From: Candidatus Pacebacteria bacterium CG_4_9_14_0_2_um_filter_40_15
GTDB taxonomy: Bacteria; Patescibacteriota; Microgenomatia; UBA1400; PJMF01
Length of the DNA stretch: 64,000 nucleotides
Assembly (NCBI GenBank): GCA_002788675.1
Contig: PFRS01000001.1
Location: 170,308-234,307, forward strand
Direction: 5' to 3'
Shown here one piece after another: positions 1 through 64,000 of the stretch. The position numbers and the translations under genes are program-made. Position 1 is the stretch's first letter. Each line of letters starts with the position of its first letter. The notes under the pieces were generated by a model. That model was not told the DNA's origin and did not search any database. It worked only from the letters and a program-made list of their open reading frames with translations.

Positions 1-351
1 CTCTCTTCTACCGTGACCATGTAACATCACCACATTTTCTAACACTGTTTCTGGAATATTTCTCTCAGGTATTGCTGGCAATGTAATTTTATCCACCAGA
101 TAAATATGTGGCATGTCTGGCGCTACAATAACAGACTGTTCTAAGGCTTCATTAAAACGACTTGGAGGCCTTCCAACCATAATGGAACCGCCTATGAATG
201 GAATCTTCAGTTCTGAGTTAGGAACGGCAACAGTACTCTTTAAAGCTGCAAGTATTTTAGCAGTCTGACTCTCTTTTTCGTCTGTCTTTTCTTCGACTAT
301 TTCTTCTTCTGTCTCTTCTGAAGCATGTTTACCGATATGTTCACCTATCAT
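1..351 (-). CDS. hypothetical protein, partial (runs off window start)
   Basis: Minus-strand ATG at 351 (MIGEHIGKHASEETEEE...GHGRRE), open to position 1. An in-frame stop lies upstream at 382-384. AGAGGA sits about 15 nt upstream. Not in the ORF track because it is incomplete. No recognisable family. Confidence 0.3.
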   Translation of the reverse strand, partial: MIGEHIGKHASEETEEEIVEEKTDEKESQTAKILAALKSTVAVPNSELKIPFIGGSIMVGRPPSRFNEALEQSVIVAPDMPHIYLVDKITLPAIPERNIPETVLENVVMLHGHGRRE

Positions 352-456
352 CCTTTTAGTATACTGTCCTCTTGCTTCAGTTTAAACCGCTATTCTAAAA
401 TTGATGTGCAAACAATTTTTTCTGCATACTAGCAAGCAAAAACACAAATAAACCAC

Positions 457-485
457 TTGTAAAAAAAAACAATCAAGTATATAAT
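457..485 (+). promoter_or_regulatory. sigma70-like promoter TTGTAA-17nt-TATAAT upstream of rplJ
   Basis: TTGTAA at 457-462, 17-nt A-rich spacer, TATAAT at 480-485. It lies about 215 nt upstream of the rplJ start. Confidence 0.45.
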
Positions 486-702
486 TCCCTTCTAGTCTCC
501 AAAGACAGTGTGCACAGCCACAAAGGTTTTCCCAAACCCGGGCTCAGAAGTCATACCGAGGAACGATACAAAACTTTTGTTTTTCCCCTAGAGGGATCGT
601 CTTCACTCTTCACTTTTTTTGGAAACTACTTACAAGTTGAAACAACACGTTTGGAGCATACTCATGTGCCCGATCGATAAAGTAAATGAGTAGAAAGTAG
701 AT
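486..702 (+). promoter_or_regulatory. rplJ 5' leader (candidate L10(L12)4 autoregulatory leader)
   Basis: About 215-nt untranslated leader between the promoter and rplJ. Long structured leaders upstream of rplJ are the established site of L10 feedback regulation. The structure itself was not verified. Confidence 0.3.
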
Positions 703-1209
703 ATGCCAAGTCAAAAAAATCAAAAGCAGGTTGAAATGCTTAAAGCAAAATTTGATAACGCACAGTCTGTGGCCATTGTTGATTACTCTGGAACAACTGT
801 AAATGATCAAGTAACTTTAAGATCTGCAATCACTGCTGCAGGCGGTGAAATGCTCGTGGCTAAAAATACTCTTATCGACATCGCTGCCGGTAAAGGTAAT
901 CTTAGTGAATCACTTGAAGGTATGAACGCAGTTGTGTTCTCAAACACAGATGCTGTTGCTGCCATCAAGCAACTCTTCGCCTTTCACAAGGACGCAGATA
1001 AATTAACTATCAAGCAAGGAATGATGGACGGAAAAGTCCTCAGTTCTGCAGAAGTAGAAGCTCTCAGTAAGCTTCCAGGTAAAAACGAACTCATCGCGAT
1101 GCTGCTCAACCGCTTACAATCACCAGCTACTGGTCTTGTAAACGTTCTAAAAGCAGGTCAAAGAGACCTCGTCTATGCTCTTAAAGCAATCGCTGAGAAA
1201 GGTGCCTAA
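703..1209 (+). CDS. rplJ: 50S ribosomal protein L10
   Basis: 168 aa. Typical L10 sequence ([21 protein letters not shown]...[10 protein letters not shown]), immediately followed by rplL. Confidence 0.9.
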
Positions 1210-1289
1210 ATTGGCGCTACAGTACAAAGTAAATTAATAAGTAAAAGAATACAAAGCAAACCGACAATAATTCTTAAGAAAGGAAACAT

Positions 1290-1667
1290 ATGTCAGCAAA
1301 CGTAACAAAAATCGTTGATGCAGTTAAGGAACTCTCACTCGTTGAAGTTTCAGAACTCGTTAAAGCTCTCGAAGAAGAGTTTGGTGTAAGTGCAGCAGCT
1401 CCTATGATGATGGGTGCTATGCCAGCAGCAGCTGCAGAAGCAGTTGAAGAAAAGGACGAATTCGACGTCGTTCTCAAAGAAGCAGGATCTAACAAGATCG
1501 CAGCTATTAAAGCTGTTCGCGTTCTCAAGCCAGAACTCGGTCTTGGTGATGCTAAAACCTTCGTTGAATCAGCACCAAAGACTGTTCTCGAAGCAGCAAA
1601 CAAAGATGACGCAGAAGCAGCTAAGAAGTCTCTCGAAGAGGCAGGCTGTATCGTTGAACTCAAATAA
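1290..1667 (+). CDS. rplL: 50S ribosomal protein L7/L12
   Basis: 125 aa. N-terminal dimerisation helix, Ala/Pro/Met-rich hinge ([17 protein letters not shown]), C-terminal domain [29 protein letters not shown]...EAGC. GGAAACATATG RBS. Confidence 0.92.
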
Positions 1668-1700
1668 TTTGATTTCGCGTTTTTCGCTCAAAAATAAAAA

Positions 1701-1726
1701 ACCTCTCAGAAATGAGAGGTTTTTTA
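1701..1726 (+). terminator. rho-independent terminator after rplL
   Basis: CCTCTC-agaaatg-GAGAGG stem-loop followed by TTTTTT. Confidence 0.7.
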
Positions 1727-1827
1727 GTACGTATTTCACAAAAATTTCGCCTTGATCTACTAACTACCTTCCCTCCTCAAAAAAATCTGTCATACTCATA
1801 CATAAACATATAGATACTGAACCCCTC

Positions 1828-2547
1828 ATGCCACCAGAAGCCACTCAAATAAATCTTGAACGTTCACAAAAGTTAAATCAAGCTGCTAAAGAATCATTAG
1901 CTGCAATAGCAAATTGCTTAAAAATATCTCAACTCAATCAAGAAATTTCAGCAGCTGAAGTACAGCAACAACGGGGCAGTTTCAGCCAGGAAGTACTTGA
2001 TACATTACTCCAGAACGCTGAAACAAAACGAATGCACATTCAGGATAAAAATATGAGTACCTTCCTTTCAACAGTCGACGCTGTTGACCATGTTCCTGAC
2101 TTACGCCTCGTGGATGACGCTGCAATTGAAGCAACAAAAACTGGTCTTATCCGCGATGAAAACTACACGCAAATCAAAGAAGCAATTGAGCGTTTAAAAA
2201 TTGAGCTTCAAGACAGAAATGCACAACTAATCATTGCTGAACTTGTCACTCTTTCCAGCTGTACTGCTGTCAGAGATAGTCTAAAGCTACTTCCCATCGC
2301 ACAGAATTCAGAACTTATTAGAGCTGAAAACTTGCCAGCTATCAACCAACAAGCTGAGACACATAGTAAGAACTTGCAAGATAAAAAAACTGATGAGTAT
2401 ACAAAACGTATCCAAACTGCCAAATTACCTCAAGACCTTTTATCTCTCCAAAACCAAATAATCACAGACTACGAACAAGTCGAGATAACCAAAGAACAGT
2501 ATATTAGATTACTTGAAGAAATTCGTAATCATCCTGTTGTGCCTTAG
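1828..2547 (+). CDS. hypothetical protein, predicted coiled-coil, Q/E/L-rich
   Basis: 239-aa ORF with no recognisable catalytic motifs and a heptad-like composition. Confidence 0.45.
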   Translation: MPPEATQINLERSQKLNQAAKESLAAIANCLKISQLNQEISAAEVQQQRGSFSQEVLDTLLQNAETKRMHIQDKNMSTFLSTVDAVDHVPDLRLVDDAAIEATKTGLIRDENYTQIKEAIERLKIELQDRNAQLIIAELVTLSSCTAVRDSLKLLPIAQNSELIRAENLPAINQQAETHSKNLQDKKTDEYTKRIQTAKLPQDLLSLQNQIITDYEQVEITKEQYIRLLEEIRNHPVVP

Positions 2548-2851
2548 CCTGAAAGCGACAACTCAGTTTCAGCACATTTTTGCACATCCTCATGTGGTGT
2601 ATAATTCAAAAAACAGAAATATACCTATGGAACGAACAAAATACCCTCACGATCGCAATAAATATTCTCAATTATTCGCACTTGCAAAAGAATCGTTTCA
2701 AGCGGGAGATGCCGATGGACTTGAAACGTATATATCTCAAGCAAACTCACTCTATTCAGAAGGGTATATGACTCGCCAAGAAAAAAAAGACATCACAAAA
2801 TTGGTACACATCTTTTTAGATGTGCTGCTCCACCCTTTCAACGATATATAA
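2513..2851 (+). CDS. hypothetical small protein with signal-peptide-like N-terminus
   Basis: MKKFVIILLCLSLKA looks like a signal peptide. It overlaps the upstream ORF by 35 nt. An alternative ATG lies at 2627. Confidence 0.35.
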   Translation: MKKFVIILLCLSLKATTQFQHIFAHPHVVYNSKNRNIPMERTKYPHDRNKYSQLFALAKESFQAGDADGLETYISQANSLYSEGYMTRQEKKDITKLVHIFLDVLLHPFNDI

Positions 2852-3163
2852 CACTTTTCTCTTCTCAAGTAGCACCCTTATCCGTAGTAAACACAAATGT
2901 TCTTATTATTTTGTTTTTTTCGAGTATTTTCCCATTGTTTTCCACAGTTAAAAAATTATTGGATGTGACGAATTACATTATAAGACTTTTATGTGGATAA
3001 TATCTAACAGCATCAAATGCTAGCAAATTGCCCATTGACCCACTTCATTCCACTCTGCTACCTTTAATGGTACATACGTTAGTGTTTGTATCACTTCTCA
3101 CCGGAAAGTTAAGATACTCAAGACAAACATTTTGTATCAAGTAATAGCAATAAAGAAAGCAGC

Positions 3164-3433
3164 ATGAACTCACAAACAGTGACACCAAATGTTTCAGAAG
3201 ATGACAAAAAAACCGGTCGAGCAAACGATGCAACAAAGTTAGACATCAATAACCTTCCGGATCTTCTTACCGTACGAGAGGTCGCTGACTTGCTACGAGT
3301 CTCACCGCTCACCATTAAACGATGGGGAAAGCGCGGCAAGCTTCCTGCTATTCGCATCAACTCTCGAGGTGATCGACGTTACAAGAAAGAAGCCGTTCTC
3401 TGGCTTCTTGGAGTCACTCCAGAAGAAGAATAG
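3164..3433 (+). CDS. excisionase/Xis-family helix-turn-helix DNA-binding protein
   Basis: LTVREVADLLRVSPLTIKRWGKRGKLPAIRINSRGDRRYKKEAV matches the excisionase-family HTH_17-type motif. Stand-alone 89-aa protein. Confidence 0.6.
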   Translation: MNSQTVTPNVSEDDKKTGRANDATKLDINNLPDLLTVREVADLLRVSPLTIKRWGKRGKLPAIRINSRGDRRYKKEAVLWLLGVTPEEE

Positions 3434-3460
3434 ACGCTCCTCTACCATTGCAAAATAAGA

Positions 3461-3484
3461 AGCCCCTCAAATGAGGGGCTTTTG
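3461..3484. terminator. bidirectional intrinsic terminator between the HTH gene (+) and the glycosyltransferase (-)
   Basis: AGCCCCTC-aaat-GAGGGGCT hairpin with TTT on the plus side and an A-run upstream that serves the minus strand. Confidence 0.5.
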
Positions 3485-3513
3485 AATTTCTATTAAATAG
3501 TTCATGAGTGAAT

Positions 3514-4329
3514 TTACAAACCCACTAGATCCCGTAAAACCAGCTTGATAAACGTAATCAAGCTCAGTTGTCTTCTCCAGCGCCAGGGCTCTTGAATAAG
3601 GCGGTACAGCCACTCAAGACCTATTGTTCGCATGAAGGCTGGTGCTCTCTGTACTTTTCCAAGTAACATATCAAAGGCACCGCCAACAACCATTGCCAGC
3701 TGCACACCATTCTTTTCAAGAAATGCACGATTATCACTAATCCACTGTTCTTGTGCTGGTGCACCAAGTGCTATAAAAACAACATCAGGTAAAACTTTTT
3801 GTATACAATCTTTAACAGCAGTGTGTTCAACAGTTGTGGGAGCCAAAGCATTCACATACCCACTCGTCCACCAAAGTGTCTGACCACTCACTTTAGAAGC
3901 AGATTTAGGTCCAACATCCACCGGGCACTCCCGAATCTGCCACTGTAAATAGTTTAGATTGTTATAAGATACTCCCCCAATCACCATAACAGTCGCTTTT
4001 TTGTCTTTAGCCTGGGAGAGGATTTTCTTAACGAGGTCTACGCCTGGGATACGTTCTTTGATTTTGTCGCCCCTTCCCACCAGACTAAATAGCCTGGAGG
4101 CAACTACGAGACCAATGCCATCGGGTACTAAGTAGTCCGCCTGGCACAAAACTTTGGCGAAGCTCTTGTTGTTTTGTGCAAGCACAATTTGTTCAGGATT
4201 TGGAGTGAAAAGCGTGACCAACTGCTTTTTTTTGTTTGGTAAAATAGCTATTTTTTCTAGCAGATCGCTCACTCGATTGCTATAAAGGTTTAAATAGGAT
4301 AAAAAGTTTGATTTGTCTGTGTTTTTCAT
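3514..4329 (-). CDS. WecB/TagA/CpsF-family (GT26) glycosyltransferase
   Basis: 271 aa. The C-terminal LEWLYRLIQEPWRWRRQ motif is characteristic of WecG/TagA UDP-ManNAc(A) transferases. Confidence 0.8.
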   Translation of the reverse strand: MKNTDKSNFLSYLNLYSNRVSDLLEKIAILPNKKKQLVTLFTPNPEQIVLAQNNKSFAKVLCQADYLVPDGIGLVVASRLFSLVGRGDKIKERIPGVDLVKKILSQAKDKKATVMVIGGVSYNNLNYLQWQIRECPVDVGPKSASKVSGQTLWWTSGYVNALAPTTVEHTAVKDCIQKVLPDVVFIALGAPAQEQWISDNRAFLEKNGVQLAMVVGGAFDMLLGKVQRAPAFMRTIGLEWLYRLIQEPWRWRRQLSLITFIKLVLRDLVGL

Positions 4330-4807
4330 TGATCTTAGTAAGCATTAAAAAATACAAATACCCAAAACAAAAACGAATAAAAATGCGACTTTTTGCCAGT
4401 CAGTCGATCAAAATATTTTGAGCAACTATGTTGCATTAGTAACACTTTTGTAGTGGTGCTTCCTTATATTGTACACTATGCAAACCTTCGTATATTGTTC
4501 GCGTTATAATTGTGGGACTATTGTCAAACCATATAAAACACGAAGGAAACAGCCATCTGTTGTGCAATGCAGGGCTCCCCTCTTTTCACAGTACCCTCTT
4601 TTTACTGCTTTTAGAGTACATATTATCCAGATGTGTGAACACATTTTCTCATTTTTTTCATTTTCACAATCAGTTTCAAAGGCAGATACATCATCAAATT
4701 GACTTAAAATGAATACACTGACGCCAACCGAGCCTAACCAGACCGAAACATCTTGGTAGCAACCAGGCAGACTCTAGCAGTAGTCGATTTTGAGCGAACA
4801 TACTATA

Positions 4808-6217
4808 ATGAGCTCAAGAAAGCCACCTATGACTGTCAACGAACTTCGAAATCGCTACCCAACATTTCATTTCAGCTCGTGCAAGCACGAACTTTCCGAT
4901 CTTGGTCTGGAAGTCACATTTACCTACTCACTTGAAGACGAGCACACCTTTCATCACAAGGTTATTTTTCATGCTGTCACCCAAGACCTCCTGCAACAGA
5001 TTTCATCCGACGAACTAGATACCTATCTACTCACTATTGGCCTTTCCGAAATGCTCAACTACTGGAAACTAACTGCAAGTCCAAAGGTGCATATTTCAGC
5101 CGTATCACTTTCAGCCACACAACTGGCCTGGTGGAAAGATCTCCTGATTCAAGGCCTGGGCGAATATTTCTATGTAAACCAAATCAAGTTTACCGACCCT
5201 GACTTTGTTACCTTTACGTGCCAAACACCAGCAACACAAGATATTCCACTTAAAAAGGCCATAATTCCTACGTTCAGTACCCCAAAAGTACTCATTCCCG
5301 TTGGTGGTGGCAAAGATTCTGCCGTGACCCTTTCTCTAATTGGCGCAACTGTTCCAGATTCCGCAGGATTTATGGTGAACGCCATTCCTTCTGCGGTTGA
5401 AACCCTTGCCGTCAGCCCAATCAAAACAAAAGTAACCGTGACTCGCATCCTCGATCCACACATGCTAGAGCTTAACTCTCAAGGATTTTTAAATGGGCAT
5501 GTGCCTATTTCATCTGTGTTAGCCTCTATGAGCGTGTTTGCAGGCAGAGTTTTTGGCTATACTCACGTGACCATTTCAAATGAACGCAGCTCTAATGAAG
5601 GCAACATCTTCTACTGCGACCGAGACATAAACCATCAGTACTCTAAAACGTTTGCGTTTGAAGAGAGCTTTACCAGCTATTGCCAAACCTATTTACCTCA
5701 AGAAACCCCTCATTATTTTTCATTCCTCAGACCAATCTACGAACTCCAAATTGCCAAAATATTTGCTCAATTCCCCGAGTACCACGCCCTATTTAGAAGC
5801 TGCAATCGTGGCCAAAAAAACAATTCTTGGTGTGGCGAGTGTTCAAAATGTCTGTTTGCCTACAGCATCATGGTGCCGTTCCTCGGCAAAGAGAAAACCG
5901 CTGAATACTTTGGTAAAGATATGTTCCAAGATACAACACTCTACTACCTAGCAGAAGAATTACTTGGAGTTGGCGAAAAGAAACCATTCGAATGCGTAGG
6001 CACGCATGAAGAAACTATCTGTGCCTTCTACTTAGCCACAAAACAATATCAAGGTGAAACCCTACCACCACTTCTTGCCCTTGTACAAGAAAAAATTCTC
6101 CGTTCAGAAACAGAGTTAGAAGCACGTACTCAAGCAATTTTTGACGGCTGGAATCTCCAACATCTTATTCCTGCACAATTTGAAACTCTCCTAAAGGAAC
6201 ATACCCATGTCGAATGA
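4808..6217 (+). CDS. PP-loop (GGGKDS) ATP-pyrophosphatase superfamily protein, candidate MurL-like partner of MurD
   Basis: IPVGGGKDSAV PP-loop motif and CGECSKC cysteine cluster. The ORF can start at TTG 4790 or ATG 4808. Its 3' end overlaps murD by 11 nt, indicating translational coupling. Confidence 0.55.
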   Translation: MSSRKPPMTVNELRNRYPTFHFSSCKHELSDLGLEVTFTYSLEDEHTFHHKVIFHAVTQDLLQQISSDELDTYLLTIGLSEMLNYWKLTASPKVHISAVSLSATQLAWWKDLLIQGLGEYFYVNQIKFTDPDFVTFTCQTPATQDIPLKKAIIPTFSTPKVLIPVGGGKDSAVTLSLIGATVPDSAGFMVNAIPSAVETLAVSPIKTKVTVTRILDPHMLELNSQGFLNGHVPISSVLASMSVFAGRVFGYTHVTISNERSSNEGNIFYCDRDINHQYSKTFAFEESFTSYCQTYLPQETPHYFSFLRPIYELQIAKIFAQFPEYHALFRSCNRGQKNNSWCGECSKCLFAYSIMVPFLGKEKTAEYFGKDMFQDTTLYYLAEELLGVGEKKPFECVGTHEETICAFYLATKQYQGETLPPLLALVQEKILRSETELEARTQAIFDGWNLQHLIPAQFETLLKEHTHVE

Positions 6218-7574
6218 AGCTTCAGATACAACGATTATCTTAGGTCTTGGTCGGGAGGGCCTCTCAACAGCACGCTACCTACTTTCCAAACATAACAACC
6301 TTTCGCTGCTCCTTCTTGACGAGAAACCACTTTCTGAACTAGAGCCAGAATGGCAAAAATTAGTTGAAAAAGACACTATCTCGTTTGCACAAACTGTGCC
6401 AACTGAAACAGAATCGCCATTAGTCTATTGTGCGCCAGGCATTCCTCCGCACAATCCACTCTATAAGGCACTTGAAGCAAAAAATGCAGTGTTTACCTCA
6501 AACCTTGAACTCTTCTGTACCACTATAAGTCAAGAATATGCAAAAGTTATAACAATTGGAGTCACTGGCACCAAGGGTAAAAGCACTACATCTGCACTTC
6601 TTTACCATGTCTTACAAACGGCTGGCTTTTCTGTGTCATATGCTGGTAATGTGGGCATTCCTGCACTCGATATTCTGCCTGAAATTTCAGCTGAAGAAAC
6701 ACACTATGTTGTGCTCGAACTTTCAAGTCATCAGCTCGGAAGAATCAATACTAGTCCAAATATAGCCGTGGTACAAAATATTGTCCCAGAACATTTAGAC
6801 TACTATGGCACTTTCGAAAACTATCTTGCTGCTAAAATGAACATTGCTAAACATCAAACTGATCACGATCGCATCATCTACTCTCTCGATTTTGAAACAA
6901 GTGCCCAAGTAGCAGCACTCAGTCCCGGTAAAAAATATGGATACAGTCTAGAAAATCCAAATACTAACGAGGTATCTCAGCGCGTTCTTCAACAAATCAA
7001 AGCAAGTAATACTAAATTAATTGGTCAGCATAACCGTTACAATATTGCGCCCAGCATCATCATTGGAGAAGTTCTTGGCATAGATGCTGATCTGATTCAC
7101 ACTGCCTTGGAATCATTCCAACCTCTCTCTCATCGCCTAGAAATGGTGCCCAGCGATGATGGAGTTCTCTATATAAACGACTCACTTGCAACTACTCCAG
7201 AAGCTACCATCGCTGCTATCGATGCATTTATAGATAAACAAATCATTTTAATCTCAGGTGGGTATGATAGATCGCTTGATTTTTTCGATTTAGCAAAAAA
7301 AATTGTCACTACTCGAACTATTAAAGCTATCATTCTCTTTCCTCCCACTGGTGAAAATATTGCAAACTTCATGTATAAAATTAACCCCGATTCAGCAGTC
7401 TTAAAAACAAGCTACTTTAAAGTTGAATCCATGTCTGAAGCAGTCCATATCGCCAAAAAAATGGCCCGTAAAGACGACGTTGTACTTATGAGCCCTGCGG
7501 CTGCCAGCTTTGGTAGATTTAGAGATTACGCAGATCGTGGTAATCAATTTAAGCGCTATGTACAAGGAAACTAA
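6207..7574 (+). CDS. murD: UDP-N-acetylmuramoyl-L-alanine--glutamate ligase (MurD or MurD2-type)
   Basis: 455 aa. Mur ligase P-loop GVTGTKGKSTTSAL and a C-terminal Mur ligase domain. Confidence 0.85.
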   Translation: MSNEASDTTIILGLGREGLSTARYLLSKHNNLSLLLLDEKPLSELEPEWQKLVEKDTISFAQTVPTETESPLVYCAPGIPPHNPLYKALEAKNAVFTSNLELFCTTISQEYAKVITIGVTGTKGKSTTSALLYHVLQTAGFSVSYAGNVGIPALDILPEISAEETHYVVLELSSHQLGRINTSPNIAVVQNIVPEHLDYYGTFENYLAAKMNIAKHQTDHDRIIYSLDFETSAQVAALSPGKKYGYSLENPNTNEVSQRVLQQIKASNTKLIGQHNRYNIAPSIIIGEVLGIDADLIHTALESFQPLSHRLEMVPSDDGVLYINDSLATTPEATIAAIDAFIDKQIILISGGYDRSLDFFDLAKKIVTTRTIKAIILFPPTGENIANFMYKINPDSAVLKTSYFKVESMSEAVHIAKKMARKDDVVLMSPAAASFGRFRDYADRGNQFKRYVQGN

Positions 7575-8283
7575 TTCCCTTGTGATCCGACACTCCTTCA
7601 AGCATTCCGAGCACTTCAATGTCATAAGGTTCTTGATAAAAAACCGTATCAACAACGAGCTCAAGTGCCCCCGCATGATGCAGAGAACCATCAATGGTCG
7701 TGGTAATATTCTTTGGTAAGCCATCTATATAGATACTCTCAAATTGTGAAAAAGTCTCTTTTCCTCGAGCTGAATTAAAATCACCACAGAGTACATGCGA
7801 CGGAAAATCCGCAACTTGTTTTTTCAGTTCAGCAAAATCTCGTGCCTGTTCTTCTGAACTTTCACCATCACCCGTCCAAGTAAAATGTGTGGTTCCAATG
7901 GACATGAGCTGACCACTTCTTGAGTAAAATTTTCCCATAAGTATGCCTCGGTCAACTGAGTTTGGAGTGCTAAATTTGGGAATATTACCCACACCTTTGT
8001 AATAGTGATGCGAATATTCTTCGTGATCTAAGTGACTAAACAGTGCAACTCCCCAAGGACCGCGAGGACTAATTGAGTAGGGATTTGGCTCATCGATAGA
8101 TGTCATGGGTAAAAATTCATACTGACCAAGTGAAAAACCAAGTTGAATTGCCAAACCAGGGAGATCAGCTGCAAATATTTCCTGAAAACAAATTACCTCA
8201 GGGTTAATTCTATTAATGACTGGAACAAAACGATCAAAATGCTGATCGCCTTCAATATTAAGAGTTACAACTGAAATTGCCAT
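7549..8283 (-). CDS. endonuclease/exonuclease/phosphatase (EEP) family protein
   Basis: MAISVVTLNIEGDQH...ICFQE...GDFNS core motifs. Start chosen at the internal ATG 8283, preceded by an AAGGAAAAAT RBS. The upstream in-frame extension to 8448 lacks an RBS. Confidence 0.6.
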   Translation of the reverse strand: MAISVVTLNIEGDQHFDRFVPVINRINPEVICFQEIFAADLPGLAIQLGFSLGQYEFLPMTSIDEPNPYSISPRGPWGVALFSHLDHEEYSHHYYKGVGNIPKFSTPNSVDRGILMGKFYSRSGQLMSIGTTHFTWTGDGESSEEQARDFAELKKQVADFPSHVLCGDFNSARGKETFSQFESIYIDGLPKNITTTIDGSLHHAGALELVVDTVFYQEPYDIEVLGMLEGVSDHKGISFLVHSA

Positions 8284-8391
8284 ATTTTTCCTTCTTAGAC
8301 TCAAACTTGTCTCACCGTCTATTCTGCCACAAAGCAAACCAAATGAGAACTTTCTATTGATCAAAGCATTTGCAAGCGGGACAGAAACACT

Positions 8392-8517
8392 CGTATAGTC
8401 GGTGATGTCTTTTCTGCAACCTGACGATAGTAGATGGAGCAACACCACGTATAGTCGGTGAGTCTTTTCTGCGACCTGACGTTAGTAGATGAAGAAAGGA
8501 TGACTCACCGACTATAC
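8392..8517. repeat. tandem 44-45-bp direct repeat plus 16-bp-stem hairpin overlapping the mreB stop codon
   Basis: Unit CGTATAGTCGGTGA(T)GTCTTTTCTGC(A/G)ACCTGACG(A/T)TAGTAGATG occurs at 8392-8436 and 8448-8491. Its inverted partner GACTCACCGACTATAC at 8502-8517 pairs with 8449-8464. Confidence 0.6.
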
Positions 8518-9527
8518 CCCAAACTCTGCTTAAACTCATCCAAATTCTCAAGTGCAGTACCAATACCTTTAATCACCGCTTCAGCTGGATCGTCCACAAT
8601 CGAAACCGGAACACCTAGCCTATCCGTTAAGTGTTGGCTCAGACCATCAAGATCAGCCCCACCGCCTGAAACTAAAATACCTTTATCAACAATATCAACG
8701 GTGAGTTCTGGTGGAATAGTAGTTAACATATCCTTAATGAGGTACTCATACTCATCAAATACCTTAAGCGTTTGAGCAGCCAAATCTTGAGTATTCACTT
8801 TTATCTCACGTGGGTTGCCTTTAATGCTATCTTTACCTGCAACAAGGAGATTTTTTTGCACAGATTTGTCGAGAGATACTAAAGATCTCTTTAATTTTTC
8901 AGCAGTTTCAAAGGCAACGGTGAACTCTTTTTTGCGCCTGAGTTCATACTGCAAACGCTCTGTGAAGTAATCCCCTGCCTTGTAGGTAGTTGCTGAAGCA
9001 ATCATACTACCAAGTGAAATAACTGCTGCTTCAACGACTCCAGAACCGAGTTGCAGCAAAATCGTGCCAGATGCATCGGCAATTGGCACACCTGCACCAA
9101 TAGAAGCTGCCAATGGTTGAGAGACGGTATACACTTCGCTCGCTCCAACACTGTAGAGTAAATCTGATAGTATCTGCTGACTCACCTCAGTTTTGTTTGC
9201 GGGTACACTGGCCATAATTTTTTTGCTGGCAAACGGCACTTTCGAAGTAACGCGTTGTAAATAAATCCTCAGCAAGGCCTGTGCAGAGTGAAAGTCATAC
9301 ACCATACCTTCTTTTATTGGCTGAAGAACTACTACTCCTTTGAGCACTCGTCCTCGCATAGCTGCTGCTTCTGCTCCAACGGCAACAACTTTTTTGCTAA
9401 CAGTTTCAACAGCTAAGAAAGCTGGCTCACGAAGCAACACTCCTTCTGAAGGAGTCCAAATACGGATCATACTTGATCCAAGATCAATGCCAATCTGCTG
9501 TGAAAAGAGGCGTGAAATGCTAGACAT
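8505..9527 (-). CDS. mreB: MreB-like actin-family rod-shape protein (divergent)
   Basis: IGIDLGSSMIRIW phosphate-1 motif and GILVSGGGADLDGLSQHLTDRLGVPVSIVDDPAEAVIKGIG phosphate-2/adenosine motifs. Confidence 0.8.
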   Translation of the reverse strand: MSSISRLFSQQIGIDLGSSMIRIWTPSEGVLLREPAFLAVETVSKKVVAVGAEAAAMRGRVLKGVVVLQPIKEGMVYDFHSAQALLRIYLQRVTSKVPFASKKIMASVPANKTEVSQQILSDLLYSVGASEVYTVSQPLAASIGAGVPIADASGTILLQLGSGVVEAAVISLGSMIASATTYKAGDYFTERLQYELRRKKEFTVAFETAEKLKRSLVSLDKSVQKNLLVAGKDSIKGNPREIKVNTQDLAAQTLKVFDEYEYLIKDMLTTIPPELTVDIVDKGILVSGGGADLDGLSQHLTDRLGVPVSIVDDPAEAVIKGIGTALENLDEFKQSLGYSR

Positions 9528-9572
9528 ATCCTAAAGATTTCCTTTTGTGTGCTTTCCCTATATAATACGGGT

Positions 9573-10922
9573 ATGACTTCTATTTTCAATAGAAAAACTA
9601 TTTATACTTTTGTCTCTGCAGCTTTCATTATTGTTGGTACTGCTGTGGCTATCCAGTACGCCAAGGGAAACCTGCGCGTTACCGAGCAAGGATTTGTGCA
9701 AGGTACTGGTCTTCTGGCAGCTAACTCTTTTCCTACTGGGGCAGAAGTACACATTGACGACAAACTTGTAACTGCTACTGATGATACCATCTATCTTGAA
9801 CCTGGTCTCTACAATGTGGCCATCATTAAAGAAGGATACACTCCTTGGAACAAACAAGTTCGTATCGCAAAAGAACTCGTTACTCAAACAAATGCACAAC
9901 TCTTCCCGATTGCACCAAGTCTCTCAACACTCACCTTTACTGGCGTAACAAACCTGCAGCCTTCCCCAGATGGCGAAAAAGTCATTTACTACTCTGCTTC
10001 TGCCAGTGCTGAAAAGAAAAATGGTCTCTACATCTTGGGACTTACTCCAAACAACAACCTCACCCTCAGCAAAGGACCTAAGCAAATCGCTGAAGATTCT
10101 CGTAATTTCGACTTAACTACCGCACGCTATATCTGGTCACCTGATTCAACTGAAGTTATGGTTTTTAATGAAAACCGTACGGTTTTACTCGACGCAAGTA
10201 AATTAAATGATCTCGATTTACTGCCAGACATCGGCTACAAACAAAAACAGGTACTCAGCGAGTGGGAGCAAGAAATGTATCTTCGAGAAAGACAATTCTT
10301 AGCAGACTTTCCAGAAGAAATCATTCAGATTGCAACCATGAGTGCTGAAAATATTTACATTTCTCCAGACAAAAAACGTCTTATCTATACCGCGACTGAA
10401 ACCATCGCACTACCAGAAAACATGGTGCCTGATTCATTACCCTCAACCAATTCAATTGAAGAAGTTCGCGCACTAGAGCCTAACACCATCTATATCTATG
10501 ACCGCGAAGAAGACCGCAACTACCGCATAGCCGAGATTGCATCTGATTCTGCTAGAGCTACCAAAAAACTACTTGCATTTGATGCGTTTGATCCAAACTC
10601 TGCGCTTATCACAGCATCTCCAAGTTCCTTCACTAGTCTGCAAGCAACTGAATCTGCTCAAACGGCAAACAACTTTAACAGTTATCACAGTCCTGTGTAT
10701 GCAAATACTTTCCAATGGTATCCAGATTCAAAGCACTTACTTTACGTTGAAAATAATCAGATCAAAATCATGGAATTTGATGGCGGGAACCAAGTTACCC
10801 TCTACTCAGGACCATTTGCTGATCACTTTGTCTACCCTTCTCCAAACGGAGAGCGACTGATTATCATCACAAGCTTTAGCCCAGATTCTCCAATGAATCT
10901 CTACGCTGTTGAACTCAAGTAA
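9573..10922 (+). CDS. membrane-anchored PEGA-domain protein with TolB-like beta-propeller
   Basis: N-terminal TM helix. PEGA motif (FPTGAEVHIDDKLVTATDDTIYLEPGLYNVAIIKEGYTPWNKQVRI). Repeated SPDG/SPD(S/K) blade motifs. ATG 9573 lies 7 nt after a TATAAT box; a GTG alternative lies at 9549. Confidence 0.6.
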   Translation: MTSIFNRKTIYTFVSAAFIIVGTAVAIQYAKGNLRVTEQGFVQGTGLLAANSFPTGAEVHIDDKLVTATDDTIYLEPGLYNVAIIKEGYTPWNKQVRIAKELVTQTNAQLFPIAPSLSTLTFTGVTNLQPSPDGEKVIYYSASASAEKKNGLYILGLTPNNNLTLSKGPKQIAEDSRNFDLTTARYIWSPDSTEVMVFNENRTVLLDASKLNDLDLLPDIGYKQKQVLSEWEQEMYLRERQFLADFPEEIIQIATMSAENIYISPDKKRLIYTATETIALPENMVPDSLPSTNSIEEVRALEPNTIYIYDREEDRNYRIAEIASDSARATKKLLAFDAFDPNSALITASPSSFTSLQATESAQTANNFNSYHSPVYANTFQWYPDSKHLLYVENNQIKIMEFDGGNQVTLYSGPFADHFVYPSPNGERLIIITSFSPDSPMNLYAVELK

Positions 10923-10938
10923 TCATCCTCAAAAAAAT

Positions 10939-12039
10939 TTATCTGTGCAGCTTAAAAACAGTCATACTGCCACTGCCGACTTTGAGTCGAGTGTCATTAT
11001 CTGTGAGAATCACTTTAAAGGTATGCACATAGGGAAACAGTAAGAAAAGCGAGCGCGCAGCTAACTTCATCCGATCACAGTACATTTTGTTAAACAATTC
11101 TGAAAAAGATTCTCGATACATTGTGCCATCACTAATAAACATCTTTTGAAAAAGTGACGGCATCCATAACCTCGAATTCCCCTTAGTAAAAGACTTAAAT
11201 TTCTTTTCGAGCTGATCCACACTGAAATCTAAATTCCAGACGAACTCCCCCACTCCCAAATGCCAGGAAGAACGTACGATTAAGGCGTTTAACAACGTAT
11301 GAATGTCGCTAAAGGCATCTTTTTTTACACCATTTTCAAATGAACGGCCGCCAATACGATCACGACCAACATGCATTTTGTCGGCAGCAACTAACGCCCA
11401 TTGCAACGGCGTTCCATCTGCTAAATCCAATTTATTTTGAATTAACACGGGTTCTTCATGAAATAGAATTGCGTAGAGCGCTTGCCTAAACTCGTATGCA
11501 TTTTTTGAACTACGCTCGAACAACTTGGTAAGTAACCATGCACTGTAAGTGCTGTGCTCTTTACGTGTTTGTAAATTTCCGAGGTCGTGTGTCATACCCA
11601 CTAAAGTCATAAGGACTTCAGTCCTTTCATCGAATATACCACTACCATCAAAGGACGTTCCAGCTCGCTGCAATAGTTCTAAACCTGTCTGACTTACCCA
11701 AAGAGTATGGCGATCGGTATGATCATTAAAACCATTCTTAAGTTCTTGATCTAACACTGGACCCACATAGTTTAATGCTCTCCCTAAGCCGCTATACAGG
11801 TACGAAAGCGCCTCGCCACGAGACTTGATGCTCATGTAATGGTCGAAGTTAAAAACAGGTTTAATTCGAGGGCTGGCGTAGTTGGTTAAAAAAGGGAAAT
11901 CCTTCTTTTGATACGGAATAGAAAGCTCATCGAGGAATTGCCAAAACGGCACATTGTCTGGTCGCAAAAACTGATTGCTGGTGAGGGGGCTAACTAACGG
12001 GGTAGATCGATCTGATTGAGTGTGTTTCTGATTTGCCAT
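10939..12039 (-). CDS. HD-domain phosphohydrolase, dGTPase(Dgt)-like
   Basis: HTDRHTLWVSQTGLEL and MTHDLGNLQTRKEH resemble the His/Asp metal-binding motifs of dNTP triphosphohydrolases. Confidence 0.5.
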   Translation of the reverse strand: MANQKHTQSDRSTPLVSPLTSNQFLRPDNVPFWQFLDELSIPYQKKDFPFLTNYASPRIKPVFNFDHYMSIKSRGEALSYLYSGLGRALNYVGPVLDQELKNGFNDHTDRHTLWVSQTGLELLQRAGTSFDGSGIFDERTEVLMTLVGMTHDLGNLQTRKEHSTYSAWLLTKLFERSSKNAYEFRQALYAILFHEEPVLIQNKLDLADGTPLQWALVAADKMHVGRDRIGGRSFENGVKKDAFSDIHTLLNALIVRSSWHLGVGEFVWNLDFSVDQLEKKFKSFTKGNSRLWMPSLFQKMFISDGTMYRESFSELFNKMYCDRMKLAARSLFLLFPYVHTFKVILTDNDTRLKVGSGSMTVFKLHR

Positions 12040-12177
12040 GATGCCTAGAAATGTCGGTTAGAACACTCTCTTAAGGACGATCGTACTATACCACACTTGA
12101 CTAAAACCAGCGATGAGTAGTTGATGTGCAGAACTACTCACTCCTCAGCGGATGGTATAATTACCCTGAGTGAACAT

Positions 12178-12249
12178 GTCCTCATAGTTCAACGGATAAA
12201 ACAGTTGCCTCCTAAGCGACAGCTCCAGGTTCGATTCCTGGTGGGGACA
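12178..12249 (+). tRNA. tRNA-Arg (anticodon CCT)
   Basis: Hand-folded cloverleaf. Acceptor GTCCTCA/TGGGGAC with one G-U pair. Anticodon stem GTTGC/GCGAC with loop CT-CCT-AA. T-arm CCAGG-TTCGATT-CCTGG. GG present in the D-loop. Discriminator A, no encoded CCA. Confidence 0.7.
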
Positions 12250-12255
12250 CATACG

Positions 12256-12283
12256 AAAAAAGATCCCAAGTGGATCTTTTTTT
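12256..12283 (+). terminator. intrinsic terminator after tRNA-Arg
   Basis: AGATCC-caagt-GGATCT hairpin followed by TTTTTTT. Confidence 0.5.
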
Positions 12284-12401
12284 GTATGTATTCCTAGCAA
12301 AGGCATTGATCCCACGAACAAAGTGAGTTAGTTCTGCCGCCAAGTGACCTTGGAATTTTCTCTTTCTAGAATACACAAATCACGTGGCTAATACCCGGAG
12401 G

Positions 12402-12421
12402 GTAGATTCCTGGTGGGGACA
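12402..12421 (+). repeat. direct repeat of the tRNA-Arg 3' end (GATTCCTGGTGGGGACACA)
   Basis: 19-20-nt exact copy of the tRNA T-arm/acceptor 3' half, about 155 bp downstream of the tRNA. No full cloverleaf can be folded around it. Confidence 0.5.
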
Positions 12422-12423
12422 CA

Positions 12424-12454
12424 AATAAAAAGTGCCAGGCGAAACGCCTGGCAC
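12424..12454 (-). terminator. intrinsic terminator for ndk
   Basis: GTGCCAGGCG-aaa-CGCCTGGCAC hairpin. On the minus strand it is followed by a TTTTTATTT run, directly downstream of the ndk stop. Confidence 0.5.
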
Positions 12455-12476
12455 TTCACAATACATTCTTCTCAAG

Positions 12477-12959
12477 TTACTTTAGCGCATCCATTTCATA
12501 ATCTGCATAGATCACGGCTTCGCGGACACCTGCGTAGTGGAAAAGTTCTTCATCACTAAACACGATAGAAATTTCTCGTTTTGCATCACTGCCACTTGAA
12601 GAAGCGTGGATGAGGTTAAACTGTTGACTCATTCCGAAGTCTCCTCGGATAGAACCTGCTTCAGCCTCGCGGCCAAGAGTTGTTCCGACGAGTTTGCGAA
12701 CGACTGGAACGGCATCAATGCCCTCCCAAACCATACACACAATTGGCATAGAGCCCATGAATGACTTGAGGTCACCAAAGAAGCTTTTGTCTTTGTGCTC
12801 GACGTACCACTCACTGAGTTGCTTGTCATTTAAGTTAACCATCTTTAACCCGATGAGTTTAAGACCTTTGCGCTCGAAGCGACTAATAATTTCACCAATA
12901 AGTCCTCGTTGAAGACCATCTGGCTTGACTAGAACTGCTGTTCTTGTTGTATCAGACAT
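12477..12959 (-). CDS. ndk: nucleoside diphosphate kinase
   Basis: 160 aa, classic NDK fold sequence with an NLIHAS active-site histidine region. Confidence 0.9.
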   Translation of the reverse strand: MSDTTRTAVLVKPDGLQRGLIGEIISRFERKGLKLIGLKMVNLNDKQLSEWYVEHKDKSFFGDLKSFMGSMPIVCMVWEGIDAVPVVRKLVGTTLGREAEAGSIRGDFGMSQQFNLIHASSSGSDAKREISIVFSDEELFHYAGVREAVIYADYEMDALK

Positions 12960-13036
12960 AATGTCCTTTCTGTTGTACTGTTCACTAACAAACGTACGTA
13001 CTATTTACTTTTTTTTACTTATTACAAACCGTTATT

Positions 13037-14338
13037 TTACGCTAAAAACTTCTTAAATTGAGCATCAGATTTGTATGGACCAACAACTGCAAGGCGTAGT
13101 GCTCCAGGTTGAATGATCTCTTTCATGAGCGCATGTACTTCTTCTAAAGTGATTTTTCGAAGTTTAGCAATTACCTCATCTGGATCTTCCGCTTTATTAT
13201 TCAAGAGCTGTCGCAAACCATAGTACTGTGCCACTGACTCACTATCCTCGAAAGAAAGAGTCATCGAACCAATAATGTACTCCTTTGCTGAATCAAGCTC
13301 ATCTTGAGTAAATAAACGCTTTCCGCTGGCGACATCGGTGAACTCTGCTTTGATAACTTCAATTGCTTCAAAAATTCTCTTCGGAGTAACTCCTGCGGAA
13401 GCCCCAAACACACCTGTATCATGGAAGTAGTCAGCTGATGAACGAACATAGTAACATAAGCCTCGCTTCTCTCTCACCTCAGTAAAGAGACGAGAACTCA
13501 TGTTGCCACCAAGCATTACACTAGCTAGCGAAAGCACATTCTTTTGCTCATCAGATCTAGCTATACTCGGCCAGCCGAGTACTAAATGAGCTTGCTCAGT
13601 TTTTTTGTATGCAACTTTAAGTTTATGAGGAGACCATGGGCCTTTTTTGCTCATTTTAGTAGTCACATCAAACTTGCCAGTAGCTCGTACATCTGTTTCT
13701 TTGCTAAATGCTTCAAGCACAAGCTTCTTTGTATCAGCAGACTCAACAACCGATGGATCTCCAGCAAGAATCAAGACCATATTACCTAAACCATACCATT
13801 GTTTAAGGAAACGTTTAAAGTTCTCTGTTTTAAGTGAAGAAACTGTCTCCTTTGAACCAAGCACGTCATGTCCTAAAGCTGAGCCTTCAAAAGTCATGCG
13901 TTCAAAGATATTCTCCACTTGTCGCATTGGCATGTCTTCATACATATTTATTTCTTCAATAATGACACCTTTTTCTCGATCAATGTCTTCTTGCTTTAAT
14001 AATGGACGAAGCAGCATGTCTGAAACAACATCAATGGCCACGCCTACGTGCTTACTTGAGGATTTTACATAGTATCCCGTGTATTCTTTGCTTGTAAATG
14101 CATTAAAGTCAGCTCCAATCGAGTCGATAGACTTTGCCAATATTTGCGCAGTTGGATAACTCTGAGTACCTTTGAAAACCATATGTTCAAAGAAGTGGGC
14201 AATCCCCTCTTCTCGAGGTTGTTCAAATCGAGAACCAGTATTACACAACGCAAGTACGGTGACTGACTCCACGCCTGCCATTGGGACCACCATCACCGGT
14301 AATCCATTTTTTAGTTTTGAGAGTGAATGTTTCGTCAT
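13037..14338 (-). CDS. M16-family zinc metallopeptidase (insulinase/pitrilysin-like)
   Basis: Inverted zinc motif HFFEH...E near the N-terminus. About 430 aa, with the two-domain M16 architecture. Confidence 0.8.
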   Translation of the reverse strand: MTKHSLSKLKNGLPVMVVPMAGVESVTVLALCNTGSRFEQPREEGIAHFFEHMVFKGTQSYPTAQILAKSIDSIGADFNAFTSKEYTGYYVKSSSKHVGVAIDVVSDMLLRPLLKQEDIDREKGVIIEEINMYEDMPMRQVENIFERMTFEGSALGHDVLGSKETVSSLKTENFKRFLKQWYGLGNMVLILAGDPSVVESADTKKLVLEAFSKETDVRATGKFDVTTKMSKKGPWSPHKLKVAYKKTEQAHLVLGWPSIARSDEQKNVLSLASVMLGGNMSSRLFTEVREKRGLCYYVRSSADYFHDTGVFGASAGVTPKRIFEAIEVIKAEFTDVASGKRLFTQDELDSAKEYIIGSMTLSFEDSESVAQYYGLRQLLNNKAEDPDEVIAKLRKITLEEVHALMKEIIQPGALRLAVVGPYKSDAQFKKFLA

Positions 14339-14397
14339 CGTACAATTCCTTTTACTTTCGTCTCACCTACTCTTATTAGAGTAAGTGTCTAATTCTT

Positions 14398-16380
14398 TTA
14401 CATTTTTTCTACAGTTTTAATTCCTAATGTGGACAATCCATGCATAAGTACTTTTACCACAGACTGCGTTATTGCCAACCTGAGTTCAGTTACATGGGCA
14501 TCACTTTCATCAATGATTTTAGACTCGCTATAAAACGCATTAAACGACTGTGCCACCACAAAAAGATAGTTTGCGATGTGATGTGGCGCATATTCAGAGG
14601 CAGATTGCGAAAGAGTATCGAAATACATCAAAACATTTAGCAATAGATCTTTTTCATTTTTTTGAAGTGCGACTTTTGATTGTGTCAAACTATTAACTAA
14701 TATATCAATATGTTCAGCACTATATCTATTTTTGACTGTTATGCCTGCTTCTGATGCTTTGGCAAGCACACTCTTGGCTCGAACTAGAGAGTACAAGATG
14801 TAGGGACCTGAATTTCCAGTAAAAGCAAGTGATTCATCGAAATCAAAGGCTATGTCTTTGCCTATAGACTGCTTTAAAAAGGCGAATTTAATGGCACTCA
14901 GCCCCACCACCTCTGAAATTTCAGTTCGTTCTGCTTTGGTAAAGGTTTGGCGAGTGTCTGCAAGCACTTTTTCAATACGTGAATGAGCTTCATCCATCAG
15001 CCATTCTGCTGTAATAATTTTGCCGGTTCTGCTAGACATCTTTCCTTCGGGCAAGCGAACCATACCATGTGACATATGCACAGTCTTTGCGCGAAGGTCT
15101 GGATTGGTAATTTCTAGAGCCTTAAGCAAAACTTTGAAATATTCGTCTATCTCGTTTCCAGTAATGATAAGCGAAGTGTCATATTTAAAACGTCGATATT
15201 TTTCTGGAGCGAGGCCAAGCTCTTTTGCCTCGTAGGTTGGTAAGCCAAGTGAATTAATAAAGACGCGATTGTGTAAGTTGTATTTTTCACCAGGAAAAAT
15301 CACAGCACCTTCACTTTCAACAAAAACCCCTTTTGCTAAAAACTCGCGGACAATTTTAATGCCAAACTCTCCGACGACACTTTCGTAGAAGAAGTCCTCA
15401 AACTTCATGCCAATTCGCTGATACATGCTGTCAAAATAGGCTAAAGACCATGCCCGTCCGCGTGTATACAGTTTTTTAACTTCATCGTAGTTTTGGGCGG
15501 TCTGAGCAACATATTGTTTGTAATCGACCTGTGGCTCCCAACCGGTTTGTTCAACTAAATTTTCTTGTCCCGATAAAAAGGTAAGGTAATTAATATCCTT
15601 CATTTGTTCTGCTGAAGCTGGTTCATCTTTGTATGCTGACGCCCCAGTAGCATATGACTTGCCGAGGAAGTTAACTTTTTCTGAAAGTGTTTTTTCTTCC
15701 ATTTTGTCGACTGCTGCCATAATTGATACTTCTGGAAACTGTTGTTGGAGCAGTTTTTTCATACCCCAAACACTCTTAGCTACATGCATGCCAACATCAC
15801 CTTGGTAACAGACACGATGCACCTGTGCCCCTTGGCTCTCCAGAACCCTCGAAATGGCTTCACCAATAACATTACTGTATAAATGCCCGATATGCAGTTC
15901 TTTAAACGGATTTGGGTCTGTAAATTCGACCAGTATTTCTTTGCCTTGCAGTAATTGCGGACCAGAAATGTGCTCTTCTAACAAAAGTGATGAAAGGTTT
16001 TGTGTAAGAAAAGTATCGGTTAGTGTCATATTTACAAAACCAGGTCCTGCTACTGACACTGATTTGAAAATTTCTTTATTTTCTTCAAGAGTAACTGCAA
16101 TCTTTGCAGCCAATTCCCTTGGGTTTGAAACATGCAGTGTATCTAATACCGATGGATTCTCTTTTTTAAGCTTACCGAAAAGTGACATACTTGCTGGAAA
16201 TGCAAAGTGACCGTGCGATGGATCTGCTGGCCGTTCAATCAAGACTGAACTGTCTATAAGCGTATTTGGAATTCCTAATTGTAAAAGCGTTTCAACTATG
16301 TGAGATGAGAGTGTTTGAGTAAGTGAGTTTGTTGACATACTGGTTCGCAATGACTGCATACTTGATACATGATACACCAC
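14398..16380 (-). CDS. argS: arginine--tRNA ligase
   Basis: HIGH motif (LHIGHLYS), KMSSRTGK variant of KMSKS, ArgRS N-terminal additional domain. An alternative start lies at 16359. Confidence 0.9.
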   Translation of the reverse strand: MVYHVSSMQSLRTSMSTNSLTQTLSSHIVETLLQLGIPNTLIDSSVLIERPADPSHGHFAFPASMSLFGKLKKENPSVLDTLHVSNPRELAAKIAVTLEENKEIFKSVSVAGPGFVNMTLTDTFLTQNLSSLLLEEHISGPQLLQGKEILVEFTDPNPFKELHIGHLYSNVIGEAISRVLESQGAQVHRVCYQGDVGMHVAKSVWGMKKLLQQQFPEVSIMAAVDKMEEKTLSEKVNFLGKSYATGASAYKDEPASAEQMKDINYLTFLSGQENLVEQTGWEPQVDYKQYVAQTAQNYDEVKKLYTRGRAWSLAYFDSMYQRIGMKFEDFFYESVVGEFGIKIVREFLAKGVFVESEGAVIFPGEKYNLHNRVFINSLGLPTYEAKELGLAPEKYRRFKYDTSLIITGNEIDEYFKVLLKALEITNPDLRAKTVHMSHGMVRLPEGKMSSRTGKIITAEWLMDEAHSRIEKVLADTRQTFTKAERTEISEVVGLSAIKFAFLKQSIGKDIAFDFDESLAFTGNSGPYILYSLVRAKSVLAKASEAGITVKNRYSAEHIDILVNSLTQSKVALQKNEKDLLLNVLMYFDTLSQSASEYAPHHIANYLFVVAQSFNAFYSESKIIDESDAHVTELRLAITQSVVKVLMHGLSTLGIKTVEKM

Positions 16381-17308
16381 TCGGTGTTATGTTCTAAGAA
16401 CATACTTATCAAAGAGACCAATCACTTGGTGGTACCACTCTCCATTTTTGTACTATCGCTACTACAAACTCAGCAACTTGCATTTCACAAGTGTGTGCGT
16501 ATCGTGCATCTACGGATCATATTTTGATGATCGTTCGTTAGATTTTTACCTCGCAACTATTAAGATGCGGAGTAAAAGTCTCATGAGGGCTCGCGACTTC
16601 CCCTGGTGACGAAGCTACAAGGATAGTATATCAAATAAAACGAGTACGGTCTAACACACAAACTTGACCCGAATGGTATTGAGTACATTTTGTTGTTTTG
16701 ACCCTTTGTAAATTATTGTCAATAGTCCATGATTCCAGACTATTATTTTGTACTCTATATGCACATATTTGGAGAGGTGCACTTCAAAAAGCAAGTATCT
16801 TCTCACTTTCGGGTATTATTCGCTTTCACCGCTATATACATTTTTTCTTGCAAAAAAAATGAAAATGAAAAGACTCCTTGCAACTGTAAAAAAGAAATGA
16901 AGACCACTTCAAAGTACTCATTTCCCAAATATACACAAGAGTGTGAAATAAAATAAACCACAGAACATGTTTAAGAGCCTGATCATGAAAAGTTGTGACC
17001 AAGGCCCAACTACTCGGACGCTGTATAACACAAATGAATCTACCAGATAAGACCAGGCATAGCTATTGGGCATAAAAAAAACCACTTATTGAGAACATGA
17101 AACATAGGTTATGCAAAAATATGCCTATTTTTGGCATTTCACAGCCCTGTTTTTGTACTGAGCAGTTTTCTAGATCTGGTTTCGGGATGCGTTCGGTTTT
17201 ATACATTTTTACTACTTGCATGCAATGCCCAAACATGAAAGATTTAGTACTTATACATGCAAATTAACATAGTTTTGAGCTAAAATTGCTATCACTGCCA
17301 ATTTCTTG

Positions 17309-18232
17309 CTATTTTCCGCTCAAAATTGCGCCCTCTTTAAGGATAAATTCGACGGTACCTTCAGTATCAGTACGAAATAATCGACTACCAATATCCTCTA
17401 TTTGACGTAGTACTTGAGGTGAGGGATGCCCATATGTGTTATTTTTGCCAACTGAGACTACTGAAATTTCGGGTGATATTTCCCCGAGAAACTCCTTTGC
17501 CGTGCTTGTTTTAGCCCCGTGGTGCCCTATTTTTAGCACATTCACGGACTGTAGCGTTTGACTATCTAGCAATGCCAACTCGGCTTCTTTCTCGAGGTCA
17601 CCAGACAAGAATACACCCACCCCATCAATATCCATAATTATGCCTATAGATAGGTTGTTTTTTGTAGTTTTTGCAATTACATTTCCATCTAACCAACAGC
17701 TATTTTTATCCCATAACTGTGTTTCGGCTATGCTCTCAAAACAGTCACTTTCCAGGCGTGAGGCAAAAAAGGGATTGATCACCTTTCCAGTAATTTTTGT
17801 ATCTAAATGAATAATTTCACCATTAAACGGAAGTACTACTTCTCCTCCAGTGGCATGTATCTGGCTTATTTCCTCGAGTACTGTGCTTGAAATGAGTGTG
17901 TCTGGCTCTAGCGGTAAGTACATAATTGCTGAAACAACATACGATTCAAAGACAAATGGAAAGCCCCCAATGTGATCTGCATCTGGATGAGTTAACACTA
18001 CTAACTCAATTTTTTTATCCCAAAATGGCATCTTTTCTTCAAGACATTCTAAAACAGATGCATTTCTGCCTGTATCTACAAGCATTTGAGTTCCCCCATG
18101 GGTTATAAGGATAGCATCTCCTTGACCAACATCGCAAAAGATTACTCGCGACTGAGTCGTTGTTTCCTCAATAAAAAGGCCTCCAGCAACAAGAAAGCTT
18201 ATCAAGATGAGATTATAAAAAAGGCGTAGCAC
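17309..18232 (-). CDS. comEC: ComEC/Rec2 C-terminal metallo-beta-lactamase domain (downstream fragment of a frameshifted comEC)
   Basis: CDVGQGDAILI and HPDADHIGG MBL motifs. It begins with GTG overlapping the upstream fragment by 20 nt, in the +1 frame. Confidence 0.65.
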   Translation of the reverse strand: MLRLFYNLILISFLVAGGLFIEETTTQSRVIFCDVGQGDAILITHGGTQMLVDTGRNASVLECLEEKMPFWDKKIELVVLTHPDADHIGGFPFVFESYVVSAIMYLPLEPDTLISSTVLEEISQIHATGGEVVLPFNGEIIHLDTKITGKVINPFFASRLESDCFESIAETQLWDKNSCWLDGNVIAKTTKNNLSIGIIMDIDGVGVFLSGDLEKEAELALLDSQTLQSVNVLKIGHHGAKTSTAKEFLGEISPEISVVSVGKNNTYGHPSPQVLRQIEDIGSRLFRTDTEGTVEFILKEGAILSGK

Positions 18233-19202
18233 GATACTGAAAATACCTTCTTCTTGAGAAGAATACTAATAAGAGCGCCAGATAATACAGAAGAACTGTA
18301 GTAAAGGTTACTTTATACGAAATATTGGTTGGAAAATATGCCCCTACCTCAAGGAGTAATGAAAATGCACGAACAAGCACTGTAAATGCACTCACCAATG
18401 GCAGGCTCGGCATGTTTGCGGACGAAAACACTAGCATAGACGCTGTCTGCCAGGCTAAAAGAACGAATCCAAAGAAGAGTAAAAGAGCTACTACGGGAGA
18501 AAACACTACAGAAAAGAAAATACTTAGTGGATTCCAAGCCCCAAAGTAAAACAACAACAGCGGAGCTATGCACATATTCACGTACACTGACGTTTTTAAT
18601 TGTGAAACAACATACTCTCCAATATTGGCGATTCTATAGCGCGGAACAAGAAAGTACAGTGAAAACACTGCCCCATACGAGAGTAAGAATGATGCAGAAA
18701 CTACGGTCAGATCCGACGTGGGCAACACAGTACAGATGGTATAGAACCCAACTAGAAGTAGATACACATACTTCCTAGAGCTCAACCGTTTTAGGATAGT
18801 ACCTCCAAATACATACCACTGCATAACCAGAACCCTAATAATTGGAGTTGAAAATCCGATCATAGCGCCAAAGACAGTTAAGAATAGTAACGACACCCAG
18901 AGCTTAACTACCCATGGTATTGGCAACCACCTTACTGATTTTAAAATGTATCCTCGCAGCAAACTAACATGCATACCTGAAATGACAAAAAAATACAACG
19001 TCCCTGTAGTTTTTATTTGTAACATGGTTGAGTTTGACAAATCAGCGCTATTTCCAAGCAACAAACTATTAAAATAACCACTCGGGGTCACCTCGAGTAG
19101 CCTTTTTACGTTCGAAAGTAACAAATCTAGATAATTAGTGAGGTATGTGCTGAACATGCGCTGCCGAACTTTAAGCCCTTCTCTTTTTGCAATACTTTGC
19201 AA
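18213..19202 (-). CDS. comEC: ComEC/Rec2 competence (polytopic membrane channel) domain (upstream fragment of frameshifted comEC)
   Basis: LLLGNSADLSNSTMLQIKTTGTLYFFVISGMHVSLL competence-domain signature and many TM helices. It terminates inside an A6/T6 homopolymer. Confidence 0.65.
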   Translation of the reverse strand: MQSIAKREGLKVRQRMFSTYLTNYLDLLLSNVKRLLEVTPSGYFNSLLLGNSADLSNSTMLQIKTTGTLYFFVISGMHVSLLRGYILKSVRWLPIPWVVKLWVSLLFLTVFGAMIGFSTPIIRVLVMQWYVFGGTILKRLSSRKYVYLLLVGFYTICTVLPTSDLTVVSASFLLSYGAVFSLYFLVPRYRIANIGEYVVSQLKTSVYVNMCIAPLLLFYFGAWNPLSIFFSVVFSPVVALLLFFGFVLLAWQTASMLVFSSANMPSLPLVSAFTVLVRAFSLLLEVGAYFPTNISYKVTFTTVLLYYLALLLVFFSRRRYFQYRATPFL

Positions 19203-19655
19203 GTAGTTCTATTTATCAATCTTTTTTACATAAAAAATATGCTTGTCAGTCAGACTCATCTTCTGCCAATTTGCTACTTTTAGCTCTATTTGAGATCATA
19301 TTTTTTGACTCAATAAGTGTGACCAAACCTGGTGCTAACCCTTTGAATGGGTATCGGTTTCATCGATCGTTAGTAACTCAATGGACACATAACACTCTTA
19401 GACACAGCCACTTTAACAGGCAAACAAATACCAAATCAATAATTACTGCATTTTGTATTCTCTCTATTACTATTCATAAATATATCAAACATGGGTAAAA
19501 ATGATCGTCATTTTTATTATTAATACATCTTATTTATGATACTTTTTGGATGCATAAAATGTATGAAGCACCTTTGAGTACGAATCATTTGCGAAACTAG
19601 GTTTACTATATCGTGAAGAAGAATGCATAACAACCCATAGCATCGTCCGATATAA

Positions 19656-20357
19656 TTACAACTGTATCAATTGTTTTAGTTCTTCAAATACTGATTCTGA
19701 CAAGACTTCCTTTTCTACCAGTTCTTCTATTCGAGCATACGGTCTGTTAGCAACTATAGCCTCTGCACGCTTTGCACCGACTCCGGGCAGTGTATCAAGC
19801 TGCTCAACTGAACCAAAATTAATTGACACCACAGTTCCCTCCTCACCTGCATTTTGTGCTGTCTTTTCTGTTGCTGCAGACTGATGAGCTGTGTGTAGCA
19901 AAGTGGTGAGTTCGCTACACACATCCAAAACATCCTGATCTTCAAGAAATGGAATGTACACGCCTTCAGCATCATTAAGTCGATGCGCTAAATTGAGAGT
20001 TGTCTGGACAAAAATGCTGTCAGCATTACTCGCAAAACCACCTGCTGTGGTAACCAAGTCACCTACCCGGCTTCCGTTAGCAAGTTGATACATACCAGGA
20101 TTTGATACTGCTCCTGATATTGCAACCGTCACGTTCCGAGACTCCTCTGGAGGAGTTACTTTCTCATCTTGAGAATCAGCTTGAGGACAAGCAATAACGT
20201 CTGGTTCAAGGACTTCATACGCTTGAGTAGCACCAACAAATACCCAAGAGCCAAACCCCACACTACAAATGCCAAGTAAAAAGCAAAATGAAAGTATCAC
20301 CCTCATGAGGGTTTGTTTTGATAGACGTAACAATAAAAACTTAAGATCAGGAAACAT
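19656..20357 (-). CDS. comEA: ComEA: SLBB domain plus tandem helix-hairpin-helix DNA receptor
   Basis: N-terminal TM. SLBB region (VTVAISGAVSNPGMYQLANGSRVGDLV). C-terminal HhH pair (LDTLPGVGAKRAEAIVANRPYARIEEL). An alternative ATG lies at 20306. Confidence 0.8.
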   Translation of the reverse strand: MFPDLKFLLLRLSKQTLMRVILSFCFLLGICSVGFGSWVFVGATQAYEVLEPDVIACPQADSQDEKVTPPEESRNVTVAISGAVSNPGMYQLANGSRVGDLVTTAGGFASNADSIFVQTTLNLAHRLNDAEGVYIPFLEDQDVLDVCSELTTLLHTAHQSAATEKTAQNAGEEGTVVSINFGSVEQLDTLPGVGAKRAEAIVANRPYARIEELVEKEVLSESVFEELKQLIQL

Positions 20358-20443
20358 AGATCAAGATTAGACCATAATTCTGACATGTTCTGTAGAAAAG
20401 TGGAGCACTGCATCCTGGAGCAACGTCCTCCAGTTAAGTAAGA

Positions 20444-23400
20444 CTAATTTGATTGGGCACTCGAGGTACTGACGAGATCAGTCTGAAGGTCTACTTGTGC
20501 AGATACTGTAGCAGTTGACTGAGGTTCAGGCGAGACGACTGGAGTCTCAGTAGTAGGTGCAGGACTTGGTGTTGAAGTTGAAGTTGGTGTTGGTGTTGCA
20601 ACAGGTGCAGGAGTTAAGCCAGAAGCTCCAGCTGAATCCAAAACTTGCACAGGACTTGCTGGAGCGTTGTCGCTTAGCACGGCAAACCATTGCATTGTTC
20701 GATCACTTTCGTTAGAAGTTTTAAATTTCACTACAAAACCGATATTTGTAACAGATTCAACTGAATACTCACCAGAAAACACTTCTGTTCCAGATAAGAA
20801 CACCGTAGGAACCTCAGAAAACGGCTTTTTAAAGTTCACTTGTATTCTTGTCGCACCAGCAGGAACCACAAATGTGCCCAGTGTTTCACCTTCAAAGCGA
20901 ACAGCGTCTTTAAAGACAACTTGTCGCATAAAAGCAACAGAATCTGCAAACTCAGCTTTGGCTGAAAAGACCACGTTGGTTAAAAACTTCCACATACCAT
21001 CGCTGAGCGATAGATACTGTGCCCAATTCGCAAATTCAGCAGATTGAGTACTTTCTGTTGTTTGACCCAACACCACGCCTGTTGCAGTTACGACTGCTCC
21101 ATTAGCATCAATTTTAAGCGCCAAAGCATCGATTTGCTGTTGCTGTTCCTGCATAGCACTAACCAAAAGCGTTGGTAATCGAGAGTAGTTAATTCCCATG
21201 TACCCATCAACCTGGTTAGTGAAGGTAATCTCAGGGAAAATCTTTGCAACATCCTGGGCAATCAGACCGATGTCACTACTGCCGCCGTCTTTCCAGTTGA
21301 AGGTGTAGGTCTGCAACTGCATAACTTTGCTCAGTACCTCTGCTCCACTCAAATCAACCAAGTTTTCTTTAAGCCGTATGTCAGAACTTGAGGTGGTTAG
21401 GGTTCCATCTGCAGTCAAGTTAAGATCGGCACTGTAGGTACCAGAACCAACGGCGCTGAAGCGGGCATTGCCGACGACATCCAGCTTTATGCCTGGAACT
21501 GTTGAGCCAATTCCCACATTCTCTGTGCTAGAATCTACAAATAAGACACCATCATTAGTGTCACCATCCCAAGAGAAGTCCATATCCGTTTGGTTTGCCC
21601 AGTTTCCACTAAAGATAGCTGCTTCAACTTGGATACTTGGTGTACCACCTGCCTGCAAACGCAGTTTATTGTTTCCAAAGTCCATCTTGGTATCTGTGTC
21701 ACCATTGTGATATACCTCACCCCCCGGATAAACTCCAACTCCAATGTTGCCTGAAACATCTAATTTTGTAGCTGGAGATGAGGTGCCAATTCCCATGTTT
21801 CCACCAACTGACAAATCATAGTTAAAGCGGCTCGTACCAAAACTAGTACTTACCGAAAACACTGAATTACAACAATCCCTAAAAAGAGCTATGTCACCGT
21901 TGGTTCCACCAGCATTAAACTGCAACCAACCACTGCCAATACCATATCCAACAGTTTGAATTGAAGTAGATTGGTTTTCGGCGTTGTAGAGAGATAACAC
22001 CCCACTATTCGAAACCTTCATACGCGTTGCACCGCTGGCACTAGCAACAATAATATCTTGATCTCCAGTTTCATTAAAGATACTCAAGGCTTTGCCTGTT
22101 ACAGCCCCTTGCACATCAAGTTTGCTGACAGGACTATCTGTGCCAATTCCAATAGTTTCGGCTGAAGCATCAATTGTGAATACATTATAGTTTGTATCGC
22201 CGTTCCAGATAAAGTCGAGATTAGCCCTATTTAGATTACCTGTTAAGTAGTCATTTGTTCCTTCTGAAAGTGTCAAAAAACGAAGTCCTCCAGCCTGGAA
22301 CTCAAGTTGATCTGTTGAGGCGACAATCTTGGTATCAATGTCCCCTCGACTGATTATTGAACCATTAAAACCAATATCCCCTGCCACATCGAGCATATAT
22401 CCTGGAATGGTCGTACCAATTCCCAAATTACCAACTGTATCTAGAGCCATAAAGTATGGTGCACCCGTTCCAAACAATAGCGCATTACTCTCGTAGGTTT
22501 GTTGTGTCAAAATCTTCCAAGTTGCTCCCGCTAAACCACTCTTCAAGAAATATCCTGCCGAGTAGCCTGAATCTGAAGTATACGCACGGATGAGTGAATC
22601 TTTACCAGCACCTGCCTCAACATCGAGTCTAACTGTTGGTGCATTAGTTCCAATACCAATCATTCCTGCGCTATCATCTATAAAGAATGAATTCGCAAAA
22701 TTAGCTGTTGCAATCTCAAAATCAGGATCTGTTCCAACAGTAGCAATATCTATTTTCCCGTCTGATCTTGAAATAAACCTGGTGTAATTGCTGGCGTCAT
22801 ACCCTACTCGTAATTGTTCTGCAGTATTTAAGATATGAACAACTGCATTTGGATTGGTGCCAAATCCGACATAATGAGAACTTGGATTTATTTCCATGAT
22901 CCTATTAGCAGCTGCAGCATTATTTGTGGCACCAATAATGAAGTTACCATTACTGTACTGCGTACCAGCCCCCATACCCATGTGAACACTTACTTCTGAA
23001 GCATTAGTTTTTGTAAAAACAAGCTGATCCTCTGTGTTCGAATAAAGATGAACTATGCTGGCAGGAGCAGTTGTACCAACACCTAAATTCCCACTCACAT
23101 TCAATGCAGCGTTGCTGCCCGTTGTTGAAACTTGCCATCCACCACCGCTCATACGCTCTAGAGTGGTGTCATATGTTGCCGATCCTCCTCCAACATTCCA
23201 GGTTCCAGAACCGGTCATTGCAAAACGACGATACCCTTCTGTGCTAATTCCTCCAGAAAATAACGAGTTTACACTATTATCGGTGATCAAGTTAAGGAAA
23301 GATCTACCATCTGAAAGCTTAATAAATCCATTATCAAATCCACCAGAAATCTCGGTAGCACCCACATTCCAGTCATTTATCTTCAATACAGTGTTGAAGG

Positions 23401-26400
23401 TATTTGGCGCTGCAGAACTTGAAAAATCAAGGAAACCATTTGCATCAATTTTTGTTATCGCAGTTCCTGAGCTATTTTGCCATTCGGTTAAATTCCCTGG
23501 AGTTGTAGCATTTGCTTGGAAAATTGAAGTTACTCCAGAGGCTGATCCTTTAACGTGTACTTTACTCACAGGAGAAGTAGTTCCAATTCCCACATTTCCT
23601 AAAGGACTTAATAACACATGTCCATCTGCATTTAGAGCAATATTTCCACCGTTATGAGCATAAATATCATAGTTATAGAATGTATGTCTTGCACTTGGTG
23701 TTATACAATTTCTGTTACTACAACCATACTGATCCCAAGTAATATTGCCACTTCTGTCTAGATTAAAGACTGTTGAACCTGAGGCACTGGCGCTAATGAT
23801 ATTTTGATTGCCTGTTTCATTGAGGATGACGAGGGCTTTGCCGGTGGCGTCGCCGTTTACGTTGAAAATGCCGATTGGAGAGGTGGTGCCGATGCCGACA
23901 TTGCCAGAATTATCTACTCTCATTATTTCTACGCCTTGGATTTTAAAAAGATTTGAGGAGCCCGCATACGTTGCGTCTAAGTTGGTATTTCCATTTATAG
24001 TATCGTAGTAGACAAAAAAGTCAGTGTTGCTTCTAAATAAACCACTTTTTGGAGCAGCTGTTTTTACTGAAATATAATTGCTACCAGCTACCTGATAACT
24101 TCTAATTTCTCCACTGCCTGAAGTGTAGCCAGAATCAATCACACCATCAACTGAAAGCTTGTTTTGAGGACTCGTTGTTCCGATGCCTAGGTTTCCATTT
24201 CTATCAATTCTCATAGCTTCAGAAAGAGCGGTCCCATTTGTCGTTGAAAATGCTAATGCAGATCCGTAACCTGCATACTTTATGCCATAAGCCTTTACAT
24301 TTACAACGGAAGTCCCATTTACAGCACCCTCATGAACCCCATCAAAACCAAGACCCGCATTAAAATTATATGCTGCCGTATTTATGAATAGTGACCCACC
24401 AGCACTTCCGTTTCCAGTTCCGCTTCCTATATTAACTAACCCAAATGATGGAGTATTTCCATTCCAGGTAATTCCTGTTGTCCCTGTAACGTTTAGTTTG
24501 CCTAACGGCGCTCTCGTGCCGATGCCTACGTTGCCATCATTCTGAATCACAAACCTAGTTGTCCCAGAAGCGCTTGCAGTAAATATACTTTGATTTCCTG
24601 TTTCATTCAGAATTGCTAAAGCCTTGCCTGTGGATGCTCCTTCAACATTGAGTTTTCCGATTGGGGTGGTGGTGCCTATACCGATATTGCCAAAATCACT
24701 AATTCTCACCCTCTCAACCCCCCCAACAGAAAATCCTAAGCTATCTGCTGTCCCCGCAGTTGGTTGAAAAATACCATTATCAACACCAGCACTCCCAAAA
24801 TTATATGCAGGTGTACCTGCAGTACCATAAGTATTATTAGTAAAACCTGATGCACTAAATCTTGAGTTAATATTTCCACCTGCACCATTAACACCCAGGA
24901 TAACTGTGCCACCACTGCCTCCTCTTAGTTCAATATTGCCTCCATCTATTCTGAGACCAGACGCACTGACAGAACCAAATATATTTGGAGCAGCACTATC
25001 AAGCACTTTAACATTTCCGTTCACATCAAGTTTTTGGGCTGGGGTTGTCGTGCCGATGCCTACATTTCCAGAACTATTTTGAAAATAAACATCACCCGAA
25101 TTAAAATTAATGTTACCTGATGCATCGAGTTGTTGTCTCACTGATGAACCTGAAAATAATTGTAGTTCATTAGACGCAATTAATTTAATAGGATATCCAC
25201 TTCCAGATATCGTTACCAATAAACTCCCTTGTCCAGATCTTTCGAATAATGCACCTGTTTCCATTCCCGTCATATGTAATTTATAACTTGGAGCTGTCGT
25301 CCCCACCCCCACATTCCCCATAAAATAAGAATTCCCTGTTCCATTTACCTGTAAGTTACTTCCCAAAGTAGTAAGTCCAGTTACTCCAAGTGTAGAAGAA
25401 AGTGTTGTAGCTCCAGATACTTCTAAGGTGTTATTTAAGTTAGAAGCACCAGTTACTCCAAGATTTCCTGATAGTGTTGTATTTCCAGTCACTCCAAGGG
25501 TTGTACTGGCTGTTAGTGCTCCTCCAACGTTGGTAGCTCCATTCAAATAAGTGGTCCCAACCACATGTAATTTACTAGTTGGAACAGTAGTTCCCAATCC
25601 AACATTAGTTCCATTGTCATATAAAACAGAATCAGTAATAGCAAAGGTACTAGAGAATTTAGTTAAATAATTAGTTGTGCCACTTCCACCCATAGAAGCA
25701 GATGTTCCACTACAGTTTCCTGTAGCTAAACAAACAATTCCAGAAGCATCTGGAAAGGTCCAGGTTCTACCTGCTGTTAGGTCTTGGGAGGTTATTGTTC
25801 CCGTAAATTGCCCTGCTCCCTGAGCAACGGGCGAAATTGAGATGGGGTCGGTGTTAACTGGTGAAACAGTAAATACTCCACTACTTGTTTGACTTCCTAA
25901 AGTTACATTTCCAGAGGAATCAATCTTAAAAAAGGTATTGCTTCCATCCGTGCTTTCTACTCTAAAAACATCTGCTGTCCCACTGGAAGCTTGCTTAACT
26001 ACCAGTCCAGTGGCTCCAATATTTGTTGGAGTGATTGTTTGCGTGCTGCCAGGGTTGTTTACCAAGCAAGTAGGACACACGTCTCCTCCACCACTTACCG
26101 TTCCCCAAGCTAGCGAGCCACTCGAAACAGTGAGCACTTCACCATCTCCGCCCAGTCCCAAAGCTGCCAAAGTATTGGCACCACTTGCATACAAAATGTC
26201 GCCAGTGTTGTAGGAGGCCAGACCCGTGCCACCGTTGGTGGTTGGTAATGTGCCAGTAAGATAACTTGCACCACTGGCCAAATTAAGAGGGCTGGAACTT
26301 ACTACCCCACCCAAACTACTCTGCATTATGCCTGTTGAAAGCCCTGAAAAAGTTATCGTTCCTGATGAAGTCAGTCCAGTTGCCCCAGTAATTGCACCTG

Positions 26401-27316
26401 CATTGAGAATGCCTCCTCCAGAGTTGTTAAATCCACTGAGAACAGTAGTGGTGCCAAGCACCGACAAATTGCCAGAGATTGTGGTATTTCCAGACACATA
26501 CAGCTTGCTGGTGGGATCGGTAGTACCAATTCCTACGTTGTCTGTTGCGGTTCCTAGCACAACTGATGCCCCATTTTTTGTCCAGCCAGATACATTGAGT
26601 GCTACGGCATCGGCAGCAACGGTAATGGTTTTCCCCGAGTTTGTGAGTGAAACTCCCGTGCCTGCCTCCCAGGTGAGCGTGTCATCGTTACTTTCTGCCG
26701 AAAGTGTAGTGGAACCAATCTTAAAATTTTTAAAAATATTCTGAGCAGATCCCAAATCGGTGTTTTGCAATACCAGTCGTTGATCGCCAGTTATGGTTAA
26801 TCCATCTTGGGCTTCGATCGAGTACACCACATTTGTAGCCTCGATTTCTCCGCCTTGTACTACTAAATCTCCTGCCACAGTTACATTGCCATCGATGTTG
26901 GCATCGCCTTGCACTTCGAGTGCCCCAAGTACCAACGCTTCAGCCAATGAAACAGTGTCCGAAAAAACTGTTTTAATTCTAAAAACTAAGCTGTCTGCTT
27001 CTTCTGGTGAAACAACTCCTTTTACCTGGCCCCGGCTCTGATCATCAGAAGTGCTGCCAAGTACGGTAGGTTTTTCAGGCGATACCTGGCCAGTTTTGGA
27101 CATCGGTCGAGTAGTTTCATAGCGACGGAGCACACCAAAACCAAAAGTGTACACACAACTAGTGGTCAAAACAAACAACCCCACAACAAAAAGTAGGGCC
27201 ACCGCTCTTTTCCTGAGGTGTGTGACCAATTCACGCATATATAGTATATGGTACTGTTTTTTCGAGGAAATATGCAGACGAAGATCGACCGAATAAAGAG
27301 GATCAAATATACTCAA
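20444..27316 (-). CDS. giant (2290-aa) membrane-anchored surface protein of tail-fibre-like repeats with internal peptidase-S74 chaperone domain
   Basis: N-terminal TM (AVALLFVVGLFVLTT). Dozens of G(N)VGIGTT(S/T)P..KL.V modules. SDIRLKENL...GLIAQDV...EQQQQIDAL module 314-224 aa from the C-terminus. PT-rich C-terminal linker. A possible alternative start lies at 27238. Confidence 0.85.
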   Translation of the reverse strand: MSIFDPLYSVDLRLHISSKKQYHILYMRELVTHLRKRAVALLFVVGLFVLTTSCVYTFGFGVLRRYETTRPMSKTGQVSPEKPTVLGSTSDDQSRGQVKGVVSPEEADSLVFRIKTVFSDTVSLAEALVLGALEVQGDANIDGNVTVAGDLVVQGGEIEATNVVYSIEAQDGLTITGDQRLVLQNTDLGSAQNIFKNFKIGSTTLSAESNDDTLTWEAGTGVSLTNSGKTITVAADAVALNVSGWTKNGASVVLGTATDNVGIGTTDPTSKLYVSGNTTISGNLSVLGTTTVLSGFNNSGGGILNAGAITGATGLTSSGTITFSGLSTGIMQSSLGGVVSSSPLNLASGASYLTGTLPTTNGGTGLASYNTGDILYASGANTLAALGLGGDGEVLTVSSGSLAWGTVSGGGDVCPTCLVNNPGSTQTITPTNIGATGLVVKQASSGTADVFRVESTDGSNTFFKIDSSGNVTLGSQTSSGVFTVSPVNTDPISISPVAQGAGQFTGTITSQDLTAGRTWTFPDASGIVCLATGNCSGTSASMGGSGTTNYLTKFSSTFAITDSVLYDNGTNVGLGTTVPTSKLHVVGTTYLNGATNVGGALTASTTLGVTGNTTLSGNLGVTGASNLNNTLEVSGATTLSSTLGVTGLTTLGSNLQVNGTGNSYFMGNVGVGTTAPSYKLHMTGMETGALFERSGQGSLLVTISGSGYPIKLIASNELQLFSGSSVRQQLDASGNINFNSGDVYFQNSSGNVGIGTTTPAQKLDVNGNVKVLDSAAPNIFGSVSASGLRIDGGNIELRGGSGGTVILGVNGAGGNINSRFSASGFTNNTYGTAGTPAYNFGSAGVDNGIFQPTAGTADSLGFSVGGVERVRISDFGNIGIGTTTPIGKLNVEGASTGKALAILNETGNQSIFTASASGTTRFVIQNDGNVGIGTRAPLGKLNVTGTTGITWNGNTPSFGLVNIGSGTGNGSAGGSLFINTAAYNFNAGLGFDGVHEGAVNGTSVVNVKAYGIKYAGYGSALAFSTTNGTALSEAMRIDRNGNLGIGTTSPQNKLSVDGVIDSGYTSGSGEIRSYQVAGSNYISVKTAAPKSGLFRSNTDFFVYYDTINGNTNLDATYAGSSNLFKIQGVEIMRVDNSGNVGIGTTSPIGIFNVNGDATGKALVILNETGNQNIISASASGSTVFNLDRSGNITWDQYGCSNRNCITPSARHTFYNYDIYAHNGGNIALNADGHVLLSPLGNVGIGTTSPVSKVHVKGSASGVTSIFQANATTPGNLTEWQNSSGTAITKIDANGFLDFSSSAAPNTFNTVLKINDWNVGATEISGGFDNGFIKLSDGRSFLNLITDNSVNSLFSGGISTEGYRRFAMTGSGTWNVGGGSATYDTTLERMSGGGWQVSTTGSNAALNVSGNLGVGTTAPASIVHLYSNTEDQLVFTKTNASEVSVHMGMGAGTQYSNGNFIIGATNNAAAANRIMEINPSSHYVGFGTNPNAVVHILNTAEQLRVGYDASNYTRFISRSDGKIDIATVGTDPDFEIATANFANSFFIDDSAGMIGIGTNAPTVRLDVEAGAGKDSLIRAYTSDSGYSAGYFLKSGLAGATWKILTQQTYESNALLFGTGAPYFMALDTVGNLGIGTTIPGYMLDVAGDIGFNGSIISRGDIDTKIVASTDQLEFQAGGLRFLTLSEGTNDYLTGNLNRANLDFIWNGDTNYNVFTIDASAETIGIGTDSPVSKLDVQGAVTGKALSIFNETGDQDIIVASASGATRMKVSNSGVLSLYNAENQSTSIQTVGYGIGSGWLQFNAGGTNGDIALFRDCCNSVFSVSTSFGTSRFNYDLSVGGNMGIGTSSPATKLDVSGNIGVGVYPGGEVYHNGDTDTKMDFGNNKLRLQAGGTPSIQVEAAIFSGNWANQTDMDFSWDGDTNDGVLFVDSSTENVGIGSTVPGIKLDVVGNARFSAVGSGTYSADLNLTADGTLTTSSSDIRLKENLVDLSGAEVLSKVMQLQTYTFNWKDGGSSDIGLIAQDVAKIFPEITFTNQVDGYMGINYSRLPTLLVSAMQEQQQQIDALALKIDANGAVVTATGVVLGQTTESTQSAEFANWAQYLSLSDGMWKFLTNVVFSAKAEFADSVAFMRQVVFKDAVRFEGETLGTFVVPAGATRIQVNFKKPFSEVPTVFLSGTEVFSGEYSVESVTNIGFVVKFKTSNESDRTMQWFAVLSDNAPASPVQVLDSAGASGLTPAPVATPTPTSTSTPSPAPTTETPVVSPEPQSTATVSAQVDLQTDLVSTSSAQSN

Positions 27317-27550
27317 AAAAATAACAAATATGTATAAGAAGTATCATTGACAAATCAAGTTATTTTTTTAACTCAATTTCGTCTAGAATGGAATAAGTCT
27401 TACACTTTGAGATTGGTTTTGCGTGCTTAAACCACATTTATGCAAAAAAAACAAAACTGAGTACAAAGTGTACGAACGATTAAAAGAAGCTCCAATAAAA
27501 AAGACTAAATACTCTCTTTTTTAAGATAGCGATGGAGTAAAAAAGTAAAT

Positions 27551-28369
27551 ATGAAATTGAGTACATTTATTCGGAAACCAGCACTCACAGCCCTTGTACT
27601 TGGTAGTATCGCAGCCGTAGCATTTCCCTCACAACTCTTTGCTCAAGAAAAACTCGATACACCTCTGGGCATTGCCTACCAATTAAAGGTCGTCAGTGCC
27701 ATTGACGTCTTCAATGGCATGATCGTTTCAATTGGTGACAGTGCATATACCGAAAGTAACGGTACCTACGACCGCAATATGTATGGCGTTATCGACTTAT
27801 CACCGAGTATAGAGTTCACTTTTGGTAATACTGAAGATACTCTGCCTGTTATTGCTGATGGCACAGCCTACGTGGCAGTTTCAGGAGAAAATGGACCAAT
27901 TAACGAAGGTGACCTCATTACCAGCTCCTCAAAACCAGGAGTAGGTATGAAGGCAACAAAATCTGGCTTTACGTTAGGCGTTGCCGAAGAAAGCTACGCA
28001 GGAAGCACAGCGGAAGAACAAGGCTTAGTGGCAATTCGCATCAATAAACAGTTCACTTTTGGTGATGATTCACCAGATTCTGAAACTATTTCCGATCGTC
28101 TGCGAAACGTAGTAAGTTTAAGTGCAATTGCTGCCTTTGAAGAGCCAACCAAGGTTTTTAAGTATGTTGTGGCCGGAATCATTCTCACAATTGCAGTACT
28201 TGTCAGTTTTATTAGCCTGGGGCGCACGTCGCAAAAAGGAATTGAAGCCATTGGCCGAAACCCGCTGGCTCGCAGTAGCATTATAGCCAGTATTTTTGGT
28301 AATGTAGTGGTAGCCCTGTTTATGTTAGTAGCAGGAGTAGTAGGAGCGTACATCATGGTAACCCTTTAA
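27551..28369 (+). CDS. F-type ATPase c-subunit-like hairpin fused to signal peptide plus ~180-aa exported domain; lacks the conserved carboxylate
   Basis: The C-terminus GIEAIGRNPLARSSIIASIFGNVVVALFMLVAGVVGAYIMV aligns with the c-subunit loop/helix-2 (...IEGIARQPE...ALVEAL...), with Leu at the ion-binding Glu/Asp position. It is the first gene of the atp-like operon. Confidence 0.5.
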   Translation: MKLSTFIRKPALTALVLGSIAAVAFPSQLFAQEKLDTPLGIAYQLKVVSAIDVFNGMIVSIGDSAYTESNGTYDRNMYGVIDLSPSIEFTFGNTEDTLPVIADGTAYVAVSGENGPINEGDLITSSSKPGVGMKATKSGFTLGVAEESYAGSTAEEQGLVAIRINKQFTFGDDSPDSETISDRLRNVVSLSAIAAFEEPTKVFKYVVAGIILTIAVLVSFISLGRTSQKGIEAIGRNPLARSSIIASIFGNVVVALFMLVAGVVGAYIMVTL

Positions 28370-28370
28370 T

Positions 28371-28994
28371 ATGCAAGCATTCGACATCAACGTACTCTCT
28401 CTCTGGCTCATTTTTATTCTTGAGCTCATTATTGCTGGGATTGTACTTTCAGCCCACAGTAAAACCAAAAATTTCGAGAGAGACTATAAAAAAGCCATCA
28501 AAGATACACAAAAAGAACTTGAAGACGTGGTTACCGATACCGCCCGCGAAGCAAGTGAATCACTCGACGAAGTAAGCAGTGTTGCGCGAACAGCAGCTCA
28601 ACAAATACACGAACTTTCAGAGCGACTTAAAGAAGAAATCGAGACATCTCTCCTGACAGAAACAAAAGCACAACTCAGCAATCTAGAATCTTCAGCTAAA
28701 GAGCAAATTGCAGAACTTAATCAGGAGCTTATCGGCGCCGTGAGCCACACAAAATCACAAATGAACTCGCTGTTACTTGCACACGTTAAAGAAGCCACCA
28801 AGGAAATCGACACCTATCGCGATGAGCAAAAGTCAGCACTAGCAGAAAAAGCTGCAAACCAGGTGCAACTAGTTGCAAAACAGTACTTAAGTGAAAATCT
28901 TTCAAAAGAACAAGTACACACCCTCTGCTTAGCCCTTATTTCAAAAACATTAGAAGTGCGAAGTACTCCAAGTACCAAAGAGAAATCTGCCTAA
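28371..28994 (+). CDS. ATP synthase b-subunit-like stator protein
   Basis: One N-terminal TM helix followed by about 170 aa of charged coiled-coil. It sits in the operon position of atpF. Confidence 0.55.
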   Translation: MQAFDINVLSLWLIFILELIIAGIVLSAHSKTKNFERDYKKAIKDTQKELEDVVTDTAREASESLDEVSSVARTAAQQIHELSERLKEEIETSLLTETKAQLSNLESSAKEQIAELNQELIGAVSHTKSQMNSLLLAHVKEATKEIDTYRDEQKSALAEKAANQVQLVAKQYLSENLSKEQVHTLCLALISKTLEVRSTPSTKEKSA

Positions 28995-28997
28995 GCT

Positions 28998-29459
28998 ATG
29001 ACTGCCAACCAACTACAAGACTATCTTATTGAGTCAATCCACTCTGCCCACACGCTGTCAGCCCTGAGAACACATATCAGCACGCTGCGCAGCATGCTCT
29101 ATAGAAGTACCAGCAAAAAGCTCGATGCATACTTGCTGAATGAACTTCCTGAAAAGTTCTCCTTTGTAACTAAGCTACTGCGTGAAGCAGCCGACCCCAT
29201 TCAACAAGAAAAATTGCTCGAACTCACAGAAAAAATACTGCTTTCTTTTGAAACGCTCTACCTCACCCTACCCTACTCTCCAACCGAGAGCCAGTTGGGC
29301 AAGTATAAGCAGTTATTTGCTGCCCAAATTTCACAACCGTTCATAATTAAGGTTGAACTCGACCCCGATACTCTTGGCAAAATCACCTGGGAATTTGCAG
29401 GCGCACGCAAAACGGCTTCTGTGTTTGATACTTTGGCAGCAGAAGGAGGCCAGTTATGA
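28998..29459 (+). CDS. ATP synthase delta (OSCP)-like subunit
   Basis: 153 aa in the atpH position. The C-terminus is weakly OSCP-like (IIKVELDPDTLGKI...SVFDTL). Confidence 0.4.
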   Translation: MTANQLQDYLIESIHSAHTLSALRTHISTLRSMLYRSTSKKLDAYLLNELPEKFSFVTKLLREAADPIQQEKLLELTEKILLSFETLYLTLPYSPTESQLGKYKQLFAAQISQPFIIKVELDPDTLGKITWEFAGARKTASVFDTLAAEGGQL

Positions 29460-30937
29460 CCCAAGCTACCATTCAGTACCCAACAGTTGCCAGTGAATAT
29501 GCAGTTGTAACCGCAGTAAATCATCCTCTAGTCAGAGCTAAAGGTTTTCAAACACTCCTTCCTAACGAAGTCGTTATTTTTGCAAATGGAGTGTTAGGTC
29601 AGGTCCTCTCTTTTGATGAACATGGCATCGACATCATGATTTTTTCTGAAACTTCTGTAGCTGTTGGAACCAAAATTTCCAGAACTGGCACTGAACTTTC
29701 ATTTCCCGTTTCAAAACTCAAGATGGGCACCATTTTTTCACCTTTAGGTGAAAGCATTTTTGGCACTGCCAATGCACAAAAAAATGAGACTTTCCGAACC
29801 ATATTCAGAACACCACCCGCTATTTCAACGCGAACTCGCATCACAGAACAATTAGAAACCGGCTACAGTTTAACCGACATTCTACTGCCCATAGGCTGTG
29901 GTCAGAGAGAGTTGCTGGTTGGCGACAGAAAAGCCGGAAAAAGTGACTTTGCTCGCGGTGTGGCGCTCACTCAAGCGCGCCTCGGAACCACTGTGGTGTA
30001 TGGCATGATTGGAAAAAAGGTTTCAGACATTAAACGAACCTACGACTTTTTTAAAAAAAATAAAATCCTCGATACAATTGTCATGATTGCTTCAACTACT
30101 CAGGACCCTGTAAGTACCATTTCGGTAACTCCAATGGCCGCCATGAGCGTAGCAGAACACCTGGTTGGTCAAGGAAACAATGTCTTACTCATTTTAGACG
30201 ACCTCACGACACATGCCGAGTTTTATCGTGAACTTTCACTCTTGGCAAAGCGATTTCCCGGTAGAGATTCCTATCCTGGCGACATTTTTTACCTGCATGC
30301 ACAATTATTAGAGCGTGCTGGCGTCTTTCTACAGGACGACAAAAAAGATGCAAAAGGCATTGCCCTCACCTGTTTACCTGTGGTGCGTACCGTGAACAGC
30401 GACTTAACCGACTTCATTACTTCAAACCTCATTAGTATTACCGACGGGCACCTCCTCTTTGATACAAAACTCTATGCACAGGGTCTACGCCCTGCTATCG
30501 ACACCAAGCTGTCGGTAACACGTGTGGGAAAACAAACACAAACACAGCTCCAACGAGATCTTAACCAAAAGCTAACCAGCTTTATTGCCGAATACAACAA
30601 AACCAAAAATCTTACCCATTTGGGCAGCGAAATTAGCAGACGAAGTCAGGATATTCTTCAAAAGGGTGACCTGTTTACAAGGTTTATGAGCGATTCAACC
30701 CAAGAAGCTCACTCTCAGACAGTACGACTCCTCATTGTGGGCATGATTTGGGCAGGATGGTTTACGAATACGCATGAGAACGTGTTACTCAGCTCTATGC
30801 ATCAGCTCAATAAAATGTATCAGACGAAGGACGTGGCAGCACAGCTCAACAAGATGGTGCTGGCCGAATCATTTGACGCATTCTTAAAAGATATTTCACA
30901 AAATGAAACTATGTTACGAGATATATGCCAGATATAA
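29456..30937 (+). CDS. atpA: F1 ATPase alpha subunit
   Basis: RELLVGDRKAGKS P-loop. LSLLAKRFPGRDSYPGDIFYLHAQLLERA. ISITDGHLLFDTKLYAQGLRPAIDTKLSVTRVG. All close to canonical alpha. Confidence 0.85.
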   Translation: MTQATIQYPTVASEYAVVTAVNHPLVRAKGFQTLLPNEVVIFANGVLGQVLSFDEHGIDIMIFSETSVAVGTKISRTGTELSFPVSKLKMGTIFSPLGESIFGTANAQKNETFRTIFRTPPAISTRTRITEQLETGYSLTDILLPIGCGQRELLVGDRKAGKSDFARGVALTQARLGTTVVYGMIGKKVSDIKRTYDFFKKNKILDTIVMIASTTQDPVSTISVTPMAAMSVAEHLVGQGNNVLLILDDLTTHAEFYRELSLLAKRFPGRDSYPGDIFYLHAQLLERAGVFLQDDKKDAKGIALTCLPVVRTVNSDLTDFITSNLISITDGHLLFDTKLYAQGLRPAIDTKLSVTRVGKQTQTQLQRDLNQKLTSFIAEYNKTKNLTHLGSEISRRSQDILQKGDLFTRFMSDSTQEAHSQTVRLLIVGMIWAGWFTNTHENVLLSSMHQLNKMYQTKDVAAQLNKMVLAESFDAFLKDISQNETMLRDICQI

Positions 30938-31791
30938 AGAGTCTTAAACTCCAGCATGAATCACTGTCAACCATAAATGACTTTTTTTCTGCGTATCAAC
31001 GACTCACCATCTATCAAATGCAAAAAAATCGCACGGCCACGATTAATAGCCGTACTTTTTCTGATGGACTGATAGAAACCTTTATTGACGTTAAACAATC
31101 ACTTAAAAAACTGTTTGATTCGAGCAAGCATAAAGATAAAATTTCCTTCTCAACCCTCGAAAAAAATGGTAGATCAGTAGCTGTATTTATTTCATTTGAA
31201 ACAAAATTTTCTACTGAAGTATTTAGAAGATCATTCGCCCATTTTAAAGAAAGCATAGCTGAGGGAGACTATGAAATTGTCCTGTTGGGCAGCACGGCCA
31301 AACGACTTTTCAGTGAGTACTATCCCGAAGGCACGCCCTTCACCTACTTTGACATTTCCGAAAAAAATATTAACATTTCTGAGAAAAGTGAGTTCTTCGA
31401 GCATATTCTTAAGTATGAAACTGTGGAAGTCTACTATCCTTTTTTTGTGTCACTTCTGCAGCAAGAAGCGCAATCGAGCACTATCTCGGGTGATGTACCT
31501 GTTGGTGATACTCTTCTCGAGGCAGAGCGCCAGAACCGACGCTACTTTTTTGAACCAGATAAACAAATTATTTTACACTTTTTTGAAGTTCAAATTCTGC
31601 GTTCAATTCTGCAACAAAAAATTCGTGAAGCCCAGCTGGCAACCCTGGGTGCACGTATTACAACACTGCAGTACACCCAACAAAATATTGAAGAAGAATT
31701 GCATAAAGTACATGCCCTCACGCGCAAATCACTCAAAAAGCAATCAAGTAGAAAACAACGCAACAGATTAGCTGGTATGAACTTATGGTAA
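30925..31791 (+). CDS. atpG: F1 ATPase gamma-like subunit
   Basis: 288 aa in the atpG position, with a gamma-like N-terminal helix and a YFFEPD...ARITTLQ C-terminal region. Confidence 0.55.
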   Translation: MPDIKSLKLQHESLSTINDFFSAYQRLTIYQMQKNRTATINSRTFSDGLIETFIDVKQSLKKLFDSSKHKDKISFSTLEKNGRSVAVFISFETKFSTEVFRRSFAHFKESIAEGDYEIVLLGSTAKRLFSEYYPEGTPFTYFDISEKNINISEKSEFFEHILKYETVEVYYPFFVSLLQQEAQSSTISGDVPVGDTLLEAERQNRRYFFEPDKQIILHFFEVQILRSILQQKIREAQLATLGARITTLQYTQQNIEEELHKVHALTRKSLKKQSSRKQRNRLAGMNLW

Positions 31792-31827
31792 GAATACTCT
31801 ATACTTACCTCAGAGCGAATCAAAAAT

Positions 31828-33540
31828 ATGGCAACAAAAGGAATAATTAAAGCTATCAGAAGCAACGTGACCGAAGTTGAATTTTTAGAAAATCAACCAA
31901 ATATTTTTGACGTGCTCACCGATCCCAACGATCCTTCTGTCCAGATCGAAGTGATCTCCTCTGCTGGCGATCAGCGCTATTTCTGTTTTATTCTTCGAGG
32001 CGAAAAAAAAATTACCCGCGGAACAGAAGTTATTTCTACCGAAAAACCACTTTCCATCCCAGTAGGAGATACCGTGCTTGGCCGAGCCTTCGACATTTTT
32101 GGCACTCCTCAAGATAGCGGCGCTGCACTTTCAACCAAAACAATTCGTCCAATCCATACTGGTGAGCGAACCTCCATTGAAGAAACCATAATTCCCTCTG
32201 AAATTTTGATTACCGGTGTGCGCGTGATTGATTTCTTTACGCCAATTCTTAAAGGTAGCAAAACAGGTCTTGTGGGAGGTGCTGGTCTAGGTAAAACCAT
32301 TTTACTGACCGAGCTGATTCATAATGTGGTCGAAACTAAAGCTACAAACAAACAAAACAAAGCTAACAAAACCGTCTCGGTCTTTAGCGCCGTTGGGGAG
32401 CGTTCTCGTGAAGCGCAGGAACTACTCGAAAACTTAAAAGACTCGGGTGTGCTGCCCAGCACAACCATGGTGATTGGACAAATGGGAGAAAACCCTGCAG
32501 TTCGTTTCCGTACGGCATCTGCTGCGGCCACCGTGGCCGAACATTTCCGAGATTCTGGTAATGACGTGCTCTTCTTTATTGATAATATGTACCGTTATAG
32601 TCAGGCTGGCTATGAATTAGCAACCTTAATGCGCGCTATTCCTTCTGAAGAAGGATATCAACCAACACTCCCTTCTGAAATTGGCACCTTGCACGAGCGA
32701 CTAGTCTCGAACAAGACTGCTCACCTCACCACCATCGAAGCCATTTATTTGCCTTCCGATGACCTGCAAGACTACAGTGTGCGCTCAACCTTCGACTACC
32801 TTGATAGTTACATTGTGCTCTCGAGAGATGTCTACCAATCTGGCCGCCTTCCCGCAGTCGATCTGCTCGACTCAAACTCGTCTGCTCTTGCTGTTGATGT
32901 GGTAGGAGAACGCCACTTCAACCTCTATTTGGAAACAAAAAAAATTCTCGAATCTGCAAAAGAAATTGAGCGAATTGTTTCATTGGTTGGTCTATCTGAA
33001 CTTTCAGTTGAAGATCAAAAAAAATACAAACGCTCTGTGCTGATCCAAAACTACATGACTCAAAACCTAGCAGTGGCCGAGCCACAAACAGGTCGTCCTG
33101 GTGTTTTTGCACAAGTTGAAACAACTCTTAACGATCTCGAAAAAATTCTTTCGGGCTCATTTGATGATGCTGACCCAGATCTCTTTTTGTACGTCGAATC
33201 TATTAAGGATGAGTGGAAAAATTCAGGTGGAGACTCAGCTGCCCCCAATTCAAGCGCTTTAGAGGAATCTCCCATCGCTATATCGACCGAAATCGAAGAA
33301 AACCAGCCTAAAACTGATCCAGCTGCCATTCCCATGGTACTTTCAGATAATGAAGCCAAAAAAATTGCTGCTGAAAAGCTAGCCGTGAAACAACGAAAAG
33401 AAGATAGCAGAACTATCGAAGAAAAGTATAAAACAACGCTACTCTCAAATGCTGAAGTTGCTGCCAAAACAGACATCAGCGAACACCTCGAAAATAAAGC
33501 GACTGAGTACACCCCAACAAAAATGGATTCCGACGAGTAA
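31828..33540 (+). CDS. atpD: F1 ATPase beta subunit with ~90-aa charged C-terminal extension
   Basis: GGAGLGKT P-loop, VGERSRE catalytic Glu, IDNMYRYSQAG, PSEEGYQPTL, AIYLPSDDLQDYS, LSVEDQ (DELSEED-like). The extension from about aa 478 (nt ~33259-33540) has no counterpart in canonical beta. Confidence 0.9.
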   Translation: MATKGIIKAIRSNVTEVEFLENQPNIFDVLTDPNDPSVQIEVISSAGDQRYFCFILRGEKKITRGTEVISTEKPLSIPVGDTVLGRAFDIFGTPQDSGAALSTKTIRPIHTGERTSIEETIIPSEILITGVRVIDFFTPILKGSKTGLVGGAGLGKTILLTELIHNVVETKATNKQNKANKTVSVFSAVGERSREAQELLENLKDSGVLPSTTMVIGQMGENPAVRFRTASAAATVAEHFRDSGNDVLFFIDNMYRYSQAGYELATLMRAIPSEEGYQPTLPSEIGTLHERLVSNKTAHLTTIEAIYLPSDDLQDYSVRSTFDYLDSYIVLSRDVYQSGRLPAVDLLDSNSSALAVDVVGERHFNLYLETKKILESAKEIERIVSLVGLSELSVEDQKKYKRSVLIQNYMTQNLAVAEPQTGRPGVFAQVETTLNDLEKILSGSFDDADPDLFLYVESIKDEWKNSGGDSAAPNSSALEESPIAISTEIEENQPKTDPAAIPMVLSDNEAKKIAAEKLAVKQRKEDSRTIEEKYKTTLLSNAEVAAKTDISEHLENKATEYTPTKMDSDE

Positions 33541-33543
33541 GAG

Positions 33544-33852
33544 TTGTTAACACAGGGCTCGGTCCTACACACTATGTCAAACATTCCAGATACATTTAAC
33601 CTTGTTGTCTACGACGAATCTGGCGAGCTCTTTTCAGGACCAGTAGCTGCCATTGAAGCAGTAAACGAAGCCGGACCCTTTAGTGTGCTCTCGGGGCACA
33701 CCAACTTTATCTCGGTGATTTCTGGATCGCTCGACAATAATAAACTAGTCATCCATTTTTTGGATGGCAACATGCGAGAATTTATTATTCAGCAAGGCGT
33801 TTTGAAAATATTCGAAAACGCCGCTGAAATTTTTCTGGTTTTTGAGACGTAA
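33544..33852 (+). CDS. atpC: F1 ATPase epsilon-like subunit
   Basis: FNLVVYDESGELFSGPVAAIEAVNEAGPFSVLSGHTNFISVI resembles the epsilon beta-sandwich. Likely start at ATG 33574. Confidence 0.6.
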   Translation: MLTQGSVLHTMSNIPDTFNLVVYDESGELFSGPVAAIEAVNEAGPFSVLSGHTNFISVISGSLDNNKLVIHFLDGNMREFIIQQGVLKIFENAAEIFLVFET

Positions 33853-33864
33853 AGTGTAGCTGGG

Positions 33865-36342
33865 CTACACCACAACCAAGTTGATAATCTTACCTGGAAC
33901 ATAAATCTCTTTTTTAATCTCTTTGCCTTGTAGATACTTCTGAATTTCTTCGGTTGTTCGGGCTCTCTCAAGAATTCCGTCCTCATCAGCAATATCTTCT
34001 GAAGCTACCTCTAACTGTGCGCGCACTTTACCATTAATTTGTACCGGAATAATCACTGCTTGAGCCTTTGCCAATTCTGGATCGAACACTGGCCAGCTGC
34101 TGGTATGCACAAAGTCTGTGTCTGCAACTCCAGTAACTTGGTGGTACAGTTCATCAGCCAAGAAAGGCGCAAACGGTGCAAACATTTTTGCAACTATTTC
34201 CTTTTGGGACACTGTCATATCTGCCCCACTCTTTTGAGCTGCTTCCCAAGCATTACTAAGTTTCATCAGTTCGGCAATTGCCGTATTAAACTTCAATTTT
34301 GGAATGTCTTCAGTTACTTTTTTGAGGGTTTGGTGAAGCACTTGTGTGAGTGAAATATCTTCATCTTTAGTAGTTGTTGGTGAGCTAACCAATCGATTAA
34401 TGCGTTGCAAGAATTTATACACTCCAATCACCGCACGAACATCCCATGGTTTGTCTGCTTCAAGAGGACCCATGAACATTTCATACACCCGGAGGGTATC
34501 CGCACCAAATTTTTCGATAATTTCGTCTGGATTAATAACGTTGCCTTTACTCTTACTCATTTTTTTGCCATCGGGACCTAAAATCATGCCTTGGTGACGC
34601 ATTTTTCCGAATGGTTCATCAAAAGCTAAATGGCCTTCATCTCGAAGGAATTTAGTGAAGAAACGAGAGTACAACAAATGCAACACAATGTGTTCAGGAC
34701 CAATCATGTAGAGATCGACTGGCAACCATTTATTCAGTTGCTCTGAGATTGCCAAGCTTTCAGTATTTCGAGAATCAACGTATCGCAGGTAGTACCAACT
34801 TGAATCAACAAAGGTATCCATGGTGTCAAACTCTGGGCGCCAGCCTTTTCCATAGAGTTTTTCGGTGCGTGCAATAAATTCTTTTGAAGATTTAAGTGGT
34901 GACTCGCCTGTTGGATTGAAGTCGACATCGGTGGGCAGCTGCCAAGGCAAGTGCTCTTCTTTAACAGGATGTGGATTGCCTTCTGGATCGTAGACTACTG
35001 GAATGGGTGTTCCCCAATAGCGCTGACGAGAAATTAACCAATCGCGAAGACGATACGTAGTTACGCGCTTGCCAAAACCCTCTGCTTCCATGTGATCCAT
35101 GATTTTTTCTTGGGCTTTAGAGACGCTCAAACCATCCAAAAAGTCGGAATTCATGATCACGCCATCATCTTCATAGACGTGCTCGGTAGCAGTGATATCA
35201 GAGCGATCACCGTCTGTTGCTTCAATTACTCGAATCACTTCTATTTTTTCGGCAGAACTGGTTACCTGTAGGTTAACAAACTTTACAAACTGGAAGTCCC
35301 GGACATCATGGGCTGGTACACCCACCACGGCACCAGTTCCAAAACTACCTAGCACAAAGTCGGACACCCAAACCGGCATGTCTCGACCAGTTAATGGATT
35401 GACCGCATAGAGTCCCGTAAACGCACCAGACTTCTTCTTGCCTTCTTGCTGACGTTCGAGCTCTGTTTTTTTCTCGGCTGCTTCTAGGTAAGCGGCAACG
35501 GTGGCGTTTTCTTGAGCAACTTCAATGGCCAGAGAATGTTCAGGGGCCAACACCACAAAGGTAGCTCCAAAGTTTGTGTCTGGCCGTGTAGTAAAGCAGG
35601 TAATAGATTTGTCTGAACCTTTAATTGGATAGGTAACTTCGATTCCTGTTTTCTTGCCAATCCAGTTAAGTTGTTGGGCTTTAGTTGGCTCTGGCCAGTC
35701 GACGGTGTCGAGTCCTGAGATAAGTTCATCCTTGTACTTGGTAATCTGGAAATACCACTGTTTCATGTCTTTTTGAATAACTTCACTGTCGCAGCGCTCG
35801 CAGAGTCCTTCAACAACTTGTTCGTTTGCTAACACGGTCTGACACGAAGGACACCAGTTCACTTTGCCATCTTTTTGATACGCCAGACCCTTGTTGTAGA
35901 GCTGTAGGAAGATCCACTGAGTCCACTTGTAGTAGCCAGGGTTGTTGGTGGCGATTTCGTTGTCCCAATCGTATGAAATTCCCAAGCGTTTAATTTGTCG
36001 ACGGAAGGTGTTGATGGCGTTCTTGGTGGTTTCTGCCGGATGGACACCAGTTTTGATGGCATAGTTTTCTGCAGGCAAACCAAAGGCATCCCAACCTACG
36101 GGGAAAAATACGTCCTTACCATTCATGCGATCGTATCGAGCTACAATATCGAGGGCAGTTTTGCTTTCAACATGTCCCACATGCAAACCAGAGCCAGATG
36201 GATACGCAAACGCAAAGAGCAGATACTGCTTTTGTACCAAATCTTGACCTTTTTTTTGGGTACCAAGAAACAAGCGGGCCTCTTCCCAAGCGTGTTGCCA
36301 CTTGGTTTCAACTGCTGTGTGATCGTAGTACTCTTTTGGCAT
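33865..36342 (-). CDS. leuS: leucine--tRNA ligase
   Basis: 825 aa. HVGH (HIGH) and KMSKSKGN motifs, CP1 editing insertion. Confidence 0.92.
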   Translation of the reverse strand: MPKEYYDHTAVETKWQHAWEEARLFLGTQKKGQDLVQKQYLLFAFAYPSGSGLHVGHVESKTALDIVARYDRMNGKDVFFPVGWDAFGLPAENYAIKTGVHPAETTKNAINTFRRQIKRLGISYDWDNEIATNNPGYYKWTQWIFLQLYNKGLAYQKDGKVNWCPSCQTVLANEQVVEGLCERCDSEVIQKDMKQWYFQITKYKDELISGLDTVDWPEPTKAQQLNWIGKKTGIEVTYPIKGSDKSITCFTTRPDTNFGATFVVLAPEHSLAIEVAQENATVAAYLEAAEKKTELERQQEGKKKSGAFTGLYAVNPLTGRDMPVWVSDFVLGSFGTGAVVGVPAHDVRDFQFVKFVNLQVTSSAEKIEVIRVIEATDGDRSDITATEHVYEDDGVIMNSDFLDGLSVSKAQEKIMDHMEAEGFGKRVTTYRLRDWLISRQRYWGTPIPVVYDPEGNPHPVKEEHLPWQLPTDVDFNPTGESPLKSSKEFIARTEKLYGKGWRPEFDTMDTFVDSSWYYLRYVDSRNTESLAISEQLNKWLPVDLYMIGPEHIVLHLLYSRFFTKFLRDEGHLAFDEPFGKMRHQGMILGPDGKKMSKSKGNVINPDEIIEKFGADTLRVYEMFMGPLEADKPWDVRAVIGVYKFLQRINRLVSSPTTTKDEDISLTQVLHQTLKKVTEDIPKLKFNTAIAELMKLSNAWEAAQKSGADMTVSQKEIVAKMFAPFAPFLADELYHQVTGVADTDFVHTSSWPVFDPELAKAQAVIIPVQINGKVRAQLEVASEDIADEDGILERARTTEEIQKYLQGKEIKKEIYVPGKIINLVVV

Positions 36343-36404
36343 GTGTTTCCTTTATATATAGTATCTGTTTGCGACGCGAGCGTTCGCATGTTTGTTATAA
36401 AAAC

Positions 36405-36455
36405 AAAAAATCCCCTGGTGGGGATCATTTTTTTCTGTATGAAAAACCCCACTGT
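36405..36455 (-). promoter_or_regulatory. attenuator-like terminator/antiterminator hairpins in the leuS 5' leader
   Basis: On the minus strand, GTGGGG (rc of 36447-36452) is followed by ATCCCC-acca-GGGGAT and then TTTTTT (rc of 36410-36434). The CCCCAC segment can pair with either partner. It lies about 70 nt upstream of the leuS ATG. Confidence 0.4.
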
Positions 36456-36545
36456 CTTAGTGTAACTCAAGAAGGAGTGAAAGAAGAAGGGTGTGTTTTT
36501 TCATACAATCGAATTATATCACACTCATATAGATAGCTCAGACTA

Positions 36546-37262
36546 ATGACAAGGCGCCCACAAGACATGTATACTGAGGCTATGCAAATGGATAAGCGAC
36601 TTCCCTTTTTTATACTCAGTTTTGTGCTCATTGCCGTTTGGATCTCAGTTCCCTTCCTGTATACCTACTCTCTCCAGTTAGTGGCACTCACCTTTCTGCT
36701 TTTTATTTGGCTTCGTTTTAAACATAATCGAGAGAATGTTACTCAAATTATCCCCTCAAAAGGAAGCTCTGAGCTTATTCCCATTACAATCGTTTTTATG
36801 CTCCTTATCTCCGCTACCGGGAACACCCACTCTTGGGTGTACTCACTTACCTATGTGTATCTTTTTATCATGCTTTTCTCCCTGCCAAGAGGTACCGCAA
36901 TCATCATGGCCACCGGGACCTTATTACTCCAAGCCTTCTTAGTACACACATTTTCAGCTCAAGAACTCATTATTTTAATGAACATTCCAGTCATCACAAC
37001 AGTACTCCTCTTTGCAAAACAGCAGTATGAAAAAGCTACCCTCGAAGAGGAAATGCTTATGGAAGAAGACGAGCAACTTTCGTCCTCACTTACTGAAAAT
37101 GCTGCCTTGGAGTCATATATCAAGGAGTTTCTCTTACCTAAAACTGAGGTACTTTCGTCTCTAGAGGAGCCACAAACTGAACTCGAAAAAACACTCCATT
37201 CACAAATAACGTTGATCAGCACTGAGAGTCGAAAAATACTGGAGCGATCACAACAACAGTAA
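36546..37262 (+). CDS. polytopic membrane protein with acidic coiled-coil C-terminus (first gene of the surface-protein operon)
   Basis: Four to five hydrophobic helices, then a glutamate-rich tail (EEEMLMEEDEQLSSSLTE...). No family recognised. Confidence 0.5.
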   Translation: MTRRPQDMYTEAMQMDKRLPFFILSFVLIAVWISVPFLYTYSLQLVALTFLLFIWLRFKHNRENVTQIIPSKGSSELIPITIVFMLLISATGNTHSWVYSLTYVYLFIMLFSLPRGTAIIMATGTLLLQAFLVHTFSAQELIILMNIPVITTVLLFAKQQYEKATLEEEMLMEEDEQLSSSLTENAALESYIKEFLLPKTEVLSSLEEPQTELEKTLHSQITLISTESRKILERSQQQ

Positions 37263-37276
37263 CTATACAATTAACT

Positions 37277-38032
37277 ATGTCTACACGCACGCTCACCAGA
37301 ATTATTTTGAGCAGCCTTTGCTTACTCTGCCTGACGGCATTTTCTTGGCGCATATCTGAAGTTCAAGCAGAGCGACTAGAGTCCGACTCATACGTGATTC
37401 AATTTGGCAACTTCAACGTAACTTCCGGAGAAAAAAGTTCGAGTAACTACAACGTCACCGATACTGTTGGTCAAACCGCCGCCGGCGCGTTTGGAGAGTA
37501 CGGGACCTCTGGCTACTTTGTTGGGGCAGGTTTTCAATACATTTACCAAATAAAGACTTTTAGCTTCATCATTAGTGACCTCACTATGGATCTAGGAGAA
37601 CTAACTGACGGTGCCTTTGGCACTGACAATCACACTCTCGAGATAACTACACGAGGAGCTGGTGGCTACACAATCTATGCCTACGAACAACACCCCCTCC
37701 GCATTCCAACAACAAGCTACATAATTAATGATACAACTTGCGATGCAGGCACCTGTACAACCTCAGCAGCCAGTATTTGGACCAATCCCAGCATCGATGG
37801 CTTTGGATTCAATATTCAAGGTGATGACATTCCAACAGATTTCGTAAATAACACCTACTTCCGTCCATTTGCTAATGACGAAGCAGCAGCTACCATGCAA
37901 CCAGTAATGTCATCTTCCAATATTGCCTTGCAACGTACTTCGACGGTAACCTATCAAGCCGCAAAAGCCGGAGATACAGCCGCTGGTCAATTCCAAACTG
38001 CCGTAGTGTACGTCGCTGTACCAGGATATTAA
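37277..38032 (+). CDS. secreted WxL-like (small) surface protein
   Basis: Signal peptide. Homologous to the C-terminal domain of the 505-aa neighbour. Shared landmarks are L..LGEL, TTCDAGTC / ATCTGDSTASNC, GFGFNIQG / GFGYSLDN and a hydrophobic Y-rich C-terminus. Confidence 0.5.
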   Translation: MSTRTLTRIILSSLCLLCLTAFSWRISEVQAERLESDSYVIQFGNFNVTSGEKSSSNYNVTDTVGQTAAGAFGEYGTSGYFVGAGFQYIYQIKTFSFIISDLTMDLGELTDGAFGTDNHTLEITTRGAGGYTIYAYEQHPLRIPTTSYIINDTTCDAGTCTTSAASIWTNPSIDGFGFNIQGDDIPTDFVNNTYFRPFANDEAAATMQPVMSSSNIALQRTSTVTYQAAKAGDTAAGQFQTAVVYVAVPGY

Positions 38033-38034
38033 GT

Positions 38035-39000
38035 ATGAACAAAAAAAGAACTCAAAAATTCATTTCTGCACTAGCTCTTAGTGTGGTACTTGGCTTAGTA
38101 TCTTTGTACCCAAACTCTGTTTCTGCACAAGGTTTTAATCTTACGGTCACTCCTGAAGTACATTACATGCGAATAAAACCAGGCTCAAAGATACGTCACA
38201 CCATCACTCTCGAAAACAAAGGTGACGTAGCTCTGACAGTAACCCCCACAATCTATGACTTTGAAGCGGATGGTGAGTCTGGACGAGCAATCCTCAAAAG
38301 TGCCACCACATTCCCATATCTAGATCTCGAACACATTCAGAACAGCTCACTCACCATACCTCCACATAAACGAGCTCAGCTTGGGCTACTCTTTTCTGTT
38401 CCAGAAGATGCCCCCGAAAAGGAATACCCCCTTACGGTACTCTTTAAAAGTGAACCCGTGCAGTCTCAGACAGAGACTTCACAATCTCAACTAGTTGGTG
38501 CGATAGGAAGCAATCTTATTGTACTTATTTCTCAAGATGAACAAACTTCAGACTTAATAAATATTGATTCAATATCAATCCCCTTCTTTGTTGATAGTTT
38601 TAAAAAGGTTACCTTACAACCTAAGATAAAGAACAATCACTTTGCCGCTACAAACACAGCTGGAACGGTGATTGTGAAGAATATGTTTAACACTGAAGTT
38701 GCTCGATTTAATATTTTTCCAGATACAATCTTGGGATACAGTTCAAGAATACTTAGAGCCCTCAAGACAGAATTTCAACCAGATATCGAGCCAGAGGCTG
38801 TGCCTTTTGCATTTAAACCATCATTTCTTCTTGGTTTATATACAGTAGAAGTCAGCATTACTGCCCCCTATACCAGTGCATATTCTGATGAAGTAATTGC
38901 ATTCGACACTTTTACGTTCTTTGCAGTACCTATTATTCCAATACTGGTTGGGTTGCTGGGAATTGTGAGTGCCATTGGGTATGTGATATATAAGAAATAA
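38035..39000 (+). CDS. DUF916/DUF3324-like surface protein: signal peptide, Ig-like beta domain, C-terminal TM anchor plus KK
   Basis: FNLTVTPEVHYMRIKPGSKIRHTITLENKGDVALTVTPTIYDF Ig-like strand pattern. Single C-terminal TM (AVPIIPILVGLLGIVSAIGYVIYKK). Confidence 0.45.
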   Translation: MNKKRTQKFISALALSVVLGLVSLYPNSVSAQGFNLTVTPEVHYMRIKPGSKIRHTITLENKGDVALTVTPTIYDFEADGESGRAILKSATTFPYLDLEHIQNSSLTIPPHKRAQLGLLFSVPEDAPEKEYPLTVLFKSEPVQSQTETSQSQLVGAIGSNLIVLISQDEQTSDLINIDSISIPFFVDSFKKVTLQPKIKNNHFAATNTAGTVIVKNMFNTEVARFNIFPDTILGYSSRILRALKTEFQPDIEPEAVPFAFKPSFLLGLYTVEVSITAPYTSAYSDEVIAFDTFTFFAVPIIPILVGLLGIVSAIGYVIYKK

Positions 39001-39077
39001 ACTGGTACTTGAAGCCCACACCCTTTCCGTTTAGACTGGATCTAGGTCAAGAATTTGGTCGCTATTGTAGGTATGCT

Positions 39078-40526
39078 ATGAAACATCGTAAATCAAAAAA
39101 ACTCATTGTGTTATCAACTTTTATTCTTGCCATCGCAGTTGCAGGAAAATGGGCACAAAATAGCGAGTCTGCTAGTTTAACTTCTGTTTCGGTTACCGTC
39201 TCAAACCCACGTCCTTCTTTTAGAGGTGTACTTGGAGCTGGAAATACTGTTGGAACTTCACAAGTTATTATTAATACTTCTGGATATCCTTCAACTACAA
39301 CAGCTCAACTCCAAACTGATGACATTCTCTTAGTAGGTAATGCAGGTACCATGAGTCCTTATACCATTACTAATGTAGTAAGTAATTCACTGGCAAATAT
39401 TACTCCAGTCCTTGCTGCTGGTGATGCCGATACTTCTGATGATGTCATTTCAACCCAATCTGCCGTTCATACCGTCAGATTTACTACTGCTAACGCTATT
39501 TCAAATGGTGGGTTTAGAATTTTAGTTCCTGCTCATGGAACTGCTACTGATGCAAATGATGGTCTACCTGATCAAGGCGCCTTTGATTTCGGAACAGCTG
39601 CCCCAACCGTGACCTGTCCAACAGACATAACTGGGTATGATTTTGTTACAGGTACTGCAACTGCAAGTGCTGTAACAATCGGAAGTACTGACTATCATGC
39701 ATATGAGTGTCTGTATTCTGGAGTTGGTGCTATTGCAACTGTCTTTGATGGCACAACCAATGATGCTATATCTATTAACGACATTATAAATCCAGCACCT
39801 GCTAGTGGCCACACAACAGGCACCGCAGATTCATACAGAATCATCCTCCAACATTTAGACAGTTCATACACAGCTGTAGATAGTACCACTGTTGCTATTG
39901 GCGTTATAGAAGCTGTCCGTGTAACTGCAAGCGTCGCACCACAGATTACCTTCTCTATTGCTGGTGTAACCAGTGGATCAACTTCATGCGGAGTAACCAC
40001 AGACGTCACAACAACCGCAACTGCTGTTCCACTTGGTGAACTATCTATCGCTTCTTTCACAGATGCAGCACAAACGCTGACTGTCTCAACTAATGCTACA
40101 AATGGCTATGCTGTAACCGCTTTCGAGAGTGACCAACTTGGACTCGATGGAGCAACATGTACCGGAGATAGCACTGCTTCAAACTGTATTCCCGATTCAG
40201 TTGGTGACAATGCAGCACTCAGTCATACTGCTAATGATGAATGGAATACCACAACAGTAAAAGGATTTGGATACTCTCTGGACAACGCAGATGCAAATAC
40301 TGTCGCTTTCGAGTACACAACAGCTACCGGTACCTGTACTGGAACATACTGTGCAAAGCAATTTGCAGATAACGAGGATGGCCAGGCAGCGCAACAACTC
40401 TTTAGTAGCACAACAGTGGCAGACAGTGAAAATGTTGATGTCTGCTACAGAGCTGTGATCTCAAACGTACAAGCCGCTGGTTTTTATGAAAACTACGTAA
40501 CCTATACTGCTACTGCTACATTCTAG
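39078..40526 (+). CDS. secreted WxL-like (large) surface protein, Thr/Ala-rich
   Basis: Signal peptide MKHRKSKKLIVLSTFILAIAVAG (ATG 39078; TTG alternative at 39009). The C-terminal ~190 aa are homologous to the 251-aa protein. Confidence 0.5.
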   Translation: MKHRKSKKLIVLSTFILAIAVAGKWAQNSESASLTSVSVTVSNPRPSFRGVLGAGNTVGTSQVIINTSGYPSTTTAQLQTDDILLVGNAGTMSPYTITNVVSNSLANITPVLAAGDADTSDDVISTQSAVHTVRFTTANAISNGGFRILVPAHGTATDANDGLPDQGAFDFGTAAPTVTCPTDITGYDFVTGTATASAVTIGSTDYHAYECLYSGVGAIATVFDGTTNDAISINDIINPAPASGHTTGTADSYRIILQHLDSSYTAVDSTTVAIGVIEAVRVTASVAPQITFSIAGVTSGSTSCGVTTDVTTTATAVPLGELSIASFTDAAQTLTVSTNATNGYAVTAFESDQLGLDGATCTGDSTASNCIPDSVGDNAALSHTANDEWNTTTVKGFGYSLDNADANTVAFEYTTATGTCTGTYCAKQFADNEDGQAAQQLFSSTTVADSENVDVCYRAVISNVQAAGFYENYVTYTATATF

Positions 40527-40542
40527 TACTCAGAAAGAACAA

Positions 40543-41589
40543 ATGAAGACTGCCCGCCCAATTCACACTCTTAAAAAAATTGCTACCTTAGCTGACGCTT
40601 TAGGAGTTGGAACCTTACTGTTCTCGAATACAATTTTTGCTCAAGACTTCACTCAGACTGATGATACGGTAACCCTTACAGCCATCCCGCCAAGAGTTGG
40701 TGATCAAGAACCAATTAAGCTTGCTCCTGGTGCTAAAGAACAAGTGCAACTTAGAATTAGGAATAATTCAACAAAAGCCATAACCATCAACTCGGTTGCT
40801 CAAGATTTTATGCTTGATCTTGATGGACAAACCCCTATTCCACTTAACGAAGATTCAGGAAGTAGATGGAGCTTAGCAGACTGGCTCGTTGTCGCACCAA
40901 ATCAACAAACTATTGAACCACAAGAAACTGCTGGAACTTCTGTTCTTATCGAAGTTCCTGAAGATGCTCTCCCTGGTGGGCACTATGCAATGGTTACCCA
41001 CGAACCAACCACTGGAGTTGTTTCCGAAGATGGTGAATCAGCTTCTGTAATCAGTCAAAAAGTTGGTTCTCTCTTTTATGTTATCGTTGATGGCGTTATT
41101 CATGAGGAAGCCTTTATTCGCGACTTCTCATTTCCCCAGCTCACAGAAGTCGGACCTGTTGATTTTTCATTCTTTGTTGATAATCAATCTGATATTCACA
41201 TCAAGCCACAGGTTTCAATTGAGATCTATAACCTCTTTAACCAAAAAATTGACACTATCCAGATAGAGAGCAAAAATGTATTCCCATTATATAGTCGTGG
41301 TTTCTCTGGAAGTTGGGATCGTGTTTGGGGTCATGGTTTTTACACTGCCAAACTCATAATGAGTTATGGTGAACAAGGAAATGTTGCACTTGCTTCAACT
41401 ACTTTCTGGCTCTTCCCAGTCAAGATAGTACTATCAATATTGGTTATTATATTGGTCCTACTTGCAATGCTCATTTCAATCCGAAGACATATCTTGCACA
41501 AAAACCAAGATAAAGACAAACAGATCAAAGAATTAGAGGATCAGCTAGCTGAAGTCAGTAAAGATCAACTCGAAAAACACGAAGAATAG
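40543..41589 (+). CDS. DUF916/DUF3324-like surface protein with C-terminal TM and charged cytoplasmic tail
   Basis: Signal peptide, two beta-rich domains, TM (VKIVLSILVIILVLLAMLI), then a lysine/glutamate-rich tail. Confidence 0.45.
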   Translation: MKTARPIHTLKKIATLADALGVGTLLFSNTIFAQDFTQTDDTVTLTAIPPRVGDQEPIKLAPGAKEQVQLRIRNNSTKAITINSVAQDFMLDLDGQTPIPLNEDSGSRWSLADWLVVAPNQQTIEPQETAGTSVLIEVPEDALPGGHYAMVTHEPTTGVVSEDGESASVISQKVGSLFYVIVDGVIHEEAFIRDFSFPQLTEVGPVDFSFFVDNQSDIHIKPQVSIEIYNLFNQKIDTIQIESKNVFPLYSRGFSGSWDRVWGHGFYTAKLIMSYGEQGNVALASTTFWLFPVKIVLSILVIILVLLAMLISIRRHILHKNQDKDKQIKELEDQLAEVSKDQLEKHEE

Positions 41590-41595
41590 TTACAT

Positions 41596-43653
41596 GTGCG
41601 ATGGAAAAATTTCCTTCTACCACTGCTTCTAGGTAGTTTGCTCTTTTGCATACCTGCAGGAGTGTTTGGTCAGGATGCAGGAGTCTTACCTGGTGAAACG
41701 CTTTCAACAAACCCCAAAGAACGCCCTGAGTACGTCACAGCAATAGTTCCTGATATCGTTCCACCATCAACTCCTATCCTTATTAGTCCTGAAGATGAAA
41801 CGGTGCTTACCGTATCCGCACCAACCTTTGAGTGGCAAGGCTCCACTGACAATGTTGGGGTAGATCACTACCAATTTTGGTTTGATGGGGTACTGCTTTT
41901 TGATTCGATTCCCACAACAGCAACTGCTAACTCTGAATACACGCTACTGTATGACAGTTTACTTAATCACTACTTTTTAACTCCTAAGACTCCTCTGTCA
42001 GATGGTTCCCATACCTGGCAAATACATGCGTATGATGCTGCCGATAATTACTCAGAGTCAGTGATCTGGAGTTTTATCATTGATACCACTGCACCCTACT
42101 TCAAGATTACAGATATTGGACCAGAAATAGTCGACATTAATACGGGAAATGCTGAAAGCGTTCCAACAGATGCCATTCACTTGGCAGATAATGAACCATT
42201 GCTCAAGGGTACGGGCGAATCAAACGCGACAGTTCAACTTACTATCACAATCCCAGGTGATCCCACACAAAACCATTCATTTTCTGTCGACGGAAGTGGA
42301 AATTGGGACTTTCAAGTTGGCATTCTGCCTCGAGACACTGAAATAACATTCGACTTCGTTATTTCAGACAGCGCTGGAAACATATCAGTGATTAGTGGAC
42401 TAAAAATAATCATTGATCCGATTGTTATTATTATCCCACCTCCATCCCCCATACCCACACCAACACCAAGCCCATCACCCACCCCTGGAATAACACCCAC
42501 ACCAAGTCCATCACCAACACCGGGAGTAAGTCCTTTTCCTTCACCCAGCCCTAGCCCTGAGGCAAGCCCAATTATTGTCATTCCAATATTGCCTCCTCGA
42601 GAAATAATTCATGAGATTGTACAAGAAAGCCTGGAAGCAATACCTGTGGAAATTTCAAGCTCACTACCTGTGCAGCTATTCTTAAGCATTGGTCGAGCAC
42701 TTGACTGGATAGCTCCAGCTGGAGCTCTGTTACTCACAGCAGCCCCTCCATTGCTCACGCTTTTATCATTACTCCTTCAGTTCGGAGGAAGTCTAACCTG
42801 GCAGCTTTTGTTACGCCTACTTCAAGCATTAGGTCTGCTTCCTGCCAAAGATCCACAAGGAATTGTGTATAACAGTGAAACAAATGAGCCTGTTCCCTTT
42901 GCATTACTTACCATTCAAAGCGTTGATCCTGATGCAGGTATATTTGAAACAGTCGTCACAGATGAAAATGGCATATACCAAGGCATTCAACTCCCAAGAG
43001 GAAAATATACAATAACGGTTACACACCAGGACTTCGTCTTCCCTACGGCCAAAGTAAAGCCGAAATACTTGACGAGTTCTGACTTTTATACAGGTGAGGT
43101 CTTCAACGTTACCAGTGACGAGACGCATCAGCTGTTCCTTATACCAGTAGACCCGAAAGAAACCAGTCAAAAAGAAAAAACACTCAAGAGCCGACTTAAT
43201 TTGACCGTGGCACGGCTCAGAATGAAGAACATTATCGTTCCGATGTTCAGCATCTCCCTGGTAATAACCATAATCAGTCCCTCTTGGCTGAACTATCTAG
43301 TAATAGCATGCTATCTACTGGTCTTTGCCCAAAAGTACTTTTTTACAAATAGAAGAGCCAACGTCCGAGGCACAATTACGAACAAAGCTGGAGAACCAAT
43401 ACGAGACGCAATTATCAAGCTGAGTGATCCAAATACAACTGACTTAGTGGTTCTAGTATCTTCAAATAAAAAGGGACAGTATGCGGCACACTGTCCACCA
43501 GGTAAGTACTACATCACAGTCACCAAAATGGGCTTTGTATGGTATCGTGAGACTGGTAGTATGAGATTTGAAGAATTAACCGTTGAAGACGTTACTATTG
43601 AATATAATGTAACACTCACATCAACTGAAGAAATCACCGTCTCGCTTTTGTAA
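41596..43653 (+). CDS. large surface protein: Ig-like domain, PT/PS-rich linker, TM segments, two Cna-B/CarboxypepD_reg (transthyretin-like) domains
   Basis: GTG start right after the upstream stop. Signal peptide. PTFEWQGSTDNVGVDHYQFW Ig-like motif. IPTPTPSPSPTPGITPTPSPSPTPG linker. VVTDENGIYQGIQLPRGKYTITV and GQYAAHCPPGKYYITV Cna-B-like motifs. Confidence 0.55.
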   Translation: MRWKNFLLPLLLGSLLFCIPAGVFGQDAGVLPGETLSTNPKERPEYVTAIVPDIVPPSTPILISPEDETVLTVSAPTFEWQGSTDNVGVDHYQFWFDGVLLFDSIPTTATANSEYTLLYDSLLNHYFLTPKTPLSDGSHTWQIHAYDAADNYSESVIWSFIIDTTAPYFKITDIGPEIVDINTGNAESVPTDAIHLADNEPLLKGTGESNATVQLTITIPGDPTQNHSFSVDGSGNWDFQVGILPRDTEITFDFVISDSAGNISVISGLKIIIDPIVIIIPPPSPIPTPTPSPSPTPGITPTPSPSPTPGVSPFPSPSPSPEASPIIVIPILPPREIIHEIVQESLEAIPVEISSSLPVQLFLSIGRALDWIAPAGALLLTAAPPLLTLLSLLLQFGGSLTWQLLLRLLQALGLLPAKDPQGIVYNSETNEPVPFALLTIQSVDPDAGIFETVVTDENGIYQGIQLPRGKYTITVTHQDFVFPTAKVKPKYLTSSDFYTGEVFNVTSDETHQLFLIPVDPKETSQKEKTLKSRLNLTVARLRMKNIIVPMFSISLVITIISPSWLNYLVIACYLLVFAQKYFFTNRRANVRGTITNKAGEPIRDAIIKLSDPNTTDLVVLVSSNKKGQYAAHCPPGKYYITVTKMGFVWYRETGSMRFEELTVEDVTIEYNVTLTSTEEITVSLL

Positions 43654-44358
43654 CACAGAAACCAAGGTTTCTCTTCCTCATATAACTCAGGTGCCTAAAA
43701 TAAACGCTATCGGCTAACATAACCAAGGCCTTCTCCCAAGCCATACCTCCCCAATACCCTCTCTGAATATTTTCCGTAATAAAGCATAAAAAGTGCTGAT
43801 AATTAGTGATAAGTTCTTTTACTTTTAAGACTAGCAGAGCATACCACGCGGGTGCCAATACCAGGTTAAGCAATAGATCAATGATATCTGACTCTGTAAG
43901 ACCCTAAACATACAAAAAACAATAAGAATGAGTGAAATAGACAAATAATAATCACTCGTCAAAACTTATACAGTAATAATTCCATCCAATAATTTTGAAA
44001 AAGTAGCATTAGTTAACATGCAATAATTCAAGTATTATTTGGCATTTACCTCTGCTATAAATACACTTTCTCAGCAGCGCTAGCTAAATCGCACGCAAAT
44101 ACATTCATTTTGTGCAACAATGATATTAATTGCACAAAATATCGTTAATTATTTAACGCATGTACCGAACAAATCATTCACGCAACTTATCGGCATAATT
44201 ACTGCATGATCTTAAAATAGAATTAACGCAATGATGAAAGTTAATTATTAAGTTATAAAAACAAGCTAAAACATATAATTAATAAAATGAAAATCATGCA
44301 CCCGAAAACACGTGTAAAATACAACATAAAAACCTCTGCTCCATTAAATGAAGCTGTT

Positions 44359-45117
44359 TTATTTGACTAAGAAGCCTGAAAAGGCTGACTGAAATTGTGA
44401 AAGAACTTTCCGAGCTGAAATAGCATTTGGATAGTAATAAGCAACTAAACCGTTATCTTCTTGCAATGTATCCCGAAAACGATCATAAGCCGTAATAAAC
44501 ACCTTTTTCTGTTGATCAGTCAGACCATCCCCCTCGGCAAATTGTGCTAGCAGCTGACTAACCTCAGTGCTAATACTTGAGTAAGCAGTGGCTAAGTCAC
44601 TCAGTGAAAAGTTTCGGATAACGGTACTTCTCTCAAAGCCAAATTTCCATGCATCTATAGAGAAAAGTGCTATTGAGTGTGGATACATTTTTTTACACAG
44701 CAGGTATAGCTCTTGAGAAAGTGAGCCTGGGACACAATATACGCCACGACTTAATTGAATCGCATGCTCTGCTACGAGCTGTGAGCGTAGGTATCTAAAC
44801 TGTGGATCACTGCTGGGTGCCTCTTGAAAGACGATACACTCCCATTCGCCAGAGTACGAATCCCATTTAGAATCTAAAGCCGGAAATTGGGCGTTGAGCT
44901 GCTCGATACCTTTGTCTGTTAAGTAATACCTCAGCTCCTGCCCTATCTTCTCGGTGGAAAAGATTCCTGATTTCGATAAATAGTGCAATATTGAACGAAC
45001 ACCGCCATCAGTTGTATTTTGTAGCAATTGCTGAGCTGCATCAGTTGTAACAAACGCATCTTGACTCCCTAAAACTGGGTACGCAAGCATTGCTAGTGAG
45101 AGGGCATTTTTTTTCAT
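44359..45117 (-). CDS. PaaX-like (winged-helix) transcriptional regulator-domain protein
   Basis: SKWDSYSGEWECIVF...QLSRGVYCVPGSLSQELY resembles the PaaX central and C-terminal W..W / GVW..P motifs. Lies in an AT-rich island divergent from the 18-kb gene. Confidence 0.4.
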   Translation of the reverse strand: MKKNALSLAMLAYPVLGSQDAFVTTDAAQQLLQNTTDGGVRSILHYLSKSGIFSTEKIGQELRYYLTDKGIEQLNAQFPALDSKWDSYSGEWECIVFQEAPSSDPQFRYLRSQLVAEHAIQLSRGVYCVPGSLSQELYLLCKKMYPHSIALFSIDAWKFGFERSTVIRNFSLSDLATAYSSISTEVSQLLAQFAEGDGLTDQQKKVFITAYDRFRDTLQEDNGLVAYYYPNAISARKVLSQFQSAFSGFLVK

Positions 45118-45140
45118 ATTAGTTATAAGTTTTTAGATGC

Positions 45141-45173
45141 TATTTTCGCATATATTCGCATTATATTCGCACA
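45141..45173. promoter_or_regulatory. three direct ~10-bp repeats (TATATTCGCA) in the promoter region of the PaaX-like gene
   Basis: TTCGCA cores at 45145, 45155 and 45166, 25-55 bp upstream of the minus-strand start at 45117. Operator/iteron-like. Confidence 0.35.
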
Positions 45174-45631
45174 TTTTCCAGGTTTATCATAGGTGTCGGC
45201 CTCTATTACCGAATCCACATTACAGTAACAATGCAATTTTAGAATAAATATTTAGGCATCAAAGTAGTACATTATTAATACATTATCCACATTAAGTAGT
45301 CACCGAAACTCAAAAATCTTAATTATTGTTAACAACATTTTGCTTTTTATGCAAATTTCCTCGAGTATAATCTTCTGTTTTTCCAGATGATTAGTTTTAC
45401 CTTCACATAGTATAGCTTTTCTAAACAAAATAACAATTACTTTTTACTGTGCATAAATGCCCCTTTTCTTCATGTTTTTCTGCTAAATCCAAAGAAAACA
45501 CGATGCCGTGATTACATTTGATATGCATTGATAGCCCCAGAATGTTTATCGCACGTATTCATACTATGCCTGGAAGAACTTTTTTTTGTTCATTGCACTT
45601 TTGCCAGAAAGCCCACTCATTCTCCAGACTA

Positions 45632-45659
45632 TTGACCCGAGTGTCTCGAGTAATATACA
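45632..45659 (+). promoter_or_regulatory. candidate promoter of the 18-kb giant gene (TTGACC-16-TATACA) with CTCGAG palindrome in the spacer
   Basis: Read by eye. It lies about 75 nt upstream of ATG 45736. Confidence 0.3.
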
Positions 45660-45735
45660 CTGATATGAGTCAAGTCTAATGGGTCTAATGAATCTGGTAG
45701 CCAAAATTTCAGAACACCCATGCAAGAAAAAATAA

Positions 45736-48700
45736 ATGACTGCCCAAAGCAAATATCTTTCTAGCATTTTCCTTTCACTTTCCACATTTTTGGAAAGTGC
45801 TTTGTCACACACACACGAGCGCGATGAAGCGCACGCTGTATTCACTGAGTTCGTTGCATCCAAAGCTTCACTGTCATCACAGTGGCAGCTGAGTGAATTA
45901 CACCGGTTTTTAACCAATTCAGCTGCTCACCAGACAGTAAGCCCCTCCGTGCGAGATGCTTTGATGATGTTTGTCCAAAAATATCCACCCTACCAGACTA
46001 GCGTTTTTCTTCACGAATATCTTTTAGCACTCAAAGCTGACAACTGCTCAAGCTCAACCATCAAAAATTACCGCAGTGATATCAACCAATTTGTTAGTTT
46101 TACCAATGAAACTGAGGTAGAAAAAGCCTTCACAAAACCCAAAGCTGAACTTTTCATTGCTGCACAGGCAAATAAAGATTTGAAGGAATCCTCTATCAGG
46201 CGTAAGCTCGTGAGTATTGTTCAGTTCTCTCTCTGGTTGCAGGCAGAGGGTGTCCTCCATTCAGTTTCAGAAATCGAGACTCTCTCAGACAAATTACCCC
46301 AACTTATTGAGAAAGCACCTCAAAAAGATATTCCAATCCAGGAGCCTACTCGACGATACTCTTCTGTGCCAACCTCAAGTGCATCATCATTTGCCACCGC
46401 AAAACACACTCTACACAATCAATCTAACGCCCAATCTAGTCAAGATATACGATCACGTATCAAATCAGGTCTGGCAACCATTCAAAATAAGATCCAACCT
46501 CAAGCAAAAAAACAGGCTCTGCCTTATCTAAACCTGGCTATTATCATGCTTTTTGCAGTCACACTCGGCTTCTTTGGCTATCGCCAGTTTGTGGCTGATG
46601 CAGACAAGCCTTTAGCCTACCCAACCAGTCCTACCAGGCCAAACCGCGTACTCCAATTCCAAGGTCGCCTTACTGACACCAGCCAAAACCCTATTACTAC
46701 CGCCACAGACATGGCTTTCCGCCTGTACGACTCTAATTCTGGAGGCACTCTGCTCTGGAACTCTGGCACCTGTAGTGTGACTCCAGATCAAGACGGTATC
46801 TTTAATGCCGATTTAGGCAGCAGTTGTGGAACTGAAATTTCTGAAAACGTCTTCACCGAGAACTCCAACGTCTGGCTCGAGGTCGAAATCGACACTGAAA
46901 CCCTTTCTCCTCGACAAAGCATCAAGACCGTTCCGTACGCGCTTAACTCTGAAACTCTCCAAGGCTATCCCATAGAAGCAACAGGTGCCGCTATAAAGAA
47001 CACCGTGGTTACTATGAATAACAATGGCGAGGTGATCTTCGGTGAAGTTTCGCCAACTCTTAAAGCTGTTTCGGGTAATTTCTCGATTGAAGCCGAAACC
47101 CTCACTCTTAAAACAGCGGCTGGCTCAAACGGTAATATTGCCCTTTCTCCAGATGGCACTGGCGACGTACTAGTAAACTCCGACCTTTTTGTTGATGGCT
47201 ATATAGCTGCTCCCGGTGCCACACTCAGTGCCACCTACGCTGGCGGCACTGCCCTGATTGCCCGAGGTGGACCAAGTGGATCCGCTAACATTCAGGTGTG
47301 GCAGAATAATGCCGGTAGTGCTTTAAGTGTGGTGGATGAGAGTGGGAATATTGGAATTGGAACAAGTAACCCAAATGAAGCATTAGAACTTGGTTCAGGA
47401 AAATCATTACGCTTTAATTCGTTAGATGCAAATCACATAAGATTTTATGACAGCACTACTGAAACAGCATTCATTCGAACAGAATTCTCGGGAGTCGGTC
47501 CAACTGGAAATGATTTAATTTTGGGATCTGATCTTTCTTCACAAACACTGGTTCTTGAAAGAGGTGGAAATGTGGGCATAGGCACTAACGATCCTTCTGC
47601 GCATCTCCAGATTGCTAACAAAGGTGAAGCAACTGGAACATACCTACTCCGCGTTGATGGAAGTGCTGCTGCAGGAGGCTTCAAGGCTTTTGGGAACAAT
47701 ATTGAATTACTTACATACCGAGGAAGCATGAATGAATTGAGAGTTGGTGGCGCTTATCTAAGTACTAATCCTCCAGCAAGTGGCGCAATCATTGAAGGAA
47801 ATGTAGGTATTGGATCAAGCATACCTGCCCAAAAACTCGACATCGTCGGCAACCTCCAATTCTCCGGCGCCCTCATGCCATCTGGAGCTGCAGGAACCGC
47901 AGGCTACGTTCTGCAATCTAATGGTATTGGTGTGGCTCCAACTTGGGTAAGTTCAGCTACTCTACCTGGATCTGGCCTCTGGGACGTGACTGCAAATGTC
48001 TTTCATCCTAAAGAAGCCTATGGTGACGTTGTTGATCTTGCCATTGGTGGCACCTCAACTGCAAGTGCAGATATTTTGCTTCAGAGTAATGGCAGAGCAT
48101 ATTTTGGGGGAAATGTAGGTATTGGAACAGCTTCTGGTTCATATCCACTTCAAGTTGAAGGAGATGCTCTTATTCATACTGCCAGCAGTTATCTTTACTT
48201 AAGTAGAACAAATACCAATAACCGCATGAACTATCGATCTTGGGACATTGATTATGGTGCTCGAGCTGACATTAGAAATATTAATGCTGCTGGTATTCTT
48301 TCTTTCTGGACTGGTGGAACAGCAGCTGCTAACCAAAGAATGACTATTGCTGCAGATGGCAACGTCGGTATCGGCACCACTTCTCCCGTTGGCCTTCTTA
48401 ATGTCGAAGGAGCTGCCATAGGAAAAGCCCTATCTATCCTGAACGAAACGGGTAATCAGGCAATTTTTGTTGCCTCTGCATCGGGAACGAACAGATTTAT
48501 TATTCAGAATGATGGCAATGTTGGAATTGGCACCAGTGCTCCAACTGCCTTGTTCCAAATCAGTGATCGGTGGCAAGGAACAAACTCAACATTTGGATCT
48601 ACCAACTCTTCGGGAGCACAACTCAACTACACGGGTAGTGTCGCTACTCCAATCTTCACCTTCACCGGGGATACTGATACAGGTATAGGCAGAGGTGGGG

Positions 48701-51700
48701 CAAATATTCTTAACTTCTTTACCAATAACACTGAGCAAGTGCGTATCGCATCGGATGGCAACGTCGGCATCGGCACCACAAACCCTCAAGAAAAATTAGA
48801 TGTCTTGGGTGATGTGCGAATTAGAAACACTTCAACTAACACTTATTACTTTAACTACAACACCGTGCATGGTGATGGCCGCCAAGAGCTAGAACATATT
48901 GGCGCTGGAGGAACTAGTAGAGTTTTCGAGGCAAATGGTGGTAGAGCCATAGGATTTGGCCCAGAATGGGGAGCATCTGCTTGGGGAATCACTGCTCCTA
49001 TCTTAACAACTTCTAACTCACTTGCTTTAGTTGGTCACATAGTAGGTGGCGGTTTGATCACGAGCGGTACCCATAAAAGTTTGCTTATTGGTACGCCAGA
49101 ATCAAGTCCCACCACAGGTTATGGTATTACTGATACTATCGACCTAGGAACAGTATCATTTGCCTCAAATACTTGGTCTGGAACTCGCCCTGCAATGAGG
49201 TATACCGCTTCTGAACACAATTTCAGAGTTAACTCTGGTACAGGAAATACTAACCCAGGAACTTCAGCTCTCTTTATTGATGCAAATGGAAACATCGGCA
49301 TTAGTTCTGAAACCCCAATCGGTTTATTCAATGTTGATGGCGCCGCCATCGGCAAAGCCCTCGTCATCCTCAATGAAACCGGCAACCAAGACATCATCGC
49401 AGCAAGTGCCAGTGGCGTAACCCGCTTCCGCGTTGCACAAGATGGCTATGTCTACGGTGAGCGCTTCACCGACATTAGCAACAGCACCTACTACGTTGAC
49501 CCTGCAGCTGTAACCACTTCTGCAATTCTTAATGGAAACGTAGGTATCGGAACAACTACAGCCAACTACACTCTCGACATAGACGGTGAACTCAATCTAA
49601 CGGATGCCATCCGTGTTGCAGGAGACGCAGGCACCTTGGGTTGGTTCCTCACTTCATCCGCTGGTGGAGTTAACACCTGGACCGACCCTGCCAGCATTAC
49701 TGGTGCTGGCTACTGGGCTGAAACAGATGGCGTGCTGCATCCAAAGTCTCCTTATACCAGTGTTGTCGACCTCGCTCTTGGTGGAAATTCTACTGCGAGT
49801 GCAAATATTCATCTTCAATCTAATGGTAAAGCTTACTTTGCGGGGAATGTGGGCATTGGTACTAACTCTCCTATCGGCCTTCTTAACATCGAGGGAGCCG
49901 CCACTGGCAAAGCCCTAGCCATCCTCAACGAGACAGGTAATCAAGCAATCTTCACCGCAAGTGCAAGTGGCGTCAGTAAGGTTACTATTGCTAACTCTGG
50001 TAATGTTGGTATTGCAACCACAGCTCCTCAAGAAAAGTTGGTTATTGCGTCTACTGCTGATCAAAATACTAGATTACATCTAAAAGAGACGGGGATAAGC
50101 TGGTCAAGACCAATCGACGGCTTTTACGGATGGTCGTCCACAGCGGGATCAACTTCAATTACCTCAGATAATGATGTGAGTAACACTCCTGCCCTGACTT
50201 ACAATGCTTATACAAATCACATCTTCCAAGTAAACCAAGGCACACTCTCTCAAGGATTGTTTATTGGAAGAGACAGTACCAGCGGCTTTGCCAAAGTTCG
50301 TGTTGGTACAGGAAGCACGAGCGCCACATCCTCACTACTCAGTGTTAATGGTAGCGCAACTATTGGAAATGGTTACATCAGTAGTACAGCTCCAACAAAT
50401 GGCTTACTTGTTCAAGGCAATGTGGGCATTGGCCTTACAAACCCATCATATCTACTCCACGTAAATGGTGCTTCACAAATTGATACTCTGCGCATTGATC
50501 AAAACGCTAGTAATACTCGCCTTTTTACAGGTGCCACTTTAGAACTTCAATCAAATATTGGTGGAGCATCATCTGCTGTTAAGATCAGCAGAAACGGTGG
50601 AACTGCTATGAGTTCTGGTTACACATTACTTGAGCTAGGTGGATCCGATATTGCTTCCATGCCATCAGATGGATACTTACTAAAAGCGTATGATAAATTC
50701 GTTATTCAGGGTTCTGGCAACGTCGGTATCGGCTCAATCACCCCTGCCTACAAACTCGACGTTACTGGCGACATTAATTTGACCGGTGCCCTTCGAGTAG
50801 CTGGCGATGCAGGTACGAGCGGGTACATTTTAACCTCAACCGGAGGCAGTGCTAACCAATGGACAAATCCAGACGATATCTTCACCGCTGGCCTCTGGAA
50901 AGAAACAAATGGTGTGTTTCATCCAAAGACTCCTTACACTGACGTTGTTGACCTTGCATTGGGTGGTAACTCGACTGCGAGTGCAAATATTCATTTGCAA
51001 TCTAATGGCCAAGCATATTTTGGAGGTAGTGTCGGCATAGGCTCCACAACTCCAGGAACAACCCTCGATGTAACAGGCACCGGCCGCTTCTCTAGCACTC
51101 TGACCGCTTCCAATGGCCTTACTCAAACAACAGGTGCTCTTAACTTGACTGCTACCAGTGGAGCTCTCAGCTTATCTGGACTAAGTGCTTCTTCTATAAA
51201 TACTGGCGCTAATGCTCTTACCTTTACATCTAGTAACTTCAACACGACTGGTACTGGTATCAACACCACAAACATTGGTGCTACTACAAGAGGTACCGGT
51301 GCATTCACAACTCTTGCTGCTAATAGCACAGTTACTCTTACTGGAGTAGCAACTGGCACAGACAACACCGTCCTCGTTCTTAACGGTTCTAACCAAGTGA
51401 TTAGTGATGAAATTGATCCTAGAGTCTGGGGTACTACTTTAGTTGATGGTTCTGGTACTACTAACTATCTACCTAAGTGGACTCCAGATGGAGATTCACT
51501 TGGCAATTCTATTGTCTATGACAATGGTACTAATGTAGGAATTGGAACAAACAATCCAGGTGGTAAATTGACAGTTGCAGGATCAACAGGTATTTCGAGA
51601 TCTGTAAATATTGATAATAGTGAAATTAAATTTAGAGGTGATGGAGTTGCTCATATCTCAATATTTGGCCCAGATACAGGCAGATCAAATCTTCAAATTA

Positions 51701-54700
51701 ATGTGACGAGTGCAAGCGCTCTTATGGGAACAATTGGAACAAATATAGCAACCTTTGCAACTACTGGAAATGTCGGTATTGGAACAACTGTCCCAGGAGC
51801 TAAGTTAGCAGTTTCAGGGGGGAATATCTTACTTGATGCTGCTCAATGGATTGGTACTGGAATTGGAAATGGGCTTGAGTTAGGTTCTGGATCAACATAT
51901 ACAGCAAACAACGCTTTAGGTAACGTTCTGGTTAATATAGATAGTAACAATAATGCTACAGCCTCATATTTTGCAGTCGCAAAGGATAACACTGGAACTT
52001 CAGGAACTGAGTTATTTAGAATACAAGAAAATGGTAACGTCGGCATCGGCTCCGCAACTCCAGCATACAAACTCGACGTCGTCGGTGACGTCAGTCTCTC
52101 AGGTGCAATCCGCGCCGGAGGTGATGCTGGATCTAGCACTTTCCTACTCACTTCAAGTGGTGGCGGTGTTAACACATGGACAGATCCTGCTGACCTAACC
52201 GATGCAGGTCTTTGGAAAGAAACAAATGGCGTCTTCCATCCAAAAACTCCTTACACTGATGTTGTTGACCTTGCACTTGGTGGTAACTCTACTGCGAGTG
52301 CAAATATTCATTTGCAATCTAATGGCCAAGCATATTTTGCTGGCAATGTAGCAATTGGCACCACCAGCCCAGTTTCTATTGGCGGAGCACAAGTACTTAA
52401 TGTGTATGGTACAGGTGGAGCAAATGTAGTATTAGGCGGCAATAATGGTGTGGTTGGAGGTACTGCAGGCTCTGTTCAGTATGGTGGTAGAACTGCTATT
52501 TACTTTTCAGTTGGTAACAATAACTATGTTAATGGTAACGACAGAGTTGCTACAATTAACGCCAGTGGAAACTTTGGAATCGGCACCACCTCACCAATCG
52601 GCAAGCTCAATGTAGAAGGCGCAGCAATTGGCAAAGCCCTCACCATCCTCAACGAAACCGGAAATCAAGATATCCTGGCTGCAAGTGCTAGTGGCACAAC
52701 TCGCTTCCGCATTGCTCAAGATGGACACGTCTATGGCGAGCGTTTTGTTGACATAAGTAACAGTAGTTACTTTGTTGACCCTGCTGCAGTTACAACATCA
52801 GCCATTCTAAACGGTAATGTAGGTATTGGAACAACTACCGCTAACTACACACTTGATGTTGATGGTGAACTCAACCTCACGGATGCTCTGCGCGTTGCAG
52901 GAGATGCCGGCACAAGTGGCTACTTCCTCACATCTTCCGCCGGCGGAGCTAACACCTGGACAGATCCAGCCAGCATCACCGGAGCTGGTTTTTGGGATGT
53001 TACTTCAAATGTACTGCATCCTAAGTCTCCATACACCGGCGTAGTTGATCTTGCAATTGGTGGTAACTCCACAGCTAGTGCAAACATTCATCTTCAATCT
53101 AACGGACAGGCATACTTTGCAGGAAATGTTGGCATTGGCACCAGCACCCCAAACACAGCAAAACTTGTACTAAGAAATTCTAGCACTGAAGATATCTTTA
53201 ACGCATTTGATGCCGGTACGGAAGTGATGACTATTATAGATGGAGGAAATGTTGGTATTGGCTCTATAGCTCCAGGAACAACCTTTGATGTAACAGGCAC
53301 AGGTAGATTCTCAAGCACCCTGACACTTAACGGCGTAGCAGCTGGCACAGATAACACTGTCTTAGTTCTCAATGGCAGTAACCAAGTAGTACAAGATGAA
53401 ATTGATGCTAGAGTCTGGGGCACAACTCTTATAGATGGATCTGGAATTGCTAACTATGTAGCCAGATTCACTGATGCAGACACTCTCGCCACAGGCGTAC
53501 TCTATGATAATGCAACAAATGTTGGTATTGGCAGCACCTCACCAACAAGCAAACTCGACGTCCTTGGCGCCATCAACGCCAGCGCTGGCTACTACTATGG
53601 TGGAACTGGTTCTCCACTTTCTGTTGAACTGACTCGCACCGTTCCAACTACTGTTGATGACTATGTTGAAATTGGTAACTTTAATTTAGCAAATGGCGCA
53701 CATAACTATAGAATATCTGTAACAGTATCAGATACAGCCTTTTCAGTTTCAAAACAATATATTGTTCCAGTTAACTATAACGGTACCGCTAACACCTATA
53801 AAACACTTCTTCCAACTGTTGATGGAGGAGCTTATTCAGGAAATAACTACGAAGTTGACCTGAATTCAAACGCAAACGTAGCAACGTTACGCATCAGAAG
53901 AACACAAGGTACAACAGCTGGAACTGCTTACGTAAGAATTGAATCAGTCGGCAAAACAACAGATGTCTTCACAGCCAGCTCTGCCACCGGCAGCACTACT
54001 GCTCCAACCGCTTACTACAACCCACTAACTCAGAATGTGGCTACTGGTAATGTGGGTATTGGCACTGCTTCACCTTCAGAAAAACTTGAAGTATATGGCT
54101 CAGCTGCAAATATTGAAATCACAGCTTCCTCTGGAAATGGCGGCATTCGATTTGCCAATGCTGCTGGTCGTTTCCAAACATATTTAGATGGTTCAACAAA
54201 CAACTATGTTATAGATAGTCTAAACGGCGGCATCAGCCCAAGTTTAGCAGTCGCATACACAACTGGCTATGTCGGCATCGGCACCACCGCTCCAGCAACC
54301 CAGCTCGAATCAAAATCACTCACAGGTGTTAACAACTACTTCCGCCTTAACACCACCGATGCTGATAACGCCACCTCTGCAAATCACCTTCAGTTTGCAG
54401 AAGCAGATGTGGTCAAATGGGACCTCAAAACCATCGGAAATAACGCAGATCGGCTGATTTTGGATAGTGCTAGTGTTAGTGATGTTATGACTTTCAACCA
54501 AGATGGAAATGTTGGAGTTGGAACTACAGCTCCAGCAAATTTATTTGAAGTAAATAATGGCATCCTGTCAATTAAAAATGATTCAACCTCACCAGAACTC
54601 AGAATAGAAAGAGTTGGCTATAATTACTGGAGATTCTTTAACTCTGCCGGTCATTTTTACACTCAACCAAGTAGCGGCAGCTCAGACTACTCAATTCGAG

Positions 54701-57700
54701 ATGCATCAAATACTAGTTTATTTATAGTTAAAGGAAACGGAAATGTTGGTATTGGCACCACGGGACCAGGTGCACGCCTAGACGTTTCTGGCAGTGGCAC
54801 AAATAGTAAATCTCTCATCCTGCGATCTGGAGAAGGCACCTCTGGATTTGGAGACAGCGAGCAAATCCAATTTGCATACAATGGCGGAATCGAATATTCA
54901 CAAGCTATTCGAACACGCCATAACTCCTCTGCCGACAGTGGCAACTCAATCGATTTCTACACCTGGGACTTCGGCACCGATGCTGTTGGCGATGCAGGCA
55001 CCCTCCACTCCATGAGTATCAACGGTGGCAACGTCGGCATCGGCTCCCTCAACCCAACAGCAACCCTGGATGTGGTCGGTTCAATCAACTTCAACGCCAC
55101 CACCATAACCTTCGACGACACCAACCTCAGTTCTGCCATAACCCTAACAGACGTGGATACAGGCTTTGACAGTGCCGACACCGGCATAGTCGACGCCATT
55201 AACACTGCGTACAACGCAGCCATTGGCTCATCTGGTAGTGGTGGAATGTGGACAGACACAACTCCTGGTGCAGGCTCTGGAATCATCTACCCAAGCAGCG
55301 CTACCGACGACTTTGCAGTAGGTGGAACTGCCCTTGCTGCTGCCTTCTCGGTTGATGAGTCAAACAATCTTGTCAGAATTGGTGATGGAGCTGGATCAAG
55401 TGGATCACTTAATATGTACTCAAGTGGCGGTGATACTGGTTCAATAGTCTTTAATACTTCGGATCAATGGGATTTTTCAGGTGGGGATGTTGACTTCAAT
55501 CAAGGTGTCGCAATTGGTCCAGGAATTGGAGAACCTGCTACAGACAGAACACTCGCGGTCGGCACCAACTTTGCTGTAGACAATACCACCTACGAAATCT
55601 ACTCCTCAAGCACTATTACTTCACCAACTTTAACTGCAGATAGAACTTCATACGGTATGTATATGAACATGATAAACAATAAAACTGAAGACATAGCTGG
55701 TGGCTTTGATTCAGACGCCTATGGTGTGTATGGAAACGTCTACACAACTGGAACAAGCACCTTCAGAACTAACACCGGTGTCTACGGATATGCCAGAAAT
55801 GACAGTACTGCGACTGCAGATCTTGGTACCCTAACTGGTACCTCAGGTATTGCCTACCAAAATGCTATTTCTGGAACTATCCCAACAGCTTATGGTTTAT
55901 ATGGAGCAATCCAGGGTGATACTGGAGTTGGTTCAACAAGCATCATTACTCAAGCATATGGAAACTATAATCAGGTATACGCTTACAATTCAACGATTCC
56001 AACAGCATATGGTAATTTCAATAGAGTTAGAACAATTAATTCTTACTCTGGAGATATTACAAATGCATATGGAACCTACAACGAAGTTTATGTTGATTCT
56101 GACGTGGGTGGAGATATAACAAACGGCCGAGCTGGATACTTCATCACCAACAAACGCGCGACTGCAACTAACATGACCAATGCATACGGTGTGTATATTG
56201 ACGCAAATTCTGGAACCACAACCTACGGTGCAGCAATTTATGCCGATGATGTCAATGCGACCAACAACTACGGCATCTACTTGAATGCCCTCAACGCCTC
56301 AGCTCAAAACTACGGCATTTGGGGCGATTCTGGTGACTGGATTCTTGATGCAGATGGTGATGGCATCGCAGGTGGCACCGGTGCCGGTGGCGATTTAGTA
56401 CTTGGAGAAAGCCAAGACTTCGAACTCTACCACGATGGCACCAACTCTTATGTTAATAACCTGACTGGCGACCTCTATATCCAAAGTGGCAGTAATGATG
56501 TGATTTTGGCAAATACTGGAGGAAGTGTGGGTGTTGGAACAACTAGTCCTGCTGCCGTTGCTTTCTTTGGTGGTGGTAAAACGCTAAATCTATCTGATAC
56601 TTCCACAAATTTACCAAATATTAGATTGCAGAATGCAACGAAAGATTTCACACTGGGTGTAGATGGACAGGCTGCATATATGTATAGCGCAAGTGCATTG
56701 GATTATAGGTTCTATACTAGCGGAACGGAAAAATTCCGCATCGCTACCTCCGGAAACGTCGGTATCGGCTCAACCTCACCTGGCTATCTCTTCGACGTAG
56801 CCGGTGGCACCGGCATCGTTGGTCGCTTCTCTGGCAGAGTAATCGGTGCAGATGCTGTTAACTCTGATGAATTTGTTACTTTAAGCCAGCTTACGAGTGG
56901 CACTGGTTCATACTGGACCAGAACTGGCACAAACCTCTTGCCTACTACAGCAGGTGATGATGTCTACTTACCAACAGGATCAGTCTTAGGCGTAAACTAC
57001 GACCCATCAACTATTACTGGCGGCGTAGCCGCATTTAATGGGAATGTGGGAGTTGGAACAATAACTCCAGGACAACTTCTTGATGTGGTAGGAGAAATCG
57101 AGCTGGCTAACTACATCTACTTTGCAAATGCAGCTACCGAGTATCTACAATGGAATAGCTCGGACTTTATCCTTTCGGACGACCTACTGGCTGCTTCAAA
57201 TGGTGCAAGTAACCTAGGTGCAGACGCAACTCGATGGGGTGGTGTGTATGTGGGTAGTTCGAATGTACATATTGGTGCTACTGGAAATGAAGGTATCGTT
57301 GGGTACGACACTACCAACAGCTGGTTAACTTTTGATTCAAATGGAGATGGTGCTCAAGAAATGAAAATTGAGAGTGCAGGAAATGTAAGTATCGGAACAA
57401 CCAGTGCCTTAAGTGCAAAATTCTACGTGCACTCCGGAACACTCGATAACGTCGCTAGTTTTAGAAGCGGCGATGACTTAGCTCGTTTTGAAGTACGCGA
57501 TAACGATGGCGGTGGATTCTTTAATGTAAAAGATCAGTACGTTTCTATTGGTGGTGGAAATTCGTTGAGTATAGAAAACGTTAATATTGATACAGCCAAT
57601 GGAAACGTTGGTATGGGAACAACTGGTCCTGGCGCAAAACTACATATTAGTGGGGCTGCTGCAAACACCTTTATAGATGGCGACAGTGCAAGTGGAAGTC

Positions 57701-60700
57701 AGATGACCATACGAGGATACACCAACACAAACAATCGTCTCTACATCGGCTATAACACAACTTCTGATTACGCAAGAATTCAAGCAATTACAGAAGGCAC
57801 TTCTGTTCGTCCACTGGCTCTACAAGAATCTGGCGGAAATGTTGGAATTGGAATCACTGCCCCAACTGCCCTCCTCCATACTCTAGACGGAGATATTCTC
57901 TTTGATCGCGCCTCTGTTGGCATCACCCAAGATACTGCCTCGGATAGAAATGCCAGGTACCTTAGTGTTCTCCAAGATCATATCGATGTAGAAAATAGTG
58001 ATGGCGCCTATGTCATCACCGTTCCAAACACAAGCAACACTATGATGAACATTAAAATTACTGGCTATAACTACAACAGCACGTCTGGTGCATGGGAAGT
58101 CATCATCGGCGGATACTGGTACGACACCGGTGACGCATGGATAAATACCTCTGTTGAAATCAAAGGTAAAGCACCATTCAACCGTGTTCGCTTAATGAAA
58201 AATGGCACAACTCCAGTCATCGTGCTTGGTAATGATACCGATGTCGACAACTGGGATGCTCCACAGATTAATGTAGACGTTGATATTGCTGGCTACAGCG
58301 GTCAGACAGGCCTAGCTACTGGCTGGTCAGCCGCCCTCAGCACCGATATTTCTGCCCTTACCGCAGATGACGAACCAGCAATTGCCTACTACTGGAACAG
58401 TGCTGGAAACCTGGGCATTGGCACCGTTAACCCAGCTGCATTTAAACTCGAAGTTGCCGGAAATGTTGGACCAGCCGCAGATAGCTTATACAGTCTTGGC
58501 AGTGACACAGTTAGATGGCAACACATCTATGCAGACCAACTACATGTACCAACAATTACTGGTGTTGCCGGCATCTGGGACACCGACCTCGACACCGGCA
58601 TCCAACTTGAAGAAATCGCTGACGAAGACAAGATCCGCTTCGACACCGCTGGTAGCGAACGCATGATTATTGGTGCTGATGGCAATGTGGGTATTGGTTC
58701 AACCGCTCCAACCACGCTCTTAGACATTAAGGGATACAAACCAGGCGAAGCATTAGTAAAAATTCAAGATACCACTGGCACCCTCGAAGACTACGTAAGC
58801 GTCGCATCTTCATCTGGCGCACTCATGTTCCGCATGGCTCACAACGGAGATTTTTACGCACAAAAGTTTATTTCTCGAAGCAACAATGCCTACTTCCTCG
58901 AGCCATCCAGCATCGCCCATGGCGCAGCCATCTACGGAAACGTGGGCATCGGCACCAGCTCTACTCCAAATGCAAAACTGCATGTTCAAAATTCTGGTAC
59001 TGAGGATATTCTTAACCTTTTTGATGGATCAACCGAAGTCTTAACCGTCCTCGATGGTGGAAATGTGGGTATTGGAACAAACGATCCTACAACAAAACTT
59101 GATGTATACAAAGCGGCCACTGGAACTGCACTAAGAGTGGTAGGATCAGCAGCTGGAAGTACTCAAGATACCTCCATAGATTTAGCATTAATGAATGCCG
59201 TCACCGCAAATTATGGACGTATCGGCATCCAAGCGACAAACGGAGGAACAGGAATAGAGTCAGGAGATATGTATTTCAGTACGGTTCAAAATGGAACTTT
59301 AAGTGAAAAAATGAGAATTATTGGTAATGGAAATGTTGGTATAGGAACAACCGGCCCAAGCCAATTGATGCAAATAAATTCAGGTTCCGATTTGAATTTA
59401 CGCATCTCAAAATCCACTTATTCAGACAATTTTGACTTTGGTATATCCGGCCACACAGCAACCATTGGCTACACTGCAGGTACCGCTACGGATTCAAATA
59501 TTGATATTTCTACAAACGGAACCAGAAGAATGTATCTCACCGACGATGGAAATGTCGGTATTGGAGAAAACACCGCCGTGTCAGCAAAAGTTCATGTTCT
59601 TGAGGCAAGTCCACTTGGGGGAAGTGTTAAACAAATTATCCAAAACATAACCACAAATGGTTGGTCAGGATTAACATTCTGGGACGAAGGATATAGTGAA
59701 GTTTCTCGAATTCATCACTTTAACTCAAGCTGGGCTACATCTGGAGCATGGGAAACTGATGCACTTGCAATTGCTAACAACATTGAAGGAATTAACCTCG
59801 TTGCCGATGGTGCCTCTGGTGATATCGAATTCTTTACTGGTGGCCAGAACCGAAGAATGATTATTCAGAGTGATGGAAATGTCGGTATTGGAACAACCAC
59901 AGTAGTATCCAAACTTCAATCTTCTGGAGCTGCTCAAACAACCTCGCCTACTGGAGGAAGTGCAGCTGGCACTGGATTATATATTACAAATACCGACGCT
60001 AATTACGGAATGATGTTTGGTGTTTCAAGCAGTGGTACTGGCTGGATTCAACAACAAAGAAGCAATGCTGTTAATACACAGTATCCTTTATTACTCAATC
60101 CAATTGGTGGAAATATAGGTATTGGAACAACCACAACAAATCAAAAACTTACTATTGGCGGCGCAGGTGCGGTCCTCGGTGTCGACAATACCGCAATCTT
60201 CCAAGCAAAAAACTCGGGTGGAACTTATGAATCTTTCCTTTGGCCTAGATGGAGTGATAATGTTACGTATCTTAATTACGGAACTGGCGGCTTTAATATT
60301 AGAAATAATACCAGTACATCATCTATTTTTGTTAAAGATGATGGGAATGTAGGTATCGGCAACATTACAAACCCAACACAAAAGTTGCAAGTAAACGGTG
60401 TTGGAATGTTCGGCACAGCAAACGTGAGTGAAGTTTTGTTAGGAATGACTGCCAACACAACCGGTCACGAAGGACTTTCGCTCTATCATAATGGGTCGGC
60501 AAGCTTTATTGAATCTATCGATGCTTCGGTTGCATGGCATGATATGACTTTTAGAGGTAGCAATTTCACTTTTTCATCTGCTGGTTCTGGTAATGATTTT
60601 CATATTGGTTCAAATGGAAACATTGGTATCGGCACAACTGCATCATCTGATAACAAGCTTACAATTATCAGTGATGTAACTGCTCCTTCATTCACCAACC

Positions 60701-63675
60701 GAGGTCTCTACATTGACTATAACCACACAGCAGGAACAGGTGGAACCTACCTCGTCGGTCTTGATGCGGATGTCGATAGTAGTGTTGCCAATGAGATAAT
60801 AATAGGTGGAAGAATTATTGCTGATAATAGTAATGCCGGAACTGGATCGATAGGTCTTATTGTTTTGGGAGGAAATTCAAGCTATGGTTGGAGCGCAACA
60901 GAAGATGTTGGACTCAAAGTTGGTGGAGCTGATTACAGTATAGATATTATGGAAGGAGCGGTTCGCCTAGGAACCTTCGGTATCCTTGCAGAGGGACATG
61001 TTTTGAAACCAAGCTCTACAGCTGCAAATAACATGATCTTCAATAAATATGACTCAGCAGGAGGTTTTTACTTTAGAGCCACTTCAACTGTGGGGGGCAC
61101 TTCCCCATACTCAGATTTACTTGCAATAGACAACGATGGTAACACATGGTTGGGAAAAACTGATGATAACTCACAAACTACTTTAAAAAGACAAAATGGT
61201 ACAACCGAGGGTGGTCATTTAGTTCTACAGCAAGGTGGTTCCTATACTTCTGCTGTAAACATGGATTCATACGGCAATAGCTTCCGCCTTTGGAATGGGC
61301 CAGCAACTACATCTACTGCTGATTTCTTCAACAACAACGGAACTCAAGTTATGAATTTAACCACAGATGGTAGTGCATCTGACTATGCTGAAACAATCTT
61401 TGGAAATTTGGACATGGAGGGTGGAGACATAATTTATGCTGTACCTGCAGAAAATGAAGATGGTGTTAGATCAGAACTCACTACTTCAGAAAATGACTCC
61501 AGAGTTATTGGTGTTATTTCTACAGCACCAGGAACAACGCTAAAAGCACCTATACTGATTGAAGGACAGCTTACAAGAGGAACATTAATTGGTAAATACA
61601 CTCAAGATGTTAAGGCATTATGGCCTGAACTTCAACCTGTGGCGCTTTCAGGTCGTGTTCCAGTCAAAGTCATTACCAATCCAGGCGAAGTAATTGAAGC
61701 TGGTAAAGCAATAGTTTCATCTAAAGAAAAAGGTATCGGTCAAAAAGCAAAAGTTGCTGGAATGAGTGTCGGTAAAACCATGACCTCATTTAACCCAAGT
61801 AGCATGAGCTGTACACCAGTGAGTTCAGTAGATAGCATTAATTGGCCTGCAGATCCAGATGGAAATAATCAAGCCAAACCTTGTTACACACTTCCAGATG
61901 GTCGCCATGTTGGTAAAGTAATGATCATGGTTTCAAATAGTTATGTAGACCCAACCATTCAGATAACAGATAATGGAATGCTTGCTCTTACTACTACAAA
62001 TGGAAGCTTCACTGCAACATATCAAGGCTCTGCACTTTCAACTATTGGAGGCTTCAGCAAAGCTCTCATTGCTGAGCTCAGAGCTGGACTCATTACTACT
62101 CAAAGACTGGTTGTTGAACAAACCGCCACCATCTCTAACCTCAGCGTCAACTCCCTGACTATACAAGGCATGTCGATCGCAGACTACATTGCCGGTATTG
62201 TAAATAGCAGCAGTGTCTCCAACAGTACTGCCCTCATCTCTCCAGTTGGCAACAACACCGTCATTACCACCGCAACAGTCTCAGGCGAAATTGCCTTCAC
62301 CAACACGGATGGCGACACAGTTGCAGCAATCACCGAAGAAGGTGACTTCTCTGCCACAGGTACATCTTCACTTGGTTCACTCCTGGTCCAAAACGATGCA
62401 ACCATCTCTGGCACTCTCACCGTTGCTACCCTCAGTGCCCAAACTTCAAAACTTGGCAGCATCATGGCAGATGGCCCAGCCACCTTCTCTGCAACCGTCA
62501 GCGCAGAATCACTGATTGCCAACCAAATCACAGCAACTTCAACTCGACTCACTCAGATGGAAGCTAAGCTGGCTGAAGTTGAAAAACTCAAAGCAGTTGC
62601 TGCCGAAATCGAAACAGCAACTGTGTCTGGTACGCTCTATGCCAACAACATTGATGGCCTCGACACCAAGATCTACACTGCCACTGCAGCTCAAAAATCA
62701 TCACTGCTCGATATTGTAACTGGCACAGATAGCATCACCAACATTAACGATGTCATTCAAGCGGTCGACAGCGTTGGCTACACAGCAACACAATCGGCAG
62801 ATCTTAACGTCAGTCTCTCAGAACTCACCATGGATACAGATGATATTTCTCTGAATGTTGATGCCCTCTTTGTGAACAAATACTTCAAAGTAAATGGCGG
62901 CGCCTACATTGCTGGAAACTTAGGTATCGGCAACAGCATCTTCGTCGAAAAAGATATCGCAGCAGGAGAATCTGTTACTGTAGCAAACACCCTGACCATC
63001 GGAAGCGACAGCATCGCTTACACTGGCACCAACACTTTTGAAATCCAGCCAGCTGGTACAGGCTCACTCTCACTCATGGCAGGACTGATGATTCTTGAGG
63101 AAAATGGCACAGCAACAGTAAATGGAAACTTCACCATTGAAGGCGACACTACCGTTAAGGGCACACTCTTTGCTGATCTGCTTGCTCCTACAGACTACGG
63201 CAACCCACTCCAGGTGCAGGTTGCAGGTATTTCCGACACTAATGAAGTCAAAAAATCTCGCTTCGAAATCATCGATGAACTCGGCACTCCAGTTGCAACT
63301 ATCTCGGCTGAAGGAAAAGCTGAGTTTGCTGGAGGCGTCAGCTTGCAAGGTGGCCTGAGTGTTGGTACCGAAGATCTCGGAGCAGCCGATCTCAACAACG
63401 TAGACGGCGCTAACCGCCCAATCCTGAACAGTAACAAGACATCTGGTAAAGCCACCATTCCAAGTGGTACCAAAGAAATTACCATTCGCTCTAACAAGGT
63501 TGGGCCAGACTCTCTCATCTACGTGACTCCAGTCGGTAGCACCAACAACAAAGTCCTCTATGTGATCTCTCAACAAGATGAAAACCCAACTGAAAACAGA
63601 CAGGGTGAGTTCGTAGTAGGCTTTGATGAAGCTCTTACCCAAGAGGTGCACCTTAACTGGTGGATAGTGAATTAG
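45736..63675 (+). CDS. giant (5979-aa) surface protein: N-terminal tyrosine-recombinase SAM-like/core-binding domain, TM helix, ~5700 aa of tail-fibre-like repeats
   Basis: Uninterrupted 17.9-kb ORF. Residues ~88-175 match the integrase N-terminal SAM-like pattern (FLHEYLLALKADNCSSSTIKNYRSDINQFVSF...SSIRRKLVSIVQFSLWLQAEG). TM at aa ~262-283. Repeated ~130-aa modules ending ...LALGGNSTASANIHLQSNGQAYFAGNVGIGT. Confidence 0.85.
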   Translation: MTAQSKYLSSIFLSLSTFLESALSHTHERDEAHAVFTEFVASKASLSSQWQLSELHRFLTNSAAHQTVSPSVRDALMMFVQKYPPYQTSVFLHEYLLALKADNCSSSTIKNYRSDINQFVSFTNETEVEKAFTKPKAELFIAAQANKDLKESSIRRKLVSIVQFSLWLQAEGVLHSVSEIETLSDKLPQLIEKAPQKDIPIQEPTRRYSSVPTSSASSFATAKHTLHNQSNAQSSQDIRSRIKSGLATIQNKIQPQAKKQALPYLNLAIIMLFAVTLGFFGYRQFVADADKPLAYPTSPTRPNRVLQFQGRLTDTSQNPITTATDMAFRLYDSNSGGTLLWNSGTCSVTPDQDGIFNADLGSSCGTEISENVFTENSNVWLEVEIDTETLSPRQSIKTVPYALNSETLQGYPIEATGAAIKNTVVTMNNNGEVIFGEVSPTLKAVSGNFSIEAETLTLKTAAGSNGNIALSPDGTGDVLVNSDLFVDGYIAAPGATLSATYAGGTALIARGGPSGSANIQVWQNNAGSALSVVDESGNIGIGTSNPNEALELGSGKSLRFNSLDANHIRFYDSTTETAFIRTEFSGVGPTGNDLILGSDLSSQTLVLERGGNVGIGTNDPSAHLQIANKGEATGTYLLRVDGSAAAGGFKAFGNNIELLTYRGSMNELRVGGAYLSTNPPASGAIIEGNVGIGSSIPAQKLDIVGNLQFSGALMPSGAAGTAGYVLQSNGIGVAPTWVSSATLPGSGLWDVTANVFHPKEAYGDVVDLAIGGTSTASADILLQSNGRAYFGGNVGIGTASGSYPLQVEGDALIHTASSYLYLSRTNTNNRMNYRSWDIDYGARADIRNINAAGILSFWTGGTAAANQRMTIAADGNVGIGTTSPVGLLNVEGAAIGKALSILNETGNQAIFVASASGTNRFIIQNDGNVGIGTSAPTALFQISDRWQGTNSTFGSTNSSGAQLNYTGSVATPIFTFTGDTDTGIGRGGANILNFFTNNTEQVRIASDGNVGIGTTNPQEKLDVLGDVRIRNTSTNTYYFNYNTVHGDGRQELEHIGAGGTSRVFEANGGRAIGFGPEWGASAWGITAPILTTSNSLALVGHIVGGGLITSGTHKSLLIGTPESSPTTGYGITDTIDLGTVSFASNTWSGTRPAMRYTASEHNFRVNSGTGNTNPGTSALFIDANGNIGISSETPIGLFNVDGAAIGKALVILNETGNQDIIAASASGVTRFRVAQDGYVYGERFTDISNSTYYVDPAAVTTSAILNGNVGIGTTTANYTLDIDGELNLTDAIRVAGDAGTLGWFLTSSAGGVNTWTDPASITGAGYWAETDGVLHPKSPYTSVVDLALGGNSTASANIHLQSNGKAYFAGNVGIGTNSPIGLLNIEGAATGKALAILNETGNQAIFTASASGVSKVTIANSGNVGIATTAPQEKLVIASTADQNTRLHLKETGISWSRPIDGFYGWSSTAGSTSITSDNDVSNTPALTYNAYTNHIFQVNQGTLSQGLFIGRDSTSGFAKVRVGTGSTSATSSLLSVNGSATIGNGYISSTAPTNGLLVQGNVGIGLTNPSYLLHVNGASQIDTLRIDQNASNTRLFTGATLELQSNIGGASSAVKISRNGGTAMSSGYTLLELGGSDIASMPSDGYLLKAYDKFVIQGSGNVGIGSITPAYKLDVTGDINLTGALRVAGDAGTSGYILTSTGGSANQWTNPDDIFTAGLWKETNGVFHPKTPYTDVVDLALGGNSTASANIHLQSNGQAYFGGSVGIGSTTPGTTLDVTGTGRFSSTLTASNGLTQTTGALNLTATSGALSLSGLSASSINTGANALTFTSSNFNTTGTGINTTNIGATTRGTGAFTTLAANSTVTLTGVATGTDNTVLVLNGSNQVISDEIDPRVWGTTLVDGSGTTNYLPKWTPDGDSLGNSIVYDNGTNVGIGTNNPGGKLTVAGSTGISRSVNIDNSEIKFRGDGVAHISIFGPDTGRSNLQINVTSASALMGTIGTNIATFATTGNVGIGTTVPGAKLAVSGGNILLDAAQWIGTGIGNGLELGSGSTYTANNALGNVLVNIDSNNNATASYFAVAKDNTGTSGTELFRIQENGNVGIGSATPAYKLDVVGDVSLSGAIRAGGDAGSSTFLLTSSGGGVNTWTDPADLTDAGLWKETNGVFHPKTPYTDVVDLALGGNSTASANIHLQSNGQAYFAGNVAIGTTSPVSIGGAQVLNVYGTGGANVVLGGNNGVVGGTAGSVQYGGRTAIYFSVGNNNYVNGNDRVATINASGNFGIGTTSPIGKLNVEGAAIGKALTILNETGNQDILAASASGTTRFRIAQDGHVYGERFVDISNSSYFVDPAAVTTSAILNGNVGIGTTTANYTLDVDGELNLTDALRVAGDAGTSGYFLTSSAGGANTWTDPASITGAGFWDVTSNVLHPKSPYTGVVDLAIGGNSTASANIHLQSNGQAYFAGNVGIGTSTPNTAKLVLRNSSTEDIFNAFDAGTEVMTIIDGGNVGIGSIAPGTTFDVTGTGRFSSTLTLNGVAAGTDNTVLVLNGSNQVVQDEIDARVWGTTLIDGSGIANYVARFTDADTLATGVLYDNATNVGIGSTSPTSKLDVLGAINASAGYYYGGTGSPLSVELTRTVPTTVDDYVEIGNFNLANGAHNYRISVTVSDTAFSVSKQYIVPVNYNGTANTYKTLLPTVDGGAYSGNNYEVDLNSNANVATLRIRRTQGTTAGTAYVRIESVGKTTDVFTASSATGSTTAPTAYYNPLTQNVATGNVGIGTASPSEKLEVYGSAANIEITASSGNGGIRFANAAGRFQTYLDGSTNNYVIDSLNGGISPSLAVAYTTGYVGIGTTAPATQLESKSLTGVNNYFRLNTTDADNATSANHLQFAEADVVKWDLKTIGNNADRLILDSASVSDVMTFNQDGNVGVGTTAPANLFEVNNGILSIKNDSTSPELRIERVGYNYWRFFNSAGHFYTQPSSGSSDYSIRDASNTSLFIVKGNGNVGIGTTGPGARLDVSGSGTNSKSLILRSGEGTSGFGDSEQIQFAYNGGIEYSQAIRTRHNSSADSGNSIDFYTWDFGTDAVGDAGTLHSMSINGGNVGIGSLNPTATLDVVGSINFNATTITFDDTNLSSAITLTDVDTGFDSADTGIVDAINTAYNAAIGSSGSGGMWTDTTPGAGSGIIYPSSATDDFAVGGTALAAAFSVDESNNLVRIGDGAGSSGSLNMYSSGGDTGSIVFNTSDQWDFSGGDVDFNQGVAIGPGIGEPATDRTLAVGTNFAVDNTTYEIYSSSTITSPTLTADRTSYGMYMNMINNKTEDIAGGFDSDAYGVYGNVYTTGTSTFRTNTGVYGYARNDSTATADLGTLTGTSGIAYQNAISGTIPTAYGLYGAIQGDTGVGSTSIITQAYGNYNQVYAYNSTIPTAYGNFNRVRTINSYSGDITNAYGTYNEVYVDSDVGGDITNGRAGYFITNKRATATNMTNAYGVYIDANSGTTTYGAAIYADDVNATNNYGIYLNALNASAQNYGIWGDSGDWILDADGDGIAGGTGAGGDLVLGESQDFELYHDGTNSYVNNLTGDLYIQSGSNDVILANTGGSVGVGTTSPAAVAFFGGGKTLNLSDTSTNLPNIRLQNATKDFTLGVDGQAAYMYSASALDYRFYTSGTEKFRIATSGNVGIGSTSPGYLFDVAGGTGIVGRFSGRVIGADAVNSDEFVTLSQLTSGTGSYWTRTGTNLLPTTAGDDVYLPTGSVLGVNYDPSTITGGVAAFNGNVGVGTITPGQLLDVVGEIELANYIYFANAATEYLQWNSSDFILSDDLLAASNGASNLGADATRWGGVYVGSSNVHIGATGNEGIVGYDTTNSWLTFDSNGDGAQEMKIESAGNVSIGTTSALSAKFYVHSGTLDNVASFRSGDDLARFEVRDNDGGGFFNVKDQYVSIGGGNSLSIENVNIDTANGNVGMGTTGPGAKLHISGAAANTFIDGDSASGSQMTIRGYTNTNNRLYIGYNTTSDYARIQAITEGTSVRPLALQESGGNVGIGITAPTALLHTLDGDILFDRASVGITQDTASDRNARYLSVLQDHIDVENSDGAYVITVPNTSNTMMNIKITGYNYNSTSGAWEVIIGGYWYDTGDAWINTSVEIKGKAPFNRVRLMKNGTTPVIVLGNDTDVDNWDAPQINVDVDIAGYSGQTGLATGWSAALSTDISALTADDEPAIAYYWNSAGNLGIGTVNPAAFKLEVAGNVGPAADSLYSLGSDTVRWQHIYADQLHVPTITGVAGIWDTDLDTGIQLEEIADEDKIRFDTAGSERMIIGADGNVGIGSTAPTTLLDIKGYKPGEALVKIQDTTGTLEDYVSVASSSGALMFRMAHNGDFYAQKFISRSNNAYFLEPSSIAHGAAIYGNVGIGTSSTPNAKLHVQNSGTEDILNLFDGSTEVLTVLDGGNVGIGTNDPTTKLDVYKAATGTALRVVGSAAGSTQDTSIDLALMNAVTANYGRIGIQATNGGTGIESGDMYFSTVQNGTLSEKMRIIGNGNVGIGTTGPSQLMQINSGSDLNLRISKSTYSDNFDFGISGHTATIGYTAGTATDSNIDISTNGTRRMYLTDDGNVGIGENTAVSAKVHVLEASPLGGSVKQIIQNITTNGWSGLTFWDEGYSEVSRIHHFNSSWATSGAWETDALAIANNIEGINLVADGASGDIEFFTGGQNRRMIIQSDGNVGIGTTTVVSKLQSSGAAQTTSPTGGSAAGTGLYITNTDANYGMMFGVSSSGTGWIQQQRSNAVNTQYPLLLNPIGGNIGIGTTTTNQKLTIGGAGAVLGVDNTAIFQAKNSGGTYESFLWPRWSDNVTYLNYGTGGFNIRNNTSTSSIFVKDDGNVGIGNITNPTQKLQVNGVGMFGTANVSEVLLGMTANTTGHEGLSLYHNGSASFIESIDASVAWHDMTFRGSNFTFSSAGSGNDFHIGSNGNIGIGTTASSDNKLTIISDVTAPSFTNRGLYIDYNHTAGTGGTYLVGLDADVDSSVANEIIIGGRIIADNSNAGTGSIGLIVLGGNSSYGWSATEDVGLKVGGADYSIDIMEGAVRLGTFGILAEGHVLKPSSTAANNMIFNKYDSAGGFYFRATSTVGGTSPYSDLLAIDNDGNTWLGKTDDNSQTTLKRQNGTTEGGHLVLQQGGSYTSAVNMDSYGNSFRLWNGPATTSTADFFNNNGTQVMNLTTDGSASDYAETIFGNLDMEGGDIIYAVPAENEDGVRSELTTSENDSRVIGVISTAPGTTLKAPILIEGQLTRGTLIGKYTQDVKALWPELQPVALSGRVPVKVITNPGEVIEAGKAIVSSKEKGIGQKAKVAGMSVGKTMTSFNPSSMSCTPVSSVDSINWPADPDGNNQAKPCYTLPDGRHVGKVMIMVSNSYVDPTIQITDNGMLALTTTNGSFTATYQGSALSTIGGFSKALIAELRAGLITTQRLVVEQTATISNLSVNSLTIQGMSIADYIAGIVNSSSVSNSTALISPVGNNTVITTATVSGEIAFTNTDGDTVAAITEEGDFSATGTSSLGSLLVQNDATISGTLTVATLSAQTSKLGSIMADGPATFSATVSAESLIANQITATSTRLTQMEAKLAEVEKLKAVAAEIETATVSGTLYANNIDGLDTKIYTATAAQKSSLLDIVTGTDSITNINDVIQAVDSVGYTATQSADLNVSLSELTMDTDDISLNVDALFVNKYFKVNGGAYIAGNLGIGNSIFVEKDIAAGESVTVANTLTIGSDSIAYTGTNTFEIQPAGTGSLSLMAGLMILEENGTATVNGNFTIEGDTTVKGTLFADLLAPTDYGNPLQVQVAGISDTNEVKKSRFEIIDELGTPVATISAEGKAEFAGGVSLQGGLSVGTEDLGAADLNNVDGANRPILNSNKTSGKATIPSGTKEITIRSNKVGPDSLIYVTPVGSTNNKVLYVISQQDENPTENRQGEFVVGFDEALTQEVHLNWWIVN

Positions 63676-63800
63676 TCAATTCGACTAAAATATGGGCACT
63701 GCTAGAATCTTCCCTAACCAGAAAACAAAGCGGTTTTGACACTTAAATAGGCAAAAAAACTCTTGCCGTTTTCGATTTATAAATAAATACAACAACAAAA

Positions 63801-63830
63801 AGGCCAGGCAATTTGCCTGGCCTTTTCAAA
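63801..63830. terminator. bidirectional intrinsic terminator after the giant gene
   Basis: GGCCAGGCAA-tt-TGCCTGGCC hairpin flanked by an A-run upstream and TTTTC/AAAAAAA downstream. Confidence 0.7.
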
Positions 63831-63843
63831 AAAATTCGAACTA

Positions 63844-64000
63844 TTAATCTGCACAAATATAATACGTAGCATCAGTACCAACAACACAAGTACCTGCAAC
63901 ATTACATCTATCCCAGCTTTCACATATTTCAGTGTCGGATAAATTATCAAGATCAACACCCAGCGTAAACCCATCACCCGTAGCATCGACTGCATAGTTT
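63844..64000 (-). CDS. partial CDS (C-terminal end) of a cysteine-rich protein; gene continues beyond the window
   Basis: The minus-strand frame ends ...DATGDGFTLGVDLDNLSDTEICESWDRCNVAGTCVVGTDATYYICAD* with stop at 63844-63846. It converges on the same terminator. The ORF-track 72-aa ORF in another frame reads through the terminator and is rejected. Confidence 0.35.
   Translation of the reverse strand, partial: NYAVDATGDGFTLGVDLDNLSDTEICESWDRCNVAGTCVVGTDATYYICAD

Follow-up and report, generated by a model that had tools for sequence, protein, structure and literature searches.

A candidate murL–murD2 operon for the L-Glu-then-epimerise branch of peptidoglycan synthesis in a Candidatus Pacebacteria genome

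The DNA stretch analysed here (64 kb in full, referred to as the window) comes from a Candidatus Pacebacteria MAG (Patescibacteria/CPR). Near its beginning two genes overlap on the forward strand, with the following features.

4790..6217, + strand: upstream open reading frame if the TTG start is included, 475 aa
4808..6217, + strand: murL counted from its ATG start, 469 aa, as in public records; matches NF041275 and carries MurL_N and MurL_epimerase_C
6194..6198, + strand: AAGGA, a Shine-Dalgarno-like motif for murD within the 3' end of murL, 8 nt before the murD ATG, as read in the DNA itself
6207..6217, + strand: 11-nt overlap between murD (start ATG at 6207) and murL (stop TGA at 6215..6217)
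6207..7574, + strand: murD-type ligase gene, 455 aa, with Mur ligase domains and a TIGR01087 score of 335.8 bits

The murL gene likely starts either at ATG 4808 or at ATG 4829; the latter start, used in some members of the protein cluster, yields 462 aa. A preliminary description of this DNA had given the upstream protein 470 aa, which is correct to within one residue of the product starting at ATG 4808, and the 11-nt overlap reported there is exact. The ATG of murD falls within the last codons of murL (..CATGTCGAATGA). Both frames are intact and of full length, with complete catalytic residues, and an identical MurL–ligase pair is present on 9 contigs from several samples. In GenBank the MurL protein is labelled “hypothetical” and the ligase is labelled “D-glutamate ligase”. 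The sole Rfam match in the window is a tRNA situated away from the murL–murD pair, and a scan for promoters and terminators around the operon produced nothing above chance.

The arrangement of the two genes is conserved far beyond this genome. Stop and start codons overlap in 33 of 65 comparable loci, and the genes either overlap or are separated by at most 30 nt in 45 of 65 unfused comparable loci, three more loci being fusions; in Xanthomonas sacchari the overlap of murL and murD2 is 20 nt. The fusion proteins found are of three kinds, MurL-MurD, Mur-ligase-MurL and MurB-MurL; a 929-aa protein from the Marinilabiliales exemplifies the first. Since the order murL–murD on the same strand, with tight spacing, recurs in 72 of 76 informative loci of other genomes from several phyla, the arrangement is not due to chance.

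The MurL/MurD2 system was described in Xanthomonas oryzae, where L-Glu is added to the cell-wall precursor by MurD2 (XOO_1320) and then epimerised to D-Glu by MurL (XOO_1319), and orthologues of the two proteins were noted in Stenotrophomonas, Micromonospora and Salinispora (Feng et al. 2017; review PMC8788868). In its reaction Xanthomonas MurL uses up ATP and yields AMP; that of XOO_1319 is a unidirectional, ATP/Mg2+-dependent L-to-D epimerisation with AMP release (PMC8788868). The preliminary description attached the tag XOO_1320 to MurL, that is, the two tags were swapped (PMC8788868). Its candidate for MurL is, by sequence comparison, a full-length homologue of the Xanthomonas protein: the window protein matches NCBIfam NF041275 with E 1.9e-64 and 217.8 bits over model positions 6–442 of 447, and in BLASTP it has 30% identity to X. 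sacchari MurL (E 6e-51). The score is well below the 700-bit equivalog cutoff of NF041275, a model named for and trained on the Xanthomonadales, which X. sacchari MurL exceeds (836.5 bits). As the scores of MurLs from Lachnospiraceae and Marinilabiliales are likewise only about 250–260 bits, the low value reflects lineage distance and not a missing feature.

Other evidence agrees with this assignment. The Pfam domains MurL_N (PF26299) and MurL_epimerase_C (PF26298) are assigned to exactly this protein in precomputed matches (E ≤ 1e-5), and in a Pfam set without these two models it matches DUF6395 alone, weakly. Some of its closest matches are named as epimerases in IMG (JGI), and a sequence search of the PDB found no solved MurL relative. 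In the alignment of 60 MurLs, X. sacchari among them, all 32 family-invariant residues are kept in the window protein, including the GGKD of the PP-loop and the blocks NGH, NHQ..K, SCN, WC..C.KC and KP..C. Three elements of MurL are of particular relevance to its possible chemistry.

5294..5326, + strand: PP-loop motif IPVGGGKDSAV (residues 163–173, with GGGKDS at G166–S171), predicted ATP pyrophosphatase/adenylation site, based on residue conservation and fold
5801..5851, + strand: cysteine cluster C332-x9-C342-x2-C345-x2-C348 (CGECSKC, residues 342–348, at 5831..5851), predicted QueC-like Zn site, based on invariance of the cysteines
5993..5995, + strand: Cys396, within the invariant motif KPFECVG, proposed from its invariance as a candidate acid/base in exchange of the alpha-proton

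Both IPVGGGKDSAV and CGECSKC had been noticed in the preliminary description. Among the 60 MurLs, Xanthomonas included, G167, G168, K169 and D170 of the PP-loop are invariant and S171 is conserved in at least 95%; compared with PP-loops of the SGGxDS type, Gly replaces the first Ser. Each of C332, C342, C345 and C348 is invariant, and so are K392, P393 and C396. The spacing of the four cysteines resembles that in the zinc site of QueC.

The AF2 model of MurL has a pLDDT of 96.3. When it was compared with the PDB by Foldseek, the top match was QatC, a member of the QueC family (9y01_B, E 7.9e-4, probability 0.99), followed by TtuA, MnmA, NAD and GMP synthetases and argininosuccinate synthase, all of them PP-loop adenylating enzymes; this backs the earlier PP-loop reading. 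Global TM-scores are low (0.35–0.38) because of the extra domains of MurL, namely the additional N-terminal MurL_N domain and C-terminal helices. At the sequence level, a Pfam search of MurL gave no match to QueC (PF06508), and a comparison by hhalign between the MurL profile and E. coli QueC fell short of significance (probability 3.7%), aligning the PP-loop region only, so membership of MurL in the QueC sequence family was dropped. What supports calling MurL QueC-like is thus the modelled fold, the motif and the cysteine spacing. The modelled fold is that of a PP-loop ATP pyrophosphatase, closest to QatC, and fits AMP-forming adenylation of a carboxylate. QueC, too, adenylates a carboxylate. 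Unlike QueC (7-cyano-7-deazaguanine synthase) and QatC (QatABCD defence), MurL is predicted to act on a UDP-muropeptide, and the outcome would be inversion and hydrolysis, not an amide or a nitrile.

The downstream gene encodes a three-domain Mur ligase (Mur_ligase_M, Mur_ligase_C, MurD-like_N), an architecture shared with the canonical MurDs of E. coli, T. maritima, S. agalactiae and other solved enzymes, which operate together with MurI. The catalytic residues K125, N148, H196, K210 and S434, equivalent to K115, N138, H183, K198 and S415 of the canonical enzyme, are conserved. The TIGR01087 (murD) score is above the cutoff of 211.95 bits, and since a genuine MurD2, that of X. sacchari, exceeds it as well (298.3 bits), this model is blind to stereospecificity. 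The identity between the window ligase and X. sacchari MurD2 is 32% (E 2e-47). The positions expected to distinguish the two kinds of ligases are as follows.

6789..6791, + strand: Glu195, at the position of D182 in E. coli MurD and of E197 in X. oryzae MurD2; determinant for L-Glu (PMC8788868)
7185..7187, + strand: Leu327, aligned with E. coli K319
7269..7271, + strand: Arg355, at the position of K348 in E. coli MurD and of R358 in X. oryzae MurD2; determinant for L-Glu (PMC8788868)

Mutagenesis of X. oryzae MurD2 demonstrated that Glu197 and Arg358 set the specificity for L-Glu, the E197D/R358K double mutant being switched to D-Glu, while the K319T mutant of E. coli MurD accepts L-Glu (PMC8788868). 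Absence of Lys at position 319 (here and below in the E. coli numbering) was derived as a criterion in the present analysis, alongside the published K319T result. Among 73 MurL-linked MurDs, Glu occupies position 182 in 67, Arg occupies position 348 in 72, and position 319 is never Lys, 71 of the proteins having Ile or Leu there. X. sacchari MurD2 shows E at 182, I at 319 and R at 348, whereas in the five solved D-Glu ligases position 182 is D or T, position 319 is K, and position 348 is K or R. All 120 gammaproteobacterial MurDs have D, K and K at the three positions; this control is narrow, the profile search with the five solved D-Glu ligases having returned only Pseudomonas and Enterobacteriaceae. 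Hence the E/L/R-type signature of the window ligase is near-universal in the MurL-linked set and absent in the solved D-Glu ligases; as in the Xanthomonas enzyme, the E and R determinants are accompanied by a hydrophobic residue at position 319.

One more pair of positions deserves comment. The window ligase has A433 and F435 at the positions of E. coli A414/L416 and X. oryzae MurD2 P433/F435, so that its Ala is that of E. coli and not the Pro of X. oryzae. Pro occurs at this position in only 13 of the 73 MurL-linked MurDs, and the P433A and F435L replacements in X. oryzae MurD2 left the specificity unchanged (PMC8788868); therefore the Pro/Phe pair is not a true defining feature of MurD2.

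In a neighbour-joining tree of 74 sequences, the solved D-Glu ligases are split from the MurL-linked set and Xanthomonas MurD2 with bootstrap support of 65/100, the canonical outgroup being small; a grouping of X. sacchari MurD2 with the canonical MurDs of gammaproteobacteria appears in only 16 of 100 replicates. The window ligase lies on the MurD2/MurL-linked side and has the stereospecificity residues of MurD2, as the preliminary description had envisaged. With moderate confidence, the ligase groups with MurD2 and not with the D-Glu ligases. Unlike canonical murD, its gene is situated outside the dcw cluster and is coupled to murL. We predict that the protein is a MurD2-type ligase with L-Glu as the substrate.

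Taken together, the homology of MurL, the specificity residues of the ligase and its side of the tree support the pathway proposed at the outset for this locus. We estimate at about 85% the probability that the pair is a translationally coupled murL–murD2 operon serving the L-Glu-then-epimerise branch of peptidoglycan precursor synthesis, as judged from sequence. The ligase (6207..7574) would join L-Glu, rather than D-Glu, onto UDP-MurNAc-L-Ala. The PP-loop of MurL (4808..6217) would then adenylate the alpha-carboxylate of the terminal L-Glu, converting ATP to AMP and PPi, and this adenylation would acidify the alpha-proton. The proton shuttle may be Cys396, or else His231, His276 or Lys280. 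The substrates, the adenylation chemistry in the window MurL and a metal bound by the four cysteines are likewise deduced from homology, motifs and fold. The mechanism of MurL was called unclear in a 2021 review (PMC8788868).

The locus shares with the Xanthomonas system the murL–murD order, the overlapping gene ends and homology along the full length of MurL, with the family-invariant residues common to both. The differences are the identity of only about 30–32%, the score of MurL under the Xanthomonadales equivalog cutoff, the Ala of the window ligase where X. oryzae MurD2 has P433, and the host, which belongs to the Patescibacteria/CPR, a lineage absent from the published distribution.

An unlikely alternative is that the route is redundant: the genome would also encode MurI or a D-amino-acid aminotransferase, the ligase would take both enantiomers of glutamate, and MurL, instead of being the sole route to D-Glu, would be a backup or a proofreader that corrects misincorporated L-Glu. 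No match to Asp_Glu_race (PF01177) or Aminotran_4 (PF01063) was found among the ORFs of at least 150 aa in the window, and the absence of murI and of a D-amino-acid aminotransferase gene is thus an observation on 64 kb of a genome of about 1.2 Mb. According to a reference cited in PMC11974145, an active glutamate racemase is reported for at least one CPR bacterium, from the Saccharibacteria, and some MurDs, such as that of S. mutans, show slight dual specificity for glutamate (PMC8788868). On the other hand, the known carriers of MurD2/MurL have no D-Glu-forming genes (PMC8788868), and the window ligase shows the E/L/R signature in full, with no mixture. As CPR genomes have in general undergone strong reduction, redundancy is unlikely. 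The MurL/MurD2 route may be the only source of D-Glu in this organism.

It is less probable still that the MurL-like protein catalyses some other PP-loop reaction, with adenylation followed by amidation or transfer at the alpha-carboxylate of Glu, next to an ordinary D-Glu ligase. Its fold neighbours do usually pair adenylation with attack by ammonia, sulfur or an amine, and MurL-like paralogues on Pseudonocardia plasmids have no Mur ligase neighbour. However, a Pseudonocardia paralogue lacks several of the 32 residues that are all kept here. The GenBank name of the ligase and its TIGR01087 score could also be cited in favour of this explanation, but genuine MurD2 passes the same cutoff and the D/K/K triad of D-Glu ligases is missing from the window protein. 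No glutaminase or amidotransferase partner was found adjoining the murL–murD pair. An amidotransferase-like role of the PP-loop protein was considered and rejected, since the protein shares its conserved residues with genuine MurL and the ligase bears the signature of MurD2. Finally, incidental adjacency of unrelated neighbours, or decay into pseudogenes, for which only the MAG origin of the sequence speaks, is effectively refuted by the synteny and fusions conserved across phyla, the intact frames, and the recurrence of the identical pair in several samples.

The murL–murD2 pair is widespread. We found it in at least 587 species-representative genomes and in 2,413 clusters of proteins formed at 50% identity, and its cultured carriers include Minisyncoccus archaeiphilus and Pseudobutyrivibrio xylanivorans, whereas the published distribution covers the Xanthomonadales, a few Alphaproteobacteria and the Micromonosporaceae, “relatively few genera” in the words of the literature. 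A literature search linking MurL/MurD2 either with the Patescibacteria/CPR or with QueC/PP-loop enzymes found no paper drawing either connection. Hence MurL/MurD2 is a known but under-appreciated pathway, and the Pacebacteria are a new lineage for it. The “notable extension” anticipated in the preliminary description holds as regards the lineage, but is less exceptional than was supposed there, the family being already in Pfam and the pair being present in hundreds of species from several phyla.

A broader reading is more tentative, and we give it somewhat less than even odds: MurD2/MurL would be a major source, and possibly the only one, of D-Glu for peptidoglycan not only here, but in much of the Patescibacteria and in many members of the Bacteroidales and Lachnospiraceae, with MurL being a QueC-like PP-loop/Zn enzyme that uses Cys396 as the proton shuttle. 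If so, databases systematically mislabel such ligases as D-glutamate ligases, the proposal of a narrow-spectrum drug target in MurD2/MurL needs revision, and the fold with Cys396 explains in structural terms, for the first time, how ATP can drive an epimerase in one direction. In this CPR organism the D-glutamate step of cell-wall synthesis would be filled without a racemase. As the pair is far commoner than the published list suggests, the narrow-spectrum premise is weaker, and given this wide spread, the “D-glutamate ligase” annotations are probably wrong on stereochemistry. The PP-loop/QueC-like fold offers testable catalytic residues for MurL, and the signature of E182, non-K319 and R348, combined with adjacency to murL, could serve for re-annotation of MurD2.

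The candidate murL–murD pair has the following layout:

4790..6217, + strand, ORF1 (murL), an open reading frame that opens at TTG
6207..7574, + strand, ORF2 (murD-type ligase)

The likely starts of ORF1 are the ATG at 4808 (469 aa, the form found in public collections) and the ATG at 4829 (462 aa, the start used in some members of the cluster). The PP-loop signature IPVGGGKDSAV (residues 163–173), the CGECSKC cluster (residues 342–348) and the 11-nt overlap with murD are all present, as stated in the preliminary description. The ORF2 ATG lies inside the final four codons of ORF1, CATGTCGAATGA, and an AAGGA motif is situated 8 nt upstream of it. An ORF of the Exo_endo_phos family, 7549..8448 (−), is convergent with murD, whose last 26 nt it would overlap; the public calls for this ORF disagree (244, 289 and 299 aa). 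On the other side, an unusually long non-coding stretch of about 480 nt (4330..4807) separates murL from a divergent WecG/TagA-type glycosyltransferase gene (3514..4329, −). It yields no Rfam match, and its promoter matches are not above chance.

Against a local Pfam copy, ORF1 produces only a weak match to DUF6395. The NCBIfam MurL model NF041275, in turn, matches it with 217.8 bits (E 1.9e-64), and the alignment runs end to end, residues 16–461 of the protein corresponding to positions 6–442 of 447 in the model. The exact protein is present in public collections with precomputed Pfam domains PF26299 (MurL_N) and PF26298 (MurL_epimerase_C), and some of its closest homologues are labelled 'UDP-N-acetyl-alpha-D-muramoyl-L-alanyl-L-glutamate epimerase' by JGI. 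A tblastn search of PLSDB turned up a Xanthomonas sacchari record of 508 kb in which murL and, after it, murD are annotated. Its MurL reaches 836.5 bits with NF041275, exceeding the equivalog cutoff of 700 bits, which marks it as a true orthologue of the characterised protein. ORF1 is 30% identical to it across 329 residues (E 6e-51). Thus, both comparisons identify ORF1 as a MurL homologue. Besides murL and murD, the record itself (NZ_CP010410.1, strain R1) includes a bifunctional aspartate kinase/diaminopimelate decarboxylase and ssb. It is filed as a plasmid but appears to be chromosomal.

The alignment of 60 MurL proteins from Patescibacteria, Bacteroidota, Bacillota, Chloroflexota and X. 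sacchari has 32 invariant positions, all 32 of which are kept in ORF1: Y85, K87, G167-G168-K169-D170, R213, N223, N229-G230-H231, P233, S261, N275-H276-Q277, K280, E285, S305, R308-P309, S331-C332-N333, W341-C342, C345, K347-C348, K392-P393 and C396.

ORF2 scores 335.8 bits on TIGR01087 and contains the Mur_ligase_M, Mur_ligase_C and MurD-like_N domains; the nearest solved structures are the MurD proteins of 3lk7, 4buc and E. coli. The MurD2 of X. oryzae (XOO_1320) is an L-Glu-adding ligase (reviewed by Ogasawara and Dairi, PMC8788868). Its stereospecificity is set by E197 and R358, corresponding to D182 and K348 of E. coli, since the E197D/R358K double mutant turns MurD2 to D-Glu; the E. coli MurD K319T mutant accepts L-Glu (PMC8788868). 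ORF2 was aligned to MurD of E. coli MG1655.

Residues of MurD-type ligases at five positions (E. coli crystal numbering)
Window ligase: 182, E195; 319, L327; 348, R355; 414, A433; 416, F435
X. sacchari MurD2: 182, E; 319, I; 348, R; 414, P; 416, F
Five solved D-Glu ligases: 182, D/T; 319, K; 348, K/R; 414, A; 416, L/F/W
120 Pseudomonas/Enterobacteriaceae MurDs: 182, D; 319, K; 348, K; 414, A; 416, L (114), F (6)
73 MurL-linked MurDs: 182, E (67), D (5), G (1); 319, I (44), L (27), A (1), F (1), K in none; 348, R (72), K (1); 414, A (48), P (13), S (10), T (1), C (1); 416, Y (40), F (31), L (1), gap (1)

The catalytic residues K115, N138, H183, K198 and S415 are kept throughout the aligned MurDs. 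Neighbour-joining of 74 sequences places the solved D-Glu ligases apart from the MurL-linked set, ORF2 included, and X. sacchari MurD2, with moderate support (bootstrap 65/100). Only 16 of 100 replicates unite X. sacchari MurD2 with the canonical gammaproteobacterial MurDs.

X. sacchari MurD2 is also above the TIGR01087 cutoff. Hence the name 'D-glutamate ligase', given in GenBank/RefSeq to both this protein and the window ligase, is uninformative on stereochemistry, and since the model passes a genuine MurD2, the stereochemistry in these records is probably wrong. MurL in the metagenome-assembled genome is labelled 'hypothetical protein'.

For the neighbourhood comparison, one genome per GTDB species was scanned with two conserved MurL peptides, yielding at least 587 confirmed MurL stretches, of which the best 80 loci were taken. 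A full MurD homologue follows on the same strand in 71 of these, and one further locus has a partial MurD at the contig end; in four the downstream sequence is too short to judge. The exceptions to this otherwise conserved pairing are L010, L017, L020 and L043, where no MurD homologue was found in the whole fetched locus, although over 3.5 kb of sequence follows murL. Stop and start codons overlap in 33 of 65 comparable unfused pairs, mostly by 4 or 8 nt, and gaps of 0–30 nt occur in 12.

In three further loci the pair is fused into one protein. The 929-aa Marinilabiliales fusion at L031 spans MurL at 32–433 and MurD at 493–921. HMMER, run exhaustively against 1.84 billion cluster representatives, produced 2,413 MurL relatives, 1,113 of them with E ≤ 1e-30. 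Of the best 150 MurL representatives, about 26 exceed 780 aa; in eight long ones that were scanned, the order is MurL–Mur ligase in five, Mur ligase–MurL in two (one with a MurC/E/F-type N-domain) and MurB–MurL in one. Natural fusions, among them MurL with a MurD-type ligase in either order, are exemplified by representatives P0188, P0170 and P0149 and loci L005, L031 and L064. The linkage and fusions place MurL firmly in the cytoplasmic UDP-MurNAc-peptide pathway, and a coupled MurD-type ligase is normal for the MurL family.

MurL-like paralogues (NF041275, 323 bits) also occur on actinomycete plasmids: L087 (4764..6164 of Pseudonocardia alni pPaSha1), NZ_CP010991 and NZ_CP011869. No Mur ligase neighbour was found at L087, the one plasmid locus examined. 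As several MurL-invariant residues are altered in its protein (K169R, N223A, N229I, R308G, P309G), it may have a different function.

The MurL homology, the E/L/R residues of the ligase and the conserved linkage support the initial proposal that murD coupled to a PP-loop ATPase is a candidate MurD2/MurL branch; ORF1 and ORF2 very probably (about 85%) form a MurL/MurD2-type pair. As for the absence of murI, which the preliminary description named as a check, no Asp_Glu_race or Aminotran_4 domain was found in ORFs of at least 150 aa within the 64-kb window, about 5% of the roughly 1.2-Mb genome. An active glutamate racemase is reported for at least one CPR bacterium, according to a reference cited in PMC11974145.

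X. oryzae MurL (XOO_1319) epimerises the product of MurD2, consuming one ATP and releasing AMP, in the L to D direction only (PMC8788868). The review proposed an adenylation step and stated that MurL 'lacks known conserved domains' (PMC8788868). The AlphaFold2 model of ORF1, for which 58 homologues were used, has very high confidence (mean pLDDT 96.3, pTM 0.94). Its top Foldseek match in PDB is the QueC-family protein QatC (9y01_B, E 7.9e-4, probability 0.99; described in PMC13279940 and PMC13376578), followed by TtuA, a Pyrococcus NAD-synthetase-like protein, MnmA/TrmU, NMN/NAD synthetase, GMP synthetase and argininosuccinate synthase, all of them substrate-adenylating PP-loop ATP pyrophosphatases. 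The GGGKDS loop is invariant in MurL. The C-x9-C-x2-C-x2-C cluster is similar to the QueC zinc site and may bind a metal. The fold, loop and cluster fit the reported Xanthomonas biochemistry and together put the proposed adenylation on a structural footing. The adenylated group may be the alpha-carboxylate of the terminal L-Glu, with the alpha-proton exchanged by an invariant residue such as Cys396 (KPFECVG), His231, His276 or Lys280. The MurL–QueC sequence-profile comparison is not significant, so the likeness to QueC/QatC is one of fold, not of family membership. This PP-loop/QueC-like fold offers a handle on the MurL mechanism; no link of MurL to PP-loop/QueC enzymes was found in the literature searched.

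The interest of the pair lies mainly in three things: the unexpected breadth of the pathway, the probable systematic mis-annotation of the ligase, and the mechanistic handle from the fold. The published distribution covers the Xanthomonadales, three alphaproteobacterial genera and the Micromonosporaceae, and extends to orthologues of 'low similarity' in cyanobacteria, a fungus and an amoeba; the literature search found no link of MurL/MurD2 to CPR bacteria, Bacteroidales or Lachnospiraceae. The family is much broader than this, although it is already modelled in Pfam and some CPR-like homologues are named epimerase in IMG. Cultured carriers among the listed matches include Minisyncoccus archaeiphilus PMX.108 and Pseudobutyrivibrio xylanivorans DSM 14809. 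The identical protein pair is present in Candidatus Pacebacteria GCA_002790935.1 (PFWC01000005.1) and several JGI metagenome contigs, and a cluster member at least 90% identical lies on a 1.19-Mb contig.

The GC skew of the window is negative (C>G, + strand) in 30 of 32 2-kb bins regardless of gene orientation; a strand-wide G/C disparity is reported for some Microgenomates genomes (PMC7143001). The window also contains two giant ORFs and, at 17309..20357 (−), DNA-uptake genes:

45736..63675, + strand, 5,979 aa; the first 2,500 aa match only an N-terminal phage-integrase SAM-like domain
20444..27316, − strand, 2,290 aa; Peptidase_S74 (endosialidase chaperone) and H-type lectin domains near the C-terminus
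19656..20357, − strand, ComEA
18213..19202, − strand, part of ComEC with the Competence domain
17309..18232, − strand, part of ComEC with the metallo-beta-lactamase domain

ComEC thus appears to be split between the last two, overlapping, ORFs.

Follow-up and report, generated by a model that had tools for sequence, protein, structure and literature searches.

A giant tail-fibre-like protein of a Candidatus Pacebacteria bacterium with an internal Peptidase_S74 chaperone domain and a conserved C-terminal end-piece

One gene in the window (the whole stretch of 64,000 nucleotides that was analysed) probably encodes a giant, membrane-held surface fibre of a Pacebacteria (CPR) cell, which would be folded by an S74 chaperone domain and would then cut itself, with the extension beyond the chaperone serving as a disposable pro-domain. 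We give this reading a probability of roughly 0.6. The protein shares its C-terminal end-piece with thousands of giant relatives, and this end-piece is apparently undescribed. The features of the gene are listed here, with residues numbered from the ATG start unless marked ORF.

20444..27238 (-): gene for the giant surface-fibre protein, listed at NCBI as PIR63573.1 and others, "hypothetical protein", Candidatus Pacebacteria
27128..27205 (-): N-terminal hydrophobic segment, aa 12-37, AVALLFVVGLFVLTTSCVYTFGFGVL, from a hydropathy scan, flanked by RKR and RR
21386..26956 (-): putative fibre shaft, aa ~95-1951, rich in G/T/S/N, with 16 GNVGIGTTxPxxKLxV motifs and with PHROG and Bdellovibrio fibre matches
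21464..21517 (-): last GNVGIGT-type motif, aa 1908-1925, VGIGSTVPGIKLDVVGNA, just upstream of the predicted cleavage site, from profile alignment
21383..21385 (-): codon of Ser1952, predicted from homology with Ser1264 of T5 pb1 and Ser782 of Bd3182 to be the nucleophile at the scissile position
21368..21370 (-): codon of Lys1957, predicted general base at Ser+5, like T5 pb1 Lys1269
21230..21385 (-): Pfam Peptidase_S74 (PF13884) match, aa 1952-2003, 51.2 bits, E=1.6e-13
21089..21385 (-): whole intramolecular chaperone, aa 1952-~2050, from the AF2 model with Foldseek (7dc3, 3gw6) and BFVD matches
21041..21061 (-): TTESTQS motif of low complexity, aa 2060-2066, with an amphipathic segment after it; a conserved landmark between chaperone and end-piece in relatives
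20666..20899 (-): terminal beta-sandwich, aa 2114-2191, H-type-lectin-like and tailspike-C-terminal-domain-like, pLDDT ~90
20447..20659 (-): PT-rich low-complexity tail, aa 2194-2264, S+T+P = 52%

Gene, genomic setting and fibre shaft

The gene starts at an ATG and encodes 2264 aa, with its stop codon at 20444-20446. The preliminary description gave a protein of 2290 aa, which is the length of the ORF that starts from a TTG at 27316; ENA, JGI and NCBI all start the gene at the ATG at 27238. The peptide quoted in that description was located on the minus strand. There is no NCBIfam model for the protein.

The protein had been described as host-encoded, and its gene does lie on a cellular chromosome, that of a Candidatus Pacebacteria (CPR) bacterium, rather than in a phage. 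The neighbouring genes encode ArgRS, an M16 peptidase, ComEA/ComEC, the ATP synthase operon, LeuRS, MurD and MreB, and the identical gene with the same neighbours recurs in many metagenomes, on Candidatus Pacebacteria contigs of up to 1.19 Mb. The 11 cluster members of the protein differ by 0-4 residues, too little to point to a variable tip. In a comparison of the synteny of relatives with comEA/comEC, the ORFs downstream at 11 loci included no obvious conserved neighbour.

Some of the sequence matches would suit a phage or prophage tail-fibre gene, or the remnant of one. With phage tail-fibre proteins the S74 part shares up to 43% identity, it is matched by 691 phage records, and PHROG tail-fibre families match the shaft. 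However, the gene is flanked left and right by housekeeping genes, and no gene of phage type was noticed in the window; the protein has a putative N-terminal transmembrane (TM) anchor; no phage record matches at a coverage of at least 80%; and the region past the S74 part is unmatched in catalogued phages. The prophage reading was rejected on genomic context, including the recurrence of the gene with its neighbours, and is close to refuted.

A membrane-anchored N-terminus is supported by hydropathy alone – the segment at aa 12-37 reaches a maximum KD19 of 2.32, and all other segments stay at or below 1.8. This segment is presumed to be a signal-anchor rather than a cleaved signal peptide. A lipoprotein N-terminus was also considered and rejected, as "LTTSC", judged by eye, does not match the usual lipobox. 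As to kinship with the N-terminal domain of the mosaic adhesive trimer (MAT) fibres of Bdellovibrio, a search with aa ~70-400 returned only a few CPR relatives and no Bdellovibrio-named proteins.

The shaft is tail-fibre-like, as proposed. Two PHROG tail-fibre families, phrog_18345 (aa 880-1360) and phrog_1980, match it with E=1e-36 and 1e-31, and profiles of the region match crystal structures of the Bdellovibrio fibres Bd2133 (8ond) and Bd3182 (8ojn/8onc). The motif [VIMLY]G[IVLF][GN][TS]xx[PAN] occurs 16 times, against 0.16 copies expected from shuffled sequences and a maximum of 2 in 2000 shuffles. The "GNVGIGTTSP-type repeats" of the preliminary description are thus real as a motif, but they are irregular landmarks, spaced 52-311 aa apart, and not tandem repeats. 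A module of ~45 aa, GKALxILNETGNQxIxxASASG, is present three times, at aa 871, 1133 and 1715. By profile, the loop motif was aligned to 8ond, 8ol4, 8ojn, 8oml and 8on4, and the last copy, VGIGSTVPGIKLDVVGNA, aligns with its equivalent in MyRF, GRVGINTDRPDEALVVHGN. As the Bdellovibrio and MyRF structures are trimeric, this alignment lends indirect support to a trimeric shaft end just ahead of the chaperone.

The S74 chaperone domain and its predicted cleavage site

A Peptidase_S74 domain had been proposed at 21110-21400, with a Pfam search and a look for the Ser-Lys dyad as checks. The PF13884 match lies inside that interval and is well above the gathering cutoff of 22 bits. The dyad is present within S-D-I-R-L-K as Ser1952 and Lys1957, with Asp1953 completing the SDxxxK motif, and the cut is predicted to fall between Ser1951 and Ser1952. 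Two characterised proteins set the precedent. Bd3182, one of the MAT fibres, which are cellular S74 fibres, has been demonstrated to cut itself, at S782 of its SDxxxK motif, and the S782A change stops cleavage (Caulton et al. 2024, PMC10769870). In T5 pb1 the residues are Ser1264 and Lys1269; cleavage requires a correct trimer, and the chaperone is then released (PMC4690869).

Profiles of the region match the solved S74 chaperones 6f45 (the S16 long tail fibre, E=5.5e-13), 8jov (a tail fibre), 7dc3 (MyRF ICA) and 3gud (the GA-1 appendage); a profile was needed for this, as a direct phmmer search of the C-terminal 349 aa against the PDB gave no match. The AF2 monomer model of the region has a pLDDT of 79.9, rising above 90 over the S74 core. 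Its Foldseek match to the MyRF ICA domain 7dc3 has E=1.7e-6 and a TM score of 0.60 on the target, and it has 363 viral S74/IMC matches in BFVD, the best of which are named as S74/IMC. The modelled chaperone fold consists of the alpha/beta S74 core and the start of a long helix (aa ~2018-2078), and the Pfam model spans only the start of it.

The domain is not at the C-terminus. It ends 223 aa ahead of it, and the distance from the Ser to the end of the protein is 313 aa, compared to ~107 aa in most relatives. A C-terminal position is typical of S74 domains, not strict, and MyRF and the proteins with a T9SS C-terminal sorting domain depart from it too. The unusual internal position is what would favour an inactive relic, kept as a structural spacer. 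This is highly unlikely, as the catalytic and core residues (S, D, K, GxIAQ and P) are all intact and invariant across relatives. Ser, Asp and Lys are invariant in alignments of 10 and of 55 sequences, and Ser and Lys are kept in 51 of the 51 proteins of the "embedded" architecture in which the catalytic site is covered. Because of this invariance in the 55 relatives and the embedded proteins, selection appears to act on the cleavage chemistry in spite of the internal position of the domain.

The C-terminal end-piece and its family

The 313-aa fragment beyond the predicted cut consists of the chaperone, the long helix, an ESTQS linker, the beta-sandwich and the PT-rich tail. A beta domain and a PT-rich segment downstream of the chaperone had both been described, and both are there; the released fragment had been put at ~220 aa, which is too short because the chaperone, itself part of the fragment, extends well past the Pfam match at its start.

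Foldseek matches to the model of the sandwich include 7eea, 4ru5, 6cl6, 4q56, 2ccv and 7w1c. Those with the H-type lectin fold are 4q56 (E=1.3e-3), 3wmp, 2ccv and 2vme, with a TM score of ~0.5 on the target, and the sandwich is equally similar to tailspike C-terminal domains. The Pfam H_lectin model (PF09458) scores 23.0 bits (E=8.8e-5, ORF aa 2158-2212), narrowly below its cutoff of 24, and K1-lyase_C (PF24146) is near or above threshold in relatives. In H-type lectins the sugar is bound at sites located between protomers.

These resemblances to receptor- and carbohydrate-binding domains – the R2 pyocin fibre foot (6cl6), lectins (4q56, 2ccv, 3wmp, discoidin II) and tailspikes (7eea, 4ru5, 2vbm, 7w1c) – count against a disposable pro-domain and suit an adhesive tip better. 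The sandwich could be a functional tip that binds a host-cell glycan, with the S74 domain acting mainly in trimerisation and registration, and with the C-terminal trimer staying on non-covalently or cleavage being only partial. Bdellovibrio NS74 fibres do terminate in beta-sandwich or lectin tips (PMC10769870). However, in characterised S74 proteins the chaperone departs, and ligand binding needs the exposed end of the shaft (PMC10769870, PMC4690869); a pure trimerisation module would not need the strict conservation of Ser and Lys; and the end-piece is conserved across phyla and behind very different shafts, unlike typical hypervariable tips. An adhesive sandwich is therefore a doubtful alternative, if the strongest of those considered.

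The PT-rich tail bears on another alternative. Tails of this kind are typical wall-spanning segments, and the C-terminal fragment could be held in the wall or S-layer, so that the newly made fibre is tethered at both ends until the S74 cut lets go of its distal end or, in relatives, sets free a soluble trimeric lectin that acts on its own. There are parallels in MyRF, in which an internal S74/ICA domain separates two functional halves, and in Bacteroidota, in which S74 separates a fibre from a T9SS export/anchor signal (PF18962). But neither LPXTG nor any other wall-anchor motif could be recognised in the protein, which also lacks a second TM segment, and such a release switch overlaps largely with the pro-domain reading, differing only in the later fate of the fragment. 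It is unlikely, and more so than the adhesive tip.

The end-piece is shared with a large family. The window also contains a sibling giant gene, with these features:

45736..63675 (+): sibling giant gene, 5979 aa, G2-type
61345..62022 (+): Peptidase_G2-like chaperone of the sibling, aa 5204-5429
63427..63672 (+): terminal beta-sandwich of the sibling, aa 5898-5979, same family as the end-piece

The sibling is laid out as a cytoplasmic integrase-SAM-like domain, one TM segment (aa 262-285), a giant ectodomain, the G2-like chaperone and the sandwich. A pairwise comparison of the two sandwiches in the window showed no significant similarity. The sandwich of the 2264-aa protein scored 25.8 bits (E=2.8e-10, single-sequence test) when its C-terminal segment was run with --max against a family HMM built from 147 representatives with the window left out. 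Within the family this sandwich is divergent: the last ~80 aa alone match, and it lacks the beta-helix part of the module that is present in most relatives.

An exhaustive profile search found 3662 cluster representatives of the end-piece at E<=1e-3; such a search was needed, as the first homologue search had returned only proteins of less than 500 aa that covered the S74 part. The end-piece is always at the extreme C-terminus, in proteins of up to 7408 aa. Chaperones were counted in the 80 representatives of at least 600 aa among the best-scoring 147 of the 3662, a set biased towards one subfamily, and a self-cleaving chaperone lies upstream in 77 of these 80 – S74 in 35, Peptidase_G2-like in 38, and both in 4. 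One of the three without has a divergent S74 domain, and one a Hint-like self-processing motif. In these 77 the chaperone sits 190-600 aa upstream of the C-terminus, as it does in the 2264-aa protein.

The named members belong to CPR lineages, with a few from Bdellovibrionales. The end-piece is conserved in WWE3, Saccharibacteria, Microgenomates, Paceibacteria and Parcubacteria, behind shafts of 900-7400 aa; this list of taxa is a small sample from a genome scan by exact patterns, based on four closer sequences. A literature search on S74 or G2 with Patescibacteria or CPR, which was not exhaustive, found no description of the family. A more speculative reading, which we regard as doubtful, is that an end-piece following a self-cleaving chaperone (S74 or G2-like) marks an undescribed kind of giant envelope fibre, found throughout the CPR and in some Bdellovibrionales, whose cleaved trimer is itself a working part. 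If so, the cleaved trimer could, bound to the wall or to glycans, be a nucleation platform from which fibres of several thousand residues fold from C to N outside the cytoplasm, or alternatively a released trimeric lectin that acts on host cells. Relatives with an N-terminal cytoplasmic MerR-type HTH domain and a single TM segment could in that case double as contact sensors wired to DNA binding.

Proposed assembly and comparison with known systems

The pro-domain reading, which we prefer, can be set out as a sequence of events. The single N-terminal TM segment would hold the fibre in the membrane. After export, the C-terminal S74 chaperone would bring three chains into register and template the folding of a triple beta-helical shaft. 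We infer trimer formation and autoproteolysis from the likeness to characterised S74 proteins: only in a correct trimer would Lys1957 activate Ser1952 and the Ser1951-Ser1952 bond be cut. The cut would detach the 313-aa fragment and expose the shaft end (…LTADGTLTTSS) as the mature distal tip. The extension would act as an extra trimerisation clamp, as a tether to envelope glycans, or as both; close to the cell surface it would hold together the three C-termini, the last parts to be exported, for as long as the 2000-aa fibre is folding outside the cytoplasm, and it would leave together with the chaperone. That two unrelated chaperones precede the same end-piece fits an end-piece in the cleaved-off unit rather than in the mature fibre, and its conservation across CPR lineages and shaft lengths is what one would sooner expect of an assembly module than of a tip that binds a particular ligand.

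CPR bacteria, or Patescibacteria, make up a large share of bacterial diversity. To our knowledge, the cultivated members all live attached to other microbes, and we know of little on how they recognise and hold their hosts, type IV pili aside. The mature fibre would most likely serve attachment to other cells, because cultivated CPR bacteria are episymbiotic and MAT fibres bind prey. The analysis ties giant "hypothetical proteins" of CPR to a structurally understood class, that of phage tail fibres and Bdellovibrio MAT fibres, and makes cleavage at Ser1952 a concrete, testable step of maturation. An end-piece behind one of two unrelated chaperones is an annotation handle for thousands of giant CPR proteins, and the coupling of the two raises the question of how very long trimeric fibres fold outside the cell.

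A host-encoded S74 fibre is an already known kind of protein, and the design is not new in principle. The S74 domain in a cellular fibre is established biology, and the conserved end-piece is the less ordinary part. One close parallel in life style and build is with the S74 subgroup of the MAT fibres, such as Bd3182 (PDB 8ojn/8onb/8onc, 8ond), which come from Bdellovibrio bacteriovorus, a bacterium that lives on other bacteria (PMC10769870). These too are chromosomal, tail-fibre-like surface proteins with the GNVGIGTTxPxxKL loop motif in the shaft and an S74 domain with SDxxxK. They differ in having ~1000 aa, a cleaved signal peptide followed by a conserved, beta-rich N-terminal domain of ~130 aa, and an end at the S74 domain, whereas the protein described here has 2264 aa, a predicted N-terminal TM segment and ~215 aa past the chaperone, and belongs to another phylum (CPR, with a presumed monoderm-like envelope).

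The phage IMC domains (K1F endosialidase 3GW6, T5 pb1 4UW8, S16 gp37 6F45, GA-1 gp12 3GUD) share the Pfam family, the fold and the Ser/Lys(+5) arrangement. They lie at the extreme C-terminus of virion parts and fold in the cytoplasm, while the domain in the window is internal, predicted to be extracytoplasmic, and encoded by a cellular gene. The MyRF ICA domain (7DC3) is the best structural match. It too is an S74 domain internal to a membrane protein, with a V-G-I-x-T-x-x-P-x-x-x-L loop just upstream of the cleavage site, but in MyRF the TM helix comes after the ICA domain, and the part set free by cleavage is an N-terminal transcription factor; in the protein described here the predicted TM segment is N-terminal and cleavage is predicted to free a C-terminal piece.

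The phi29-type Peptidase_G2 IMC (PF11962) is a functional analogue of unrelated fold and chemistry; it is absent from the 2264-aa protein and replaces S74 ahead of the end-piece in siblings, including the 5979-aa gene. H-type lectins (Helix pomatia agglutinin, discoidin II) and the C-terminal sandwiches of phage tailspikes and depolymerases match the fold of aa 2114-2191, with H_lectin and K1-lyase_C scores that straddle the thresholds, but the phage sandwich is part of the mature spike and the sandwich described here is located past the predicted cut. Bacteroidota "tail fiber domain-containing proteins" likewise have an internal S74 domain followed by ~110 extra residues, though in these the extra domain is a known secretion signal, a T9SS C-terminal sorting domain with no relation to the CPR end-piece.

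Genomic setting of the giant gene

The region 21110–21400, in which the preliminary description placed a Peptidase_S74 domain, lies within a single long minus-strand ORF (20444–27316, TTG start), and the peptide quoted from it is found there. The 2290 residues assigned to the protein hold for this ORF (2290 codons), but not for the gene as called: in three public sources the gene is called from ATG 27238, giving 2264 aa, the version on which residue numbers here are based.

The flanks of the S74 gene are housekeeping genes. Directly downstream on the same strand are an M16 peptidase, ArgRS, ComEC (two ORFs) and ComEA; ATP synthase genes lie upstream, divergently; LeuRS, MurD and MreB are further away. 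In the assembly collection, 34 blocks carry the identical protein with the same neighbours, and its NCBI copies, named "hypothetical protein", come from Candidatus Pacebacteria/Paceibacterota MAGs on contigs of up to 1.19 Mb. The gene belongs to a cellular CPR chromosome, not to a phage, and flanks and contigs bear out the proposal of a host-encoded fibre.

The comEA gene (SLBB and HHH; 19656–20357, minus strand) begins 86 nt beyond the end of the giant gene and is followed by comEC (17309–19202, minus strand), split into a Competence and then a Lactamase_B ORF. The orientation that the S74 gene shares with these DNA-uptake genes may be a coincidence; no conserved synteny with comEA/comEC was evident in 11 related loci. 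Two plus-strand runs lack Pfam matches: three consecutive ORFs at 27551–29459, ahead of the ATP synthase genes, and five (238–505 aa) at 36546–41589, preceding a Big_13/CarboxypepD_reg surface protein (41596–43653).

Shaft, chaperone and catalytic site

Features of the S74 protein (minus strand)
24494–24628, 23708–23842, 21962–22096: three copies of a ca. 45-aa shaft module, GKALxILNETGNQxIxxASASGxT…
21383–21385: Ser1952, predicted nucleophile, in the motif S-D-I-R-L-K
21368–21370: Lys1957, predicted base, in the same motif
aa 1952 to ca. 2050: S74 chaperone, passing into a long helix to ca. aa 2078 (AF2 model)
21041–21061: TTESTQS linker motif (aa 2060–2066)

The sole hydrophobic segment, aa 12–37, follows 11 residues, has RKR and RR on its flanks and is probably a signal-anchor. 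The shaft (aa ca. 95–1951) is rich in G, T, S and N, with 16 copies of the motif GNVGIGTTxPxxKLxV (0.16 expected from shuffles). The motif had been described as a repeat, but its spacing is irregular (52–311 aa); with the ca. 45-aa module it marks modules of variable length, not tandem repeats. Each copy of that module sits just behind a GNVGIGT motif, and the module is also present in P0257, a relative. P0090 (414 aa), from the window protein's own cluster, aligns to aa 1–1290 with 876 alignment columns absent – internal sequence lost between repeated modules, or else an assembly artefact.

The tail-fibre-like character proposed for the shaft is upheld. PHROG tail-fibre families match the shaft and S74 region (E=1e-36 and 1e-31), and the shaft motif aligns with crystal structures of the Bdellovibrio fibres Bd2133 (8ond) and Bd3182 (8ojn/8onc) and with the MyRF stretch immediately ahead of its cleavage site. 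Outside its S74 part, the query had no match among 50,697 phage genomes, and a phage origin of the gene is close to excluded.

The S74 domain is confirmed, far beyond chance: Pfam Peptidase_S74 matches aa 1952–2003 (21230–21385) at 51.2 bits (E=1.6e-13; gathering score 22). A profile search with this region found the solved S74 chaperones of phage S16 gp37 (6f45), 8jov, MyRF (7dc3) and GA-1 (3gud). An AF2 monomer model of aa 1894–2193 has a mean pLDDT of 79.9, above 90 in the S74 core; by Foldseek it matches the MyRF ICA at E=1.7e-6 as well as 363 viral models, the best of which carry the names S74 or "intramolecular chaperone auto-processing domain".

The expected Ser-Lys dyad is present; neither its two residues nor the Asp, GxIAQ and P positions vary in alignments covering 10 and 55 relatives. 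The same SDxxxK spacing is known from S782 of Bd3182 (PMC10769870) and from T5 pb1, Ser1264/Lys1269 (PMC4690869). Among S74 proteins of the end-piece family, Ser and Lys are kept in 51/51 sequences covering the site; this strict conservation in an embedded architecture argues that cleavage is retained, and an inactive relic is close to excluded.

Taking the behaviour of T5 pb1, K1F endosialidase and Bd3182 as a model (PMC10769870, PMC4690869), the homologous chaperone would trimerise and template the triple beta-helix of the shaft. Once the trimer was correct, Ser1952/Lys1957 would cut the chain, and the fibre, anchored at its N-terminus, would then end distally in …LTADGTLTTSS. The freed C-terminal fragment would be 313 aa rather than the ca. 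220 aa previously suggested; in most relatives only ca. 107 aa follow the catalytic Ser.

The end-piece and its two chaperones

A beta domain and a PT-rich stretch had been noted behind the chaperone, and both are there: a beta-sandwich (aa 2114–2191, pLDDT ca. 90), and a 71-aa C-terminal tail that is 52% S+T+P and has no LPXTG. The segment after TTESTQS is poorly modelled. In Foldseek the sandwich matches phage tailspike C-terminal domains (Pam1 7eea, phi297 4ru5, Sf6 2vbm, K1 lyase 7w1c), the R2 pyocin fibre foot (6cl6) and H-type lectins (4q56, 2ccv, 3wmp, 2vme); Pfam H_lectin scores 23 bits, narrowly below its cutoff of 24.

The long form is also seen in several of the closest relatives, whose similar terminal sandwich ends …(D/E)xxFxW(W/F)I(V/L). 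In an exhaustive profile search, the end-piece turned up in 3662 cluster representatives (E<=1e-3; 1354 at E<=1e-10), in proteins of up to 7408 aa and in every case at the extreme C-terminus. The window protein scores 25.8 bits (aa ca. 2114–2191) against an HMM of 147 representatives built without it and is thus a genuine yet divergent member; the beta-helix part of the module is missing from it. Named members come from WWE3, Microgenomates, Saccharibacteria, Moraniibacteriota, Paceibacteria and Parcubacteria, and, outside CPR, from three Bdellovibrionales MAGs and one short Saprospiraceae contig.

Among the 80 proteins of at least 600 aa in the 147 retrieved top-scoring representatives, the end-piece is preceded by S74 in 35, by a Peptidase_G2-like domain in 38, by both in 4 and by neither in 3, one of which has a divergent S74 and one a Hint-like motif. 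The G2-like domain is marked by GRVPVKV, and Pfam PF11962 scores 30.4 bits on one member, P0164 (cutoff 25). By sequence, a second giant protein in the window is the G2-type sibling of the S74 protein:

45736–63675, plus strand: sibling ORF, 5979 aa
aa 93–172: N-terminal Phage_int_SAM_1-like domain
aa 262–285: one TM segment, then a huge ectodomain
aa 5204–5429: Peptidase_G2-like chaperone (98.8 bits, G2-like HMM built in this analysis)
aa 5898–5979: terminal beta-sandwich, ending …NWWIVN (51.2 bits, end-piece HMM)

The two sandwiches have no significant pairwise similarity. An ARAGORN tRNA-Leu(aag) call within the sibling ORF (50551–50635, plus strand) is probably a false positive.

The favoured reading makes the end-piece part of a disposable pro-domain, since it stands behind either of two self-cleaving chaperones that are unrelated to each other and is conserved in different phyla, on shafts that differ widely. 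It could be an extra trimerisation clamp and/or an envelope tether while the very long fibre folds after Sec export. The main rival makes the lectin-like sandwich the working tip, still attached after cleavage; the fold, with its tailspike, fibre-foot and lectin likenesses, fits, but known S74 proteins behave otherwise. MyRF-like release from a C-terminal tether differs from the pro-domain reading solely in the fate of the fragment.

Several variants were seen among relatives. Between chaperone coiled coil and end-piece, S74-type and G2-type proteins alike conserve an acidic Ser/Thr motif, E-S-T-Q/E-S, which often occurs in several copies and has an amphipathic helix behind it; the motif may serve as a linker, be glycosylated or mark a second site of processing. 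P0001, P0002, P0006 and P0008, among the closest S74 relatives, have a Cys-loop (KKLCVGxTCVTExQL) and a P/T/E-rich tail, with no sandwich. P0234 (961 aa) carries, where others have the chaperone, a Hint/intein-like block (CFSGDTLIRT…VHN) upstream of the end-piece; self-processing modules in this position would then be of three kinds. Many giants of the family (P0116, P0125, P0132, P0145, P0146, P0147, P0152, P0159, P0203, P0205, P0256) start with a MerR/excisionase-type HTH (…VSxSTLRRWE…), absent from the window's S74 protein, with one TM segment behind it at aa ca. 100–180; two are named "DNA-binding transcriptional MerR regulator" by JGI. This layout of cytoplasmic DNA-binding domain, single TM and multi-thousand-residue fibre recalls ToxR-like membrane-bound regulators.

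Comparison with known cellular fibres

Cellular S74 fibres are already established for Bdellovibrio, where 13 of the 21 mosaic adhesive trimer (MAT) fibres end in S74 and cleavage was shown (PMC10769870), and NCBI annotation already uses "tail fiber domain-containing protein" for such proteins. The central idea of the preliminary description, a host-encoded fibre with a phage-type chaperone, is thus correct, but of a kind already known, and its interpretation is supported with corrections.

The window protein differs from the MAT fibres in being twice as long, in its CPR host and in its internal S74. MAT fibres have a signal peptide and a MAT N-terminal domain, in place of which the window protein probably has a TM anchor; searches with its N-terminal region found no Bdellovibrio-type relatives. 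In Bacteroidota-type relatives (e.g. Dysgonamonadaceae; P0046, P0056, P0064–P0072, P0076), S74 is followed by the T9SS C-terminal sorting domain PF18962, and the internal chaperone would sever the fibre from this secretion/anchor signal.

The CPR end-piece sandwich is carried by the Bdellovibrionales MAG loci L015, L016 and L018, in L015 behind a G2-like chaperone. Through its presence in these predators, the CPR family is connected with the lineage from which MAT fibres were reported. No description of a chaperone-plus-end-piece family in CPR was found in the literature searched. The S74 domain itself is ordinary; worth following are the conserved post-chaperone end-piece and the S74/G2 duality across CPR giant proteins.

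Follow-up and report, generated by a model that had tools for sequence, protein, structure and literature searches.

Could an F-type ATPase be kept by a bacterium for work other than the transport of ions? The question is raised by positions 27551-33852 of the window, that is, the whole stretch of 64,000 nucleotides (64 kb) from Candidatus Pacebacteria bacterium analysed here, where the initial annotation described an F-type ATPase operon without subunit a and with a 'c' subunit devoid of its carboxylate. The canonical bacterial F1Fo operon has the order atpBEFHAGDC. Here, as had been claimed, seven genes follow each other on the forward strand in the canonical order atpE-F-H-A-G-D-C, with gaps or overlaps of -13 to +36 nt.

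27551-28369, + strand: c-like gene (272 aa), from the ORF
28371-28994, + strand: subunit b homologue (207 aa), from the family profile against the PDB
28998-29459, + strand: subunit delta/OSCP homologue (153 aa), from the family profile against the PDB
29456-30937, + strand: F1 alpha-like subunit (493 aa), PF00006, 3.5e-57
30925-31791, + strand: F1 gamma subunit (288 aa), the rotor shaft, PF00231, 1.4e-12
31828-33540, + strand: F1 beta-like catalytic subunit (570 aa), PF00006, 1.4e-59
33544-33852, + strand: epsilon subunit (102 aa from TTG), PF02823, 2.6e-6

Catalytic subunits and stator genes

Standard Pfam models match alpha, beta, gamma (48.4 bits, above the cut-off of 39.9) and epsilon, the last barely over its cut-off. 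The motifs reported earlier as intact are all present in the translations. They include the Walker A motif GDRKAGKS of alpha, which together with the Arg-finger SVTRVG occurs in 58-59 of 59 relatives, and the Walker A motif GGAGLGKT, the catalytic GERSRE and the DELSEED-like GLSELSVED of beta, which occur in all 61 relatives. On the evidence of these residues, an intact F1 that would be catalytically competent is supported. The scores of alpha (306 bits against the NCBIfam atpA cut-off of 484) and beta (404 bits against the atpD cut-off of 463) fall below every curated or equivalog cut-off; the best PDB match of beta is a canonical beta subunit (6q45, 352 bits). In alpha, about 13 residues of the N-terminal delta-binding helix are missing, and the PDB alignment begins at residue 13, corresponding to residue 26 of PS3 alpha. 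Beta carries an acidic, clade-specific C-terminal tail of about 100 aa. Epsilon consists of the beta-sandwich domain only, without the C-terminal inhibitory helices, and its length depends on the start chosen (102 aa from TTG, or 92 aa in the gene calls of other assemblies, which begin at the ATG at 33574); most family members measure 81-116 aa.

The b-like and delta-like genes proved to be true homologues of b and delta/OSCP at the level of family profiles, and as single sequences the 207-aa and 153-aa proteins matched no Pfam b or OSCP model. The subunit b profile matches solved b subunits in the PDB (E 1.5e-6 to 4.7e-6), its C-terminal stretch 168-221 being aligned to PS3 b 106-159, and the 207-aa protein comprises an N-terminal TM helix, a long coiled coil and a conserved C-terminal delta-binding region. 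Since designed helical bundles and apolipoproteins also match this profile, part of the signal reflects coiled-coil composition. The delta profile matches OSCP (E 8.4e-9) as well as bacterial and chloroplast delta. Its C-terminal domain is well conserved, the motif IIGGA...G...D.S is present in the family alignment, and its N-terminal domain is divergent and reduced in length.

The c-like protein and the missing subunit a

The 272-aa protein in the atpE position had been described as a signal peptide, an exported domain and a c-type hairpin with Leu at the ion-binding site. The structural model, the profile and an alignment of 290 family sequences agree on this division.

27551-27646, + strand: signal peptide, aa 1-32 (...LFAQ/EK), from the modelled helix 3-24 and the family consensus
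27647-28078, + strand: exported beta-barrel domain, aa 33-176, from Foldseek
28079-28369, + strand: juxtamembrane helix and c-subunit-like TM hairpin, aa 177-272, from profile, hhalign and Foldseek
28253-28264, + strand: cytoplasmic loop G235-R-N-P238, invariant
28301-28303, + strand: Asn251, invariant
28316-28318, + strand: Leu256, the carboxylate position, from the alignment of 290 sequences

The AlphaFold model (pLDDT 86.9) contains an N-terminal helix 3-24, a beta domain 40-169 and a helical hairpin 199-236/238-271, and in the family consensus xAQ closes the signal peptide ahead of the mature part. When the hairpin profile was compared with 177,635 PDB sequences, only F-type c subunits came out on top, in register (E 0.013 and 0.029); hhalign against canonical c subunits gave E 1.2e-4 with a probability of 55%, and Foldseek gave TM 0.8-0.88 with rmsd 1.3-1.8. 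PF00137 is matched by 5 of 30 family members (best 7e-4). The window's own protein reaches no Pfam threshold, its E against PF00137 being 0.8, and the canonical c model ranks it best of all window ORFs. The proposed similarity to ATP-synt_C, whose absence would have refuted the initial annotation, therefore holds statistically, and the hairpin is, by these comparisons, homologous to F-type c subunits, although each score lies below the curated thresholds. It should be noted that the E of 0.8, the hhalign probability and a TM1 without GxGxGxG, the motif by which canonical c subunits pack, speak against a derivation from subunit c.

The alignment shows the cytoplasmic GRNP loop to be the most invariant part of the hairpin: G235, R236, N237 and P238 do not vary in the 290 sequences. 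In normal enzymes, this loop of the c subunit docks the ring to gamma and epsilon. D or E occupies the carboxylate column in 0 of the 290 sequences, and a single acidic residue occurs among all alignment cells of the TM2 core.

The signal peptide and the positively charged loop place the barrel domain outside the cell. In the model, this exported domain is of the phage pre-neck-appendage or cement-protein type. Foldseek matches in BFVD reach E 1e-11 to 1e-9 and include a 'Preneck appendage protein barrel' (TM 0.61, rmsd 2.5), and those in the PDB include phage cement proteins (8hdt_G, 5e-5) and phi29 gp12 (3suc, 1.8e-3). In addition, PF23982 is matched by 7 of 30 family members, and individual members weakly match XM1_gp53_minor_capsid and Phage_cement_2.

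The initial annotation also held that neither atpB nor a conventional c ORF exists at the locus. Indeed, no a-subunit gene was found in the operon or the 64-kb window, outside which the genome was not searched, and no second c-like ORF was found in the window; in 80 related genomes, the region up to 10 kb from the operon contains no a-subunit gene, and no a-like or other conserved multi-TM gene adjoins it in 81 loci. Then, could this be a conventional ion-translocating F1Fo with split genes, in which subunit a, and perhaps a canonical c, is encoded elsewhere, and the 272-aa protein serves as an accessory factor, helps in assembly or adds to the ring? Genomes of Roizmanbacteria, Pacebacteria, Curtissbacteria and Woykebacteria are listed with one AtpB (COG0356) and one copy each of AtpA and AtpD (Mahendrarajah 2023, Suppl. 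Data 4). The Microgenomates lineage is therefore not devoid of a subunits, and this, with the limited search, also tells against the lack of an ion path; the retention of b and delta would suit a split enzyme too. However, the single-copy genomes in that table are not shown to carry the c-like operon. One genome has AtpA, AtpD, AtpG and AtpC doubled and AtpE, AtpH, AtpB and AtpF single (Mahendrarajah 2023, Suppl. Data 4), a pattern that suits a canonical operon accompanied by an extra set, not a split operon; these published COG counts hint that a canonical operon and an extra F1 set coexist in at least one CPR genome. Moreover, a c-like gene in the atpE slot with an invariant gamma/epsilon-docking loop would be odd for a mere accessory, and the absence of atpB near the operon in 80 of 80 relatives and the scores of alpha and beta under all equivalog cut-offs also count against a split enzyme, which we regard as quite improbable.

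The operon with this c-fusion is widespread in related genomes, with 344 matches in species-representative genomes and 381 protein clusters in one search and at least 682 in another. All interpretable records belong to the ultrasmall Patescibacteria (Microgenomates, WWE3), for which no description of such a system was found in the literature. The operon order is the same in about 70 of 80 related loci, an arrangement far beyond chance. A functionless remnant of a decaying ATP synthase could be imagined, since Patescibacteria have reduced genomes and many are without ATP synthase genes (PMC10656485, PMC11738941), and the alpha and beta scores are low. But all seven ORFs are intact and closely packed, neither the catalytic residues of about 60 relatives nor the loop motif of 290 sequences vary, and the operon has been kept in lineages with only 42-55% identity between their beta subunits; this conservation comes close to refuting decay. 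Some single MAGs contain two copies of the operon, as expected of an accessory machine.

Giant fibre genes and the possible function

What, then, could be the work of such an ATPase? Its genomic surroundings offer a candidate.

20444-27316, - strand: giant surface fibre gene, 2290 aa from TTG, from the ORF, PF13884 and PF09458
27317-27550, no strand: 234-bp intergenic spacer separating the giant gene from the operon, presumed divergent promoter region

The divergent giant gene, 2252-2264 aa or so in other gene calls, encodes a short N-terminal tail, a TM anchor and a long fibre repeat region, followed by a Peptidase_S74 autocleaving chaperone domain (aa 1978-2029, PF13884 1.6e-13) and an H_lectin domain (aa 2158-2212, PF09458 8.8e-5). 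The spacer, earlier noted upstream of the operon, measures 234 bp; a consensus promoter scan of it did no better than shuffled sequence, so its promoter function is inferred from position only. The operon had been placed between two giant genes, which is correct for the upstream one; the second (45736-63675) lies 12 kb downstream, separated by LeuRS and six other genes. In 57 of 81 loci, a homologous giant fibre gene is found no more than 2 kb from the operon, and in 46 it lies divergently upstream; the second commonest neighbour family occurs in 17 loci. The barrel domain itself recurs in giant neighbours at 8 loci (E 1e-22 to 1e-32) and overlaps the Peptidase_G2 match in the giant of L050.

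The initial view of an F1 motor with a stator stalk but apparently no proton path agrees with all the tests made here. With no proton-channel gene, an acid-less rotor subunit, an exported fibre-like domain and giant fibre neighbours, the ATPase probably burns ATP for mechanical work at the cell surface, for which there are no experimental data. We lean towards a Patescibacteria-specific, derived F-type rotary ATPase without ion transport, which works on surface fibres through a crown of barrels and is independent of its mycoplasma analogues. Its ancestor would be an atpBEFHAGDC operon from which the a-subunit gene disappeared, while the c subunit was left without its ion-binding carboxylate and acquired, at its outward-facing N terminus, a signal peptide and a phage-fibre-type barrel. 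The 272-aa protein may form a c-ring-like oligomer under gamma and epsilon, which ATP hydrolysis would turn or strain against the b-delta stator. Without an ion path, the work would be delivered outside the membrane through the barrel crown, putatively to the giant trimeric fibres encoded alongside, whose own termini bear this or a related domain of the autochaperone type; the fibres might be turned, tensioned, mounted or released during host attachment.

Several observations are at odds with parts of this scheme. Ring formation, rotation and fibre contact are all inferred. Without subunit a, no known part holds the b stator against the ring; the operons of the subfamily L011-L013 have no b and delta genes, and alpha has no delta-binding helix. 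A fibre gene does not adjoin at every locus, and the window's own giant protein does not carry the barrel.

The F1-like head might instead power the translocation, folding or release of the giant fibres, with the barrel as a trans-acting chaperone and ring rotation not the output. FliI/FliJ in type III export are a parallel, and Xiang et al. 2009 reportedly described how the autochaperone of phi29 gp12 is released in an ATP-dependent manner. The tight linkage to fibre genes, the operons without stator genes and the occurrence of this barrel type at fibre C-termini beside autocleaving chaperones (Peptidase_G2 for the giant of L050 and Peptidase_S74 for that of the window) would suit such an export or assembly ATPase. 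However, about 70 of 80 loci keep the rotor (gamma, epsilon, c-like) together with the stator (b, delta), a set needed by rotary coupling and not by export; no translocon-like membrane protein is encoded nearby, and the giants bear ordinary N-terminal signal anchors suited to Sec. We consider this explanation unlikely, if worth keeping in mind.

Comparison with known ATPases and phage proteins

The rotary ATPase proposed here has the gene order c-b-delta-alpha-gamma-beta-epsilon in common with canonical F1Fo, together with homologous alpha, beta, gamma, epsilon, b and delta, intact catalytic residues and a homologous c hairpin, including the RQP/RNP loop; GRNP is also present in the c subunit of Chloroflexus. 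It differs in the absence of the a-subunit gene and the c carboxylate, in the added signal peptide and exported barrel domain of about 145 aa, in the truncated epsilon and alpha, and in the sub-equivalog scores of alpha and beta. The N-ATPase (alternate F1Fo, atpDCQRBEFAG) keeps subunit a, a Na+-binding c with its carboxylate, AtpQ and AtpR. It is alike in that some bacteria have it as a divergent second F-type gene set in addition to a canonical one, whereas alpha and beta of the window reach only 288 and 370 bits against its cut-offs of about 750. The fold of the exported domain is common to the phi29 gp12 barrel/Peptidase_G2 region and to capsid cement proteins, but, unlike in phage virion proteins, it is fused here to the hairpin of a c subunit, and its gene is part of an ATPase operon.

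The F1-like X0 ATPases of mycoplasmas, of which Type 2 is the G1-ATPase of the Mycoplasma mobile gliding motor and Type 3 is needed for MIB-MIP antibody cleavage, are a precedent for F1-like ATPases coupled to surface proteins (PMC12994834, PMC3369863, PMC8406192). Both systems are clusters of seven genes, with subunits that resemble alpha, beta, gamma and epsilon and a membrane part that is not Fo. In each, one protein combines a signal peptide and a large exported portion with two TM helices at its C terminus, and alpha is without the N-terminal helix. Each is linked genetically to large surface proteins and appears to spend ATP hydrolysis on cell-surface work (PMC12994834, PMC3369863, PMC8406192). 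A complete canonical operon elsewhere in the genome, if present, would strengthen this analogy, not refute it. The resemblance suggested initially stands for function and architecture and not for homology, since alpha and beta match canonical F1 better than mycoplasma models. No specific homology was found in the model and PDB comparisons: scores against MSC_0618, MSC_0619, MMOB1660 and MMOB1670 do not reach the cut-off and do not exceed those against canonical models, and G1 beta of M. mobile (269 bits against window beta) ranks under canonical betas. In contrast to the mycoplasma systems, the CPR system is without a 12-TM protein, has retained true b and delta, and has a two-TM protein that is recognisably c-derived; with the different phylum, these differences make an independent origin likely.

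Gene content and F1 part of the operon

The operon and the genes around it are as follows.

17309-18232, minus strand: metallo-beta-lactamase ORF of a split ComEC, overlapping the next ORF
18213-19202, minus strand: Competence-domain ORF of ComEC
19656-20357, minus strand: ComEA (SLBB and HHH domains); these competence genes lie just past the giant gene
20444-27316, minus strand: giant surface fibre gene (2290 aa), upstream of the operon and divergent from it, with a 234-bp spacer
27551-33852, plus strand: operon of seven ORFs of 272, 207, 153, 493, 288, 570 and 102 aa, spaced by -13 to +36 nt
12 bp downstream of the operon, convergent: LeuRS gene
36546-43653, plus strand: six co-oriented genes of 238, 251, 321, 505, 348 and 685 aa, mostly without a Pfam match
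45736-63675, plus strand: ORF of 5979 aa, a second giant surface protein

The initial annotation had described the operon as c-like, b, delta, alpha, gamma, beta and epsilon genes in the canonical atp order. All seven ORFs were recovered in that order, which is shared by about 70 of the 80 related loci kept from other genomes, as judged by ORF calling and by HMMs that were started from the seven proteins of the window and iterated. Scans of each sequence by itself against Pfam and NCBIfam identify four of the seven, namely alpha (PF00006, 3.5e-57), beta (PF00006, 1.4e-59), gamma (PF00231, 1.4e-12, over the Pfam cut-off) and epsilon (PF02823, 2.6e-6, just over the cut-off and for the beta-sandwich domain only). 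The proposed b-like and delta-like identities are supported by family profiles. The profile of the 207-aa protein matches subunit b at E of about 1e-6 (1.5e-6 to 4.7e-6), with the C-terminal delta-binding region included and with scores inflated by coiled-coil composition, and that of the 153-aa protein matches the OSCP/delta subunit of solved ATP synthases via the C-terminal domain (E 8e-9). Since these profiles fixed the identities of the b and delta genes, the operon is, as far as its sequence tells, atpE*-F-H-A-G-D-C, that is, the canonical operon minus atpB.

The catalytic motifs reported as intact in alpha and beta are kept in about 60 relatives as well: GGAG[VL]GKT and GERxRE occur in 61/61 beta sequences, and the P-loop and Arg-finger motif in 58-59 of 59 alpha sequences. 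Judged by its residues alone, the F1 motor is conserved and looks active. The family betas share 42-100% pairwise identity (median 54%), and the window beta scores best against canonical F1 betas (352 bits), the Mycoplasma mobile G1-ATPase beta reaching only 269 bits. Epsilon has 81-116 aa in nearly all family members and no C-terminal domain, hence the inhibitory helices are missing; aligned with PS3 alpha, the window alpha is about 13 residues short at its N terminus, and consequently the delta-binding helix is missing. An acidic low-complexity C-terminal tail of about 100 aa (beta residues ~465-570, window 33220-33540) is confined to the close clade of the window, in which beta has 570-630 aa, compared with 455-470 aa elsewhere. 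The promoter scan of the operon was uninformative, since its result was no better than for shuffled sequence.

The c-like protein and the missing subunit a

The first gene of the operon (27551-28369) had been predicted to encode a 272-aa protein with a signal peptide, an exported domain and a C-terminal hairpin, all of which are present in the model that AlphaFold2 gave from 30 members of the family (pLDDT 86.9): a signal-peptide helix, a beta domain at 40-169, a helix at 177-197 and a helical hairpin at 199-236 and 238-271. When a profile of the last 78 residues of 37 members was searched against 177,635 PDB sequences, the five best matches were F-type c subunits (for example, Acetobacterium woodii c2, E 0.013; Chloroflexus c, E 0.029), aligned in register, with GRNPLA opposite GRQPEA or GRNPEI. 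Comparison by hhalign with six canonical c subunits gave E 1.2e-4 and a probability of 55%; PF00137 is matched by 5/30 members singly (best 7e-4); a canonical c model ranks the 272-aa ORF first among the six-frame ORFs of the window; and in Foldseek the hairpin fits c subunits at TM 0.8-0.88, with an rmsd of 1.3-1.8 A. Each of these scores is modest and lies under the Pfam and NCBIfam cut-offs. However, because they combine with the position of the gene in the atpE slot, we regard the homology of the hairpin to c subunits as established on sequence, model and position. The similarity to ATP-synt_C, which had been set beforehand as a test, thus holds, although below curated cut-offs.

The polar loop feature of the c hairpin, R-Q/N-P, is satisfied: GRNP is invariant in 290 unique family sequences, in which G235, R236, N237, P238 and I244 never vary. 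The carboxylate column, 18 residues past the loop Pro, which is equivalent to E. coli D61 and I. tartaricus E65, is occupied by Leu256 in the window, as had been claimed, and by I, V, L or A in 290/290 sequences; neither D nor E occurs there in any of the 290. Acidic residues are also rare nearby, with one in the whole TM2 core over all alignment cells and none in TM1. Asn251 (window 28301-28303), conserved in 286/290 sequences, lies in TM helix 2, five residues cytoplasmic of the lost carboxylate position. A decaying relic, which is one rival explanation of the operon, is rejected on the conservation of the motifs in about 60 relatives and of the loop in 290 sequences. As judged from sequence and model, the topology is that of a c subunit, with the N terminus out and the loop in, given the signal peptide and the positive charge of the loop; the extra domain therefore lies outside the cell.

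The absence of atpB from the locus was confirmed: no a-like ORF is present in the operon or in the window, and clustering of all ORFs in 81 loci, the window included, revealed no conserved multi-TM neighbour. The only multi-TM ORFs in the window, ComEC and the 238-aa protein, have no Pfam match when tested for subunit a (ATP-synt_A). The 238-aa membrane protein (36546-37262) was considered as a divergent a subunit and rejected, as nothing in Pfam or the PDB resembles it and only five close relatives keep it.

A split conventional enzyme, with its atpB elsewhere in the genome, is a further rival, on which published COG counts bear. Canonical AtpB does occur in some Microgenomates genomes (Mahendrarajah et al., 2023, Suppl. 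Data 4), and the CPR genome GCA_001790445 has AtpA, AtpD, AtpG and AtpC twice, and AtpE, AtpH, AtpB and AtpF once (Mahendrarajah et al., 2023). This is the pattern expected of a canonical operon plus one of the present type, because only alpha, beta, gamma and epsilon of the latter are recognisable. It is an indirect hint, since membership of the second set in the family is unconfirmed, and no match named GCA_001790445 is among those listed for P0048, a family member labelled 'Saccharibacteria'. The pattern expected of the present operon alone was found in 0/33 sampled CPR genomes (COG counts of Mahendrarajah et al., 2023). These counts make it plausible, but do not prove, that the operon coexists with a canonical enzyme in the way known from mycoplasmas.

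Giant fibre neighbours and spread of the family

The exported domain resembles predicted viral structures (E 1e-11 to 1e-9) annotated as 'Preneck appendage protein barrel', tail proteins and tail fibres, as well as solved phage cement proteins and premature phi29 gp12. In eight loci the adjacent giant ORF bears the same exported domain (E 1e-22 to 1e-32); for example, in the collagen-repeat giant of locus L050 the shared domain overlaps a Peptidase_G2 autocleavage match. The 2290-aa giant of the window shows no match to it at E<1; its domains are instead a Peptidase_S74 chaperone and an H-type lectin. The operon had been placed between two giant surface genes. The upstream giant does adjoin it; however, the LeuRS gene sits directly downstream. 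A fibre-family ORF lies no more than 2 kb from the operon in 57/81 loci, divergent upstream in 46, and the runner-up among the neighbour families is found in 17. In 37/40 upstream giants, the N-proximal stem is homologous to that of the window giant.

Roughly half of the relatives have a giant that starts with a cytoplasmic MerR-type helix-turn-helix (PF00376, E 1e-13 to 1e-25), in some cases in two tandem copies, followed by a TM segment and a huge exported part (L014, L015, L018, L045, L049, L051, L054, L057, L063, L065, L070, L073, L075, L077, L078 and L081-L083). This suggests a membrane-tethered DNA-binding fibre, which might regulate the shared divergent promoter. The N terminus of the window giant consists of only a short tail and a TM segment. 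The six genes at 36546-43653 may be a further surface-protein cluster, parts of which are conserved in close relatives only; the last (685 aa) has Big_13 and CarboxypepD_reg domains, and one gene of the run has a weak WxL-interacting peptidoglycan-binding match. A tRNA-Leu called by ARAGORN at 50551-50635, inside the 5979-aa ORF, is probably false, since the Rfam scan gives it no support.

The family is large. At E<=1e-3 there are 381 relatives of the 272-aa protein, and at E<=1e-10 at least 682 of a second family member. In species-representative genomes, a pattern scan found 344 matches that were confirmed, from which the 80 loci were retained for comparison. The gene set varies. In L007-L011, L013, L038, L040, L046 and L074, an epsilon-like gene (matched by the family epsilon model at E 1e-24 to 1e-32) lies just downstream of beta and runs towards the operon on the other strand, whereas the window epsilon is on the operon strand. 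The L011-L013 subfamily has c-like, alpha, gamma and beta without b and delta, L044 has c-like, gamma and epsilon only, and L022 is a lone c-like gene adjoining a giant gene. In two cases a single MAG has the whole operon twice, in separate copies: L025 and L048 (CAYQEE01) and L014 and L052 (CAYVAJ01).

All interpretable family records are from Patescibacteria (Microgenomates lineages and WWE3). The record titles of L046, L063, L069 and many TPA_asm records (within L006-L085) name Gammaproteobacteria, Pseudomonadales, Methylococcaceae, Acidiferrales or Sulfotelmatobacter. These labels, or the binning, are probably wrong, because the betas of L063 and L069 are 83-92% identical to those of loci including the Levybacteria-labelled L082, with 85-92% for Levybacteria-labelled loci; the nearest beta to that of L046 is just 57% identical, and beta identity was checked for these three only.

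Interpretation and comparison with known systems

The most economical reading of the established features, namely the subunit identities, the carboxylate loss, the lack of a in the operon, the topology, the domain sharing and the linkage, is an F-type ATPase without ion translocation that acts via a c-derived ring on the giant fibres, where ring formation, rotation and the fibre target are inferred. ATP hydrolysis would move the ring, the fibre-type domains on its outer face would be carried along, and through these the ring could act on the fibres. Counted against this ion-less motor, or unexplained by it, are a TM1 without the GxGxGxG motif, a stator whose anchor without subunit a is unexplained, the L011-L013 loci without b and delta, and the role of Asn251. 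In its fullest form, the idea is that Patescibacteria own an unrecognised rotary surface machine, in which F1 spins a carboxylate-less c-ring and a phage-fibre crown grips giant adhesin fibres; we offer this as a conjecture that may well prove wrong. If it were true, cytoplasmic ATP hydrolysis would be turned directly into rotation or tension of extracellular structures, with which the bacteria would attach to host cells, move on them or penetrate them, in an independent counterpart of the gliding and antibody-stripping motors of mycoplasmas.

On this evidence, at least part of the ATP-synthase signal of these lineages does not come from an ATP synthase. The operon is a conserved derivative of the F-type enzyme, whose own genes encode no ion path and which is wired to giant surface fibres. 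In these lineages, metabolic reconstructions that infer 'ATP synthase present' from alpha, beta, gamma and epsilon should be corrected. The operon is also a natural experiment on the role of a c-ring without protons and a testable candidate for how host-dependent cells handle enormous surface proteins. The initial annotation knew of no such arrangement outside Mollicutes, and no description of the operon in Patescibacteria was found within the literature searchable here: Jaffe (2020) does not mention ATPases, and in general works on Patescibacteria an 'F-type ATP synthase' is simply tallied, or the set is noted as incomplete.

No curated equivalog cut-off is reached by alpha or beta. Against the canonical F1Fo ATP synthase, alpha scores 306 bits (TIGR00962, atpA, cut-off 484) and beta 404 bits (TIGR01039, atpD, cut-off 463). 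The canonical enzyme shares gamma, epsilon, b and delta with the operon; however, it has its own subunit a with the essential Arg and the Asp/Glu of c helix 2, neither of which the operon has. The N-ATPase (alt_F1F0) families are not reached either (alpha 288 bits vs. 750.5, beta 370 vs. 752), and the operon is without the a, carboxylate-bearing c, AtpQ and AtpR of that enzyme. An ATPase for fibre export or assembly is another rival reading of an operon beside fibre genes. The FliI/type III export ATPase is a single homohexamer with a FliJ-like stalk, whereas the operon has distinct alpha and beta, plus gamma, and FliI models give 160-186 bits against cut-offs of about 600.

The resemblance to the F1-like X0 ATPases of mycoplasmas, of which Type 2 drives gliding and Type 3 is required for MIB-MIP (PMC8406192, PMC12994834), had been proposed initially, and it stands for architecture and surface-protein linkage but not for family membership. 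The mycoplasma models (MSC_0618, MSC_0619, MMOB1660, MMOB1670) give 362 vs. 570, 257 vs. 520, 338 vs. 600 and 346 vs. 850 bits, all below cut-off and no better than the canonical models, and homology with the mycoplasma systems is rejected on these scores. Their X0 comprises a 12-TM protein, of which no ORF was found in or near the operon, and a small cytoplasmic protein without a delta-like fold, whereas the small cytoplasmic protein of the operon is a true delta/OSCP homologue, accompanied by a true b. No NCBIfam mycoplasma model matches the 272-aa protein. In architecture alone, the two-TM protein of mycoplasmas is the same, a signal peptide being followed by a large exported part and by two TM helices at the C terminus; the Type 3 alpha likewise misses the delta-binding helix; and the mycoplasma ATPases are linked to the large surface proteins that they serve, as the operon is in 57/81 loci, where linkage alone has been demonstrated. 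Because of the unmet scores, the missing 12-TM protein and the true b and delta, the operon is not a member of the mycoplasma families; by analogy, it would work like them. It would then be the first example outside mycoplasmas of an F1-like, non-Fo ATPase, and the second case, independent of theirs, of an ATP synthase made into a surface motor.

Follow-up and report, generated by a model that had tools for sequence, protein, structure and literature searches.

A six-gene cluster of a Ca. Pacebacteria genome as a probable variant of the Pam donor-strand pilus operon of CPR bacteria

Pam pili have been described in CPR bacteria, among them Ca. Mycosynbacter amalyticus (Troman et al., bioRxiv 10.64898/2026.03.03.709456, 2026 preprint), and the founding members of this family form filaments resolved by cryo-EM. 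The parts of the system are a pilin that is built of two all-beta domains and carries paired cysteines, a small single-module subunit, two PapD-like chaperones with a C-terminal transmembrane (TM) helix, and PamR, an RbmA-like terminator or anchor with two FnIII domains and a C-terminal TM. [quoted passage not shown] Distant PamA homologues in Microgenomatia are reported in the same preprint, in which the analysis of operons and neighbourhoods was limited to close, mostly Saccharimonadia, homologues of PamA. Surface proteins are also encoded by the WxL/Csc clusters of Lactobacillales, Listeria and Enterococcus, which comprise a small WxL protein, a large WxL protein and a WxL-interacting protein (WxLIP) made up of DUF916, DUF3324 and a TM segment (PMC9772566, PMC10599100). 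Such a cluster is defined as at least one WxLIP adjoining at least two WxL proteins (Hassan and Williamson 2022/2023).

We analyzed a window of 64,000 nucleotides from a metagenome-assembled genome of Ca. Pacebacteria (Minisyncoccota), an ultrasmall bacterium of the CPR/Patescibacteria. The six genes reported there by a first-pass annotation are real, being open reading frames on the forward strand at the coordinates that it gave (Table 1). The spacing of 2-20 nt that it described holds for the gaps g1-g2 (14 nt), g2-g3 (2 nt), g4-g5 (16 nt) and g5-g6 (6 nt). It probably does not hold for g3-g4: homologues of g4 are 482-490 aa long and align with 95% of the 505-aa query, so the ATG codon (MKHRKSKK...) is most likely the true start, leaving a gap of 77 nt versus 8 nt with the TTG start.

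Table 1 Coordinates of the six-gene cluster and its neighbors, in positions of the window
Feature	Positions	Strand	Length	Remarks
g1	36546-37262	+	238 aa	
g2	37277-38032	+	251 aa	
g3	38035-39000	+	321 aa	
g4	39078-40526	+	482 aa	from ATG; TTG alternative at 39009 = 505 aa
g5	40543-41589	+	348 aa	
g6	41596-43653	+	685 aa	GTG start
ATP synthase beta and epsilon genes	31828-33852			immediately upstream of the cluster
Divergent neighbor gene	44359-45117	-	252 aa	conserved, syntenic
Neighboring giant surface protein	45736-63675	+	5979 aa	conserved

All six genes were found in identical order in two other CPR contigs (L001 and L002), with protein identities of 29-66%. In both, the cluster is flanked by LeuRS and by a gene of about 250 aa plus a giant protein, as in the window. 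Because cluster and flanks recur in this way, the six-gene arrangement is not due to chance. The pilin-like genes are 49-66% identical across the syntenic loci, close to the level of LeuRS (60-68%), and are thus under strong purifying selection. The ATP synthase genes upstream of the cluster occur in the same context in L001. The divergent neighbor matched no known family; its orthologues in the two contigs are 32-34% identical. The giant protein displays a Phage_int_SAM_1-like N-terminal domain, a TM segment and many "GNVGIGT"-type repeats, and syntenic giant ORFs are likewise present in both contigs. It is probably the counterpart of the "tail fibre-like protein" found beside pam operons. 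Whether these two neighbors are members of the system is uncertain.

The products of g2 and g4 have one domain in common, which forms the C-terminal ~165 aa of g4. This homology, proposed at first pass, was borne out by pairwise comparison: hhalign aligned residues 103-248 of g2 with 316-479 of g4 (482-aa numbering) at a probability of 99.2% (E 2.7e-19), and BLASTP gave E 3e-10. Both proteins begin with signal-peptide-like N-termini, in agreement with the secretion that had been suggested for them. In g2, a conserved N-terminal region of ~70 aa precedes a C-terminal domain of the Pam-pilin type (residues ~103-251), in which a single Cys pair (155/160) is invariant. In g4, the signal peptide is followed by an N-terminal domain of ~280 aa that is all-beta and additional to the part common with g2; then come a conserved segment between the domains and, at ~313-482, the C-terminal domain, again of the Pam-pilin type. 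g4 is rich in Thr, as already noted at first pass (15.8%), and in Ser and Ala, and eight of its cysteines are invariant across 46 homologues. Its AlphaFold2 model (pLDDT 89.7) consists of two all-beta domains, and Foldseek returned weak matches that included the class-5 pilins/adhesins CfaB/CfaE and also PapG and FocH.

Two NCBIfam models link this pair to Pam pili. The pilin model NF058581 aligned over its full length with g4 (positions 2-148 of 148; 22.8 bits, E 7.7e-5) and over all 148 positions with g2 (20 bits, E 5.5e-4), in both cases without reaching its cut-off of 55 bits. The PamT model NF058579, whose equivalog cut-off is 240 bits, matched residues 13-153 of g2 on model positions 6-141 of 241 (36.3 bits, E 3.8e-9). 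At thresholds of E<=0.01 or 0.001, NF058581 was matched by 39/39 members of the g2 family, by 30 of the 46 members of the g4 family (best 1.5e-8) and by 89/110 diverse g2-type representatives, with a best value over the families of 1e-11. The PamT model was matched by 77 of the same 110 representatives (best 1.2e-16). These results support the homology of g2 and g4 to the Pam pilin C-terminal domain; judged by sequence similarity, g2 is a homologue of PamT and not an equivalog. All the NCBIfam Pam scores fall far short of the curated thresholds, so that by NCBI's rules g2 and g4 would not be named Pam proteins, which indicates a distinct and very large subfamily. It comprises 1,229 clusters at 50% identity (E<=1e-3). 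A profile search of the PDB with the pilin families retrieved no pilin chains from a copy that apparently does not include 25PZ/25QA. We regard g4 as a candidate major two-domain pilin, and g2 as a PamT-like secreted single-module subunit that is a candidate tip or initiator. Two stretches are candidate donor strands, namely SASLTSVSVTVSN at the conserved mature N-terminus and the segment between the domains at ~278-296. As the pilin models match both of the proteins that the first-pass annotation had called WxL-like, its description of the system as possibly undescribed is out of date.

g3 and g5 encode a pair of paralogous proteins (BLASTP E 4e-11; hhalign of g3 against the g5 family 97.6%, E 2.8e-12), each carrying one C-terminal hydrophobic helix. 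g5 displays a signal peptide, a DUF916-like domain (45-155), a DUF3324-like domain (174-290), a TM helix from residue 293, and a charged cytoplasmic tail; that the tail is charged had been noted at first pass. g3 has a signal peptide, a C-terminal hydrophobic segment (286-321) and, by homology to g5, two beta-sandwich domains. Pfam PF06030 (DUF916, WxLIP_PGBD) matched g5 with 20.3 bits (E 5.8e-4), short of the gathering score of 27.3, and was matched by 36 of the 50 members of the g5 family (best 2.7e-7). Some g5 homologues bear a precomputed PF06030 match or the NCBI name "DUF916". PF11797 (DUF3324) gave no sequence match for g5. Aligned by hhalign to eight bona fide WxLIPs, the g5 family reached 95.3% (E 2.1e-8) across 228 columns over both domains, and g3 reached 86% (E 4.9e-6) against the WxLIP profile. 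The AlphaFold2 model of g5 (pLDDT 79.9) shows two beta-sandwich domains and a TM helix. Its top Foldseek matches in the PDB were the Enterococcus faecium WxLIP structures 9i1y/9i25 (E 7.9e-13), followed by CfaA, Caf1M, FimC, DraB, CupB2 and CsuC (E 4e-10 to 1e-7), which are chaperones of chaperone-usher systems. Hence the two-domain, membrane-anchored proteins recognized at first pass are homologues of WxL-interacting proteins (DUF916+DUF3324+TM), and are chaperone-like. g3 and g5 matched no NCBIfam Pam chaperone model. In g5, the motif LPGGHYAM is near-invariant, and a donor strand may be supplied by the conserved beta-strand 174-182 (VGSLFYVIV).

The two remaining genes encode predicted membrane components that are best read as lineage-specific. 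g1 is the conserved first gene of the cluster (syntenic orthologues 29-35% identical) and matched no Pfam or NCBIfam family. Hydropathy agrees with its earlier description as a polytopic protein with an acidic tail, revealing about five hydrophobic segments (residues 17-159) and a Glu-rich C-terminal tail that is probably helical. g6 begins with a signal peptide and carries one or more Ig-like domains of the Big_13 family (59 bits), a Pro/Thr/Ser (PT-rich) linker and two transthyretin-like CarboxypepD_reg domains (65 bits); two of its stretches, at ~372-397 and ~543-578, are hydrophobic. Its syntenic orthologues keep the same Pfam domains, and its sequence match in the PDB was the Ig/linker region of internalin K (E 1.2e-5). 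The Ig-like domain, the linker and the CarboxypepD_reg pair had been foreseen at first pass. For the accompanying "Cna-B" label, there were only marginal SpaA (25.2 against a cut-off of 23.1) and sub-threshold SdrD_B matches. As a membrane-embedded surface protein, g6 may act as a cell-proximal anchor or as an adhesin.

The closest characterized system is the Pam pilus of CPR bacteria. Both systems belong to CPR hosts and lack an usher; Pfam and NCBIfam searches detected no usher-like protein in the cluster. g4 resembles the Pam pilins in being a Sec-exported, two-domain all-beta protein with conserved cysteines and a C-terminal domain predicted to be of the truncated-Ig type, and g2 resembles the small single-module PamT. 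The paralogous g3 and g5, PapD-like and with a C-terminal TM helix, match PamC and PamD by description. ATP-synthase genes and a giant fibre-like protein are neighbors in both cases, and the HMM similarity to both Pam models is significant. As differences, a single shaft-type pilin stands here in place of PamA/PamB/PamE, and g1 and g6 are two extra conserved genes without a described Pam counterpart. The RbmA-like architecture of PamR was found in 0/6 cluster proteins, g6 being instead a Big_13/CarboxypepD_reg protein with internal hydrophobic segments.

The homology of g3 and g5 to WxLIPs calls for a comparison with the WxL/Csc clusters, to which the first-pass annotation had likened the locus. 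In a non-filamentous complex of that type, g2 and g4 would remain monomers or small complexes, held by g3 and g5 through permanent strand complementation and never polymerizing. Display of this kind is the current model for the enterococcal and lactobacillal WxL clusters, and the strongest cross-phylum homology of the locus is indeed to the WxLIP, across both domains and including the TM anchor. In 9i25, a solved structure, a WxLIP is complexed with a long WxL protein, and the same principle of interaction is predicted, namely that a strand of the WxLIP fills in an incomplete beta-sandwich. The pairing of a small protein that is little more than the shared domain (g2) with a large one that carries it at the C-terminus (g4) mirrors WxL clusters as well. 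Furthermore, the shared domain aligns with WxL domains collinearly in motif order, with Tyr/Phe at both positions of the eponymous Trp, whose absence had been correctly noted, and only 0/200 and 1/200 shuffled decoys reached the alignment score (empirical p about 0.005). Yet Pfam WxL (PF13731) matched 0/39, 0/110 and 0/46 members of the small and large families (195 scanned). In profile-profile comparison with 22 WxL sequences, the domain reached P 0.005-0.007 at a probability of ~6%, with negative controls reaching P 0.011-0.056. We therefore regard these statistics as weak, the similarity as suggestive only, and the WxL membership of g2 and g4 as unproven. The domain does match the Pam pilin model, the founders of which build cryo-EM-resolved filaments, whereas no filaments are known from WxL systems. 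An LPXTG-type motif was present in 0/6 C-termini, so that the LPXTG (CscD-type) partner carried by the real WxL clusters taken for comparison is absent. There are also two WxLIP-like genes where one is usual, and the host belongs to the CPR, not to Bacillota, with an envelope that differs from the thick peptidoglycan WxL domains are said to bind. We consider such a non-polymerizing complex unlikely. The WxL idea itself is not refuted, since some members are related to WxL-system profiles: the DUF916/DUF3324 link and the small/large pair stand, and membership in the WxL domain family stays unproven. Both readings could hold together if the systems are related. That g3 and g5 are clear relatives of enterococcal and lactobacillal WxLIPs hints at a shared origin of Pam and WxL systems, a link that we did not find in the literature searched.

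Less probable still is an S-layer-like envelope module unrelated to pili. This would make g4 a wall protein that is abundant, rich in Thr and possibly glycosylated, with g3, g5 and g6 as its tethers to the membrane. The Thr/Ser/Ala-rich composition of g4 and a conservation of the pilin-like genes that is unusual for adhesins would fit this proposal, as would a weak similarity of g6 to the NCBIfam model of an anammox S-layer glycoprotein linker region. However, the latter covers only 29 residues (17 bits) of the low-complexity PT linker, the match of g2 and g4 is specifically to the C-terminal domain of Pam pilins, and the known S-layer systems have no use for the chaperone-type fold of g3 and g5.

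Based on these findings, we postulate that the cluster, as read from its genes, is probably a Microgenomatia/Pacebacteria-type variant of the CPR Pam donor-strand pilus operon, and that it most likely builds a thin Pam-type surface filament. This would be a chaperone-assisted, usher-less system that works by donor-strand exchange in a bacterium without an outer membrane. All subunits would be exported by Sec, as suggested by their signal peptides. g3 and g5 would stay in the cytoplasmic membrane, anchored through the helix at their C-terminus, and each would complement the incomplete C-terminal Ig-like domain of a subunit by inserting a beta-strand, as homology and fold suggest and in parallel to PapD/FimC-type chaperones and to WxLIP bound to WxL. 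g4 would be the repeating shaft subunit, with the strand of the next g4 displacing the chaperone strand and completing the previous C-terminal domain; we infer this because g4 is homologous to PamA/PamB, the filaments of which have been solved by cryo-EM. g2 would start the fibre and end up at its tip, as proposed for PamT, because it has the acceptor domain and is devoid of the g4-like N-terminal domain and linker. More speculatively, g6, and possibly g1, may form a membrane-proximal base that replaces PamR.

This scheme is reminiscent of chaperone-usher pili (Pap/Fim, CFA/I class 5, Caf1, Csu) in its presumed mechanism of donor-strand complementation and exchange, in the two-domain fold of g5 and in the weak matches of g4. 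It differs from them in that the chaperones are membrane-anchored and not soluble periplasmic proteins, the subunits have two domains, and both the outer membrane and the usher are absent; sequence similarity is not detectable (11-13% identity in structural alignments). By analogy with what has been proposed for Ca. Mycosynbacter amalyticus, the filament would probably mediate contact with host cells.

The six co-directional ORFs reported in the first-pass annotation were present as described, and together they constitute a real, conserved, and functionally coherent operon (g1 to g6, in order). The source is a Candidatus Pacebacteria MAG (100% match), placed in the lineage Minisyncoccota, which is part of the CPR. 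An identical six-gene order was found in two other CPR contigs (L001 and L002), with protein identities of 29-66%. In both of them, the cluster is flanked by a leucyl-tRNA synthetase (LeuRS) gene on one side, and by a divergent gene of ~250 aa and a giant protein on the other. At the present locus, ATP synthase genes are found directly upstream and a giant repeat protein downstream. The tight spacing initially described was retained for most of the cluster, with gaps of 2-16 nt, but not between g3 and g4. Homologues of g4 are 482-490 aa long and align to 95% of the 505-aa query, hence its start is most likely, judging from these lengths, ATG 39078 rather than TTG 39009, which leaves a g3-g4 spacer of 77 nt.

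Features of the six-gene cluster and its surroundings
Feature	Position	Strand	Remarks
Second very large ORF, 2290 aa	20444-27316	-	Upstream of ATP synthase operon
ATP synthase beta and epsilon	31828-33852	+	
Leucyl-tRNA synthetase	33865-36342	-	
G+C-rich hairpin	36410-36425		
Six-gene cluster (g1 to g6)	36546-43653	+	
252-aa protein	44359-45117	-	No Pfam family; divergent, between cluster and giant ORF
Giant ORF, 5979 aa	45736-63675	+	Phage_int_SAM_1-like domain 93-172 (E 2.6e-7), TM segment, 'GNVGIGT'-type repeats

Simple sequence analysis bore out the earlier description of g1 as a polytopic membrane protein with a Glu-rich tail, and of g3 and g5 as carrying one C-terminal hydrophobic helix apiece. 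It also revealed signal-peptide-like N-termini in g2 and g4, and internal hydrophobic segments in g6. The components display predicted export signals and membrane anchoring. The protein encoded by g6 contains a Big_13 domain and two CarboxypepD_reg domains according to Pfam, as had been proposed in part, but its 'Cna-B' label is marginal (SpaA at 25.2 bits, with the cut-off at 23.1; SdrD_B sub-threshold). A scan for promoters and terminators returned as many promoter-like elements as expected from shuffled sequence, and the Rfam scan of the window gave a single match, a tRNA far from the locus. Between the start region of the LeuRS gene and g1, which are divergently oriented, a G+C-rich hairpin has T-runs beside it on both strands (ATCCCCTGGTGGGGAT), and by its sequence resembles a terminator for both directions, placed upstream of the operon.

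The closest known system is the Pam pilus, a donor-strand filament of CPR bacteria. The NCBIfam models of this system derive from a 2026 preprint in which cryo-EM resolved two Ca. Mycosynbacter amalyticus filaments (10.64898/2026.03.03.709456). There, the pilins PamA and PamB have two domains, and each subunit lends a strand to complete the truncated Ig-like C-terminal domain of the one that follows. The tip subunit, PamT, consists of a single module; the PapD/FimC-like chaperones PamC and PamD are unusual in having a C-terminal TM helix, and PamR is an RbmA-like anchor (10.64898/2026.03.03.709456). Distant PamA homologues are present in Microgenomatia (10.64898/2026.03.03.709456). The neighbourhood analysis of the preprint was restricted to close PamA homologues, and the Microgenomatia-type operon fell outside its coverage.

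The proposed homology between g2 and the C-terminus of g4 was confirmed by BLASTP (E 3e-10) and by profile-profile comparison (hhalign), in which g2 103-248 aligned with g4 316-479 (99.2%, E 2.7e-19). Neither protein had a Pfam match. Meanwhile, g2 matched the NCBIfam model NF058579 ('CPR-type pilus protein PamT', E 3.8e-9), and the C-termini of g2 and g4 covered all 148 positions of NF058581 ('Pam pilus system pilin subunit'). The latter was matched by all 39/39 homologues of g2, by 30/46 of g4, and by 89/110 diverse representatives of 50% clusters; NF058579 was matched by 77/110 of these representatives (best E 1.2e-16). All scores were well under the curated NCBI cut-offs (240 bits for NF058579 and 55 bits for NF058581), which makes this a separate subfamily rather than the M. 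amalyticus equivalogs. The proteins of this locus currently score below every curated cut-off, hence their listing in genomes as hypothetical proteins. The AlphaFold model of g4 is two-domain and all-beta (pLDDT 89.7), and the protein has eight invariant cysteines, while g2 displays the acceptor domain without the g4-type N-terminal domain. Profile homology shows g2 and g4 to be homologous to Pam pilins, and identifies the proteins first read as 'WxL-like' as predicted Pam-type pilin subunits.

Conservation of both pilin-like proteins far exceeded that of the chaperone-like and membrane components, with identities between genomes of 57-62% (g2) and 49-66% (g4) against 60-68% for LeuRS. Such LeuRS-like conservation would not be expected of adhesin or other exposed surface subunits. 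Members of A6, the alignment of the small-subunit (g2) family, displayed scattered weak Pfam matches (E 0.01-0.04, none significant alone) to SCPU/spore coat protein U, GBS104-like tip pilin Ig, Enas, PapD-like, and PapC_N, a pilus-related theme consistent with a predicted pilin-like fold. Searches of the PDB by phmmer and profiles with g2, g4, A6, and two further alignments of CPR pilin-like families (A1 and A3) retrieved no Pam or WxL chain; the PamA/PamB entries 25PZ/25QA apparently lie outside the copy searched.

The chaperone-like g3 and g5 are paralogues, as the earlier reading implied (BLASTP E 4e-11; hhalign 97.6%). They are homologues of WxL-interacting proteins (WxLIPs), which combine DUF916, DUF3324, and a TM helix. 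Although g5 alone gave a sub-threshold match to PF06030 (DUF916, WxLIP_PGBD), 36/50 of its homologues matched this family (best 2.7e-7), upholding the suggested DUF916 link, and several carry the NCBI name 'DUF916 domain-containing'. For reference, annotated loci on plasmids and genomes of Lactococcus, Lactiplantibacillus, Levilactobacillus, Enterococcus, and Vagococcus supplied eight bona fide WxLIPs and 10-22 WxL domains, with the WxL set enlarged through one WxLIP query that recovered 6 genome loci. The g5 family aligned with the WxLIP profile over both the DUF916 and DUF3324 regions (95.3%, E 2.1e-8, 228 columns), and g3 alone scored 86% against this profile (E 4.9e-6), while cross-family controls gave no score.

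In its AlphaFold2 model (pLDDT 79.9), g5 folds into a pair of beta-sandwich domains and carries a long TM/cytoplasmic helix. Among PDB entries, Foldseek placed the Enterococcus faecium WxLIP (9i1y) and this WxLIP 'bound to long WxL' (9i25) first, at E 7.9e-13 each, followed by the chaperones CfaA, YadV, CupB2, Caf1M, FimC, DraB, and CsuC (E 4e-10 to 1e-7), and also by RbmA. Both WxLIP entries, alone and with long WxL, were released on 2026-01-28, and they are key reference structures for the relationship between WxL and Pam. The PF06030, WxLIP-profile, and Foldseek results assign to g3 and g5 a predicted architecture of the kind described for PamC/PamD, and place them by sequence and model in the WxLIP superfamily. 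None of the NCBIfam Pam chaperone or PamR models matched g3, g5, g6, or the g5 family. WxL, DUF916, and DUF3324 go unmentioned in the Pam preprint (10.64898/2026.03.03.709456), and the literature searched held no paper tying WxL/DUF916 to CPR bacteria. Within those limits, the homology between Pam-type chaperones and WxLIPs seems unreported. On a separate matter, the best plasmid tblastn match to a fragment of E. faecium WxLIP1 fell in an unannotated part of what is labelled a Klebsiella pneumoniae plasmid (CP069367.1, 102088-102468, 53% identity); mislabelling, a chimeric record, or transfer from a Gram-positive donor could account for it.

The initial interpretation of the cluster as WxL-like holds for the DUF916/DUF3324 relatives g3 and g5, but not for Pfam WxL membership of the g2 and g4 families: the WxL domain proposed for the small and large proteins was matched by 0/195 family members, even at E<=1. 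Profiles of the CPR C-terminal domain (Neff up to 5.5) compared to WxL profiles by hhalign gave P 0.005-0.007 (probability ~6%), against 0.011-0.23 for unrelated families and 0.39-0.79 for reversed profiles. No variant of this comparison gave P < 0.005, whether with 10 or 22 WxL sequences, full-length or C-terminal-domain-only inputs, or local and low-mact modes. The two kinds of domain align collinearly over 129-142 columns, with the first strand and FG in register, GY opposite the GW of the first WxL motif, and the C-terminal Y/F opposite the W of the second, followed by a conserved Pro. Decoys reached the observed score in 0/200 column-shuffled and 1/200 block-shuffled cases. The context of the domain is also in keeping with WxL, namely beside WxLIP homologues, in a small-plus-large pair, and always C-terminal. 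WxL domains are themselves predicted to be incomplete sandwiches completed by a WxLIP strand. Whether the shared pilin domain is truly homologous to the WxL domain appears, from these profiles, evenly balanced; such homology is unproven and we do not claim it.

As the most likely mechanism, we postulate that all components would be exported by Sec, and that the membrane-tethered g3 and g5 would supply a donor strand to cap the open C-terminal domain of subunits that have just been exported. In g5, the best candidate for this strand would be 174-182, highly conserved and alternating-hydrophobic, which comes after a near-invariant LPGGHYAM motif and a low-confidence loop. The fibre may be nucleated by g2, which would end at the tip, and g4 subunits may be added through strand exchange, using either their conserved mature N-terminus (SASLTSVSVTVSN) or a conserved inter-domain segment as putative donor. 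More speculatively, g6, with its extracellular Ig-like domains, PT linker, and membrane segments, could form the base in place of the absent PamR, and g1 may add to it. If M. amalyticus is a guide, the role of the system would be host-cell contact.

Four of six testable Pam features are present or supported by homology at this locus. Unlike the Pam pilus, this operon has one shaft pilin, lacks PamR, itself a Pam feature, and adds g1 and g6. The kind of system is already known from the preprint and the NCBIfam models, both of 2026, and the Microgenomatia-type operon is a distinct variant of it. The arrangement, known here from genes and models, can be likened to a chaperone-usher system minus the usher. 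The main rival reading is a WxL-like surface complex without polymerisation. Of the features defining a WxL cluster, the locus has the WxLIP and not the WxL domain, hence we do not file it as one. We consider the non-polymerising complex unlikely; it would converge with the Pam reading if the two systems are related. Other candidates were dropped: the cluster has no LPXTG motif or sortase as in sortase-dependent pili, no class III signal peptide, prepilin features, or ATPase as in type IV pili, and the match of g1 to a MASE3-type sensor (E 0.29) is noise.

In the neighbourhood of the cluster, the repeats of the giant ORF recur over thousands of residues after its TM segment, and giant ORFs at the same position in L001 and L002 are 36-50% identical to it in their N-terminal 1500 aa. 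It is probably the 'tail fibre-like protein' of pam neighbourhoods in the Pam preprint. For a giant surface protein, a DNA-binding-type SAM-like domain at the cytoplasmic end is odd. The 252-aa protein, whose position is kept in both other contigs (32-34% identity), might have a regulatory or accessory role for either neighbour. In the ATP synthase, the beta subunit (570 aa) has a low-complexity acidic C-terminal extension of ~100 aa; epsilon has just 102 aa, and its L001 orthologue matches the N-terminal-domain family ATP-synt_DE_N alone.

The CPR/Patescibacteria account for much of bacterial diversity and live attached to other cells. To our knowledge, their attachment structures are barely known. 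The Pam-type system is widespread, with the small-subunit family alone comprising 1,229 representative 50%-identity clusters at E<=1e-3, and it is highly conserved in Microgenomatia-type genomes. With a simpler set of subunits and two added membrane components, the system of these genomes provides a second, independent operon architecture for finding the essential parts. Homology of the helper proteins to the WxLIPs of enterococci, listeriae, and lactobacilli connects CPR pili with the WxL virulence and adhesion clusters of Gram-positives, two fields that, as far as we know, do not currently cite each other. The mechanism by which WxL proteins attach has been under debate since 2006. We give a little less than even weight to the possibility that CPR Pam pili and Bacillota WxL/Csc clusters are branches of one ancient outer-membrane-less system, in which WxLIP-type anchored chaperones complete incomplete C-terminal beta-sandwiches and WxL is a Trp-bearing Pam pilin domain. 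If true, Pam 'chaperones' may also act as membrane anchors, and WxL proteins may be assembled, perhaps polymerised, via donor-strand exchange, a mode of assembly that is now testable.
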